DNA of 64,000 nucleotides, from contig NC_057740.1 in assembly GCF_004010195.1 (NCBI RefSeq), forward strand, positions 20,046,405 to 20,110,404, given 5' to 3'. A model generated the notes under the pieces. It was given only the letters and a program-made list of their open reading frames with translations. It was not told the origin of the DNA and searched no databases. The position numbers and the translations under genes were made by a program. Shown here one piece after another: positions 1 to 64,000 of this stretch; positions within the stretch are counted from its first letter, which is position 1; every line of letters begins with the position of its first letter. Source of the stretch: Chiloscyllium plagiosum. Lineage: Eukaryota.

Positions 1-366
1 CAAGAAAGGAAATCCCATCATCCTAAAATTCCTGGCCAGAGTTTCGTGCTTATATCCAAATTTGGGCAACTGGTCTAATTTAAGTAGTGCTTGATATTTG
101 TTACATGTTACATGCAGGTAAGTTAGCAGGCTGTTGGGAGAGGAGGACAGCACTCACAAAGTCTCCTTGTCATAAATGTTTGGATTCAAGCAATTATCAA
201 AGTGATCAAACCAGAAAATAATAGTTGAAATGGGAAACATTGTAATCTCAATGAGGAGCATGTGTTTGTTAACTGATGAACTGAGATTAGTATAGGTTGA
301 TTTTATTGTTTCCCACAACAATTATACGAAGTATTAAGAAACTATAGAAACAGGAACCACACTCAC

Positions 367-393
367 GGGCTGAAGGAACCTCTTCATGGTAAC
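367..393 (-). CDS. M4 exon D (27-nt micro-exon)
   Basis: (G)YHEEVPSA; ag/gtgag. Confidence 0.85.
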
Positions 394-3300
394 CTGAAAA
401 ATCAAAAACGTTTCTTCTATAAAATGAGTCGGATGGACATTCATCACCAATTAGTGCAATAATATCTATTAGTTTGGGTTAAATTCCCCAAATCATTCAG
501 AAGAAAATCATTCAAATTGATAAAATGAAAGGTGTTTAAATGCTAAATACCATTCACATAGAGGCTGTTGCTATCCAGTGAATATGCTCCCAAAGTGGAA
601 ATGGCCTTTGTATTGTCCCTGATCTCATGGTACGCAGTAACTTTATTAACCTCCTGAGGATTTGAATCATTTGTGAATGTGCAGATTGTGTACACGCTGG
701 TGCTGGCAGCATTCGCTGGACTGTAAAATACAAAGTTATTAAACTACATTAAGAAATATTGTGATAAAATAAGGTTGGTGAATTGATGTTTCAGTGCTCT
801 TGTGAGCATCAGTTTATGGTATTGAGAGCTAAGTTTGAATTTGTTCCAATTAAAGTGAGTGCCAGCTGAGAATATTTCTAAATATCTCTTTGCACCTCAG
901 GATTCTGAGTTTGCACTTTGCTCTGCAGTTCCAGTTGCTGAGTATCTTTCTGTTCATAATTTGACCACCAGAAAATTAGTATCTTTGAAAGGAATTGAAT
1001 GTTTGTCCTATTATGTCCCAATATCCTGGCTGCCTACTCTCTGAGCCTTTTCGTGAGAGTGCAGGCTAATGATGTTCAATGGGTGAGACTGCAGATGGCT
1101 TTGGAGCATAGCCTTAGGCAGTGGGCTTTGAAGGCTCCATTGATGATTGTGCCCTTCAGGTATGAATGGCATATGTTTGGGAAGGCCAGGTAAAAAAGAT
1201 ACAATTGGAGAGACTATCCTCATGGGATTGCAGGATATTCATATTTCATGAAGCCACTGCCCATTTCCTGTGGCAACGTCTTTGTTGGATAGATTTCTGG
1301 ATTGTTGTGCCACTCTGCAAACCCCTTTTCCAGCGCTTGCCAAATATTTTCCAACAGTGACCCATTCTGAAGTTTGAAGATTGTTGAAATCCTCCAATAA
1401 GAGTGGTGAAAGTAGTAGGGGTTGGGGGGAGCAGTTAGACTGGTGATAACATTGGGTTAGGACAGGGGAAAGTCTGTGAGAGCAAAGCTCAATTGGAGAA
1501 GAAGGATAGATGCTAAACCTCGTTCAGAGGTTCAGCTCATGACCCCACTTGGGACTTGGGAAGCCCTGCCCTTTCCACAACATAATCTTCAATAATGTAG
1601 GACAAATACTGCTCACAGCAATCAAACCTTTTATCATTCGTAAATATATCAAAGATGATCAGACATCTACTGGTTAGAGCACTGAAACAGCAATCAGTAA
1701 TCTGATTAATGTCAAAATGATTCATCCATTTTTGTAATATTTTTTATTACTAAAATTAGTAATAAACTGGAAACAGATGTTAATTTTCTTTATTAATGTT
1801 ACTTACCTGAACGATTGAACTTCGCAACTTGAGAATGTTTTGTTGATATTACTGTTTCTAAACAGGTTGTTCAGCTGGAACAAAATGAATAGTCCAATAT
1901 TAGAAGGTAAATCCTATAATTAATAGTAACATTTATTTGTATGGATAGGTAATTTAATTGAATTGGTTAGCTTTACTGTCATGTGTACTCAAATGCGCCA
2001 CCTTAGGTACAAAGATTCCTGGATACAGTAGGTAAATTTCAGGTAAATTGCCAACTTACCTGGTAAGCAATAATATTTGAGGCAGATTTGTGCAGTGCAG
2101 AATTGGATGATATTAGATTTTCTGTTGCAGCCAGGTTAGTAATAATGAAGGTCACATTAAAATCAAAAGACTGTGGTTGCAGGTTTGGAGTTGTGGTCAC
2201 AAATGGTGCTGTTAAGAAAGATTAAGTAATCATTACGCTGAGCGCTAAAAAAACTTTGCAACTCTATCATTTCTATTCCACATTGAAGGTAAAACAAATC
2301 AAGAATTTGGACACTACATCAGAATATTTCATGCCATTGTTAGAGACCTTTGAGGCAGGATGGAGAATTTTTCACCCTTTCACAAAGAACACCTATGTGC
2401 TTGGTACAGAAGCTGTCTTAACCATTGCATTTGCAACTGATTGCTTCTCTGTGTGGAAACGTCTCTCAACTTTTCTTACTGATTTGGATTGCAGAATATT
2501 TCATTTGCCTTCTTGGTGGGTATGCAGAGAGGTAGAGGGAGAGGAGGAATCTCTAAACTGGCCTTACTAATCCACCTTGCCATAGTTTTCCAGGGGACAG
2601 GTGAGTGCCATTGGTCAGCCTATCCATCCTGGCGCCAACTGAATTCATCATTGCTTATGGCCCATTTACAGCCAAATTTCCAAGAAGACGGGAGACATTT
2701 AGGGGAATGGGGGATGTGACCCTGCTCAGGCCTTGAGTGGGAAGGATGGGGTATGTCTCCTACAACAGTTTCAACATCAAGGGCTCCCCCCCACAAGCTA
2801 TGGATGAACCTTTCTCTTGAGGCTTGAGGCATTACTCTTACATGTCCCATGAGAATGCGAACTGGAGATATCTTCAGGGTGTGGCTGTCTGTGCATACCC
2901 AATCCATGAGCCTACATTGCTCCTATGAGAAAATGAGGACTGCAGATGCTGGAGATCAGAGCCGAAAATGAGTTGCTGGAAAAGCGCAGCAGGTCAGGCA
3001 GCATCCAAGGAGCAGGAGAGGGAGAAAGTGAGGACTGCAGATGCTGGAGGAGGAAGAAGGGCTCATGAAGAAGGGCTCATGCCCAAAACGTCAATTCTCC
3101 TGCTCCTTGGATGCTGCCTGACCTGCTGCTTTCCAGCAACACATTTTCGGCTACATTGCTCCTATCACTAAGTAAGGCTCTTCAACTCCTTGCGAATTAT
3201 AACAGCCCTTTGTTTGCGTCTGTACACATTGGTTAGCAATTACAGCTGACTGGTGGCTGACACCTCTCTCCTCACATACTCATTATATATTGGTCTCTTT

Positions 3301-6300
3301 TCTCTTAATGATGTTTGATTCATGAGTTCAGTCGTACATGTGATTTACATGTATGCAATTATACCACAACACACATCTTAATCTTTTCACGAACAACACC
3401 CCCACACCCAAAATCACACTGATCCCCTGCAGGCCTTTAACCCCTCCTGCATATTTGTTTGATTCTGTTCCCTGAACTTAGACCCTGGGGATTACTTGCA
3501 TTCCTATCCTGTTCACTGTAGCTTCAGTGCTGCTAGAGAGGTGTCAGCAATCACATTGAATGCTAACTCCTTGAGATGGGACTTTCTCCTGAGTGAAAGG
3601 TAGAAGTCACGACTCCTGCCAATTAATATTTGATTGGGGAAATTAAATGGCTATAGACCAGCCACTATTGGTGCCAGTGTGTTCACCATTCATTCTTCTG
3701 GTAGCAGGCAGGCAGAGAAATCTCATCATCCCAAAATTTCTGGCTTATGTCTAAATTTGGCCAACAGTTCTAATTTCAGATACTGTTAGTTGCTTATCCT
3801 AACAGCAAGAAACAGCTATCTTGTTAGCCTGTCAAGAAATGCTTCATGTGAAGGGGAAAGGATAACACATCATTTACAGAAGTTAAGTCATAAACACTCT
3901 CAGTCCAAGAATTTAGATATACAATCCAACTGGAAAATAATGGTGAACTAGCTCTATTATGTGTGTGTATTTGACAATTTATAACTAGAATTGAATAAAG
4001 GTTTTCTATTGCAATAAAGAAAATCATGAGAGACAATAGAAACAGGGACCATACTCACGGGCTGAAGGAGCCTCTTCATGGTAACCTGAAAATCAAAATA
4101 TGTCTTCTGTAAAATGAGTCAGCTGGAAATTCATCATCACTTTGTGCAACAGGATACATTAGTTTAGTTACACTTTCCCAAATTGATCATAGAAACACAT
4201 TCAACATGAAAGAAAAGATCTTTAAATGATAAATACCATTCACATAGAGACTGTTGCTATCCAGTGAATATGCTCCCAGGGTGGAAATTCCATTTGTGTT
4301 GTCCCTGATCTCGTGGTACGCAGTAACTCTATTAACTTCCTGAGGATTGGAATCATTTCTGAATGTACAGATTGTGTATACACTGGTACTCACAGCACTT
4401 GCTGGACTGTAAAATGGAAAATGTTATTTAATTAAATAAATTAAGAAACACCATAAATTCAATTTGCCTAAGAGAATCTTCTGTGACCTTTTGGACATCA
4501 ATGTATAACATCAAAATATATGGAAGTTCTATGTGTTGGAACTAAAATGAATGCCAGCTCAGAGTTTTTGCTGAATAATTCTTTGCAACTCACTCTCAAC
4601 TTGCATTTGCTCTATTTAAGACACAGTTGCTAAGTATTCCCTAGTTGACAGATTGCCCATAAGATGCATATCTTTGAAAGGAATTGAATATTTGGCTTAT
4701 TTAGCTTCACAATCCTGGTTACCAGCTCTAAGTGCTTACTGTTGAAAGTGTAGGCTACATGTTGAGTGGAAGTGAGTACAAATGACCTTGGAAGATGACT
4801 TCAAGTATTGGGATTAGGAGGCCAACTTGCAAGCCAAGCCTTCCTGATATAGAAAGCAGAATTCTGGGTGCGCTAGCTAGAGGAGCAAGCAGCGAGGGCA
4901 CTGGTGAAATGGCTAGTCTGGGAGGGAACAGACTGTCCTCCTGAGAGTGCAACATTTTCACCCTGTTCCCTGGGTTGTTTTGGTGGGGGAGCGATCTTAT
5001 TAAGACCAGCAATGTTTTGGAACATAATTTGCTTTACCATGACACCATGCTTTATCATGCCCCGTTGCACACAAAGTCATATGGGACAAATATCGATCAA
5101 AGCCACAAACAATTTCCTTCAGCGAGTATATCAATTAGATTTGAGTACTGAGACAGCAATAAGAACCTGAGAGAATACATCATAGTTCTAACTATTTTTG
5201 CAGTATTAATTATTCTTAATAAGTTTAGAAATAGTAATGATAATAACAATAATAAGACTGAAGTAATGTCAACATTCCTTACCTGAATGATTGAACTTTG
5301 CAGCTTGAGAATGTTCTATTGATGTTGCTGTTTGTAAACACGTTGTTTAACTGAAGGAAAGGAACAGACACAGTATTGGGAAAATTCTGTATTTAATGAA
5401 ATAATATATCTGTATTCATAATTAAATTATCAACTAACCTGGAAATTAATAATATTTGAGGCAGATTTGTGTAGTGCAGAATTGGATGCTATTAGATTTG
5501 TTGTTGGTACCAAGTTAGTAACAATGAAGGTCACATTAAAATCGAAGGACTCGACTTGCGGGTTTGCAGTTGTGGTCACAACTGGTGCTGTTAAAATAAA
5601 TTGAAGAAATGTTAAACTGGGAGTAAAATGATCTTTGCAATTGTATCGTTTCTCTTCCAGAGTGAAGTTTGAATAAACCAAGAAAACAGAAATCACATCA
5701 AAATACTTTGTGGCAGGTTGGGATGGAAAAGTTTGTCTTTTTCACACAAAAAGAACTTATTGCTTTCATAAATGTGTTTGGTACAAAAGCTGCCCTAACC
5801 AAGGAATGTGTGACTGATTGCTTCTCTGTTAAGAAACATTTTTTCATTCTTACTGACTTAGATATCATAGTTTTATGTTCTTCCACCAGTAGGTGTGCAG
5901 GGCAGGTGGAGAGGGTCAAGTTCACACCTCTCCTGACTTTTCTGTAATTTTATGGTGGTGAGTGTGAGACCTCAGTCAGTCCCTGCCTCAATTGAAGTTG
6001 TTAAGGGGCAAACAAATGGATGCCCAGCTTCAATGTTTAGTCTAGCAGGAGGGGTCTAGAGCTGAAGGGAGTCGCTGAAATTGAACTTGCTCAGTGTGGG
6101 AAGTAGATGGGGATGGGTGGGAGGGTCCAGATGTAACCTTAGCCTGTCCCTTTCTTTTTTATTCATTCATGGGATGTCAGCAATGTTGGCTGGGCGAGAA
6201 TTTATTGTCCATCACTAATTTGTCCCTAAGAAAGTGGCTGTGACCTGCTTTCTTCATAGAATCGTAGGATCCTGACTGTGTGCAGAAAGAGGCCACTTGG

Positions 6301-9300
6301 CCCATCAAATCTCCAAAAAGCAACCCACCCAGACCCAGACCCCCCACCCTAAGCCTGAAACCCTGCATTTCCCATGGCTAGTCCACCTAGGCTGCACATC
6401 CCTGGACACTAAGGTCAATTTAGTATGGCGAATCTACCTAGTCTTTGGACTCTGGGACGAAATCACAGCACCCAGTGAAAACCCACACAGACAAGAAGAG
6501 AATGTGCAAACTCCACACAACCAGTCACCCAAGGTTGGAATCGATCATAGATCATAGCAGTGCTAATCACTAAGCCACCGCTGCAGTCCATTTGGTGCAG
6601 GTACACTCACAATGTCATTAGAGAGTTAGGGCTAGGATGCTGACCCAGTGATACTGAAGGAGCAATGATACAGTGTCTGGTCAGCATGATGAAGGTCTTG
6701 GAGTGGAACTTGCTAGAATGTTATTCCCATGTATCTGCTAGTCCTTCTAGAAGGTAGAGGTTATGGGGTTTGGAAGGAGCTATCAAAGATTAAACCCTAA
6801 GACTTAAACTCTGGGGGGCAGCTTGCTATATGCAGCACTTGGGGCTATGGAATTGCTGTCAATCAGATTTATTGGTAACTCTTTGTGGTTTAACTTTCTC
6901 CCAGATGAGGGGTGGAAATCTCATTTTAATTAAAACTTGTTGGAGCCTGCTAGACAGCCAGCATCAATAGCAATGCATTTCAGCTTTTCAGGTGGCAGGT
7001 ATGAAACTCAGTCTATTCAAAATCTACACATTAAGTAAAATTAACAGAAGTGTAAAAACTTATAGTTGAACTAAAAGCAGATTTTCAAGCTGAGAATTTT
7101 ACTAAAAGTTCGATTAAGAAAAGAGAAACGTTTCATTTGCAATAATAGGGTCATTTAATAATGTATCGATAAAGCTAGTAAACTAAAACCAGAATTTGTG
7201 CCACTCTCACAACTAATGAGAAATATTAATGGAACTAAGAAACAATATAAGACTTACTGGGCAAGGGAGTTGATTCATGGTAACCTGAAAAAAACAATTA
7301 CAAGTATTTGGTACAAAGTATGTTAATTGGAATCTCCGCGAAAAAAAAATGTTTAAAATTAATTGAACTGTATCTGAATAATATATTGAAATACTAATGG
7401 AAAATATAATGGAACAGAATATTCTCTTTAAATGATCAATACCATTTACGTAAAGGCTGTTATTGTCCAGTGAGTATGCTCCTAAGGTAGAGATGTTTTT
7501 TGTGTTGTTCCTGAAGACATTGTAGGCAATAACTTCATCAACCTTTTCGGATGTAGATTCATTTCTGAACGTGCAGATTGAGTACACACTGGTACTGCCA
7601 ATATTTGTTGGACTGTTGTAAAATAAAATTCAGTTAGAAGGTTTAGCAAAGAATAAAAGTTGATCTGTCAAGTTTTTTTTACAATTAACATTGTGATAGT
7701 CACTAATAATGTTTAGAATTCAAACGAATTGGAATCAACTTCTGCTCCAGCAATTGAAATACTTTCCCATTAACTCTGTTCTCAAAAATATGCCCTTCAT
7801 CACTGACTATCAGGGTGCTCCAAACTTCAAAGCTGGAAAGGAACAGCTAAAAGAAAAACTTATTTGACTAATACTTCAAATGCAATGGAGGTATGCACAA
7901 GATTCTCAGAGTGAATATTGTTTTCTGCCAAGTATAATATACAACAAGTCGAACATAATTTCAGGCATTGTTACCTTTTAACATTGAACACTGTGGCTTC
8001 ATAATTTTAATTAATCTTCAGTCTAATTTGCAATTACAGAAATGGCCACTCACCGGAAAGAAATAGTTTGGCAAGTTAAAAATGTTGCATTAATTTTGCT
8101 TTTGCCATACAGTTCGGTGAGCTGGAACAAAATCATAATCACAGTTTTAGAAGAAAAATCTCTTACAGTTAAATTATTTTATTTCAATTAAAGCATCAGT
8201 CAATGCTACACTGCCTTTTTTTCTGAGAAGTAATCGTTATTGGTATAATGCTGTAATCTTCTTATTACCTGGTGAGAAATAATATTTGAAGCAGAGTTGA
8301 ATAGTAATGAATTGGAATCTTGTAGAGGTTGTGTAAACTCTAAGTTAATGACAACAAACGTCACGTTGAATTCTATAAATTGCTCTTCTGGACTTGGAGT
8401 TTGTGTTGTTGACACTGCTGGTGTTATTGCTAACAGGAAACATAAAGAGAACAGTAATCTGAGAGTACAGTAAACATTGTCATTTTGTATTTCAGGCAAA
8501 ATAAACACAAATCCAGAAAAAGTTCCTCACAACAATGTTCCAGACAAGCAAGAACTGTTGACATGTGGACATAATATGTTTGAGCATTGCAGAACACATT
8601 TTTTTTTCTTCTACTATGTGATATACGTGGGTATAAGTGGGTACTTGATTTGGTTGAGATAGTGCAATGGTATCTTGGATGAATAATTAAGATACCTAAG
8701 CTAATACATTGGGGAGAGGTTTTCCACCACAGCAGTTTGTGGAGTATAAATTCACTGAATGAAATGTGGAACTCAAACCTGGTCTCGGTAATGGTAAACA
8801 AATTGGTGTTCCCGTCTACCTGCTGCCTTTATGCATCAAGGTGGGGGAAGATGAGGGTTCCTAATGTCCTTAAGGGAAAGAAATCAGCTGCCCTTACCTT
8901 GGCTGATCTGCTTGCACCTTGAGACCAATAGCAATATGGATGATTCTTAAATGCTTTCTGGAATGGTTTAGTAAGCACCTCTGTTCAAAGGCAATTTTTG
9001 ATTGGCAACAAATGCCAGATTCAACAGTGAGACAAATATTCCAGTCAAGAATAAAACAAAATGCTTGGATCGTCAGTTGTCTTGGACTGAATATTTTTTC
9101 CAAGTCTTTTGCCTCCAGTCTTGCAGATCTAATTACAAGCATTATTTCTGTGATTTTTTTTTTCTATTTTTCTATCCGTTCAGGGAATGTGGACTTGCTG
9201 TCTAAGCCAGCATTTATTTCCCAACCCTAATTGCCCTAGAGAACATAATAGTGAGCTGCCTTCTTGAGCCATTGCGGTCCTTGGTGAGTAGGGACAACCA

Positions 9301-10986
9301 CGGTGCAGTTTTGAAGGAGTTCCAGGATAAGCCATGAATTATGAAGCATCAGTGTTATAGTTCCCAGACAGGATGGTATGACTTGGAAGGCAACTTGCTG
9401 GTGGTCATGTTTGCATGCAGCCTTTTTCTGCTATGTGGTTGAAGTTGCGTTTTGGAAGCAGCTGTTGGAAGACCTTTCTTAAGTTAATGTAGTGCATCTT
9501 TTAGATAGTCCACACTCCTGTCATTGCACATTAGTGCTGAAGGAGTGAATGCTGAAGTTCATGGATGGGGTGCAATCAAAGGGGCTGATTTAGTTACTTT
9601 AATCTCCTGTTCAGGCATGTAATGACACATGTCTGAGACTGGTGGGAATTGAATCCAGATCTTAGCCCAGAAGTAGAGGGATTCTACCACAGTGCCTAGT
9701 GGACTGTTTTATCCCAAATGGTGTTAGGCTGTAAAAGTCCACATATGAAGGAGACTGGATGCAAGAGACACACAAACAATTGTTTGAATCTTCAAAGTAT
9801 TCTAAATTACAGAATTTAACTCAGTCATCATACAGAAAAAGAATTATTCACAAGGAATGTACGGGAATTATTGGATTTTGTTTTATCGTAGAAAAGAATT
9901 CTGCATTTTTTTACCATGAGATTAAAAAAGAAATAATAAGTGAACTAAGTAATGGGAAGTATACTTACTCGGTAAAGGAATTGATTCATGGTAGCCTATA
10001 TAAAAAAAACATATGTGAGTGAAAGATAAAATTTTATCATTAAAGAGTGGAATAAAACTTGTGCATTGTTTGAAATGAACTGAATTCAATTTGAATGCTA
10101 TATTTAAATGACAAAAATAAAATTCTATTGAACATAATATCATTATTAACTGATCAATACCATTTACGTAGAGGCTGTTATTATCCAGTGAATATATTCC
10201 GAAGGTGGAGATATTCTCTGTGTTGTCTCTGAACACATGGTACACAGTAACTTTATCAATTTCCTGAGCAGTAGAATCATTTCTAAACGTGCAGATTGCA
10301 TACACACTGGTGTTTCCAATACTTGCAAGGCTGCAGAAAAAAATGATTTGTGGAAATTAACCAAAAAGGAAGCTGTCTTGAAAATATTATTCATCATTCT
10401 AATTAACATTCAAAAGTTCACAAACTTTGGGCAATTCAATTGTCCTATGCACCATTGATTAAAATAACTTTCAATTGTCACTGTTCTCAAAGTGTCAGTC
10501 CTCTAACACAGTACTTGAGGAAGTAAGTGTCCAAAACATCCTCCAGACAAAAGGTAAACCAGCAGTTCACAGGGTAACGTCTCATACCATTTAGAAGAAC
10601 TGGTGACAATGATTAAAATGCAGCAATATAAAACAAATATGAAGCAATAGCATCAGAAAACATTCAGCCTTATGTGTAACATTCAACATTGAAAGATATA
10701 TTTGTGGGTATAATGTTGTGTCAATCCTAGCACTTTCAAACTATTTTTAAACAGTTCATCCAGTGGATGTGGGCTATGTGGACCAACATTTAATACCCAT
10801 CTCCAATTGCTCTTGAGATGATATTGGTGAACTAACATTGTTCCAAAAATTGTTAACTTGTCAATCTTTCACTTAACCATCAGAGAAATTATTTTGGTTG
10901 AACACAAAAATAACTCACCTAAATGAAGCAACTTCGCAATGTGAAAATGTTGCATTAATTTTACTCCTGTTGAACAGGGCAGTGAG
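367..10986 (-). CDS. Partial multi-exon MUC16-like SEA-repeat mucin, minus-strand segment (3 complete + 1 partial SEA modules, M1-M4; open at both ends)
   Basis: 15 exons with GT-AG ends and consistent phases; the same 4-exon SEA module as the plus-strand array; no stop codons in the exons. Confidence 0.85.
551..720 (-). CDS. M4 exon C, SEA C-terminal half
   Basis: 170 nt; PANAASTSVYTICTF...LGAYSLDSNSLYVN; ag/gt. Confidence 0.9.
1807..1874 (-). CDS. M4 exon B
   Basis: 68 nt; LNNLFRNSNINKTFSSCEVQSF; ag/gtaag. Confidence 0.9.
2060..2208 (-). CDS. M4 exon A
   Basis: 149 nt; PFVTTTPNLQPQSFDFNVTFIITNL...SASNIIAYQ; ag/gtaag. Confidence 0.9.
2927..3150. mobile_element. Penelope-derived inverted-repeat (hairpin) element
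   Basis: Inverted arms (ctggaaaagcgcagcaggtcaggcagcatccaaggagcaggag and its complement); 15-bp TSD ctacattgctcctat at 2912-2926 and 3151-3165. Confidence 0.7.
4059..4085 (-). CDS. M3 exon D
   Basis: 27 nt; (G)YHEEAPSA. Confidence 0.85.
4237..4406 (-). CDS. M3 exon C
   Basis: 170 nt; STSVYTICTFRNDS...SLYVN. Confidence 0.9.
5283..5350 (-). CDS. M3 exon B
   Basis: 68 nt; LNNVFTNSNINRTFSSCKVQSF. Confidence 0.9.
5439..5587 (-). CDS. M3 exon A
   Basis: 149 nt; PVVTTTANPQVESFDFNVTFIVTNL...SASNIINFQ. Confidence 0.9.
6290..6582 (-). mobile_element. HE1-type tRNA-derived SINE, diverged, inserted in a LINE 3' fragment (6165-6790)
   Basis: Reverse complement matches the SINE at 32788-33100 (gtgtggagtttgcacattctc). 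Confidence 0.7.
7258..7284 (-). CDS. M2 exon D
   Basis: 27 nt; (G)YHESTPLP. Confidence 0.85.
7443..7612 (-). CDS. M2 exon C
   Basis: 170 nt; PTNIGSTSVYSICTFRNES...SLYVN. Confidence 0.9.
8054..8121 (-). CDS. M2 exon B
   Basis: 68 nt; LTELYGKSKINATFLTCQTISF. Confidence 0.9.
8269..8429 (-). CDS. M2 exon A
   Basis: 161 nt; ITPAVSTTQTPSPEEQFIEFNVTFVVINL...SASNIISHQ. Confidence 0.9.
8655..9020 (+). mobile_element. tRNA-derived SINE of a second family, diverged
   Basis: Shares ctaatgtccttaagggaa..ccttacct..gcaatatggatgattcttaaatgc with copies at 26785-27115 (-) and 60425-60570. Confidence 0.5.
9190..9590 (-). mobile_element. LINE 3' fragment (CR1 group), diverged
   Basis: Similar to 6165-6790 and, in the opposite orientation, 43750-44110. 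Confidence 0.5.
9969..9995 (-). CDS. M1 exon D
   Basis: 27 nt; (G)YHESIPLP. Confidence 0.85.
10161..10330 (-). CDS. M1 exon C
   Basis: 170 nt; LASIGNTSVYAICTFRNDS...SLYVN. Confidence 0.9.
10919..10986 (-). CDS. M1 exon B (its exon A is not visible before the gap)
   Basis: 68 nt; LTALFNRSKINATFSHCEVASF. Confidence 0.9.
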
Positions 10987-11009
10987 CTGAAATAAAGACA
11001 TAAACAAAC

Positions 11010-11509
11010 NNNNNNNNNNNNNNNNNNNNNNNNNNNNNNNNNNNNNNNNNNNNNNNNNNNNNNNNNNNNNNNNNNNNNNNNNNNNNNNNNNNNNNNNNNN
11101 NNNNNNNNNNNNNNNNNNNNNNNNNNNNNNNNNNNNNNNNNNNNNNNNNNNNNNNNNNNNNNNNNNNNNNNNNNNNNNNNNNNNNNNNNNNNNNNNNNNN
11201 NNNNNNNNNNNNNNNNNNNNNNNNNNNNNNNNNNNNNNNNNNNNNNNNNNNNNNNNNNNNNNNNNNNNNNNNNNNNNNNNNNNNNNNNNNNNNNNNNNNN
11301 NNNNNNNNNNNNNNNNNNNNNNNNNNNNNNNNNNNNNNNNNNNNNNNNNNNNNNNNNNNNNNNNNNNNNNNNNNNNNNNNNNNNNNNNNNNNNNNNNNNN
11401 NNNNNNNNNNNNNNNNNNNNNNNNNNNNNNNNNNNNNNNNNNNNNNNNNNNNNNNNNNNNNNNNNNNNNNNNNNNNNNNNNNNNNNNNNNNNNNNNNNNN
11501 NNNNNNNNN
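11010..11509. other. Assembly gap (500 N)
   Basis: Run of exactly 500 N, typical of a fixed-size scaffolding gap. Confidence 0.99.
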
Positions 11510-12296
11510 GAGCTCAAAATAGCATTTGTGGAGATTGTGGGATTAAGCCTAGATTCTCTGTATTGTGTAATAATCAGATAATATGTCAGCAACATAAATT
11601 CCTTTTACATTGGATTGTACCATCTATTGCATCCCAAACTGAATCATAATTCTGGAATAGAGTTTAGAAATTTTTTGAAGTCTTTCAAACTTACTCTATT
11701 TCTTTGTCCCCTTGAAAGAACGAAATAAGGCAAAAGAGACTATTGTGAAAAATGTATTAAATTCACAGTCAGTTCCTCTTTGAGTTTGGCACTATCTTTT
11801 AACAGCTGCAAACTCAAAATACATGAAGATATTTACATGTTACACTCAGTCCTCAATTTGTTTGGAATGTGCTGTAATGTTTAGAGCAATATCTTCCAAC
11901 AACTATAATATTACGTATGGCACATCACACAGGAGATTGCAGAAAACTTAACAGGTTAAGAATTACATATCAACAACATGCCAGTTAAATGTTTGGCTCA
12001 TTTGACTTTTGTTAATGTAATGTGGTACTTCAATTTAATTGTGGTCCCAATGTTGCACAAAGTACAGGGTAAAAACAAGGACTGCACAAATTACTGTTTT
12101 CACAAAAACGTCAGAAAAGTCCTCACTTGATGCTATTTACATTGTCTGTTCTCACATTCATCTGCAAGGTCTTCTCGGAGACTGGGCATTGATCAGATTG
12201 GCTGCTATTAACATCTTATGCCATTTCTTGCACATTTATTTATTGAGACACATTGTGATAATCTTGTCTGACAACATGATGTTCTTTTTGTTCTAG

Positions 12297-12323
12297 ATTA
12301 CCATGAGGCACATCTTCTAACCA
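12297..12323 (+). CDS. P0 exon D (rest of module lost in the gap)
   Basis: 27 nt; (D)YHEAHLLT; ag/gtgag. Confidence 0.85.
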
Positions 12324-15300
12324 GTGAGTAGAAACTATTTTTCATCATTTTGGGGAATATTGTTTGTTCATCCATATTTATCTCAATTATACCAAGATTA
12401 TTTTGTGCTTTATTGACTGATTCATTCCGAGTATCCATATTGGGCTTTATACTGATCAACTTACAGTTGACTAGGTAAACAACAGTCGGTTGAAGTTAGC
12501 ATATTGCAATTGTCTCACTTCTCCAGCAGCTGGTAAACCTGCCTATGTCCAGAGTGAATACTTGACATCTTTCTTGTCATTAATGCAGCAGATTTAGATT
12601 GAATAATAATTAATTTTTGAAATCCATTTTCATGGGACCTCCCATTGTTCCTGGCAATTCTGGTTACTATTTCAGCAATAGAGTCTTGATCTTCCAATAC
12701 ATCTTCAGTATGTTTCTGTGTGTGGAGTAAACTGTTTTCCTCTTTTTCCACAGCTTTAATTCCACTTTTAACTCCAGCAGAGGAACCAAATCTGACTGCC
12801 TACAATGTGACATTTATTATAAGTAGTCCATCATTCCAAGATATTGAATTAAACTCTTCCAATCAGACAAGCTTGATTGAAAATGAGGTGAGATAATTCA
12901 ACAAATCTATTTGAAGGGGAAATTTTTGTTTCACGTTTCTTTTGCTTCTTGATGTAAATATGTTTGATTTCATTTCCTGTAGCTCAATGATCTGTTCAAA
13001 AACAGCAGCATAAATGCTACGTTCTTCAGTTGCAGATTTCAATCGCTCAGGTAAGAAATATTACAACTCATATGCAATATTGAGAAGGATCTTGCACATG
13101 AGTCTTGCACTCAGAACATTACAGTGACTGATAAATTAATAGTTAACCAGAAGGAAGAAGTCATTGTTATTATACGGCATGGATGTGTAATGAAATGTTG
13201 ATGGCAAAGAGTTTTCTTTGCTGACAAATGATTTATCTATAAAAATTTCCCTCCACTGAAGTCATCATGTTTATTTTGGTGATGTGGTAACTACATCAGA
13301 TCAAAGTTCCTCCCTTTGATACTAATCTTCTTTCAATGATTTGCAGCATGGTCGATGGTGACAGCAGCACAGTGACGGCAATGTGTTCCTTCAAAAATGA
13401 CTCTACCATTCAGGAAATTGATAGAGTGCTTGTGTATCATGTGTTTGAAAATAAGTCGAAAGATGCTTCGACATTGGGGCCATACACATTGGACAAAGAC
13501 AGCCTCCATGTAAATGGTAGTTATCCAGTCAATATTTTGCCTAACAGTTTGTTTATCTCACATTGTATGCATTGACAAATAGGTAAACAGAGTCTCATGC
13601 ATCATACCAACCACCTCTTGCAATGGAAGGGAATTTGTGCATAGTAACATTTCAAATCCCCTAATATTATCTCAAGCACCACTTGCAATGGAAGGGAACA
13701 GGTGCAAAGTCACAATACAAATCCCCTAACATTAGTTGATCAGAAGGACAGGGTCTATGTAGACAAAGAATATCTAGTCTCAAAATTGCAACCATGCAGA
13801 TTGTGGAATTAAGCCTAGATTCTCTGTATTGTGTTAATAATTTGACAGTATGTCAGCACCATAAATTCTTTTTACACTGGATTGTAACATCTATTGCATC
13901 CCAGAACCAATCATAATTCTGGAATTCAGTTCAGAATCCTTTGAACTCTTTTAAAAGAGTGTCAGACAACTTCCTTCATTTCTTTGTCCCCTTGAAAGCA
14001 AGAAGACAAAAGAGACTACTATGAAAAATGTATTAAATTCTCAGTCAGTTTCTCTTTGAGTTTGGCACTATCTTTTAACATCTGCACATGTAAGTATTTA
14101 TATGTTACACCGAGTCCTTAATGCATTTGGATTTTGCTGTAATATTTAAAGCAATATCTTTGAACAACCATGATATCACACATTGCACATTTCACACAGC
14201 AGATGGCTGGAAACAATGCAGATTAAAAATTACATTTCTACAACATGCCAATTAAATGTTTAGCTCATTTGACAACTGTCAATGTGATGTGGTTCTTCAA
14301 ATTAATTGTGGTTCCAACATTGCACAACTGACAGTTTTCACAAAAACATCTGGAAATTCCTCATTTGATGTTATTTATATTGACTGTTTTCACATTCATC
14401 TGAAAGGTCTTCTCGGAGACTGGACGTGGATCAGCTTGGTTGTTATTGACATCTTACATCATTTCTTGCACATTTATTTAATGAGACACATTTTGATAGC
14501 TTTGTCTGACAGTGTGATGTTCTTTTTGTTACAGATTACCATGAGGACCGTCTTATAACCAGTGAGTTGAAACCATTTCTCTTTTTTATTTTGAAATATT
14601 GTCTGCTTGTCCACATTTATCTCAATGCTCTCAACATTGTCTTGTCATTTAATTAATGATTCAGTCAAAGTTTCCAGATTATCTTCGGCATTATACTGAT
14701 TAATTATAGTTGAATAGGTGAATGTGTATTGTTTAAAGTCAGCGTGCTGCGATTGTAAGCATTTATGTGGTAGCCGGTATGCTTGCACAAATTCAGGGGC
14801 AATGATTGACATCCTTTCTGTCACTAATGCAGCAGATTTAGATTGAATAATAATTAACTCTTGAAATCAATTTTCATGTGATCTCCCGTTGCTGCTGATA
14901 AATCAGGCCACTCCTTCTCCAATAGGCTCTCGTTCTTTCAATACATCCACAGTCTGTTTCTTTGTGTGGGATAAACTGTTTTCCTCTTTTTCCAAAGCTG
15001 CAATTCCACTTGTTACTCCAACAGAGGAACCAAAACTTACTGACTACAATGTGACATTTACTATAAGTAGTCCATCATTCCAAGACATTGAATCAAACTC
15101 TTCCAATCAGACAAGAATGATTGTAAATGAGGTGAGATAATACTACAATCTATTTGGAGGTGAAATTATACTTCCAAACCTCTTTCGTCTCTTTACCTAA
15201 AGTATGTTTTGTTTTCTTTCCATGTAGCTTGAAGAACTATTCAAAAACAGCAGCATAAATGCTACATTCTCCAGTTGTAGATTTCATTCACTCAAGTAAG

Positions 15301-18300
15301 AAATATTGCAATTCATATGTAATATTTACAACGATCTTCAGCTTGCATCTTGCAATCTGAAGATTACATGAATGCTAAATTAACAGTTATCCAGAAGGAA
15401 GAAGTCATTATTATGACTTGGAGTGGATGTGCAATGAAATGTTGATTACACAGAGCTTTGCTGACAAATGTTTTGCCTGTCAAAACTGTCCTCCATTGAA
15501 GTCATCGTCTTTATCTTGATGACGTGGTGACTACATCAGATCAAAGTTCCTACCTTTGATGCTAATCTTCTTTCAATATTTTGCAGCATGGTCGATGGTG
15601 ACAGAAGCACAGTGACGGCAATGTGTTCCTTCAAAAACGATTCGACCATTCAGGACATCGATAGAGTGCTTGTGTATCATGTGTTTGAAAATAAGACCAA
15701 AGACGTTTTGAAGTTGGGGCGATACACATTGGACAAAAACAGCCTCTATGTAAATGGTAGTTATCCAGTCAATATTTTCCCTAACTTTGTTTATCACACT
15801 TCCTATGTATTGATAAATAGGCAAACAAAGTCTCATGCATTATACCAAACACCTCTTGCAATGGAAGGGAACATGTGTAAAATCACAGTTTAAATCCCCA
15901 AACATTAGTTGGTCAGAAGGATAGAGTCTATGGTGAACCATGCAATGTTTTTGCTGGCAAAGGATATTGTTTATGCAACACCTCTCTGAGTTCAAAATTG
16001 CATTCATGCAGATTGTGGGATTAAGTCTAAAATCCCTCTACTGTGCTGACAGTATATCAGCACCATAAATTCTTATTAAACTGGATTGTAACATCTATTG
16101 CATCCCAGAACAAATCATAATTTTGGAAGTGTGTTCAGACAATGTTTTGAACTTTTTCAGAAGTATATCAGACACCTCACTCCATTTCTTTGTCCCCTTG
16201 AAAGAAAGAAGACAAAAGAGACTATTGTGAAAAATGTATTAAATTTTCAGTCAGTTCCTCTTTGAGTTTGGCACTACCTTTTGACATCTGCACACACAAC
16301 ATACATGAAGGTATTTATATGTTACACTCAGTCCACATTTTGGGTTTTGTTGTAATATTTAGAGCAATATCTTCAAAAACCATGATATCACACATTGCAT
16401 ATTTCACACAGGAGATAGCAGGAAAAATTACATATTAATAATAACATATCAACAACATGCAAATGAAATATCCGGCTCATTTGATTTGAAATTAAATGCG
16501 CTCTCAACACTGAACAAGTAAACATGTCCACAAAAACATTTTACTAACCTCCTCAGCAATGTTACTGGCACCTTGACAGTTTTTAGTTTCATCTTAAAGC
16601 TCTTCTTGAAGTCATTGACATGATCCGATTGGCTGCTCTTTCAGTGTTAGTTCAGTTGTTACATGTTTAATTAGCGAGATACATTATGCTAACCTTGTGA
16701 CTTTCTATTGTTTCTAGATTACCATGAGGTACAACTTCTGACCAGTGAGTAAATACATTTCATCTTGCTCAGAAAGATTTTCTGCTTGTGCAAATTTTTC
16801 TTTTTCTGTTTGGGAAGTAGATGGTGTGATTTAATGAATGATTCATCAGGTGTATCATCAGGTTACCTTGGCCTTAATACACATTAACCTGGAGATGAGT
16901 AGGTAAAGTACTATTGCTTGAAGTCAGTGTGTTGAAATTGACAGTACTGAAGAGGTAGCTGGTTAGTTTCAATGAATTCAGGGAGGATGCTTGTCATCTT
17001 TCTTTACATTAATGCAACTGATTTAGATTAAATCATAATTAACTGTTGAATTCAATTTTTACGGAATCTCTCATGGATCTTGTCCACTTAATCTGTCCAC
17101 TATTTCAACAACAGGCTGTCACTCTTTCAATATATTCTCAGTTTGGTTCTTTGTGTGAGATAGATTATTTTCCTCTTTTTCCACAGCTGCAATTCCACTT
17201 GTTACTCCAACAGAGGAACCAAAACTTACCGACTACAATTTGACATTTATTATAAGTAGTCCATCATTCCAAGACATTGAATCAAACTCTTCCAATTTGA
17301 CAGGCATGATTGTAAATGAGGTGAGATCATTCAACAATGTATTTGAAAAGTAAATTATAGTTCCAAACCTTTTACGTCTCTTTACTGAAAGTATGCTTTG
17401 TTTTATTTTCCTGTAGCTCAATGAACTATTCAAAAACAGCAGCATAAATGCCACATTCTCCAGTTGCAGATTTCATTCACTCAAGTAAGAAATATTGCAA
17501 TTCATATGTAATATTTACAATAATCTTGAGCTTGAGTCTTGCACTCAGAACATTACATGAATGCTAAATTAACAGTTATCCAGAAGGAAGAAGTCATTGT
17601 TATTACACAAAATGGATGTGCAATGAAATGTTGATTGCACAGAGCTTTGCTTTGCTGCCAAATGATACACCTGTCAAAATTCTCCTCTATTGAAGTCTTT
17701 ATCTTGGTGATGTGGTGACTATATCAGATCAATGTGGCGACCTATGGTGCTAATCTTCTTTCGATGTTTTGCAGCATGGTCGATGGTCACAGCAGCACAG
17801 TGACGGCAATGTGTTCCTTCAAAAATGATTCTACCATTCAGGACATCGATAGAGTGCTCGTTTATCGTGTGTTTGAAAATAAGACCAATAATGTTTCAAA
17901 GTTGGGGCCATACACATTGGACAAAGACAGCCTCCATATAAATGGTAGGTATCCAGTCAATATTCGGCCTACTCTTTGTTAATCTCATATGCTATGTATT
18001 GATGAATGGGTAGTCAGTGTTCTAATGCATTATCCCAAGCACCACTTGCACTGGAAGGGAACATGTACAAATCCCTGAACATTAGTTGGTTAGAAGGAAA
18101 GAGTCTATGTTGAATTATGCTGACAAAGAATATCATCTATGCAACACCTCACTGAGCTCAAAATTGCATTCATGCAGATTCTGGATTAACCTTAGATTCT
18201 CTGTATTGTGCTAATAATCTGGCAGTATGTTAGCACCATAAATTATTTTTAAACTGGATTGTAACACCTATTGCATCCCAGAACCAATCATAATTATGGA

Positions 18301-21300
18301 AATGTGTTCAGAATTTTTTTTGAACTCTTTCAAAAGTATGTTAGACAATTTACTCCATTTCTTTGTCCCTTGAAAGAAAGAAGACAAAAGAGACTACTGT
18401 GAAAAATGTACTAAATTCTCAGTCAGTTCCTCTTTGAGTTTGGCACTATGTTTTAACATCTGCACACACAAGATACATGAAGGTATTTACATGTTACACT
18501 CAGTCATTTAGAATTTACTATAATATTTGGACCATTATCTTCTAAAAACCATGATATCATCCAATGTACATTTCACACAGGAGATAGCAGGAAACATTTC
18601 AGATTAATAATAACATCAACAACATTCTAATGAAATATTCAGCTCATTTGACTTGAAATTAAATGTGTTCCCAACACTAAACAAATTAATATGTCCTCAA
18701 AAAGGCCTACAAACCTCCTCAGCAATGTTATTGGCACTTGACAGTTCTTAGTTTCATCTTAAAGATGTTGTTGGAGTCATTGACATTGATCCAATTGGTT
18801 GGTCTTTCAGTGTTAGTTCAGTTATTACACATTTCATGAACAAGAAACATTATGCTAACCTTGTGATTTTCTATTGTTTCTAGATTACCATGAGGCACAA
18901 CTTCTGACCAGTGAGTAATTGCATTTCATCTTGTTTGGAAAGATTTTCTGCTTGTGCAAATTATTCTGTTTTTGGTTAGGAAGTATACATTGTGATTCAA
19001 TGAATGATTCCTCAGATGTATCATCAGATTACCTTGGCCTTAATTCTGATTATCTTGTAGAGGAATAAGTAAAGTACTATTGCTTAAAGTCAGTGTGTTG
19101 AAATTGACTTAGTCTGTACACAAGTTCAGCAACAGGCTCTCACTCTTTTGATACATTGTCTGATCATTCATGAAGTAACTTTCGAGTGAATAATAATTAA
19201 TTGTTGAAATCAATTTTCATACGATCTCCCATTGCTCCTGTCAAATCTGGCCACTATTTCAGCAATAGGCTTTCGTTCTTTGTGTGGGATAAACTGTTTT
19301 CCTTTTTTTCCACAGCTTCAATTCCACCTGTAACTCCAAGTGGAGAACCAAAACTGACTGACTACAATGTGACATTTGTTATAAGTACTCCATCATTCCA
19401 AGACATGGAATCAAACTCTTCCAATCAGACAAGCATGATTGCAAATGAGGTGAGATAATTCAACAAATCTATTTGAAGGGGAAATTTTCATTTCACATTT
19501 CTTTTGTCTCTTTGCCTAAAGTATGTTTTGGTTTCTTTCCTTTAGCTCGATGGATTATTCAAAAACAGCAGCATAAATGCGACGTTTTCCAGCTGCAGAT
19601 TTCATTCATTCAGGTTAGAAACATTGCAATTTATACACAATATTTACAATGATCTTGCACTTGAGTCTTGCTCTCAGAACATTTCAGTGATTGATAAATT
19701 AATGGTTATCCATAAGGAAGAAGTTATTATTATTGCAAAGATCAGATGTGCAGAGAAATGTTCATTGCACAGAGCTGTGCTTTGCTGACAAATGATGCAC
19801 CTGTAAAAGTTGTCCTCCACTGATGTCATCATGTTTCTCTTGGTGATGTGATGGCTCCATCAGATCCAAGTTCCTACCTTTGATGCTAATCTTCTTTCAA
19901 TATTTTGCAGCATGGTTGATGGTGACAGCAGCACAGTGACAGCAATGTGTTCCTTCAAAAATGATTCTACCATTCAGGACGTCGATAGAGTGCTTGTGTA
20001 TCATGTGTTTGAAAATCAAACGAAAGATATTTCGAAGTTGGGGCCATACACATTGGACAAAGACAGCCTCTATGTAAATGGTAGTTATCCAGTCAATATT
20101 CTGCCTAACTCTTTGTTTGTTACATATGCTCTGTTCTCATGAATGGGTAGACAGTGTTCTAACGCATTACACCAAGCACTACTTGCAATGGCAGGGAACA
20201 TTTGCAAAGTCACAATTCATGTCTTGTACCATTAGTTGCTCAGAAGGACAGAGTCTATGCTGGATAGTGCAATTTTTTGCTGACAAAAAATAATATGTAC
20301 AGAATAGCTCTCTTAGCCAGATATTGTATACATTCCAATTGGACGATTGAGGGAAGAATCCATGCACCATTTTAATACTGTGACAATATGACAGCAGCAT
20401 AACTTCTTATTATGCTGGATTGTATCATCTGTTGCATTTCAGAAGAAATCATAACTCTGTAATTGAGTTTAAACATTTTTGAACAATTTCTGAAGTTTCA
20501 GGCATCTTATTCCATTTGTTTATGCCCTTAACAGAAAGAAAGCAAAAGAGATCACTGGAAAAAACATATTAAATTCTCAGTTAGCTCCTGTTTGCACTTG
20601 ACATTCCTTTTTGATGTCTTCACACACAAAATAAATGAAGGTTTTTGCATGAGATACCCAGTCCACAATTTGTTTTCGATTTCACAATAATATTTATACT
20701 AATATTTTCTCAAATTCTTGATCTGGTTTATTTTACATTTTTGATGGAGACTGCAGGAAATGTTCCAAATCAATAATTACATTACACCAACATGCTAATT
20801 CAATGGTTTACTCATTTGACTGCTGTCGAGAATGTGGAGCTGGAAAAGCACAGCAGGTCAGGCAGTATCCCAGGAGCAGGAGAATCGACGTTTTGGGCAT
20901 AAGCTTTTCATCAGGCCTGAAGAACAGCTTGTGCTCGAAATGTTGATTCTCCTGCTCCTCGGATGCTGCCTGACCAGCTGTGCTTTTCTAACACCACAAT
21001 CTCAACTCTGATCTCCAGCATCTGCAGTCCTTACTTTCTCCTCATTTGACTGCTGTCAAGGTGATGGGGTTTTCAACTGAATGTGCTCCCAACATTGAAC
21101 AAATAAAAGTTTCCATAAAATGTCTTAACATTCCTCCCCGGATGTTACTGACATTCAACAGTTCTTACATTCTCCATAAAACTGTTTTTGGAGTCGTTGT
21201 CATTGATTGGATTGGTTACTATTAGCGCATCAATTCAATTATTGCACCTTTAATTCATGAGAAACATTGTGATAACCTTGTGTAGCAACTTGATCATCTT

Positions 21301-24300
21301 TTTGTTTTAGATTATCATGAGGCACGTCTTGTAACCAGTGAGTATTGATACTTTTCTTATTGTCAGGAAATGGCTTAAATTCATGAAATTTATCTTTTTT
21401 TTGTAAAGATTGTGGTATAATTTTATGAATAATTCATTTGTAGCATCATCATATTATTTTGGCCTTAATATTGATGAATGTTTAGAATAGTAAGTCAAAT
21501 ACAATGGGTTGAAGTGAGTGTGTTGAAATTCCTCAATGCAATAGTTTAGATTATTTACAGTGTGGAAACAGGCCCTTTGGCCCAACAAGTCCACACTGAC
21601 CCTCCAAAGAGTAACCCACCCAGACCCATTTCTCCCTGACCAATGCACCTAACACTATGGACAATTTAGCATGGCCAATTCACCTGACCTGCACATCTTT
21701 GGACTGTGGGAGGAAAACGGAGCACCCGGAGGAAACCCACACAGACATCGGGAGAATGTGCAAACTCCACACAGACAGTCACCCGAGGTGGGAATTGAAC
21801 CTTTGTCCCTGGTGCTGTGAGGCAGCAGTGCTAGCCACTGAGCCACCATGTGCCCCATGGTTAGCTTCCATGCAACTTGGGAAGAATGCTTGATATATTT
21901 CTTGTCATCAATATTCAATGCATCAATTAATGCATCAATATTCAATTACTACTTGAAACCAATTTTCATGCTATATCCAATATATTGGTTAATCTGGCTA
22001 GTCTTTCCACAGTGGGGTATTCTTCTTCTCTGGTAAGTTTCTTTCCTTGCGTAGAATTAACAGTTTTCCTCTTTTCCTACAGCTGCATTGCCACGTGTAA
22101 CTCCTACGGCGGAACCAAGTCTTGTTGACTATAATGTAACATGTATTATAAGTAGTCCATCATTCCAAGACATTGAATCAAACTCATCCAGTCATACAAG
22201 AATGATTGTAAATGAGGTGAGATCATTCTATAAATCATTTCTGAGAAGACATTCCTTCCAAATTTCTTTTGTTTTGACCTAAATTATGTTTTTCTTCCTT
22301 TCCCTATAGCTCGATGACCTTTTCGAAAATAGCAGCATAAATATAACATTCTCCAGGTGCAGGTTTCATTCATTTAGGTAAGTAATATTGCCACTTATAC
22401 AAAACATTTGCAATGATCTTGCACTGGACTCTTGCACTCAGAATATTGCAGTTAATGTTTCAATATTAATGTGTGAATTAATTTGCCAACATTGACAAAT
22501 ATTTAGAATGAACAAGATGTCACTTACAAAGAATGGATCTGCAGAGAAAGGTTGTTTTTCTTTGCTGACAAATGACTTCCATCCTAAAATTATCCACTCC
22601 TAATTCTTGTCTTTGTTAGAATGATTATTATGTTGCATCAAAGTTCCTGCCTTTGATGCTAATCTTTGTTTAATATTTTGCAGCATGGTAAATGGTGACA
22701 GCAGCGCAGTGACAGCAATATGTTCCTTCAGAAATGATTCTACCTTTCAGAACATTGACAGAGTCCTTGTGTATCATGTGTTTGAAAACAAGACCAAAGA
22801 TGTTTCTAAGTTGGGCCCATACACTTTGGACAATGACAGCCTCTATGTAAATGGTACTCATCCAGTCATTACTTAATTTAGGTTCTGTGTGGTCAGTTCA
22901 TATATAGGCACAGTTGTTGTGTAGAATACTAAGCATCTCTTCAAATGTGAGGAAATGAATGCAAAGATTTTTATTACTGGTGTCACACATGCTGAGATAC
23001 AGTGAAAAGTATTGTATTGCATGCCAACCAGATAAATCATACTGTACATAAGTACATCAGGGTAGTAAAACCGAATGCAGAAATAGTGTTACAGCTACAG
23101 AAAAAATGCAGAGAAAAAGCAACTCTAGTGCGTGATAGAAGAGAGTGGAAGAGAGTATCATATTTAACTAAATATTATAGTATTTAATAATTAAGATTAT
23201 TTATGACATGACAATAAGATGAATTGTGGTACCTTCCTGTGACACTTCTATCTTTTTACATTTCTAGATTACCACGAGACACGTCTTGCAAGCAGTAAGT
23301 ATGCTTAATGATGAATTTGTGAGGAATAATCAACATTCCAGCATAACTACTCTAATTAAAAATTTGTTTTATATTTGCTATGCCATTCTATATTAAACAC
23401 TCCATTCATGGAAGTTATTTTGGACCGAATGACTCCAGGTTATTCCTGAATGGCAGGACTGATACACAGTGAGAGAGACTGAATCAATTGGGACTATATT
23501 CACTAGGGTTTAGAAGAATGATGGGGGTCTCAGGTAAACTTATGAAAGTCTGGCTGTATTGGATTGGGTAGATGCAGGAAGGATGTTCTTGGTGTCCAGG
23601 GAGTCCAGAACCAGCCATCACAGGCTGGGGTAAGGATTTGAGAACAGAGATTATTTTGTCACCCAGAGAGAGGTGAATCTGTGAAATTCTCTGCCAGAGT
23701 TCCTAAGTTCATTTGATTGTGGCTGATATGCTCCTCACCCCTATTTTCCTGCCTTCTCTCCATATCCCTTCAACCCATTACCAATTAAAAATCTGTCTAA
23801 CTCCTCCATAAACTTACTCACTGTCCCAGTATCCATCACATTATAGGGTAACAAATTTCACAGATTAGCAACCCTTTCGGTGAAGTAGTTTCTTAACTCT
23901 GTTTTAAATTTTCTACCCCTAATCCTAAAACAATGACCTCTCATCTGAGAATGCCCCACAAGAGGAAGCATCCGTTCCATGTCTATTTTATCCATACCTT
24001 TTATCATCTTGAATATCTTAATTTGATCTCCTTTCATTTTGCTAAATTCCAGAGTGTATAGGCCTAAACTGTTTAATCTCTCTTCATATGACAAACCCCT
24101 CCTCTTTGGGATCAATCTAGTCAACCTCCTCTGAACTGCTTCCAATACCACTACATCTTTCATAAAATGAGAGGACCAAAACTGTGCACAATACTCCAGG
24201 TGCCATCTTACCAATATAGTTGCAACAATACTACCTTGCCTTTATATTCTTTTTCTTTAGCTATAAAAGCCAATCTTCCATTCACTTTTTTTATTATCTG

Positions 24301-27300
24301 CTGTACCTACATTCCAGTTTTCTATGACTCATGAACGAGGACACCTAGACGCCTCTGCACTGGAGCACCTCCCGGTCTCTCCCCATTTAGATAATAAGTC
24401 ACCTTCCCATTTTTATCAAGTAAACTGCATGACCTCGCACTTATCCAAATTAAACTCCAACTGCCACATTTTGGCCCACTCTCCTAACCTACATATATGT
24501 ATTTGTGAGGTTCTTATTTCCTCATTGCAATTTACTGTCCTGCCTATTTTTGTGTTGTCTGCAAATTTGGTTATAGTGCTTTCTATCCCCGCATCCAAGT
24601 CATGGATTGTAAATAGCTGGGGTCCGAGCCCTATGGCATCCCACTAGTTACATCTTGCCATCCAGAAAAATGCATTTATTCTGTCAGTCAGCCATTCACC
24701 TATCCAAGCTAATAAATTAACCTAAAACTCAGATGGTCCAACCTTGTGAATTCATCTTTTGTGTAGCACCTTATCAAATGCCAGAGAAAACATTTGAGGC
24801 CAAAACATTGAAGACTTTTAAGAATGAGTTGGGTGGAGTTCTTAGATTAAAGTGATCAAAGCTGGGGAAAACTTAGAACAGGGAACTGAGATGAATGATC
24901 AGCCATGATCATATTAGATTAGATTGCATTACATGGTGGAAACAGGCCCTTCGGCCCAACAAGTCCACACCGACCCGCCGAAGCGTAACCCACCCATACC
25001 CCTACATTTACCGCTTACCTAACACTACGGGCAATTTAGCATGGTCAATTCACATCTTTGGACTGTGGGAGGAAAAGGGAGCACCCGGAGGAAACCCACA
25101 CAGACACGAGGAGAACGTGCAAACTCCACACAGTCAGTCACCTGAGGTGGGAATTGAACCCGGGTCTCTGGCACTGTGAGGCAGCAGTGCTAACCACTGT
25201 GCCACCTATTGAATAGAAGAGCTACCTTGAAAGGCTGAATGGCCTACTCCTGCTTATATATTGTATATATGATGAGAACAAGTGTCACCATGAATCAACT
25301 CTTGCAAGCACTGAGTATAAGTAATTAGAATATGTTTCTGTTCAGTCACAGAGCATCCAAGCATTATATCAAATAAAACATGGAAGTACCTTTAATGTGA
25401 GATGTCCAAGTATAGAGAAGTTTTGGGATATCCTTTCTCCACTAATTTAAAATAGTTAATGCTTCTACTTGGTAAAAATACGTACATTTAATTATTTTTG
25501 TATTTGCTGAGAACTGAACTATTATTTTTTTCTTCCACAGCTGTGATCCCTGTTTTAAGTGTGACAACGACTCCAGAAAAGAAACTGAGACCTATTGACT
25601 ATAATGTGACCTTCATAATAAATAGACCAGGATTCCAGCAAATTCAGTCAAACTCCATTTTAGAGACCGTGAAAATTGGAAAAGTGGTAAGTAAGAAAGG
25701 TAGGAAATTTTTGGCAGTATCTTCTTGGTAACATCTTAAGCTCCTGCATTTAAGGCATGTTTATTATTTTCTTACAGCTAAATGAACTATTCAAAAACAG
25801 CAGCATTAAAGCGACATTCTCACGTTGTTCAGTACATATGCTCAGGTAAGAATTGTCAGCGATCATCGAATTGAACCTTTATCTGTTTGAATCTTATTTC
25901 TATAATGCGGAGCTAATTGTAAAATTCACACCTAGCCATAATGTTCAAAGAGTATCACTTAAAATAAATTTGTATATAGGTATGCAGGCTTGGAATTTCT
26001 GATATCCTGACAGTCATTAATTCAGTATTGTTTGTAATTGCGCATGGGGACCCTGCACAATCCACACTTTAACAGATTCCAAAGGAATTACAGGAAACTG
26101 ATTCCATTATGCTTGGAACCCTCTGAAACCTTCCACAATTGGAGACTTTGGACAATTCTAATGAAATTAAGTAAAATAATTACTCAGAAAATGTTGGACT
26201 ACTAAATACACAGTCTAATTCCTGTGGAACTACTGAACAGGCCCCATATTTACCTCAGGAATCCCCAATTTCAGCTCCACCAGATCCTTTACAATCCCAG
26301 ATCTGACCGCTTTGAACTGATCCCCTTTCCTGTTTCACTGCAGGGTCTGGCATCCCTCTGGGGATCCAATGCCCCTCCCTGATTTGCATCTGAAACCCCT
26401 GTCTCACTCCATTGCTGCAGGTGGACCCAACCCCCTGACCTCCTCCATTGTCACCAGACCCCCAGCCCTGCCAATACTTACCAGCACCTAAACCAGGACC
26501 CAAACCCAACACCACATCAGGCCCTCCCTCTCTTCACACCAACCCTGACTTCTGTCACTCATCCCAATATAACTTAAACATTGCAGTGGCAAGGTCCCCT
26601 TACACCCTTACATCATGGAATCCTACATACCTTAATCCCTACACACATGCTATCCTACCTCCTACCTAGCAGGCATTCTGCCCAGTTTCCATAGTATGAT
26701 TATTTTCTTGACACCATTTCTCACCTATCCCTTAGTCAGCTGTCACCCTATTTACCTGGCACACTCCCGTCTAACCACTTTTTACAAATTCATTCATGGG
26801 ATGAGGCCATCTCCAGTTCTGCCAGTATCCCAAATTGCCCAGAGGGCAGTTAAGGGTCAACCACATTGGTGTGGGTCTGGAGTCACATGTGGGCCAGACC
26901 ACATAAAGATAGTAGTTCCCTTCCCTAAAGGGCATTAATGGACCAAATGGGTTTTTCTTGACAATCAACAATGGTTACATGGTCATCATCAAACTCTTAA
27001 TTCCAAATTTTAATTGATTTCACTTTCCACCATCTGCCATGGCAGGTTTTGAACGCGGGTCGCTAAAACCTTACCTGGGAATCCAAATTAACAGTCTAGG
27101 GAAAACATCACTAGACCATTGATCCCCAGCCACCACACCCCATGTCAATCTACCAGCATTTTACACCCTACCCACCTGGAATCATCCCTACCTGGCACCT
27201 TGATTATCTGGCACACCATCCCCTCTACCCAAATAGCACCTCACCCTCCAGCCAAACATTACAGTTATCTTACATACTTATCTTTTATCAGCAACTGTCA

Positions 27301-30300
27301 AAGTGGCTGTCTGAACATTTACATTGCAGAAAACAATGATGAAATATAGGCATGGCTGCCCCTCCTCTTCCAGCTCTGTACTGGGAAAGAAGTGTCAGAA
27401 TGGAAGAATGGCTCTGCTTTTCTGGAAGGGGCCCTGACCAGTTTGTTTGTCAGAAATGTGAAGCTGCTTCCTTTCTGAGAGATTGCCAATCTTTGGGAAA
27501 TCTACAACATTCATTTCAGCAAGGATCACTTCAATTTGCCTACCAATCAGCTTTGCTTTCATGATCGTATCAACTATATTGTTTCCAAGTACTTCCTGCT
27601 AAAATTGTACTTTTGTTTTTCTGCAGCATGATCGATGGTGACAGAGGCAGAGTGACGGCAATCTGTGCATTCAAGCCTTATCCGGAAATTCAAAACGTTG
27701 ACAGAGTACTTGTGTATCATGTGTTTGAAAACAAAACCAAAGACATTTCTAACTTGGGACTCTACAGATTGGACAGTGTCAGCCTCTATGTGAATGGTAT
27801 TTCATTGTTTTTTGGAATAACTCTTCATACATCCTTTGTAATTGTATATGCATCATTACCAACAATATGGCTAATATCTAACCTATGTTGCCCCTAATGT
27901 TCTTTGAGAGTGTGGACCTCTGAAATCCATGCAATGCATTGATTTCAGCAGAATATTCTGCAGCCATTCAGTGACATCCTGGATTCTAGCATCGGGTAGG
28001 AAACATGCTAATCTGAATTGCTAATGAGGCCTGCCAAATCCCTTCAGAACTGAATCCCCAACTCCCTGCTCACACTGTCCAATTGAGTCACCTGTGCTGC
28101 CATTGACTCAGCACAGGCTGCACTTCCCAGACAGACCATAATGCTCACTAGTATTGAAAACTGGGTTGAAATTTGGATTCCTGCACTACTCGTGTGATCT
28201 TGCATGACCATCTGGGTGTTTTTCATTTCCTTTCTGCCTTCAGAAACCTGGGACCACCTCCATAAAAATTCTGTCTACATAGCTCTTAGCTTGACAGGTA
28301 TTCCACAGTGACTCCAGCTGTATTCCAGCTCCAAGCATCAGATTGGAGTTGCTGCAGCTGAAGAGATTCCAGGCATGACTTGCAGTTGTGATTTGGAGTT
28401 CCTGTGGAGCAAGGCATGTATTTTACAGAATTCCAGTGAGCTGTATCTATTGATCAGGGGGTTCATTAACAACAGACATAAGCTTTGAGAAATTAAAGAA
28501 AAACACTAGCAAATTACTGGAGATAAAGGAAATGGTTAAAAAAAACTCCTTCTCCCTCTGCTCTAAATTCCCAATTTTATCAAATTCCCAGCTTTGGCAT
28601 TGTATTCGTCATATATTCAATGATTCTGGTTGTGCTATTCTTCAACTGCTTCTCATTCAATAGTCACAAATTAAAGTATTCTTGTTATTAAATGATTCAG
28701 AAACAGGTTATGGACTATTACCATTACTGTTTTTGTTTTATTTTACTTTATAGACTTAGAGTGAATTGTGTTATTTGTATTAATGATATTATCTTATTCT
28801 ATTTCTAGATTACCATGAAGCACTCCCACTGATTAGTAAGTCTGCTTTTTTTCTTTAATTGTTGGGAAAGTAGTACTCATCCAGTACATTGTTGAAAATC
28901 TAAGCACACTATCTGCTCCTGGACTTTGGTTCAACAAAATTGTTAATGCTATTTTGAGAAATTTTGAAGAATTATTGCCATGAATAGGATTTCTGGTTAT
29001 TCTGAGGACTCTGCCGGACCAGCTGCATGATGGCTCAGTGAATGCTTTATAGTTCTAGCTTTGTCAACATAGCTTCAATTTGAAAGAATATGCTGATGCA
29101 AAATTATCAATACAAACTGATGAAATGCTCTTGAATAGTAATTCCTAACTTCCCAATGGCAAAATGTAGTCATACAATGTTTATGAATTCTTATTAGATC
29201 CCTTTACTCCATTTATTTAGGATTCCCCTGCAGACATTATTGTCCTTGATGTGGAGCTTGGAGTAAGTTCTTGGTATCATACTGTTGGTATCATACTTGG
29301 TATCAGTCTGTTTGACTGTAATTTACAACGCTTAACAAAAAGAGCACTTGTTTTCTCTTTAATTTTTTTCCTATGATTAAGAGAGGTAATAGGACCTACA
29401 GTACAGCAATATTTATGTTTAATCATGTGTTCATCTTCCTTTCTAGCGGAACCACCAATTGTGCCTGTAACAAAAAATCCAATTCAGAGCCAGAGACCAT
29501 CCAGTTTTAATGTAACTTTCACCATTGATAATTTGCCATTTATGGAGCAGCTACACAATGAAAAATCAGAACTATACAAGTCTGCATCAAATATTATTAC
29601 TCATAAGGTATTCTGGGGAAACAATAATTATTAACATGTTTTGGTTATTATTTACTATACTCAGCCCACTGAACTCTGAACATATTTGCATTGCAGCTGA
29701 ATGAATTATATCGTGGTAGCAATATAAAAGCAACATTTTCAAAATGTACTATTGGATCTTTAAGGTGAGTACTATCACTTAATAAATAGTTGCATTGTAA
29801 TCATGGAAATTAATGGTTTCTATTAGTCTTCAAACATTATGTGTGAAACAAGATTAAATATTTTTATTAGTAATATTTAGTTTATTATGTAATGGATTGT
29901 TCCTAGAGCTGATGTCGTCTTCCTTGTTCTGAATATGCTTTTGTTGCCAATTTCGAACTTTTAAGAGATAAATACAACAAGACCTTACTGCTGATGCATA
30001 ATTGGAAGAGATTACAAATTGTGGACTGTGATATCTTAATTAGGTACTGAGTATTCTGTCTTTGTAAAGCTGTTATAACTTGATGAAGCTCATAAATTAT
30101 TCCCCGCAGACATAATTCTAGAAAATCAGGAAACATATAAATATTATTAAATATATGAAGATTTGTTAAAAGAAATGCCATTGATTTCTAATGATAATTA
30201 ATATTATTATAACAAATAGTTAACAAAGACTTTTTTTTGATTGCCAGTGCGACAACCAGTCAGAAGACCAAAGTGTATGCAATGTGTTCTTTCAACAATA

Positions 30301-33300
30301 ATTCTACTGCAGGGAAAGTCAATAGAGTTATTGCATACCATCAGTTCAGTTACAACACGATGAACATCACTACTTTGGAACCTTATACTCTAGACCCGAA
30401 CAGTCTCTATGTCGATGGTATGAATTGTTGGGATATTTATAAAATATCGTACCCAAGGTGATGTGAAAGTGAATTAGATAATCTGTACGCAGATATTGTT
30501 GTGCTATGTATAAACAGAGCTCTTCTTGAACTGAGCTTCTCCAATGGGATTATGGCACAGCAATCTTATCTTTTGACTCTAATGTTAGGCCCTAGCATTA
30601 CTTGTATTGCAATCTGGGAACCTTGAAAGGAGCAAATGGTACAGCTGCCAACCATGTCCAGCACAGCCTGTGTGCCACCTAGTGTTGGGAAAGGGTAAAA
30701 GCACTGGCATACTCATCTTGTGCTGGTAGCATTGCAAATCAATCAGCTATCCTGGCTGACTTAATGTACATCCTTAAAACTCCTCAATACAGACTTTCTT
30801 TATCTGTGCAGCTCTCTTCAAGAGGGACATTGAGTGAAAACCAGCTGGATCACACTTTAACTTTGCATGCTGTTTAGTCTCCTGGTGACGAAGCAGCCAG
30901 ACATCAGAATGGCTCCTACTTGACTGCACACTAGAATCAGGCAAATGAAGAGGCACCAAAAATTTTGCATGCTGCTTATTTTAACAAGACATGGCACAAG
31001 GGAGATGGGAATTTTAATTATTTGCTCCATGATCATTCTGGACCAATTATTTATCCCTGGTAACTTAAGGTTTTACCTGGATATAATGCCTAATGCATGA
31101 AATATTTCATAGATTGAACAGAGTCCAGTTAATTACAATGTGCTATTTTATTTTCAGATTATCATGAATCAACACCTACAACCAGTGAGTTTTTTAATTT
31201 TAATTTGTTAAAATTCCTATTCTATCATCTCACATTTACTCTTTATTATTTCAACAAAGTGCTTCATTTCTATTTGGTACTACAGTGATCTGGATTCAAT
31301 AAATAATTACTATGTTCATATTCCATGCTAGTCAATTATTTTGTTGGAAACAAAATGTAATAATTTCAATTAAATGTTGCAAGATGCAGATTTTGTTTCT
31401 TGTCCTTTTTGTTTACTATGAAATTTGTATAGTACAAATAGAACTGTATAACAGATAAGTAACTGAATATATTAGTTGTTAAATTATATACTTCTCATTC
31501 TTTCTAGCACAAGCACCAAATCAGAACCAAGAGTCTGGATTTAATGTGACCTTCACAATTATAAATTTGCCATACATGGAAGAATTGCATGTCAATACAT
31601 CACGCTTGTACAAATCAGCATCAACTATCATTACTTATAAGGTATACCATTCAAGTTGACATTTATTCAAATGATAATCTGTTAATTTAGTATATTTTTT
31701 TGTTGTAACATATAATGCTTTCCCTGCAGCTCAATTCCACTTTTAAAAACAGTGATATAAAAACTGCATTTACAGACTGCAAAGTAATTTCCCTCAGGTA
31801 AGACGGTTTTTATATCTTATCTTAATGTTTTAATTGTACCATTAAATCACGGAAGCTTCAGTGCATCCTCAGTCATGTTCTCAGGTTATATCAATTCTGA
31901 ATCTATCTGCCTGTAGATAGTTTCCCTGCTCTTCCACAACATAATTTAACAGCTTTCTTTCTCTGGTAAACATTTCTATATCTGGTAAATGTCATGATCT
32001 TTTCACCTTTCGTGCTTGTTTGTGGTAAGACCATGTACTTTTTTGCTTCAAAATGCTATCACAGAAACCTTAACTGGGCATCACTTTTAGTTTCTGATTC
32101 ATCAACCAATTGAAATAATTTGTCACTACCTGTATTTGCTATTTGAATCTTTTCAAAACCTGCATAAAAAGTCAATGTTTTATCTTTGAGAATCTGATGA
32201 ACACAACTCATCATATATTGCCCTGTGAAGAAATATATCCAAAGGGAAAGATTTTTTTAACTTGCTGCCTGACCAATAAACTGGCATTGTCAACCATCGA
32301 TTATGGTATTACCTGCATTTTATTCCATTAAAATTAATGGAGATATAAATGAAATAGTTTCTATAAAATCAGGTTACAAACTGAAATGTTAACCTTATGC
32401 CACAGAACATAGAGTCATAGAGTCCTACAGCATGGAAACAGGCCCTTTAACCCAAACCAGTCTGTGCCAACCAAAATGTCCATCAATGTTAAACCCCCCA
32501 CTTCCCTGCACTTGGCCCATATCCTTCTAAACCTTTCCTATCCGTGTATTTGTCCAAATGCCTTTTAAATGTTGTTAATGTTCCCGACTCAACCACTTCT
32601 GCTGACAGCTCATTCCATACATATGCCACCCTCTATGTGAAAAGGTTATTACTCAGGTTCCATTTTATTCTTTCCCTCTAACCTCAAGCTGATGCCCTCT
32701 AGTCCTTGATTCCCCAACCCTAGGAAAAAAGACTGACAACATTCATCCTATCCATGTCTCTCATGATTTTATATACTTCTATCTATAGGCGGCACGGTGG
32801 CACAGTGGTTACACTGCTGCCTCACAGCGCCAGAGACCCGGGTTCAATTCCTGCCTCAGGCAACTGTCTGTGTGGAGTTTGCACATTCTCCCTGTGTCTG
32901 CGTGGGTTTCCTCTGGGTGCTCTGAGATCGTCCCACAGTCCAAAAATGTGCAGATTAGGTGAATTGGCCATGCTAAATTGCCCGTAGTGTTAGGTGAAGG
33001 GGTAAATGTAGGGGAATGGGTCTGGGTGGGTTGCTTGCTCTTCGGAGGGTCGGTGTGGACGTATTGGGCTGAAGGGCCTGTTTCCACACTGTAAGTAATC
33101 TATGTAAATCTCTATGTATAAGATTCCCCCTCAGTCTCATAAACTCTGAAGAAAAACATCCTAGCTTGTCCAACCTCTCCCTATAACTCAGGCCATTGAG
33201 TCCTGGCAATGTGATCAATTTCATTTCACAGTCTAAGGATAAATCTATCACCTGCAGGTAAGATCTTTTAACACCAATGCACAAAGTCATTAACTTCATA

Positions 33301-36300
33301 GTTAATTGCTATCTGAGGAATTGTATAGTGAGTGCAATAAATTTTACATTGTCACTAGCCATTTATGCTTTGGCTGAACATGATAAATAATGAAGGCTCT
33401 ATTGTTGGTTTTGGCTCAAAAAGTAAGTATTTATTTTGTGAGACACAGGCAAGGAATCTTCCTCTGATCTATCAATGCCAACCTGGGACTCCGCAGATTC
33501 CTACCTCTGCCCCTCCCTTCATAAACCTCACCTCAGATGTTTCCTTTTCTGTTTCAGAGGCTGCAGGCACCCTCCCTTCCCACCATTATTATTGTGGCAG
33601 CAGGTAGTCTGAGCAGGCACTTACAGATGGAGGGAAGACTTTCCAATGGGTCTTGGGTTGTGATTGTAGTCTTTTATGAACACAGTCCACTCCAGGGAGA
33701 AAGGAACATTAGGTTTAATGGCTTCCTGGTCTGCCAAAGGGAGACCACCTCTAAGAAGGTGGCAGCATTCATTTGCTAAGTACATGTGAAGGCCACAGAT
33801 TTAACCTTAACTCAGATTTAACCAATAGGTTTCCTGCTTCCTTGGGAATATCACCAGAAGGTAGGAATAGGCTGGGAAACTGTTCCAAAAAAAGCATAAC
33901 CTATTTTTCGAGCCTGCCATCACAGTAGCAGGAAACTTATTTCTGGGTGGTCTGGCAGGTATAAGGCCTCAAAATCTCACACACTTTATGAATTTTAATT
34001 TTTGTTTCTTTTAAAAATATGTTTTCCATCCTTTTAAATGTTACATTTGAGTAAATATCAATATTCAGTTGAACTTAACTCAATCGTACTTCAACATTCA
34101 GTTATAAGATTCATTAGTTGTTTTGTTATTTCACCTTTGGCAGTGGGACAAGCAAGAAGATGACCAAAGTGTATGCAATCTGTAGCTTCAACAATAATTC
34201 TGCTGCGGAGTCGGTTGATAGAGTTACTGTATACCATCAGTTCAATTACAACACAAAGAACATCACTACATTGAAACCTTATTTTCTGGACAAGAACAGT
34301 CTCTACGTGAATGGTAGGTACTGTCTTGTTATTTTACATTATACTGGATAAGCAACATAAGAATTGAATTAGGGACCTGTGTCTACAGAGAGTGTGGACC
34401 AGATGATCTGCATTCTAATGTAGATAATATTGTCAGATTAGCTTTGAATGGAATTCCTTTTAATTGAGCTATGCACTGGAGGTGTGCTACTGCCTTGTTA
34501 TCTTTGGTATTATCAATTATCATACACTTTCTGGCTTCAATACAATTGAAGAAACATTATGCGTTTTATACTATATTCAGAAAAAGATCAATTGATTGAA
34601 TTACATTACACTTTTCAGATTACCATGAATCTACACCTCCAAATGGTAAGTGTGATGGCTTCTGTTTCTTCCATTTGTTAACAATTTTGGACGACCATGA
34701 AAACTGCCTTTTGACTAACTTAGGAAAGTGTGTGGGCTTCCTTATTAAATTAAAAATTCCTTGTTTAATTCAAGCATACGCTGTTCTGAACAAAACAATG
34801 TAAAAGCTAACATTTCATGCCAATATTTATATGTTGCAAATATTCCTTTTATTTTGCATGACTTGTACAACAAATGGAACTATAAAATAGATCAGCAATG
34901 TAGTTGCACTATTTATTCCATAAAATAACTCTGTTTTTATTTCATACAATGTACAGTCTCTATGTAAATGGTATGAAAAACCTACTTATTTTATGTTATG
35001 TTGTAAAGAACAGTGTAAAATCTCATTGAGATCTATGCTCCTTGGGCTGAATATGGGCTGGCTAATCTGTTTGCCAATAGATTGACATTAATCATTGAAT
35101 GAATATTGTGAATTCAGCTTCTACAATGGCAATGTAGCGCAGTAATGTTAATATAGTGTCTCATTAAGTGTGCACACTACCTCTGTCTCCAATCAAACAA
35201 AAGCATTAAAAGAATTTTGTATCAGCTTCAGAAATTTGCCAATTGATGAAACTACTCTATTCTGTTTTCAGATTATCATGAATCAACACCCTCAACCAGT
35301 GAGTATGATGGTTTCAGTTGGTTTTATTTATTAACATTTCTCTTGTCACTCATAACCTGCAGCCCCTGTTATCTTATCAGTATTTACTTTTCTTTTTAAT
35401 TCTATATTCGCACAATTTATTCTATAATGTAGTAGATTCAAATGATTATTAGAACTGCCTCCTTTCCACACTGAGCAAAGATTGATACATAAATATGAAT
35501 GTTGGTAATTCAATTAAATGTTGCAGATAATTCTTTTGCTTGTGGCACAAGTGTAATTGTAAATTGGAGCAACAATGGAGCAGCATTATTTATCTTAGTA
35601 CCTAATTTGTTATGTTTCTAGCGCAAATGCCAACTCAGAAATCATTGCCACGTGGGTTTAATGTGACCTTCACTGTCACCAGTTTGCCATTTGTGGAATC
35701 GTTTAATGACAAATCATCACAGCTGTACCAATCAGCATCAGCTGTTCTTGTTAATGAGGTACATTATCAGAATAATATTTATTACAATTAATTGCTGATC
35801 ATTTATATTTCCATTTTTTGAAACACTGCAAATACATTTCTTTCAGCTCAACTTAATGTACAACAGGAGTGATATAAGTGCTGAATTTACAAACTGTAAA
35901 GTTATCTCTTTGAGGTAAGAATTATTTTGTGTCATTTCCCATCTTCAAGTTTTCATTGAATCTTTGAGCTTTTGCTCGAAATGCCTCCATTTGGCTCTTC
36001 ATCCATATACTTGTATGATTTATAAAGCTATCAATCTCTTTTACATTCACACATATAAGTTAGGGAAAAATTTGGGCCCTTCCAGCCTGGTCTTCATTCA
36101 ATAAAATCATGGTGAAAGTATTTGGGTTCTGAATTCCACTTTCCCATCTACCTCAGATAACCTTTGATAACTTTGCCGAACAATAAACCAACTATCTCCA
36201 CTTCAAAAATATTCAATGACCCCACATGCATTGTTTCAATGTCACTCAGCCCTACAAAGAGAAACGAGTTTCCCTCATCGCTGTCCTAAAAGGATAACCC

Positions 36301-39300
36301 CTAATGTTAAAGCAATGTCCCTTAGTTCTGGATTCGCCCACAAGAGGGAACTTGCAAACCATATCCATGTGGTCTGTGCAGTTCAGGATCTACACACTTC
36401 AAACAAATTACCTGTCAGTCTGCTAAACCCCAAAGAAAACAAACCCATCCTCTTTCCTCATAGGATATACCTCATATACCTCAATATTCCTCATATTGAA
36501 TGGCGGTGCAGGCTCGAAGGGCTGAATGGCCTACTCCTGCACCTATTGTCTATTGTCTATTGTCTATTGACAACCCCACTCTCCGGGAATCACTCTCGTA
36601 AAACTCATCTGAACCATCTCTAATGCATTTATATCCTTTCTTAAATAAGGAGACCAAAACTGTACATGGTATTCAAGATGTGGTCTTACCAATACCCTGT
36701 TTAATCAGACTCCTCACTTTTATGTTTAATTCCTTTCATAATAAAGAATAGCATTCCATTTCTAAATCACTTACTGCGTCTGGTTGCAAACCTTTTGTGA
36801 CTCATGCAGTGGAACACATCTTGATCTTGCTGTACCTTGGAATTCTGCAGATGTTCTCTATTTAATGAATAGACTGCTTCTTGTTCATTCTTCTATCAAA
36901 GTGAACAACTTCGCAATTCACCATAGTCTATTACATCTGGCAGATATTTGCCCATTCACTTCAACTATCTGTATTGGTCTACTTCATTTGATATGTTAAC
37001 TTCACAACATACTTTGCTACCTATACACAGAATGTAGAACAATACAGTACAGGCCCTCCAGCCCTCACTGTTGTGCCAACCTTTTATCCTACTCTAAGAT
37101 CAAACTAACCTACATATCCTACATTTTACTATCATCCACTGCCTATCCGAGAGTCACTTAAATGTCCTCAATGTATCTGAATCTACTACCCTGCTGGCAG
37201 TGCATTCCACCACTCTCTGTGTAAAGCACTTACCTCTGACATCTCCCCTAAACCTTCCTCCAATTACCTTAAAATTATGCCCCCTCATGATACCCATTTC
37301 CACCCACGGAAAAAGTCTCTGGCTATCCACTTTATCTATGCCTTTCCTCATCTTGTACACCTCTATCCAGTCACCTCTCATCTTTCTTCATTTCAATGAG
37401 AAAAGCCCAAGCTCACTCAACATTTCTTTTTAAGACATGCCCTCCAGTCCAGGAAACATCCTGGTAAATCTCCTCAGCACCCTCTCTAAAGCTTTCACAT
37501 CCTTCCTATAATGATGCACAGAACTGAACACAATATTCCAAGTGTAGTCCAACCAGGGCTCTAGGGAGCTGCAGCATTACCTTATGGCTCTTAAACTCAA
37601 TCCCCTGGCTAATGAAAACAAACACACCATATACCTTCTGAACAATCCTATCAACTGGGGTGGCAACTTTAATGGATCTATGGATGTAGATGCCAAGATC
37701 CTTCTGTTCCTCCACACTGCCAAGAACCCTGCCTTTAACCCTATAACCTGCATTCAAATTCGGCCTTCCAAAATGAATCACTTCACACTTTTCCAGGTTG
37801 AACTCCATCTTCCACTTCTCAGGCCAGCTCTGCATCCTTTCAGTGTCCTGTTGCAACCTACATCAGTCCTCCACACTATAATTTAACTTCACTGAACATA
37901 CCCAGTAAGATTTGAACAGAAACACAAAAGACAGAAATTGCTAGAGAAACTCAGCAGATCTTGGCAGCATCTATGGAGAAAAAAACTGAGATGATACTTC
38001 AAGTCCAGTTTGAAGAAGTGTCACTGCACCTGAAACCTTTCATTTTGTTTTCTCTCGACAAATGCTGTCAGGCCTGCTAAATTTCTCCAGTAATTTTTGC
38101 TTTTTATTCCAGCATGCACTTTTCTTTGTTTTATTTTAACATTTCAACAGTAATCCATTTCAAATAATTATCTCATTTTTCTTGAAAAAATACTGATTGC
38201 CATTTGGCACATTACTTCCTGTTGTCTCAACTAGGTTCCCTTCAAAATATCTCTGCAAGCTGCTTTCTTTATAGTTTTGTGCTATTCCTACATTGATGAT
38301 TACCCTTCTTTAATGATTCATCAATTATTAGACATGCATAATTTCTCATCCTAAACTTTTTACAAACCTTTCAGACTTCCACTAAACAAGAATTTATGTT
38401 TCTGGACAATCATTGCGAATACATTTAGATTCCTGTATCTCCACTTTCTGTATGCAACATTGCTGTTCTAAATCATAGAATGTTATTCAAATGATGGTAT
38501 ATTTTTGTGGGTAATGACTTTCTTTTCTCTGCAATCTTTCTTTTGAAAGTATAGACAAAATTGCATACTATATGTTTGAATGGCATTCATGAGGTGGTAT
38601 TATTCTGTAAAATGATATAACCTGACCCTGTAGTTGGATGTTTTTAAATAATGATTAATCACTGGTATGTCACTGACAGGATTTTGCTATCTCAGTCATT
38701 GAACGAACCTTGCAAAAAATTGTCACAAGGGATAACATTATGTTCTATATAAATGCTTTGAATATTTTAAAGGATATTGCTTCAGTAAACCCGCTGGTTC
38801 AGATCTTTGATAAATAAATATCAGTTGTTTTTGGACAGTCGTCACTGATAAATCTAGATGTCTGTTATGGAGTCTTAGAGAAGTACAGTACAGAAACAGT
38901 CCCTTCAGTCCACCTCATCCTTGCCGACCGGTAGCCTAACCTAATCTAATCCCATTTGCCAGCATTTGGTCCATATCCCTCGAAACCCTTTCTATTCACA
39001 TACCAATCCAGATGCCTTTTAAATGCTGTAATTGTACCAGCCTCCACCACTTCTTCTGGCAGCTCATTCCATACACGCACCACCCTCTGTGTGAAAAGGT
39101 TGTCCTTTAGGTCCCTTTTATATCTTTCCCCTCTCACCCTAAATTTATGCCCACTAGCTCTGGACTCCCCAACCCCAGGGAAAAAAAACCTTGTTTATTT
39201 ATCCTATTCATGCCCCTCATGATTTTATAAACCTCTATTAGGTCACCCATCAGCCTCTGGAACTACAGGGAAAACAGCCCCAGCCTGTTTAGCCTCTCCC

Positions 39301-42300
39301 TGTAGCTCAAATCCTCCAACTTTGGCAACATCCTTGTAAATCATTTCTGAACCCTTTCAAGTTTCACAACATCCTTCCAATAGGGAGGAGACCAGAATTG
39401 CAGTCAATATTCCAAAAGTGGCCTAACCAATGTCCTGTACAGCTTCTTCACATTTTACTGCAAACAGTGACATGCTGTATTACAAAATGCGAATCAGTTG
39501 ATTATACATTTCTGCTGATAAATATTACTTCACTCTAAATTTCTGCTATTTAAAGGCTGCACATAACTTTGCATGTTACACATTGTAATGCAATTTATAG
39601 GATTATCTCAATGTATGAATAAGGGATACTATGCTCGCTTTGCAGTTGCAGCATATTTACATGAGAATTAATATCAGGCAATATCAACACTCTGTCACTG
39701 GCAGGATTTTGTTATCTTAAACATTATACGAACTTAACTAAAAGTGTCAGAAGGAACATGATCATGTTCAATATAAAATTTCAGAATATTTTGATCCTTA
39801 TTTTGAAAAGTTATTGCTTCAGTATAAAAAAAAATCTCTTTAGGCATTTAAACAATGAATTGATATATTCTTGTGAAAAGCTTTGTATTTGACTATCGTC
39901 AGTGTTATGTCACAGTTCTATTACATATTGCTTTAATTCTTTCATTCTTTTTATCTTTCATCTTTGACAGTGCGACAATCAGTGAGCTGACCAAAGCTTA
40001 CGCAATTTGTTATTTCAATAAGAAGTCTGCTGCAGAACAAATTGATCGAGTTACTGTGTACCACCAGTTCAATTACAGCACAGAAAATATCACTAAGCTG
40101 GGAATTTATTCATTGGACAGAACCAGTCTCTATGTAAATGGTATGAATGGCAAGCCTATTTTACATAATGCTTTAAAGAACAATCTAAAATTCCATTGGG
40201 ACTGATGATCATAGGGAATGTGGACTGTCTAATCTGTATTCCAATTGAATGGAATTTATCTTCCACATGGACACTGTTATGATCAGTCCCTAATCAAGGT
40301 TCCCCAATTTGTTATAATTCTGGACAGGATACTCCCAAATGAGGAGAGATTATCTGCCTCCTCTTATTTCAACTCATCTCTTGTCTGTTCTCAAACCAGA
40401 TTCATTTAAAATGAACACTACTTTCCTGGATGCCTTTTCCAAATCCAAATGAATTTGGAGTCAAAGTAACCAGGCTTTCTTGATTTAAAGAAAGATTAAA
40501 TCTATGAGCCACTAAACGCTTGGGCAAACAATAATATGTGGCACACATTCGCATAGTTTACAAAAGTGAATTGAGTAAAAAGATAACATTTGAAAAAAAT
40601 ATACAGTTGTCTCTGGGTTCCATGAAGAGTAGATGGTGGAATGTTATTATCATTAAGCTGAATGATACCAGTAACACTGACAGTTGATTTCAAGATTCTT
40701 GGCTCTCCAATTATCTGCCAAGCCTTTGTCCTGTTTCCTTTTTGATAATAACTTCACTGGTTTGTTTGCCTTCATGTTTTATTGTGAGTGAGGTCTTTCT
40801 TCTACCTATGGTGTAAATTTACCTAATGGCTGTCCTCAAGCTGTGACCTTCACACTGGCACATCAGCCCTCTGATGCACACAAACCAGAACTTGCAGTAT
40901 TTTTTAACCCTTTTTTTGTATATTCCTGGAAGAATAAAACACAAACATGTCTGTACTTTGGAACATAATCTGAAAATGATTGCTTTCTGCTGAGAGATCA
41001 GCTCTCTTTATTTCTTCCCTTTACGTCTCTCTTTTGAAGTTCCCTGATAGTCCATAGGTGTGACACTCCATGGGTTCACAGATAGCTTTTCCAGAAAGCC
41101 ACTGAACCTACATCTGCAGTCATCCTTTGATTGTATGTGCTCTGTTAAAAACCACATGTTGTAATTAAAGTTCAATATGTCCATAAGCAATCCTGGGTTG
41201 TGATAACTTGATAATAATGTTGTAAATTTTACAAGAAGTCGCATCAAGTGCTCAAACCTTTTCTGCCATCATTAAGATTATTGTATCAAAAACATGACAC
41301 ATTTGGCATTATATTCAGATTTCCAAATGACTCCAACACATTATTCTATTTTCAGGCTATCACGAAGCAATACCTCCAACCAGTGAGTATGATCATTTCA
41401 GTTGGTTTCTTTGTTAACACTTCGATATTTGCAGTCATCATACAGCTTCAGTTGTTTTAATCCAAGTATTTTCTGTTTATCGTTCCACGGTTATTTCTGT
41501 AACATCAATTCTAACATTAACATTTCACATTGAACAATGAGCGCATAAATATGAATTTTGAGATTTCAGTTAAATGTTGCAAGTATCTCTATTTGTTTTG
41601 CATATGTATGGTATAACATAGATCAGCATTGGAATAGCATTGATCATTCCAGTCCCTAATTATTTATATTTCCAGTGGATACATCAAATCAGGACCAATC
41701 TTCACCTGAATTTAATGTGACTTTCATTATAACCAATTTGCCATTCACGGAAGCACTACATAACCACTTATCACCATTGTATCAATCAGCATCTTCGATT
41801 ATTACTTATGAGGTACATCATCAGAATGAAATTTATTCAAATTAATTGCTGACCATTCATATTTTCCTTTTTTTAAAAAAACTGAAAATATCTTTCTTTC
41901 AGCTCAACCTAATGTACAGCAAGAGTAATATAAGTACTGAGTTTACAGACTGTAAAGTAATCTCCTTAAGGTAAGAGATTTCTTATGGTACTCAATCTTC
42001 AGGTTTTAATTGAATCCATGAAGCTTAAGCACAGAACACTTCCATTTGGCTCTTTATCGCTTTGTTAGTATTACATCCAAAACAGTCACAGGTTATTTCA
42101 CTGAACATGCCCAATAGGTTTGAACAATATTTTGCTTCAAGTGATTATCTCAGTTTTCTTAGAAATCTCATTGCTATTTGTGACATTACTCCCCATTGTC
42201 TCATCTAATTTCCCTTCAAATTATTTCTACAAGCTGCTTCATTTATGCTTTCTATGACATTTCTACATTGAAGCTCTGCTTTCTAATGATTCAACAATGA

Positions 42301-45300
42301 ATGGAAATTGTTCATCATTATTCACCCTTCGATTCTTAAACATCTTTTTGATAAACTCATCAAATAAAAATTGTTTCATTTTGGACAGTTGTTGCTGATA
42401 CATCATTATTCTTATATTTTTACTTTCTATATACAAATATTTATGTTCTGCATCACAGAATGAGACTCAATTGATTGTACTTCTCTGCATTTTTTAAAAT
42501 TTGCTTTCTTCATCTTTTATAAATATAGACAAACTTGCACAATATGTATGTGAAATTTTTTTTAACACATGGTAACTTCACAGAAATCAGTACACTACAA
42601 TAATCCTGCAGCTGCAGAACATTTAAACTACTATTAATATCTGACAACATGACATGTCTGTTACTGACAGGATTTTGTAATTTCAGTACTTACATAAACT
42701 TTCCAAAAATTATGTAGCATTTTGTACAGAATAAAATTACTGAATGTACTGTTCTTTTTAAAACCTATTGCTTATGATGTTTAAAGAATGAATTAATAAA
42801 TTATGGGAAGCAACACACAGTTGAGCAACTCCAGTTTTACTTCACCATTCATTCAGATGTTTCTAAATTGTCATTACTATTTTCCACTTTTGCAGTGCCA
42901 CAAACAATCAGGAGACCAGAGTGTTTGCAAATTGTTCCTTCAATAATATATCTGCTGGACATGTCGATAGAGTTACTGCATATCATCAGTTTAATTCCAA
43001 CACAAAGAACATCACTGAATTGGGACCTTATTCTTTGGAGAAAAACAGTCTCTATGTAAATGGTATGAATTGCCTTATTATTTTGCATTATACTGAAGAA
43101 ACCACTGATGGAGTGAACTGGGGACCTGTGTTCACAGGGAGAGTCGGGCCAGATAATCCTTACATTTATATTGATAGGGTTTAGTTTATCTTAGTCACTT
43201 GGATGGTTGGTTTGTAATGCAGAGTGTCACCAACAGTGTGGATTCAATTCCTGTACTGACTGAGTTACCCTGAAGGATTCTCCTACTCAACCTCACCCCT
43301 GACTTGGCATTGTGACCCTCAAGTTAAACCATTGTCTCTCTCCAATGAGAGAGTGATCCTGCAGTGTTGTAAGACTATGCTAACTTTACCTTTACTGTAA
43401 TTGAATGGAGTTCCTTTGAATTTTGTTCACTCTCTGTAAGTCTGACACTATTTATCCTGTCTTTTTTACTGCTGCAATATATTTACTGTACTTAAACATG
43501 ACACATGTTGTACTATATTCAGAACAGTATCAGAATTCAATACAAATGCATTAAATTACACTACTTTCTTTTCAGACTACCAGGAAACAACTGGTTCAAA
43601 TGGTGAGTATGATTTCTGCTTGTTTCCTTTGTCAGTGTTGAATAATCTGTACTTCCATTTTGTCACAATGAAGAAACTCAACACCATTCCTCTTGACAAA
43701 ATTGCCCATTTGCTTGCCACACTGGCTGCCACCTTAAAAGTTAATTCGTTCAGAAATGACATACAGTGGCAGCAGAGTTTATGACCTCCAATACACACCG
43801 CAGCAATTCACCAAGGCTCCTTTGAGAGCACCTTCCAAACCTGGGATATCTACCACACAGCAGAGCAAAGGCAAAAGATACATGGGAATACCACCATCGG
43901 TAGCTTCTCCTTGAAGCCACACACCAATCCTGACTGAGACATATATCACTTTTCTTCCACTGACACTGGATCAAAATCACAGTTCTTCCATCCCATCAGC
44001 ACTGCTGATGTACCAACACCAACCGGAGTGTGTCAAGGAGAAAGCTTATCACCACCTTCTCAAGGACAATTAATAAATGTTGATTGAGCTAATGATATCC
44101 ACATCCTGTGAAAGGATACAACAAATGGTCTTGTTATATTTATTATTTTAACAAATCTCTTATAGTTTTCCTCATCATTCAATAATTATTCTGGAATATC
44201 ATGAGGAATTGTTTTTTCATATTAAGTAATGTTGGTTTCACTGTCAATGCTTAATTAAATATGCTTGATGTGTGGGATGTCAGTGGTATAATGGTAATGT
44301 CACTGAACTATTAATAGTATAAAAAGGCCAACTGCTTCACCAATGTATTTTTGGAAGACTCAATCTATTATACTTTAAGTCCAGAATCTCAACAATGTGT
44401 TTGAGTTTAAAATACTCTTTCAGATGGTCAAGCATGCTGTTAGGTTCAAAAGTAATTCAGGATCAGTGTTCAAAATGCATAAGGATGGCAGGTGAATTCT
44501 CCCTCAGCGGTGGCCAAAATGTCTCGGAAATAAGAATTCTAGGGGTGACCAAGGAGATAAAGATTTTCCCCTGATATTGAACTGAGAGACATTGAAATCA
44601 GCAGCTACTCCACTCACAGGCTCTGAAAGCTAGTGCTTCCAATTAAACCTGTTGGACAATAACCTGTTGTTGTGTGATTTTTAACTTTGTACACCCCAGT
44701 CCAACACCAGCATCTCCAAATCCTTGCAAATCAATCTGCTTTTTATGTAGTGTGTTATTTAATAAGAAAGGCTTTGTTGCTCATTTATTCTTGCTGTCTG
44801 GTGTCACTTTAAGTATTAAGTTGTCACAGCAATTAAAGTTTCTCTTGTGTGTTGTGGCTTTAAGATTAATGGCGGTTTGATGATCATTGTGAAACTGATG
44901 AATTCATCTCAGTTTCATTCTGTGAATCTAAATACTCTATCTGTCAGCTCATATAGAGAAGGTAAAGGAGTTAGTGAGAATGCAAAATAGCCCTCATGAG
45001 ATCTCCAGACAAATGTTCAAATTTTCTTTTGAATCTTGAATATTGCTTATATAGGACACAGTTTGGTGAATTTTTTTTTGCACTGCACATATCAGGACAA
45101 TTCACAAGAATGCTAATTCAAGGGTATGACCAGCATTTATACAGCACAAGAGGACAACTGAATTGAATTGAATTGAATTTATTGTCACATGTACTGAGGC
45201 ACAGTGAAAAGCTTTGCCTTGTGAGCAATACAGGCAGATCACAGAGTTAAGTAGCATAGATAAGTAAATAATAGGTAAACAGCAGCAAAAACAAAAACAC

Positions 45301-48300
45301 AGGTACAAGCAAATGTTAAGAATTTGTGAGTCCATTCAGTATTCTAACAACAATAGGGTAGAAACTGTTTTGAAACCGGCTGGTAAGTGTGTTCAGGCTT
45401 CTGTACCTTCTCCACGATGGTAGAGGTTGTAGGAAAACATTGCCAGGGTGGGATGGATGTTTGAGAATACTGGCGGCCTTTCCTTGACAGTGGGCCTGCT
45501 AGATGGATTCTATAGATGGGACGTTGGCTTTTGCGATTATTCAGGCCGAGTTCACCACTGTCTGTAACCATCTCCAATCTTGAATGGTGCAGTTGCCATA
45601 GCAGGTAGTGATACAAACAGACAGAATGCTCTTGATGGTGTACCTACAGAAGTTGGCAAGGGTATTTGCCAAATTTCCTCAGGTGCCTGAGGAAGAAGAC
45701 ATTGTTGGGCCTTGGTAACCAGTGCATCCACATGAAGAGTCCAACAAAGCTTGTTGTGGATGACCCTCCCAGGAGCTTGACATTCTCCATTTGTTCCACC
45801 TCTGTGCTTTTAATGTGTAGGGGGGCATGAGAAACATCCAGCTAAAAGTCAATAATGAGTTCCTTGATTTTGCCAGCATTGAGAGCTAGTTTGATTGGTT
45901 GGCAAGTGGATCCTGACTGGCAAGTGCATTGCTATGACAGTGACATACAAACCTATAAAACTCTCATATATTACCAAATTACTATTCTTACTTTTGTTTG
46001 GAATGACATTGCTAGTGGTGTACACATCTCAAACATTTTTTTTGAAAAACCTGAGTTAATTTAAGAAAATGTTTTGTTTTCTCATTAATTTTATATTTCC
46101 CCAGTTAGTTATATAATTTATTCAACTGAGCAATCCTAAAACACAATGCTTTTCATGCTTAATAATAATTGTCAGAATTAATATTGACACTTGCAAATAA
46201 ATGTTGTTTTGTTTTGAATGACTTGTTTATAGCATGATTGGAACTGAAAATGTATTATTATAGCTCCATTGTTGGTTTTGAATATAATTCTGTATACTTC
46301 TACTCAAAGCAGCAAAACTGAACCAATCTCCATCAGAATTTAATGTGACCTTCACTATAACCAGTTTGCCATTCGTGGAATCTTTGCATGACCACACATC
46401 ATCACTGTACCAATCAGCGTCAACTATTATTACTCATGAGGTACACCATCAGAACAATATTTATTCAAATGATTTGCTGATCATTCATATTTTCATCTTT
46501 TGAAACAATAAAAATGTATTTCTTACAGCTAAACACCTTATACAATGAAAGTGAAATTAGCTCTGAGTTTATTGACTGCAAAGTAATCTCCTTAAGGTAA
46601 GAGATCTTCTGTATTATCCCTTTCATTCAAACTAAGCAATCTTTTAAGCTATGTGTCACTTTGTCTGCACAGGAAAGTATTATTTTCATTTCACTGATCT
46701 TGTCCCACATCATTTGATTATTTCCTTTTCAGTCATTCTCACATATCTCTTAAGAATACCTGATTGTCCCATTTGAGGTGTCTTTTTGTATAATCTACTG
46801 ACTGTCTAGTACACAATATTACCTCAACTCTGTTTCATTTATGTATTTGCATCTTCCAAATGTGTAGCTTCCTCTGCAATGGTCCACCCAACCTGTCAAA
46901 ATTATTTGTCATTATTTACTCTTGAAAACTTTTAAAACTTTCGTCAAGTAAAAGGTTTGTGATTTGTGACAGTTGCAGCTGACCAAATCAGATTCTAATT
47001 TATTCTATTCTAATATATTAACCTCTTCTGAATTCTAGATTTTGTGAACAATTATATTCCATATTACAGAAAGTGATTCAATTGTTTGCATTTATCTGGT
47101 AATAAATGCTATTTGTGTCTCCATCCTTTAAGAGCTACGCACAAATTTAATGTACTTCGTACCTAAATGTCACTTAAAAACTAATCTTCCAGTATAAACT
47201 AAACTTCTAACTTTTGGTTTGTGATCACAGCACACATCTTTTTACTTCACAGAAGTTTTAAAAGTTTTGAAAAGTTTGAAGAGTAAATAATGACAAATAA
47301 CTTGGATTGGTTTGGTGAAACATTGGAGAGGAAGCTACACTGTTAGACTTGACAACGTAATAAAGCTTTGAAGGTAGCACAGAAGTTGTCTCAATGCATA
47401 TATGAACCTCCTAATAAATTGTCACATAGAATTGCATTGTTTTCTATTCAGTTCTGATTTAGCAAAATATACATTCAAATTGGATCCAGTGTTACTTCAA
47501 CATCGTGTTGCATATTTCTTTAATTGTTTTTTTTATTCTTTGGCAGTGCCACAAGCAGTCAATTTACCAAAGTGTATGCAATCTGTTCCTTTGCCAATGA
47601 TTCTGCTGCAGAACAAATTGATAGAGTTATTGCATACCAGCAGTTCAATTACAGCACAATAAACATCACTACTCTGGGACCTTATTATCTGGACAGTAAC
47701 AGTCTCTTTGTAAATGGTATGAACATTTTACAGTTTGCTTTTTGGGTGTGAACATCACTGACAACGATATATAGGTGCTGGTGTTGGACTGGGCTGGACA
47801 AAGTTAAAAATCACACAACACCAGGTTATGGTTCAACAGGTTTATTTGGAAGCACTTGCTTTCGAAGTGTGGTTCCTTCATCAGGTTGCTGTGGAGCAGA
47901 ATCTTTTACTATAAATTCTGTGTCTTATGATCCAAGCTACGCGATGAAGGAGCAGCGCTCTGGAAGCAAGTACTTCCAAATAAACCTGTTGTACCACAAC
48001 CTGGTGTTGTGTGACTTTTAACTTTTATCACCGGCAAAGCCAGTGTTTATTGTCAATCCTTTATAAAACCTTCTAGTTATTTTACATCATATTTAAAAGC
48101 CAATCTAGAATCTCCTGAGTGCAGTTGTGTTCACAGAGGGCATGGTTCATATTTTGCATTCTGATATTGTAATGCTGCCTCAAAATGGAATGCCTGTTGA
48201 ATTCAACTTTTCTGCAGGGAATATGCCACTGCATTGTTCCTTCTTATATTGGATTAAATGCTCCAAAGATATTCAACTTCGTTTTTGCGCAAGGCATATG

Positions 48301-51300
48301 CACTATTTTAGGGGAATATAACAGGAAAGCTTCCATTGTGTTATACAGTGGATCTAATGGAGTCCACATCACATTAAATTCTATACAATCTGAGGATGTC
48401 TCCAATTCATTGGGAGGAGGCAATTGCAGCCTATTCTGAGAGGAGCTGTTGTGTTTTCCGTAGCTCCTGATAGTCCTTCGTGATTATGTCTAGCAAGTTA
48501 ATGTAAACTACTTATTTCTATCAGGCAATATCTCTCATTATGTGAGGCAAGTGTCTCTTCAGTTTATACTCATCTGCAGTCTATCCTCCACCACTGATAG
48601 TGAGGTAGATTTTAGAGTCAGTTTAGAGAGAGGAGATTGCTGGCAGTGGACTACTCAAACCAGAATACAACAACTTCTAATTGACTAATTTAACTCTGAT
48701 GTACTATTCTCTTACAGGCTATCACGAGCCCACCACTCAAATCAGTGAGTATGATTTTAGTAATTTTGCTCATTACTTCTCTAAAATACTCTAACATAAT
48801 AATATCTTTAAGATCTAGTGATTTATTTCAGTTTACAAGTTATTTTAGGTAGGAAGACTGCATGTATGTTGCAGTATTTCAACACATCCATTGTTTTATT
48901 TCTGAGTGTGAAATGTCATATGGGAACTTATCTCCAATTTGAATATTGATTTCTGTGAAAACCTATGTTTCATTTAAAGTTGTTTCACTTAAAGTTATAG
49001 TTTTCATGAATCTAACTATAACTTAAGCAATTACAGTGATTGGAAAATTTAAATGACCTGACAATCAGATTGCAGATGTCCTCTTTCTTTAATGATCTTC
49101 ACATTTTAGTTGCCCCATCTCACATAATTATGAAATACATCTACATGGCTATGAAAAGAATTAGAATAGATAGCCATTTCTCTATGCAGCATCTTACACA
49201 ATCTTCACAAAATGGCTATAAACTCCCAGAAAGTGTTACGGAGAAGGAAAAAGTCCATGAACAGGAGTTGCAGGTCATGATTGAGGCCATAAACCTATTT
49301 TTTTGTGACCAGGCACACCATTGGGAGGGGCTCAAAGTAAACGTACTTTAGCAGAGTCTGAAGATGGAAAGTCACCACCTGGGTGCAAAGGCACATCCTG
49401 CCTTCACTGCGTCTCCAAGAAGGAGATGCGGTGCCTCAGCAGTGCAGCCATTTGTACCAGAAGATGTAGATGAGCGTCTTCTATATCTTTATGACAAACG
49501 CCAGAAGAGGCATCAAAGGGGCCAACCAATACCATAACATGGCAGTGGTCAGCTGGTTTATGGCCAACATTTGACTCCTGTAGGACAGCACTCACAGCAG
49601 TAATGTCCAGCGCCCTTGGTGAGTAACGAGTTTGGTTTCTGGCTTTTGCCAGTTCACCAGTCAGGATTCTACAGCAGGACTGAAATGGAGTAGAGGAGAT
49701 GGGTAGTAATCAGGCAAAATGCCTGAGCTTATCAGGCTGACAATTCATCTAGCACTGACTGACCAGGAGTCCAAATCTCATCTGACTACGTTCTCTCAGT
49801 CCTTAGTCAAACAAAGCTCATACCTTGTGTTTCTTTAACAACATAATCAACTAACCATTAACAAAAGTTACTTGCTTGAACAACACAAGTGATGGCATGG
49901 AAATTGGGAAATGTACTCAAGCAGCAAATTCATAGAGTTAATTATCTAATGTCCACATCACCTGATGTTCAGGCTATTTCACAGTCTTTTGGCACCATCC
50001 TGTGGTGTTTCTCTTTCCAGGTTTATAGCTTGATTGGATTGAAAACTTGCCAAATGTAAACTTAGTCTTCTCTTATGTTGCACCTCAACTGTATCATGTT
50101 TATACTTTTAAAGACTCGTATGCATTGCTAATTCATGAAGATTTGTTAACCATTCTTATATAGTTATTTCCTTCACTCCACATGGAAATTATTTACATAT
50201 GTATCAGGATGCCTGGAAAATAGCCCAATCCAATATTGAGTCAGATGTCTTTCAAGCATTCTTTATTAACATGTCAGCCCTCAAAGTTTTCTCTTGGTGT
50301 GCCTGTTTTAGAGTCAGCTTGTACCCTTAATATAAGTGAAGAATGGAGGGCTTTTGTGGTCATGACCCCTGAGCCAGGAGACTTAGGTTCAAGCCCCACT
50401 TACTGCAGAGATGTGCTATAATGTCTCTGACCAATTCTGAGGCAGGGTCACCAGACCTGAAGTATAAACTCTGACTTCTCTCCACAGATGCAGCCAAACC
50501 TGCTGAGCCTTTCCAGCAATATTTGTCTTTGTTAAAGTCTCGAACAAGTTGTTTAAAAAATATCTATAACAGGAGAACATTGCTAACATCCAAACTGTTA
50601 TGAGCCAGCAGTTTTAAGGAAGCATTATTTCTGTAGCAATACTAATGATTCAGTTTGAACGTAAAAACTCATCAGAATCAAAATTTTGAAATGTGGAAAC
50701 TAAGATTAGAAAACAGTGACATTTTTTCTCCATTTTTTACACATTGCTGAAATGTTCACACAATGGCTTCAAACTGCCTCAGTTTTGTTTCTATTGTAAA
50801 ATGTAAAGAATAAAGATCTGAAATAAAGCTCTCAATGTATTTAATTCTGCGCTCGCTATCTTTCCAGATGAACCACCAGTCATGCCTGTGACACAAAATC
50901 CAATTGAGGGCCAGAAACCTTTGTGCTTCAATGTGTCTTTTGGCATCACAAACTTACCACTCAATCCAGCCCTATTTGATACCACTTCACCATTGTATCT
51001 GTCTGCATCAAGTACTATGATTCATCAGGTATATCTAAATAAGCCAAAAGAATATTTATTAAAAAAATTATCTTAAGTAATGTCAAGATCTTATTAAATC
51101 GTGATTTCTTTGCAGCTCAATAACTTATATCGCAACAGCAATATAAATGCAGCATTTTTAGAATGTACAATCACCTCTTTAAGGTAAGAAATCTTCTTTA
51201 GCTGTTGCAGATTTGATTGTAAATTGAAGAGTACGTAGAATTTAACTCCTTTATATCTTTTACCTTGTTGCTGATGTATCTCAAGAGCTTCTTACATAAA

Positions 51301-54300
51301 CAACTTTTTTATTTTAAAATGAAGACTGGAATAAGAAATTTTTTATTTAGTGAATGGCTCAATGTTAAATTGTATGATTTGTTCCCACAATGTTGTTGTA
51401 CAACCTGGCGTCCATGAAGAAAGAGTCTGTTTATAAAAAAGAAAATCACAAATACTTTTAGATTTTTACAGTCATGAATTTTTAAAAAAATGAAAACAAT
51501 ATTCACATAATTCCCTTTAAAAATCTAACTTTATAAGGTAAATATGGATCAGTGAAAATAAACATTTCTAATGTTATGAGACTGCATGAGTCATTTTTAT
51601 CAGCCAAGATGAATACTTCAGGACCAGTGCAGTTATGCATAAGCAAAACATGGTTAAAGTTAATAAGAACAAGGAAAATGCTGGAAATACTCAGTAAAAC
51701 TGGATTCTAATGAAAGGATATTGATCTGAACTAGTAACTTTTGTACATCTCCCCAGGTGTTACTGGATCTGCTGAATATTTCCAGCATTTTCTGTTTTTA
51801 TATCAGATTTCTAGTTTCCTTAATAGTTTGTTTTTGTGAGTAGATTTGGTTTCTTTGAATGCATCATTCCAAAAGTGAGTTCATAACGTGTCTTAAGAAC
51901 TATTCCATTCTATTCTGAGGAATATCAAGGAGGGATATTGACTGTTTATTTCCCTGATTTTTAAAAATTCAGTATATATGAGGATAAACATTCATTTGAC
52001 TGGTATATGATATTTTAGGAATCACCACTAAGTATTTTAAAATATATTTGCCTAATCAAATCCTATCACTAAACCGTCATCAAGGAATGGGAATGCATTT
52101 TGATAGCAGCAAATTCATGTCTATTGGCCTTTACACTGTGTGTCATTGAGTTGGGTTTGAGTTTGAAATCAGTCCAAAGTGGTTGACTTATACCCCAAAA
52201 TAGATCGAACATGATCTGACACTTCCAATAAAGTTCATTTTAAATACCTTTAAATTTCAACTTACTTCAATTCTTTCTGTTGATGATAATTGACAGTGGC
52301 CAATTGGAGTGCTCCCAACTGGTCTCTAGGCAGAATACTATTGTTACCTCTACTGGGTCAATCTCCTAATATCCTTTCCTGAAAGAATTTCAAAGTAAAA
52401 TACTATGCAAACACCTGACCCTCCTGCATGTTGTGACAAGCAATTATTGACCAGCAGAGTTAAAATATATTTGCACTCTCTATTCAAAAGCAATAATAAT
52501 TTAAGCCATAGAGTCACAGAGTCATAGAGATGTACAGCACGGAACAGACCCTTCATTCCGACTCATCAGTGCCAACCAGATATCCCAACCTTATCTAGTC
52601 CCAGTTGCCAGCACGTGGCCCATATCCCTTTAAACCCTTCATATCCATATACCCATCTATATGCCTTTTAAATGCTGTAATTGTACCAGCCTCTGCCATT
52701 TCCTCTGGCAGCTCATTCCATACATGCACCACCTCTGCAAAAAAGTTGCCTCTTAGGTCCCTTTTATATCTTTCTCCCCCCTCACTCTCCAACCTTCTTT
52801 TAGATATTTGTGATATGCATGTTAAAGTTAAAGTTATGCAATTCATTCAAATGGATTAACTGAAATCTATCTGAAGATGAATATTATTACTTATGAACTG
52901 TGATTACAAATATTTTTGTTTCTGGCAGTGCTACAAATGAGATTTACGTGAAAGTACAAGCAGCTTGTGCTTTCAGAAATGGTCCTCAGAAAGTTGATGA
53001 AGTTATTGTGAAGCAGGCATTCCAAGAAAGAACAAACAATACCTCAACTCTAACAACGTACACACTTGAAAGCAACAGTCTCCTGATAACTGGTAACTAA
53101 CTATTGACAGTTTAATTTAATCTCTATCTTAACAAATGTCCTTCGTATATTTCAATCAGACTATCCATATCAGATACAATTTCAGCTGAGATAACTTGTG
53201 CGAGCAATGTTCATTTGCTTCGTCATTTATTGAACCATGTTCTCAACCAGCGAACTAGTATGTTTGTTAGTTGCTAAATTACAACATTTATTCATTTAAG
53301 AAATTAACTAAATTTATTTGTAATTTTTCATTACAATGCCAATGGGCAGTATTTGGAGAAGAGTCCATTGTTCCACTGGTCTCTATGTACAATTACTAAC
53401 TATTGACCTACTGACCGCTGGATTATTATAATCTTGTTTTAGATTAATTTCACTGTTAGGTTGCTGCATTTAAAAATAAATCTTGTGTATTCTGACACAA
53501 GAGATGTTAGCATTTGGGATTGGAGTTTCTCCTCATTTTGAGCCAATGTATAAATAACCCACATTCCCTGGTCACAGGTTTTGAAGAAAAATGTTTCTTT
53601 TACTCTAACTTAATTATTAGCCCTGAATTAACATATAAGTATAATGCGTTTTGAGAAGATTTGTAGCTCAGGTTGAGGTTCTGGATCATTTTCTGGCTCA
53701 GCTGGAAGGATCATTTTCACACGTTTTGTCACCATACTAGTTAACATCATAAGTGAGCCTCTAGATGAAGCGCTAGTGGTATGGCCCACTTTCTATTTAT
53801 GTGTTTGGGTTTCCTTGAGTTGGTGGTGCCATTTCCTCCAGTGATGTCATTTCCTGTGGTGATGCCAGTTCCTATTCTTTTTCTCCTGAGAAAAAAGATC
53901 AGGAAATGGCATCACCACAGGAAATAGCATCACCACAGAAAATGACATCACCAACTCAAGGAAACCCAAACACATAAATAGAAAATGGGCCATACCACCA
54001 ATGCTTCATCCAGAGGCTCACTGATAATGTTACCTAGTATAGTGACAAAACATCTGAAAATGAACCTTCCAGTTCAGCGAGCAATGACATCACCAACTCA
54101 AGGAAACCCAAACACATAAATAGAAAATGGGCCATACCACCAGTGCTTCATCCAGAGGCTCACTGATAATGTTACCTAGTATAGTGACAAAACATCTGAA
54201 AATGAACCTTCCAGTTCAGCGAGCAAACCTACATCCATATGAGTATAATGCTGGAGTGGGGATATCATAATTTCCCTGATACAGACTGTCATTTTGATAT

Positions 54301-57300
54301 CTAGTAAGAAATGGGTTCACATAGTCCAAAAGTTATTTTTAATAGACAAGAAGGAAACAATTTTTTAAATCATTTTATTCAAAGGCAGATCTCTCAAATG
54401 AAAGAACTGTCCGCAAACTCCGTTTCATTTTGTTCATAGTACAGATAGTTAATTTAAGACTTTGTTGCAATTTTATTATTATCAATTTACAGACACTCAG
54501 TTGAAAGAATTGATACATGTTACAAATAATACTTAATATTGAAAATTCTCATGCATGATTTTTATCCCTTCGCCATCTCACTCAACAACTTTGGAATCTT
54601 AAATGATGTATACAAATCATAGAATCCCTACAGAATGAAATCAGACCATTAGGCCCATCAAGTCCACACAGACCCTCTGGGGAGCATCCCATCCTGACCA
54701 TCAATCCCATGACCCAGAATTTCCTATGGCTAACCCACCTAGCCTGCACATCCCTGGACCCAATGGGCACAGTCAATCCACCTAACCTGCACAGATCTTT
54801 GGATTATGGGAGGAAACCAGAGCAAACCTATGCAGACATGGGGAGATGTACAAACTTCACAAAAACAGTGCCCTAGGCTTTGGTTGAACCCAGATCCCTG
54901 GTGCTGTGAGGCAGCAGTGCTAACCACTGGGCCACAGTGCAGCACCAACTCAGTACTCTCAACATCTGTCCCAAGTGAATTTTGGGCACTGGATATTGAA
55001 AGACTATCCAACTGTAGAAGCCAATATAATTAGACCCAATACCACTTTCACTCAGTATCCAGGTATATAAATGTTGCTGGGTAGGGTGTTGACTACATAG
55101 ACTTCAGTGATTTCTCTCCCTGTAGCATTAGGAATTTGAGACCATTTGTGGGACCTTCATCACAACTTAACTGAGGAATCACTTCAGGAATCAGTATGGG
55201 TCCTTTCCAGTTTGCGTTATATGACTGTTTGCAGAATAAACTCACAGTGCCATCAGGAAACTACAGCAAGCGAAGTGCTTTTTTGGCAACATTAATAGAA
55301 TAGTTCTGCTAAACTGTTAAACTGACAAGATATCAGAATATAACTTCATCTTGTTTGTCTGCTTGAAAATCATGAATTATCTGAAAATTACGTAATTCAT
55401 TGTTAACATAAAATTAGGTTCAACTTTAGAGTCCTTTACATATGCTTATATTGCAGAACTAGGGAAAACAAGTTTCTAATTTCAGCTTTAATTTTTTATC
55501 TACATTTATTAGTTTATTTAAAAGAACTGTTGGAGGCATTTATATTTAAATGTTTTAAAGATTTACTAAGCAAATCTTTAAAACATTTAAATATAAATGC
55601 CTCCAACAGTTCTTGATTTGCTTTACTTTCCAACTGGTCTTATGTAAACTTTTCCTACAGTCTTTATAGTCAATTACAATTATTGTTGCATGAGTTTTGG
55701 AAAACATTAAAAATGCACTTTCTTTTTAGGTTGTGAGCAACTGAAAACTACTGTGGAACCTGCTACACCTGTAGAACGAGAGCTGCCAGTAATGTCAGAA
55801 AAACAGGGAGATCTCACCTTTGAAGTTAACTTCACAGTAATAAACTATAACTTTACAGATGGACTCCAAATTCCAAGTTCTGCTGAATACAGACACATGA
55901 CAACAAATCTTATGCGAAACGTATGCACTTTGTTTTTCACTAACAGCATTAACGTTAGAATATTTATTTAAAATACCTGTATATTAAATAATGGTTTCCA
56001 GAAAGCAAATTGTTTGCACTTGATTTAGTTAGTTATTCAATACAGACTTTGAAATATTTTTCAGTGTTACAAACAAAAGTAGAAACTATATTTTAAACTT
56101 GCTGTTCTAAGTTATTAATTGCTGTTTTAAGTATAACTTTATATGTTTTGAAAAGAGAAAATTTACAATTACTCTTATATTTCTTCAGCTCTCAAATTTA
56201 TTTGAAAACAGCATGTTAAAGGACAGTTATAAATTTTGCCACATTACTAGTTTAAGGTAAGATTAAAAAAATTACTATTCTTATATAAGCTGAGTAAAAT
56301 CATTTAGGTCAGTAATCCACTACATGAAATCTCATTATGGTCAGAGCAAAAATAAATGTATAGCCTAAGCAGTGGGAATGTGAGGGATAAAGAAAATAAG
56401 TTAAAATTATAAAAATAAAAGCTATATATCAGCAGTTACCAAGACTCTAAAGTAAGTATCCTTTATTCAATGAAATGTGAAAGAAGATCTAGTTTTAACT
56501 TCAGAACTTCAATAGTTTGTCTGTTTGTTTAATCCCTTCCTCAAAATACAGTGAATGCAGATTTTTTTAAAAAGGCAGAGGTAAATAGATTCTTGATTAT
56601 CAAGAGGATGAATGATTCTCGAAGGTATGCAATAATGTAGAGCTGAAATCAAAACCATATCAGCTACATTCTTATCGAATGGCAGAGCAGGCCTGAGGGG
56701 CCAAGTGGCCTATTCATTTTTCTTTGTCATGTATCTTGGCATTTAAGCAAACGGCATAGAGCCTTTTGTTTTTTAACAGGGTAATCGCAAAAAAACGTTC
56801 AGAATTTGAAGCATTATAAACTGTTAGAAGTGAAGCATAAATGAAATAAAAGAAGTTTACTTCAAAGGGTCTTGAGTGCAGAATGGCAAAGGTCAAGATT
56901 TTTACGAATGGAGGATCAAGATATTTGGGGTATAACTTCTATTGAGATAGTTCCCTTTTGACCTGGCCATAAAAATACTGGGAGGGCAGAGGCACATATG
57001 TTGGCTTATTCAAGACATAAATTATTTCCATTCTGTTTTTAAAATTGTGATTATGGTGGTGAGCATCTTTGGTCTGAGGTTTCCCTTTAGGTTCTAAGAA
57101 AGCTTCAAACATTTATTAAGAAAAAGTAGTCAACTGTGGGAGAATAGTTAGCTTCAACAAGGTTCATGCCTCTTTTTCTGTTGGTGCACGATGTAAACAA
57201 TTTAACAGTTTGTTGTTCAGATGCTTCTAAGTGTTTTGAAGGAAGGCAGTAAGGTCAAGTCCAGCAATTACAAACCACTCAGTTTTACTTCAGTGGTGAA

Positions 57301-60300
57301 GAAGCATATAGAAACAACTATTCAGCATAGAATTTATAGTCGCACAGAAGAGGTTGTGTTGATTAGGAAGAGCCAGGTGGATTTTTAAAAGGACAATAGT
57401 GTTTAAATAACCTGCTGGAATCCTTTGAAGAGATAATGGAAAGGCTTAGTGATGAATGTGATATACTTGGAATTCCAGAAGGAATTTAATATTTATGTCA
57501 TACAACTGACCTATGAAGAAAGATATTGATTGTGGAATAAAAGGGAAACAAAATTGACTGAGTGATAGAAAGCAAAAACTAATGGTCAATGTATTTTATT
57601 TTGAGGTTGGCTTGTGCAGGAGTTTGCATTGGGGCCCTTGCTTTTCATGACTAACATTAATGATGTAGCGGACAACATCAAAGACAATGGATAATATAAG
57701 AATTGAAACTTTTACAAACTGTGTGGAGGAAAATATACAACTCCAGAAGGACATTGACATGTGGCTGGAGTGGGCAGACAGGTGGCAGATAGGGTTTTAA
57801 TACAGTGAGCTGTGAGGAAGAACAATAGAAGATAAAGCAAAATAGGCAGTAGAGTTCTAAAGTTAAGGGGGTGGGGCAGTGGCAGTGGTGGGGGGGGGTG
57901 GCGGGAGGGGGTGGTAGGAGGAAGGAGCAGAGGGGCTTGGCAGGACAGGCTGAGATAGCCTCTCATGAAGCCAATGCGATCTTGGCTTTATTAATCAGGG
58001 CATAAAGTACAGCAGCAAGGAAGTGATGTTGAATTTGGATAAGATACATGTTAGACCTCAGTTGGAATATTGTATACAATATTGAGCGCCACATTATAGG
58101 AAGGATATGAATGTATTGGAGAGAATGCTGAAGCAATTTACAAGTACAGTTCCAGGGATGAGAAATTTCTATATGAGGATAGATTGAAAGAGTTGGGTTT
58201 GTTGTTCATGGAGAAATGAAAACTATGAGAAGGTCTGATAGATATTTTCAAAATTATAAGGGGTGGATACCATTGATAGAGAGAAACAGTTCATGCTTTC
58301 AAAAGGATCAAGAACCAGAGGGCATATATTTAAAATGATTTGCTAAAAAAACAAATGTGAGATGTGAAAACTAATAGTTAGGGTAAGGAATGCACTGCCT
58401 GGATTTATGGTGGAGGCAAGTTCAATTGAAGCATTCAAGAAGGCATTAGCTGATTATTTATATAGAAATAACATGCAAGAGTATGAGGGTAAAGCAGGAG
58501 ATTGGCAGGAGGTAATGATGCATACTTGAAGAGCCATTGTGAACATGATGGATCTAATGACCTTCTCTGTGCCTTAACATTTGTTTCCAGAATTGCACTG
58601 GCTACCTGAGGATCCTATGTGATTAAACTCATTCCAAGACCCATCTGCCTGAGGACTCCTGTTCCACCCCTTATTAGACCCCAGATCCTTCTCTCCAACT
58701 TTTTTCTCACTAGCAATATCCCCAAAGCCCTCATAAAATTCTAGAACAAAGAGTGGGAAAATAATAAAAATAGAAACTGTTGGTCTGGCAGCATCTGTGG
58801 TGAGAGAAACAGAGTTAACATTTTTAGTCCCATGACATTTCTGTGAATTGTAATGTGGGATTGAAAGAGAGAAAAAATGATTTCATTTCTATATGTTGAA
58901 ACACCAATAATAATTAAAATATAAAATAACTTCCAGTAGGTGCACACTTGCAGTTAAATGTGCAATCTGGAAAATAGCACGTGCGCACCTACTGGACATT
59001 ACTTTCATGTCTATGTGTCCCAAATTACAATTTCCATTTTCAATTTTTAATTATGAGGCTTTCTGCTTGCAGTAGCATTATTTTTAACCAATCTAATTGT
59101 CTATGTTAACCATATATATATGCTGTGCAAAAGACTTCATTCACTATATAATTAAGATTTTATTTCTATTTTAATTTCTGGTCTGTTTCAACAGTCCAGG
59201 ATCAATCAAAGTTTCCACTTCTTGCTACTTTGATCCTTCAAAATCAAACAGACCAATCCTTGCAAAAGAACTGAGATCAGAATTTGATGTTGGAACAAAT
59301 GGATCAAGATGGCTTGGCAGATCATTTCAACTTAGAAGTGATAGTGTATCTGTGGGTATGTATCAGTCCTGCATTGTTATTCTGAATTGATTCACATATT
59401 TTATAATGATTTTTATTAGCAACGAACTGTCATTCTAATAAACATAAAGGCGTGCAATTTGCTGTGAAAGTTAATTGTGATGCATAAATTTATACTGTGC
59501 CTTAAGGTGGGATAAATTAGGAATATCAAATAAATATAAATGTTTTCTGCATTTTATTCTCATGCTACCTCCAAAATATAACATGGGAATTAAAGGATAC
59601 AATATATCATAACACAGAACTATAATTTCATAGATCTTTGTTCAACAATTGTTCTAAAATGTGAATGTTTTCTAAAACTCCTCCAGTCTCAATTTGTATC
59701 AATTTGAACCAATGTTTAAAAGAGCCTAGAAAGAGTTTGTGGTCAGCAGGGCTACACATAGTTTTACACACTGGATGCACCAACAGGTTGATGCTTAAGT
59801 ACATTATTGGGAGAAGGAGCAAATGCAAGAAGAAAATAGGACAGGCGATGTTCAGAGACCTAAGGAGACAGTTGGACTTTTAAAGGCTTGGTGGTATCAA
59901 AAAGTGCTGAGAGTGCCACATATATTTCAATAAAGATTAGGCATGAAAAACGTGCTTAAAATGAACATTGGTTTGTTGACTTCCTTTAACTGAAACATGT
60001 TGCTAAGCAGCACCTTCTGTGGAATCTAAAGTGATTATCCATTCAAATCTGATGGACCAGAGCCTTTCAGGTTTCAGCTTGGAGAAATGATTTGAATTCA
60101 CTACTGCATCACAGCAAAAGCAAATTCCCTCATTCAACACACTTTATATTGTGTGATTCAAACTCTTTGAATCAGAAGCAAAAACAGAAATTGCAGGAAA
60201 AGCTCAGCAGGTCTGGCAGCATCTGTGGAGAGAAATCAGAGCTAACATTTCTGGTCCAGTGACCCTTGCTCAGAACTGGACCCAAAACATTAACTCTGAT

Positions 60301-61013
60301 TTCTCTCCAGAGATGCTGCCAGACCTGCTGAGCTTTCCCAGCAATTTCTGTTTTAGTTTCTGATTTCCAGCATCCACAGTTCTTGTGGTTTTTCTTTAAA
60401 TTGATACTTTAACATACAGTCCCTTTTGGGAAAAAAATCTGCATTCTTACCTGGTCTGGCCTATATGTGATCCATAACAGCCAGTCTTAACTCTGACCTG
60501 CACTCTGGGCAAGTAGAAATGAGCAATAAATACTGGCCTTGCTAGTGATGCCCAAATCCCATGTACAAAAAAGTAAAACAAAGTAGCATAATGTTCAAGT
60601 CCAGGATAAGTTTTGCTACAATACGAAAACAAGCTGTTCATACTTTGTTCTAAATTAAGCCCTCATCACTCTTTACCTTGCTCTTGAACATGCACCCTGG
60701 TTGCTGGACACCTAAAGTCCAGCACAATGTTAAAACAAGTCTTGTTTTCCTTTTATAGCTTATCGTAATGCTTGCCCAAAAATATTGAATATATTTTCTA
60801 TATGCTTAAGCATAAGCTATAATTGGAATATATTTATTGGTTATTTTCATTATTATTGTATGTACAATTGTATTTTTATATTGTGTTTATCTCCATGCAG
60901 ACCCCATGGCTCCTGTCTTCTCTGATCGATTTGAATTACCGTATTGGGCCATCATAGTTATAGTATTTGCCATTCTGCTTGCTCTGTTCCTCATTACGAT
61001 TTTAGCTCTCTTG
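12297..61013 (+). CDS. MUC16: Partial multi-exon mucin-16-like transmembrane mucin (13 tandem SEA modules P1-P13 + transmembrane exon; 5' end and probably the cytoplasmic tail not seen)
   Basis: 53 in-frame exons. SEA repeats have MUC16-type motifs (FNVTFTITNL, LFKNSSI..FS.C, VDRV..Y..F, LGPYTLD..SLYVNG) and a Cys loop. The TM exon ELPYWAIIVI resembles human MUC16 DLPFWAVILI as recalled. Orthology is inferred, not tested. Confidence 0.85.
12754..12887 (+). CDS. P1 exon A
   Basis: 134 nt; LIPLLTPAEEPNLTAYNVTFIISSPSFQ...LIENE. Confidence 0.9.
12983..13050 (+). CDS. P1 exon B
   Basis: 68 nt; LNDLFKNSSINATFFSCRFQSL. Confidence 0.9.
13347..13516 (+). CDS. P1 exon C
   Basis: 170 nt; MVDGDSSTVTAMCSF...LGPYTLDKDSLHVN. 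Confidence 0.9.
14535..14561 (+). CDS. P1 exon D
   Basis: 27 nt; (D)YHEDRLIT. Confidence 0.85.
14998..15131 (+). CDS. P2 exon A
   Basis: 134 nt; AIPLVTPTEEPKLTDYNVTF...MIVNE; aag acceptor. Confidence 0.88.
15228..15295 (+). CDS. P2 exon B
   Basis: 68 nt; LEELFKNSSINATFSSCRFHSL. Confidence 0.9.
15587..15756 (+). CDS. P2 exon C
   Basis: 170 nt; MVDGDRSTVTAMCSF...SLYVN. Confidence 0.9.
16718..16744 (+). CDS. P2 exon D
   Basis: 27 nt; (D)YHEVQLLT. Confidence 0.85.
17187..17320 (+). CDS. P3 exon A
   Basis: 134 nt; AIPLVTPTEEPKLTDYNLTF...MIVNE. Confidence 0.9.
17417..17484 (+). CDS. P3 exon B
   Basis: 68 nt; LNELFKNSSINATFSSCRFHSL. Confidence 0.9.
17775..17944 (+). CDS. P3 exon C
   Basis: 170 nt; MVDGHSSTVTAMCSF...SLHIN. 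Confidence 0.9.
18884..18910 (+). CDS. P3 exon D
   Basis: 27 nt; (D)YHEAQLLT. Confidence 0.85.
19316..19449 (+). CDS. P4 exon A
   Basis: 134 nt; SIPPVTPSGEPKLTDYNVTF...MIANE. Confidence 0.9.
19546..19613 (+). CDS. P4 exon B
   Basis: 68 nt; LDGLFKNSSINATFSSCRFHSF. Confidence 0.9.
19911..20080 (+). CDS. P4 exon C
   Basis: 170 nt; MVDGDSSTVTAMCSF...LGPYTLDKDSLYVN. Confidence 0.9.
20828..21040. mobile_element. Penelope-derived hairpin element
   Basis: Inverted arms; perfect 17-bp TSD ctcatttgactgctgtc at 20811-20827 and 21041-21057; absent from the paralogous units. Confidence 0.8.
21311..21337 (+). CDS. P4 exon D
   Basis: 27 nt; (D)YHEARLVT. Confidence 0.85.
21545..21856 (-). mobile_element. 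HE1-type SINE
   Basis: tRNA-like head (ggtggctcagtgg..., ggttcaattcc) and CR1-like tail on the minus strand. Confidence 0.85.
22083..22216 (+). CDS. P5 exon A
   Basis: 134 nt; ALPRVTPTAEPSLVDYNVTCIISSPSFQ...MIVNE. Confidence 0.9.
22310..22377 (+). CDS. P5 exon B
   Basis: 68 nt; LDDLFENSSINITFSRCRFHSF. Confidence 0.9.
22684..22853 (+). CDS. P5 exon C
   Basis: 170 nt; MVNGDSSAVTAICSF...SLYVN. Confidence 0.9.
23268..23294 (+). CDS. P5 exon D
   Basis: 27 nt; (D)YHETRLAS. Confidence 0.85.
23700..24778 (-). mobile_element. CR1 LINE RT/C-terminal fragment
   Basis: Peptides TKFADNTKIG, WQLEFNLDKCEVM, HLEYCAQFWS, GLSYEERLNSLGLYTLE; TSD tgccagag. Confidence 0.9.
24916..25206 (-). mobile_element. 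HE1-type SINE
   Basis: Full-length match to the other copies; flanked by tatt. Confidence 0.88.
25541..25686 (+). CDS. P6 exon A
   Basis: 146 nt; VIPVLSVTTTPEKKLRPIDYNVTFIINRP...IGKV. Confidence 0.88.
25778..25845 (+). CDS. P6 exon B
   Basis: 68 nt; LNELFKNSSIKATFSRCSVHML. Confidence 0.9.
26785..27115 (-). mobile_element. tRNA-derived SINE of the second family
   Basis: B-box-like gttcaaaacc on the minus strand; similar to 8655-9020. Confidence 0.6.
27627..27796 (+). CDS. P6 exon C
   Basis: 170 nt; MIDGDRGRVTAICAF...SLYVN. Confidence 0.9.
28809..28835 (+). CDS. P6 exon D
   Basis: 27 nt; (D)YHEALPLI. Confidence 0.85.
29447..29607 (+). CDS. P7 exon A
   Basis: 161 nt; EPPIVPVTKNPIQSQRPSSFNVTFTIDNLPF...SASNIITHK. 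Confidence 0.9.
29697..29764 (+). CDS. P7 exon B
   Basis: 68 nt; LNELYRGSNIKATFSKCTIGSL. Confidence 0.9.
30248..30417 (+). CDS. P7 exon C
   Basis: 170 nt; ATTSQKTKVYAMCSF...SLYVD. Confidence 0.9.
31158..31184 (+). CDS. P7 exon D
   Basis: 27 nt; (D)YHESTPTT. Confidence 0.85.
31508..31641 (+). CDS. P8 exon A
   Basis: 134 nt; QAPNQNQESGFNVTFTIINLPY...SASTIITYK. Confidence 0.9.
31730..31797 (+). CDS. P8 exon B
   Basis: 68 nt; LNSTFKNSDIKTAFTDCKVISL. Confidence 0.9.
32405..33210 (-). mobile_element. CR1 3' fragment interrupted by an HE1 SINE
   Basis: GLNGLSYRERLDKLG peptide; the CR1 sequence resumes after the SINE. Confidence 0.8.
32788..33105 (+). mobile_element. HE1-type tRNA-derived SINE, well preserved
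   Basis: ggcggcacggtggcacagtggtt (A box), gggttcaattcc (B box), body gtgtggagtttgcacattctcc, tail gggcctgtttccacactgta. Confidence 0.9.
34144..34313 (+). CDS. P8 exon C
   Basis: 170 nt; GTSKKMTKVYAICSF...SLYVN. Confidence 0.9.
34619..34645 (+). CDS. P8 exon D
   Basis: 27 nt; (D)YHESTPPN. Confidence 0.85.
34953..34975 (+). pseudogene. Relic 3' end of an exon C from a deleted SEA module
   Basis: acagtctctatgtaaatg|gtatg matches the SLYVNG exon end plus donor seen at 43045-43067; no exon A, exon B or upstream part of exon C precedes it. Confidence 0.75.
35272..35298 (+). CDS. Extra (orphan) exon D of the deleted module
   Basis: 27 nt; (D)YHESTPST; ttttcag/gtgag intact; phase 1-1. Confidence 0.75.
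35622..35758 (+). CDS. P9 exon A
   Basis: 137 nt; QMPTQKSLPRGFNVTFTVTSLPF...VLVNE. Confidence 0.9.
35847..35914 (+). CDS. P9 exon B
   Basis: 68 nt; LNLMYNRSDISAEFTNCKVISL. Confidence 0.9.
36060..37020 (-). mobile_element. Decayed CR1 fragment containing a short plus-strand CR1 3' tail at 36495-36570 ending (ctattgt)n
   Basis: ggagaccaaaactgtacatggtattcaagatgtggtc corresponds to the HLEY..QFWSP region. Confidence 0.6.
37025..37880 (-). mobile_element. CR1 LINE 3' fragment
   Basis: Peptides WKMEFNLEKCEVIHFG, HLEYCVQF, FRGDVRGKCFTQRVV. Confidence 0.9.
37925..38105. mobile_element. Penelope-derived hairpin element, diverged
   Basis: Inverted arms similar to 60175-60390. Confidence 0.55.
38870..39443 (-). 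mobile_element. CR1 (HER1-like) LINE 3' fragment
   Basis: Peptide FTQRVVRVWNELPEEVVEAGTITAFKRHLD. Confidence 0.9.
39971..40140 (+). CDS. P9 exon C
   Basis: 170 nt; ATISELTKAYAICYF...SLYVN. Confidence 0.9.
41356..41382 (+). CDS. P9 exon D
   Basis: 27 nt; (G)YHEAIPPT. Confidence 0.85.
41676..41812 (+). CDS. P10 exon A
   Basis: 137 nt; DTSNQDQSSPEFNVTFIITNLPF...SIITYE. Confidence 0.9.
41903..41970 (+). CDS. P10 exon B
   Basis: 68 nt; LNLMYSKSNISTEFTDCKVISL. Confidence 0.9.
42896..43062 (+). CDS. P10 exon C
   Basis: 167 nt (one codon shorter); ATNNQETRVFANCSF...SLYVN. Confidence 0.9.
43190..43395 (+). mobile_element. Short tRNA-derived SINE, diverged
   Basis: tRNA-like head with ggattcaattcc B box; ends actttaccttttac. 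Confidence 0.45.
43576..43602 (+). CDS. P10 exon D
   Basis: 27 nt; (D)YQETTGSN. Confidence 0.8.
43750..44110 (+). mobile_element. LINE 3' fragment (same family as 9190-9590)
   Basis: Reverse-complement similarity to 6590-6790 and 9190-9590. Confidence 0.5.
45160..45890 (-). mobile_element. Rex1/Babar-like LINE 3' fragment
   Basis: Minus strand encodes a degenerate TIKSILSVCITTCYGNCT motif; (TTCAA)n tail at 45159-45180. Confidence 0.7.
46310..46440 (+). CDS. P11 exon A (acceptor at 46310 or 46313)
   Basis: 131/128 nt; AKLNQSPSEFNVTFTITSLPF...TIITHE. Confidence 0.85.
46529..46596 (+). CDS. P11 exon B
   Basis: 68 nt; LNTLYNESEISSEFIDCKVISL. Confidence 0.9.
47547..47716 (+). CDS. P11 exon C
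   Basis: 170 nt; ATSSQFTKVYAICSF...SLFVN. Confidence 0.9.
47772..48026. mobile_element. Penelope-derived hairpin element, second family (partial copy at 44620-44722)
   Basis: Inverted arms aaagttaaaaatcacacaacaccaggtt...ggaagcac and complement; CTGATGA..GAAA core on the minus strand. Confidence 0.7.
48718..48744 (+). CDS. P11 exon D
   Basis: 27 nt; (G)YHEPTTQI. Confidence 0.85.
50868..51028 (+). CDS. P12 exon A
   Basis: 161 nt; EPPVMPVTQNPIEGQKPLCFNVSFGITNLP...MIHQ. Confidence 0.9.
51116..51183 (+). CDS. P12 exon B
   Basis: 68 nt; LNNLYRNSNINAAFLECTITSL. Confidence 0.9.
52505..52790 (-). mobile_element. CR1 3' fragment
   Basis: Peptide VWNELPEEMAEAGTITAFKRHID; same family as 38870-39443. 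Confidence 0.88.
52929..53092 (+). CDS. P12 exon C
   Basis: 164 nt; ATNEIYVKVQAACAF...YTLESNSLLIT. Confidence 0.88.
53648..54235. mobile_element. Penelope-derived element, third family: inverted arm plus 142-bp tandem duplication
   Basis: 53680-53880 is the inverse of 53890-54235; 53941-54082 is repeated at 54083-54224; TSD catat(a/g)agtataatgc at 53632-53647 and 54236-54251. Confidence 0.7.
54615..54940 (-). mobile_element. HE1-related SINE, diverged
   Basis: ctggtgctgtgaggcagcagtgctaaccact head shared with the other copies. Confidence 0.7.
55522..55614. repeat. Perfect 43-bp inverted repeat with 7-nt spacer
   Basis: 55522-55564 is the exact reverse complement of 55572-55614. Confidence 0.95.
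55730..55920 (+). CDS. P13 exon A (long; includes the linker that elsewhere is encoded by exon D)
   Basis: 191 nt; (G)CEQLKTTVEPATP...FEVNFTVINYNF...SSAEYRHMTTNLMRN; tttttag/gtatgc. Confidence 0.88.
56189..56256 (+). CDS. P13 exon B
   Basis: 68 nt; LSNLFENSMLKDSYKFCHITSL. Confidence 0.9.
57400..58580 (+). mobile_element. Decayed CR1 RT/3' fragment
   Basis: gttagacctcagttggaatattgtatacaa (VRPQLEYCIQ); frameshifted. Confidence 0.75.
59195..59355 (+). CDS. P13 exon C, membrane-proximal SEA with GSIKV motif
   Basis: 161 nt, phase 2-1; PGSIKVSTSCYFDPS...WLGRSFQLRSDSVSV; acag/gtatgt. Confidence 0.85.
60175..60390. mobile_element. Penelope-derived hairpin element (related partial copies near 50435-50530, 51670-51810, 58770-58840)
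   Basis: Arms aagctcagcaggtctggcagcatctgtggagagaaatcagag and complement. Confidence 0.7.
60901..61013 (+). CDS. Juxtamembrane + transmembrane exon
   Basis: 113 nt, phase 1-0; (D)PMAPVFSDRFELPYWAIIVIVFAILLALFLITILALL; gcag/gtaagt. Confidence 0.9.
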
Positions 61014-61469
61014 GTAAGTATATTCAGTTGCCTTAATGATATTGTATTACAAAATTGTAGACCAGCTATCACATTAAGGTATGCAGGTTTGTTTTGCCTG
61101 TTTACTAGTTGCAGAATTACTTGGCCAAACTAAAGTTCTGTTAAATAATTGAAGAAGTTACCTCACATATTTACTCAGTAATTTTTCAAAACTATTGATG
61201 GAAAAGATTATCTAAAACAACTCAATAATTTCTCAAACCAGTATCAGAGATGAAAGATGTATTTGAATATTTCTATTCCAGAAATGTTCTCAAAACCATT
61301 TGCAAAAAATGCTTTTTGAAGCTTTCACAAGCTTAATTTGTTAGTTCAATGTTTTTGTTACATCCTTTTGCCACATGTTGACATCCCAATGCCCAGATTA
61401 TGGAGAAATGTGTTATTGACTGCAGTATTGAGATGGTGATGTGTATCATGATGTAATAATGATATCAAC

Positions 61470-61820
61470 AACCATAGGGTCACACAGCACTGAAACAGAC
61501 CCTTCAGTCCAACCAGTCCATGCCGAACGTAATCCCAAACTAAACTAGTCCTACCTGCCTGCTCCTGGTCCATGTCCCTCCAAATCTTACCTCTTCATGT
61601 GCTTATCCAAATGTCTTTTAAGCATCCATCCCTTACATCCACCACTCCCTCGGGAAGTTCATTCAACACACGATCTACTCTCTGTGTAAAAATATTTGCG
61701 CCTCATGACTTTTTTTTCAAATCTCTCTCCTCTCACTTTAAAAATGTGCCCCCTAGTCTTGAAATCCCCCATTCTAGGAAAAAGACAATAATCATTAACT
61801 CTATCTATACTGCTTATTAG
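61470..61820 (-). mobile_element. CR1 3' fragment
   Basis: Similar to the other CR1 tails (ctctctgtgtaaaa, ggaagttcattc). Confidence 0.7.
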
Positions 61821-62544
61821 TCATTTGCAAGACTATGAGAAAAATCATGAAATAGTCTATCCAAGAAAGAGATGCTTAGATGTACTAGGTTGTAAGTAAT
61901 GGAGTCTGAGGAAACATACCAGTGTTTGATCCAAGTTGTTCATGGATAACAGAAAACATACCGAATCCAATCTATAAGTTACCTGAGAATATCTAAATAG
62001 TATTCAAATCCAAATCAAACCACAAACTAAAGGTAAATAACAATAACAAACTCAAAACTCAATAGGGCAACTAAAGTCAAAGATTAGGAATGAAGGCAAT
62101 GTTGGGATGGAACAGTACAAAATGCTGCTGAATATTGCCATGTTATTATGCTGTTTTAGTTAGTTCCCCAGATATATTGGATGATGCCTGCATCTCCAAC
62201 CGAGAAAATTGTATAGAGTGTCTGGGTGTGAGGGGTATTGGGTGCATATATGCTATTTCCTGGTACCTTCAGATTTCTGGCTGCAGGAAGCGCTGGATGC
62301 AGTCTCGCTCTAACCTGCAGATTAATTAGGCCAGATAGACCAAAGTCAGAAATTACAACTGCACTATAACAAGAAAAATAATCAAATAAAATCTTCAGCT
62401 CAAAATATTACATCAAATGGCCTTTCACAGACTGCTTTTTCAATTTGTTTAATTAATTTGTTTGAATGTGGCATGTGTCTCTTGTACTCACAATACTGAC
62501 AAATTGTAATATTTCACATATTACAGCTTCACAAATAAACATTG

Positions 62545-63200
62545 TGGAGCACAGAAACTAGGGGCAGGAGTTGTCCATTTAATCCTTTCAGCCTGCTCTG
62601 CCATTCAATATGATTATGGCTGATCCTCCATTTTAATGCCGTTTTCCACTTTCTCCCCATGTTCTTTGATGCCTTTAAAATCTAACATTCATCTGTCTCT
62701 TTCTTGAATATATTCATAAATTTAGCCTCCACAGTCTTTATGGGGAAAAGAATTCTGCAGTTCATAACCCTTTGAGTGAAGAATTCTTTTCTGATCTCAG
62801 TCCAAAATGGTCTACCTGAGACTGTATCCCTGCTTCTAGACCAGGAAAAACACCCTTCTTCCATCTACCCTTTCCAGCTCTGTTAGAATTTTGTATGTTT
62901 CAATCAGATCCTCTTTCATTCTCTTAAACTCTAATGAATATAAGCTCAGTTGAACCAATCTCTCCTCATAGGACAAGCCTGCCATTCTAGAGATTAGCCG
63001 AGCAAACTTCTGCAGTACTCCTCTACAGCATCTTATACTCTCTTTGAGAAGGAGACTAAAGCAATACCCAGTATTCCAAGACTGGTCTCACCAATGCCCC
63101 GTATAATTGCAGTAAACATCCATACTTCCGAACTCAAATCCTCTTGCAATGTTAGCCACCATACCATTTGCCTTCCTAATTGCTTGCTGTTTCTGTTTAC
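62545..63200 (-). mobile_element. CR1 3' fragment, decayed
   Basis: Peptide EIRKEFFTQRVMN; typical 3' end. Confidence 0.75.
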
Positions 63201-64000
63201 TTCTAGATTGCCTTATGTGTAAGGAACAGATTTACTGGTTTCTACAACATGTTACAAGATCCTTTTGGAATATACTATACACATCTGGAAGGAAAATAGT
63301 AGTTCTGCAGCAATTCAACATTACAATGATGACTAACAAGAAATGAATGGAATAATCTTTGTGGCTTACAGAGAAAAAAAAATGAATGTACTGCCAACCC
63401 ATCATCTTGACTTTTGAGGACTGCTCACCATTTCCTCAAAGATTTTTATTATTCCTTGATTGTATTCTTGGTAATCTATCTGCTTGGTTTACTTGGATAT
63501 GCATGCAATTTTTCTGTGAAGAGTATTTCAGAAACAGACCTTAAAAATCAGACATTTCTCAGAGCAAAACATAACTTTCAATCTGTCTCCAAAGTTTCAA
63601 ACATAAATGATATACCACTACATCCTGAAAATTAGCTTAGGAATTCCAGTATCTTCAGGCTTTGAATTTACTCCGATATATATGGGACAAATATTAGCTA
63701 CACAAGGAACAATTATACTTGGAAAACTATTTAAAATTAGCTTTAAATTTCCACTTCAGTGGCTTCATAGATGTACTAAGAGCCACTACCCATCCAAAAG
63801 TTATCTTCTCCATTTTTATTTCTATCCATCACACAATTCTTTTTTCTTTCAAAATATATTTTATACATAAACAATGTCTAAATAGAAACAGATATATAGT
63901 CAAAAATACAGTTCAGTACTGTATAGTGGCATATCAAAGAAAAGAACAAACATGGGAGTTTGGCTCCATCCAAACAAACTACAGCCATCTCTTACTTGAA

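Follow-up and report, generated by a model that had tools for sequence, protein, structure and literature searches.

A cysteine-flanked Gly-Ser motif in the membrane-adjacent SEA domain of a shark MUC16-family mucin and its predicted self-cleavage

A SEA domain that places a Gly-Ser pair between two cysteines, directly in front of a transmembrane helix, raises two questions: whether the domain cuts its own chain at this pair and, if so, whether the two pieces can part from each other or are held by a disulfide. Such a domain is encoded in the stretch of DNA analysed here—64,000 nucleotides of contig NC_057740.1 of Chiloscyllium plagiosum (positions 20,046,405 to 20,110,404, forward strand)—which is called the window in the following. 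The domain is the last of a long array and is referred to as P13.

On the plus strand, the window contains 13 SEA modules (P1–P13) of three exons each, extending from 12754 to 59355, followed by a transmembrane (TM) exon and a tail exon (Table 1). The minus strand carries four SEA modules of a second gene, which continues beyond the window and corresponds to a protein named mucin-16-like of Chiloscyllium plagiosum. The two arrays start head to head and flank a 500-base gap at 11010-11509, and both 5′ ends are absent from the window. The plus-strand array begins 1.2 kb after this gap, and neither a signal peptide nor a Pro/Thr/Ser-rich N-terminal mucin domain was seen in the window; Pro/Ser/Thr-rich N-terminal parts are present in four of six long relatives examined. 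All 13 plus-strand modules carry two cysteines, the best PDB matches are MUC16 SEA domains, and exon C of P13 is 100% identical to mucin-16-like proteins of Chiloscyllium punctatum. When single exons were compared with Pfam, SEA was found in one of six pieces (exon A, E 0.00046), a value below the gathering cut-off for that piece alone. A profile of the TM and tail part matches proteins named mucin-16 in frogs, reptiles, and mammals. The sequence supports the assignment: the window covers the 3′ end of a gene for a membrane mucin of the MUC16 family.

Table 1. Positions, in window numbering, of the P13 exons, the codons of the putative cleavage site, and further parts of the plus-strand mucin gene
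Feature	Positions	Strand	Basis
P13 exon A: linker plus N-terminal half of the membrane-proximal SEA	55730-55920	+	AG/GT ends, open frame, spliced contigs
P13 exon B (68 nt): helix end and strand β2, holds first loop Cys	56189-56256	+	Spliced contigs; model strand 51-60
First C-loop Cys codon (residue 54 of the modelled domain)	56237-56239	+	Sequence; aligned with the first of the two C-loop Cys in solved MUC16 SEA structures
P13 exon C (161 nt): β2–β3 loop, G-S-I-K-V, second Cys, remainder of domain	59195-59355	+	Spliced contigs
Gly and Ser codons, predicted scissile bond	59199-59204	+	Within 3-residue model loop 61-63 between two strands
Second C-loop Cys codon (residue 70)	59223-59225	+	Sequence; aligned with the second of the two C-loop Cys in solved MUC16 SEA structures
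Juxtamembrane stalk (about 14 residues) and TM helix	60901-61013	+	Joint 59355>60901 in contigs of 3 runs; model helix 128-159
Last coding exon: TM end, MUC16-type cytoplasmic tail, stop codon	63207-63299	+	Contig ends behind 61013 match here
Twelve typical SEA modules P1-P12, same gene, 18-residue Cys-Cys loop, without G-S motif	12754-53092	+	Sequence
Exon A of P12	50868-51025	+	Contigs

Exons A, B, C, and TM have AG/GT ends and share a single open frame. The joints 55920>56189, 56256>59195, and 59355>60901 are contained in contigs of the runs X1, X2, and X3, with GT..AG borders and 0 mismatches; these contigs represent at most three samples from two studies, and their RNA origin is a guess, though they are spliced. 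Hence, the splice of exon B to exon C with the Gly-Ser codons at 59199-59204, as well as the junctions 56256/59195 and 59355/60901, all of which had been proposed in a first-pass annotation of the bare sequence, are borne out by the reading frame and by the contigs of three runs. Since the contigs join exon C straight to the TM exon and then run to the tail exon at 63207, P13 is the last SEA before the TM exon in these transcripts, in agreement with the direct connection that had been suggested. A candidate tail exon at 62273-62329 was rejected because the contigs run on into 63207. The end of exon A is to be corrected to 55920, and the tail exon falls outside the extent originally given to the feature (55730 to 61013). 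Of two raw-read runs, X9 has no reads on the stretch and X8 has none on the P13 and TM exons; gene models made independently for catshark, horn shark, and skates show the same splice.

P13 stands apart within the window by the loop between its cysteines. The domain has exactly two of these, Cys54 and Cys70, which enclose a loop of 15 residues containing G-S-I-K-V (codons 59199-59213); the first Cys lies seven residues ahead of the G-S site without a loop insertion, as in the short-loop type of penultimate SEA described below. In the other 16 modules (12 on the plus and four on the minus strand), the loop invariably comprises 18 residues (16/16), and a G-S-hydrophobic-x-hydrophobic motif occurs in none of them (0/16), just as the first-pass annotation had stated. 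One minus-strand module (exon C 7612-7443) shows an in-register G-S, which is followed by T-S-V. To call the motif of P13 canonical, as was done initially, overstates the case. The published self-cleavage motif is given as G/S[V/I]VV or as GSxxV with x being V or I (PMC13643018, PMC9478142; these and all other articles are represented here by excerpts of their text). Because this motif has V or I at the fourth position, where P13 has Lys, P13 does not match the published autoproteolysis consensus and would be, by its sequence, not a canonical autoproteolytic SEA but one that may work like such a domain. A similar GSLRV is treated as putative only in the excerpted text of PMC2958558. In a hand-picked set of 52 domains, Lys is the commonest residue at motif position 4 (26/52), and in this set, chosen partly by the motif itself, Gly and Ser are the top two in conservation among 113 columns.

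The architecture of this region was taken from an AlphaFold2 model of P13, which is based on seven aligned sequences, has a mean pLDDT of 76.6 with about 80–88 over the hairpin, and comes without atom distances. Two strands, 51–60 and 64–72, are linked by a P-G-S loop, and Cys54 and Cys70 are placed symmetrically around the turn like cross-strand neighbours. The top fold matches are SEA domains, namely mouse MUC16 1IVZ (Z 15.9, rmsd 2.4, 116 aligned), TMPRSS6, and human MUC16 repeats; MUC1 SEA structures are absent among the listed fold matches, which is no evidence since these are two-chain entries. The typical MUC16 repeat SEA5 (PDB 7SA9/8GKL/8VM1) and the mouse last SEA (1IVZ), being the best matches in sequence and fold, share the Cys pair of the C-loop with P13 but differ from it by a loop of 18–19 or more residues, by the lack of G-S, and by lying on the opposite side of the trees. 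The C-loop cysteines of MUC16 are reported to be fully conserved and capable of disulfide formation, the pair being present in all human repeats (PMC10829539, excerpt). The loop of P13 aligns without gaps to all four MUC1-type SEA rows in the comparison (4/4), one of which is named mucin-1. Since three of these four rows have hydrophobic residues in the two Cys columns, the predicted C-loop disulfide of P13 is probably buried in the core of the domain. The Lys at position 4 probably faces outward in the modelled fold, as strand alternation would place it opposite to the hydrophobic residues at positions 3 and 5 of β3.

One close precedent is given by the self-cleaving SEA domains of MUC1, MUC3A/B, MUC12, and MUC17 (G/S[V/I]VV), of enteropeptidase and matriptase, and of IMPG1/2 and ADGRF1/F5. 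According to the excerpts of PMC13643018 and PMC6954182, strain on the Gly-Ser bond and the Ser hydroxyl cut the MUC1 chain during folding, the domain unfolds under force, and MUC1-type SEA domains are noncovalent heterodimers acting as force-sensitive fuses. P13 resembles the self-cleaving MUC1-type SEA by having G-S at the β2–β3 turn, an equal loop length, and a membrane-adjacent position. It differs in that MUC1-type rows have no Cys at either position (4/4), in its Lys at motif position 4, and in being preceded by an array of non-cleavable SEA repeats.

The reading favoured here is that P13 cuts itself at G/S during folding and that the C-loop disulfide is predicted to keep the pieces covalently joined; its probability is put at about 0.5. 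Self-cleavage of P13 as such, taken over all readings that include it, is rated as likely because Gly, Ser, the loop length, and two of the three hydrophobic positions are present. By analogy to MUC1, the Ser hydroxyl would attack the strained Gly-Ser bond in the endoplasmic reticulum, producing two chains, a large outer one and a short one in the membrane. Model and homology suggest that Cys54 on β2 of the outer chain would face and bond Cys70 on β3 of the membrane chain, probably within the core. With Cys54 and Cys70 on separate chains, the C-loop bond would tether the pieces, so that the cut would be mechanically silent until the bond is broken. Pulling alone could then unfold the domain without releasing the ectodomain, unlike in MUC1, and release would need either reduction of the bond or a second cut in the stalk beside the membrane. 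For the latter, the shark stalk may offer the same cutting route as the membrane-proximal site of human MUC16. This mechanical silence is the ground on which the disulfide-joined cut is ranked above an uncut turn, a switch operated by force and redox, and a cut of the MUC1 kind. At the same time, conserving a cut that is mechanically silent needs a reason, a point that counts against the favoured reading and that it leaves open.

The chain may instead stay whole. Herein, G-S would be kept as a tight β-turn of a disulfide-stabilised short-loop SEA, and any shedding would take place in the stalk. Gly-Ser is a common pair in tight turns, and a cross-strand disulfide might alter the strain needed for cleavage. 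The noncanonical Lys at position 4 points in the same direction, though less so if it sits on the exposed face, as is probable. Further weight comes from human MUC16: its DSVLV site was tested and found uncut, and the reported cleavage falls within 12 residues of the membrane instead (PMC4456727, excerpt). The occurrence of G-P can be read both ways. It is found in one sawshark orthologue and in seven internal repeats of a lamprey protein. These seven repeats retain the 15-residue loop and both Cys; elsewhere in the lamprey protein, G-S occurs in the last domain and in a single internal one. Such variants are compatible with a plain turn, but the G-P repeats also indicate that Ser is dispensable for the short Cys-bridged fold, and this speaks for a chemical reason behind its retention in the others. 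The conservation of the Ser across vertebrates, set out next, argues in the same sense. An uncut turn is, hence, considered unlikely, while being the alternative to be taken most seriously.

The distribution was followed with a profile of the domain, TM, and tail, for which 1.84 billion representatives were searched and at least 150 matches listed. Domains were classed by loop-masked profiles; the training set of the short-type profile overlapped with the domains classed. Of 157 proteins collected, 59 have a MUC16-type TM and tail. In 37 of these 59—the rows being non-independent, with several from one species—a P13-type domain is the last one, and it contains G-S in 36/37, the first Cys in 32/37, the second Cys in 35/37, and all three in 31/37 cases. 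Ser thus occupies its position in all but one of the 37 terminal domains, and Asn, Thr, or Asp never take its place; together with exact GSVVV and GSIVV motifs in orthologues, this speaks against an uncut turn. In 11 of the 59, the P13-type domain is penultimate, with G-S in 7/11, the first Cys in 11/11, and the second Cys in 4/11; the four that keep G-S and both Cys come from a turtle, a lizard, a snake, and a marsupial. Another 11 have no P13-type domain in the last two places (five long mammal-like arrays and six proteins of one or two domains), owing either to loss or to annotation gaps.

Among 30 proteins looked up by name, those with the domain in the last place come from lamprey, chimaera, skate, bichir, reedfish, sturgeon, lungfish, and two frogs; sharks likewise have a Cys-flanked G/S SEA next to the membrane. 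In the penultimate place, G-S and both Cys are found in four turtles, an agama, a gecko, a snake, and the sugar glider (with a 7-residue insert), and also in a wombat fragment. Exact published motifs lie between both Cys, with GSVVV in three turtles; GSIVV is found there in the chimaera, the fourth turtle, and the gecko, and GSIIV in the lamprey and the snake. Most non-placental vertebrates share the feature, which can be seen in public gene models.

The retention of G-S together with both Cys in these 31 terminal domains is also what recommends a further reading, namely that cut and disulfide form a working switch, in which force exposes the bond and mucosal thiols or thiol reductases free the ectodomain. 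Buried disulfides that are exposed by force are known in other proteins, and a cut would matter mechanically only if the bond is sometimes broken; the description of MUC1-type SEA as force-sensitive fuses (PMC13643018, PMC6954182, excerpts) fits as well. Redox-dependent shedding had been part of the first-pass annotation and is its weaker part, because the Cys pair is the generic C-loop of MUC16 found in every module and is probably buried. As every non-cleavable module of the window (16/16) and all human repeats described (PMC10829539, excerpt) contain the same pair, no special role is needed for it, and one paralogue lineage has G-S without the pair. Such a switch is, hence, regarded as doubtful and as less probable than an uncut turn.

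This paralogue lineage belongs to a cluster with at least three MUC16 paralogues, and three MUC16-type tails are present in the genome. Of the three shark genes in the cluster, two have G-S and both Cys, and the third has G-S with both loop Cys changed to Ser; both Cys were lost together in this one lineage. A further paralogous exon in the genome has E-S. Paralogues and placental-type proteins that keep G-S without the pair lend some credit to a cut of the MUC1 kind, in which the cysteines stay free or form other pairs, leaving only the β-sheet to hold the pieces together. An extra β3 Cys in many orthologues could pair differently, and the C-loop bond is described as possible only in the excerpted text of PMC10829539. 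P13 itself, however, has just Cys54 and Cys70, which oppose each other in the hairpin and coincide in alignment with the C-loop pair of solved MUC16 structures, and the domain is extracellular, which makes a MUC1-like state of P13 improbable and the least favoured of the readings. Judged from the sequences, neither G-S nor the Cys pair is indispensable: for the pair, this follows from three of 37 terminal-type proteins in which only the second Cys is left and from placental-type proteins in which only the first remains.

The placental type was collected with a colugo domain as query, which led to 74 proteins; the loop was read in 50 of these, the others comprising three false pattern matches and 21 that were uncovered or missed. 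The 50 loops have G-S (25), D-S (11), D-P (6), S-S (6), or N-P (2). A second Cys is present in two of the 50, the Tasmanian devil and an unnamed identical loop; in the placental-type proteins, it is lost in 48/48, so that only the first Cys is left, and half have no G-S. G-S is retained in rat, gerbil, dog, mustelids, and several bats. The orangutan has DSVLV, and primates overall have DSVLV or DSMLV. The penultimate SEA of human MUC16/CA125 (the 55th, second from the membrane) belongs to the same family and the same short-loop type as P13, and the primate motif is in register with GSIKV, seven residues past the first Cys. Unlike P13, the primate domain has Asp for Gly, misses the second Cys, and is followed by a further typical SEA before the membrane. 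The likeness of DSVLV to the GSVVV of MUC1 has been in print since 2004 (PMC3431878 citing Maeda 2004; PMC4456727; excerpts). In the scheme favoured here, placental mammals would have lost the second Cys and often Gly or Ser, with human DSVLV as a likely vestige.

Whether P13 and the mammalian penultimate SEA are the same domain was assessed by trees built with stand-ins, as agrin, perlecan, and human MUC1/MUC16 SEA domains are not in the set; orangutan and baboon stand for human. With all columns (82 rows, quick tree), a branch with SH-aLRT 83 separates the 27 short-loop domains from the others, and the last SEA of amniotes is found among the typical repeats. In loop-masked trees (99 columns; 41 and 52 rows), the terminal domains of frogs group with the penultimate domains of amniotes (95/97 and 96/98), the amniote last SEA stays with the typical repeats, and fish terminal domains stand beside MUC1-type rows (74/85, then 95/90). 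An AU test rejects the grouping of anamniote terminal domains with the amniote last SEA (p 0.0004 and 0.0008). A single short-loop clade is unrejected (p 0.43 and 0.33) and is not recovered exclusive of MUC1-type SEA with the loop masked. Raw identity fails to separate the penultimate from the last SEA in the orangutan and turtle comparisons: P13 is 24.4% identical to the orangutan DSVLV domain, which is in register with GSIKV, and 23.7% and 25.5% identical to its two typical neighbours, with 27.4% for the turtle penultimate and 30.3% for the turtle last SEA.

The resemblance of P13 to the penultimate SEA of MUC16, as proposed in the first-pass annotation, is thereby upheld by the rejection of the last-SEA grouping and by the register of DSVLV, with the reservation that one clade is unrecovered once the loop is masked. 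Likewise, the SEA tree that had been suggested, built here with stand-ins, sets P13 apart from the amniote last SEA but lets the fish terminal domains join the MUC1-type rows (95/90). The best reading of these sequences is that P13 and the mammalian penultimate SEA would be the same ancestral domain, behind which amniotes added a typical SEA; strict orthology of the two appears likely.

The distribution from lamprey to marsupial supports a Cys-flanked G/S SEA as the probable ancestral vertebrate state of MUC16. The guess that this gene may preserve an ancestral self-cleaving SEA is, hence, largely right in its evolutionary part, except that the feature is not special to this gene; cleavage and tether are predictions from sequence and model. 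A bolder scheme extends this distribution into a two-key fuse of ancestral MUC16: force would unfold the self-cut SEA, and a reductant would break the disulfide that staples it. Such a fuse would have survived from lamprey to marsupials and been dismantled in placentals, the second Cys first and then Gly or Ser, with the MUC1-type fuse as its untethered relative. This scheme is speculative and, on balance, unlikely.

Published descriptions of MUC16 outside mammals include chicken Muc16 with at least four SEA domains (PMC1552070, excerpt), and general background is given in PMC6586460 and PMC12958477 (excerpts). Literature searches, in which most subscription papers are not covered, returned nothing on MUC16 of cartilaginous fishes, nothing on a conserved Cys-flanked G-S domain of non-placental vertebrates, and nothing on a disulfide across an SEA cleavage site; earlier alignments may show such domains.

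For two decades, it has been debated at which site and by which route MUC16 is cut to release CA125. DSVLV was proposed as the site because it resembles the MUC1 motif, and human constructs were later found to be uncut there; a decayed, once-conserved motif would explain both. Natural test material is at hand in the turtle and chimaera domains with exact motifs between the cysteines and in the three shark paralogues with and without Cys. The MUC16 of carnivores, bats, and rodents that has G-S but no second Cys matters for mouse models of CA125 shedding. If P13 is uncut, the gene would encode an ordinary mucin with an interesting history. If the prediction is true, a SEA domain that is self-cut yet joined by a disulfide would represent a new gating of ectodomain release, and it may serve as a module for force- or redox-gated synthetic receptors.

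Two oppositely oriented SEA arrays flank an assembly gap in the window, and neither a signal peptide nor a mucin domain is in view at the gap-side start of either array; hence, their 5′ parts are missing or collapsed. The minus-strand gene encodes public protein P0008 and has its own terminal SEA domain with G-S-V-K-C, followed by a transmembrane segment and tail. This domain retains both loop cysteines, the pair flanking the predicted G/S cleavage site, and carries two additional cysteines in β3, the strand thereafter. G-S also occurs in register in typical-loop modules, one listed in the table and another upstream of the window. On the plus strand, the introns between exons B and C of P1–P5 are alike in length (290–306 nt), which, together with the repeat period, suggests a recent tandem duplication. 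The introns of the window contain many short, high-copy repeats, and the LINE-like fragments are putative CR1-type elements.

Features in and around the window (G000:C31, contig coordinates beyond the window)
Feature	Position	Strand	Remark
Assembly gap	window 11010-11509		500 bases; between the two SEA arrays
Second MUC16-family gene (P0008)	window 10986-551, on to G000:C31:20030039	-	
Typical module, 18-residue loop	window 7612-7443	-	G-S in register, then T-S-V
Modules P1-P5	window 12754-22853	+	~2.2 kb repeat period
LINE reverse-transcriptase-like remnant	window 23861-24241	-	fragment, by appearance
LINE reverse-transcriptase-like remnant	window 37509-37862	-	fragment, by appearance
LINE reverse-transcriptase-like remnant	window about 57600-58500		fragment, by appearance
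Third paralogue (locus L003)	G000:C31:19866527-19905756	-	
Terminal-type SEA exon	G000:C31:20275285-20275437	-	
Terminal-type SEA exon	G000:C31 near 20292004-20292219	-	

Among public proteins, lamprey P0018 (recorded as mucin-2-like) combines 15 SEA domains with a MUC16-type tail, which makes MUC16-like arrays older than jawed vertebrates; among its internal repeats, seven have the short loop with both cysteines and carry G-P. The multi-SEA proteins P0052, P0073, P0083, P0089, P0110, and P0142 carry G-S[V/I][V/I][V/A] in almost all repeats without the cysteine pair and, judged from this motif, are possibly cut at many sites. In the mammal-like MUC16 models P0015, P0016, P0028, P0030, P0035, and P0091, the short-loop domain before the last SEA is absent, reflecting either domain loss or annotation that skips exons. 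In two loop-masked trees (41 and 52 rows, 99 columns), MUC1-type SEA domains adjoin the fish terminal MUC16 domain (support 95/90 in one), a placement limited by long branches and by the absence of agrin, perlecan, and other SEA families. As a lead only, the placement would be consistent with descent of the MUC1 fuse and the fish terminal domain from a common ancestor.

Two further terminal-type exons lie on the same contig, one with E-S and the other with G-S, both lacking the second cysteine; no transmembrane or tail exon was found for either in the 40 kb examined. The terminal SEA domain of the third paralogue keeps G-S and has serine in place of cysteine at both loop positions, an arrangement also present in public proteins P0017 and P0037. 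With a predicted cleavage site and no cysteine pair, it provides a natural untethered control.
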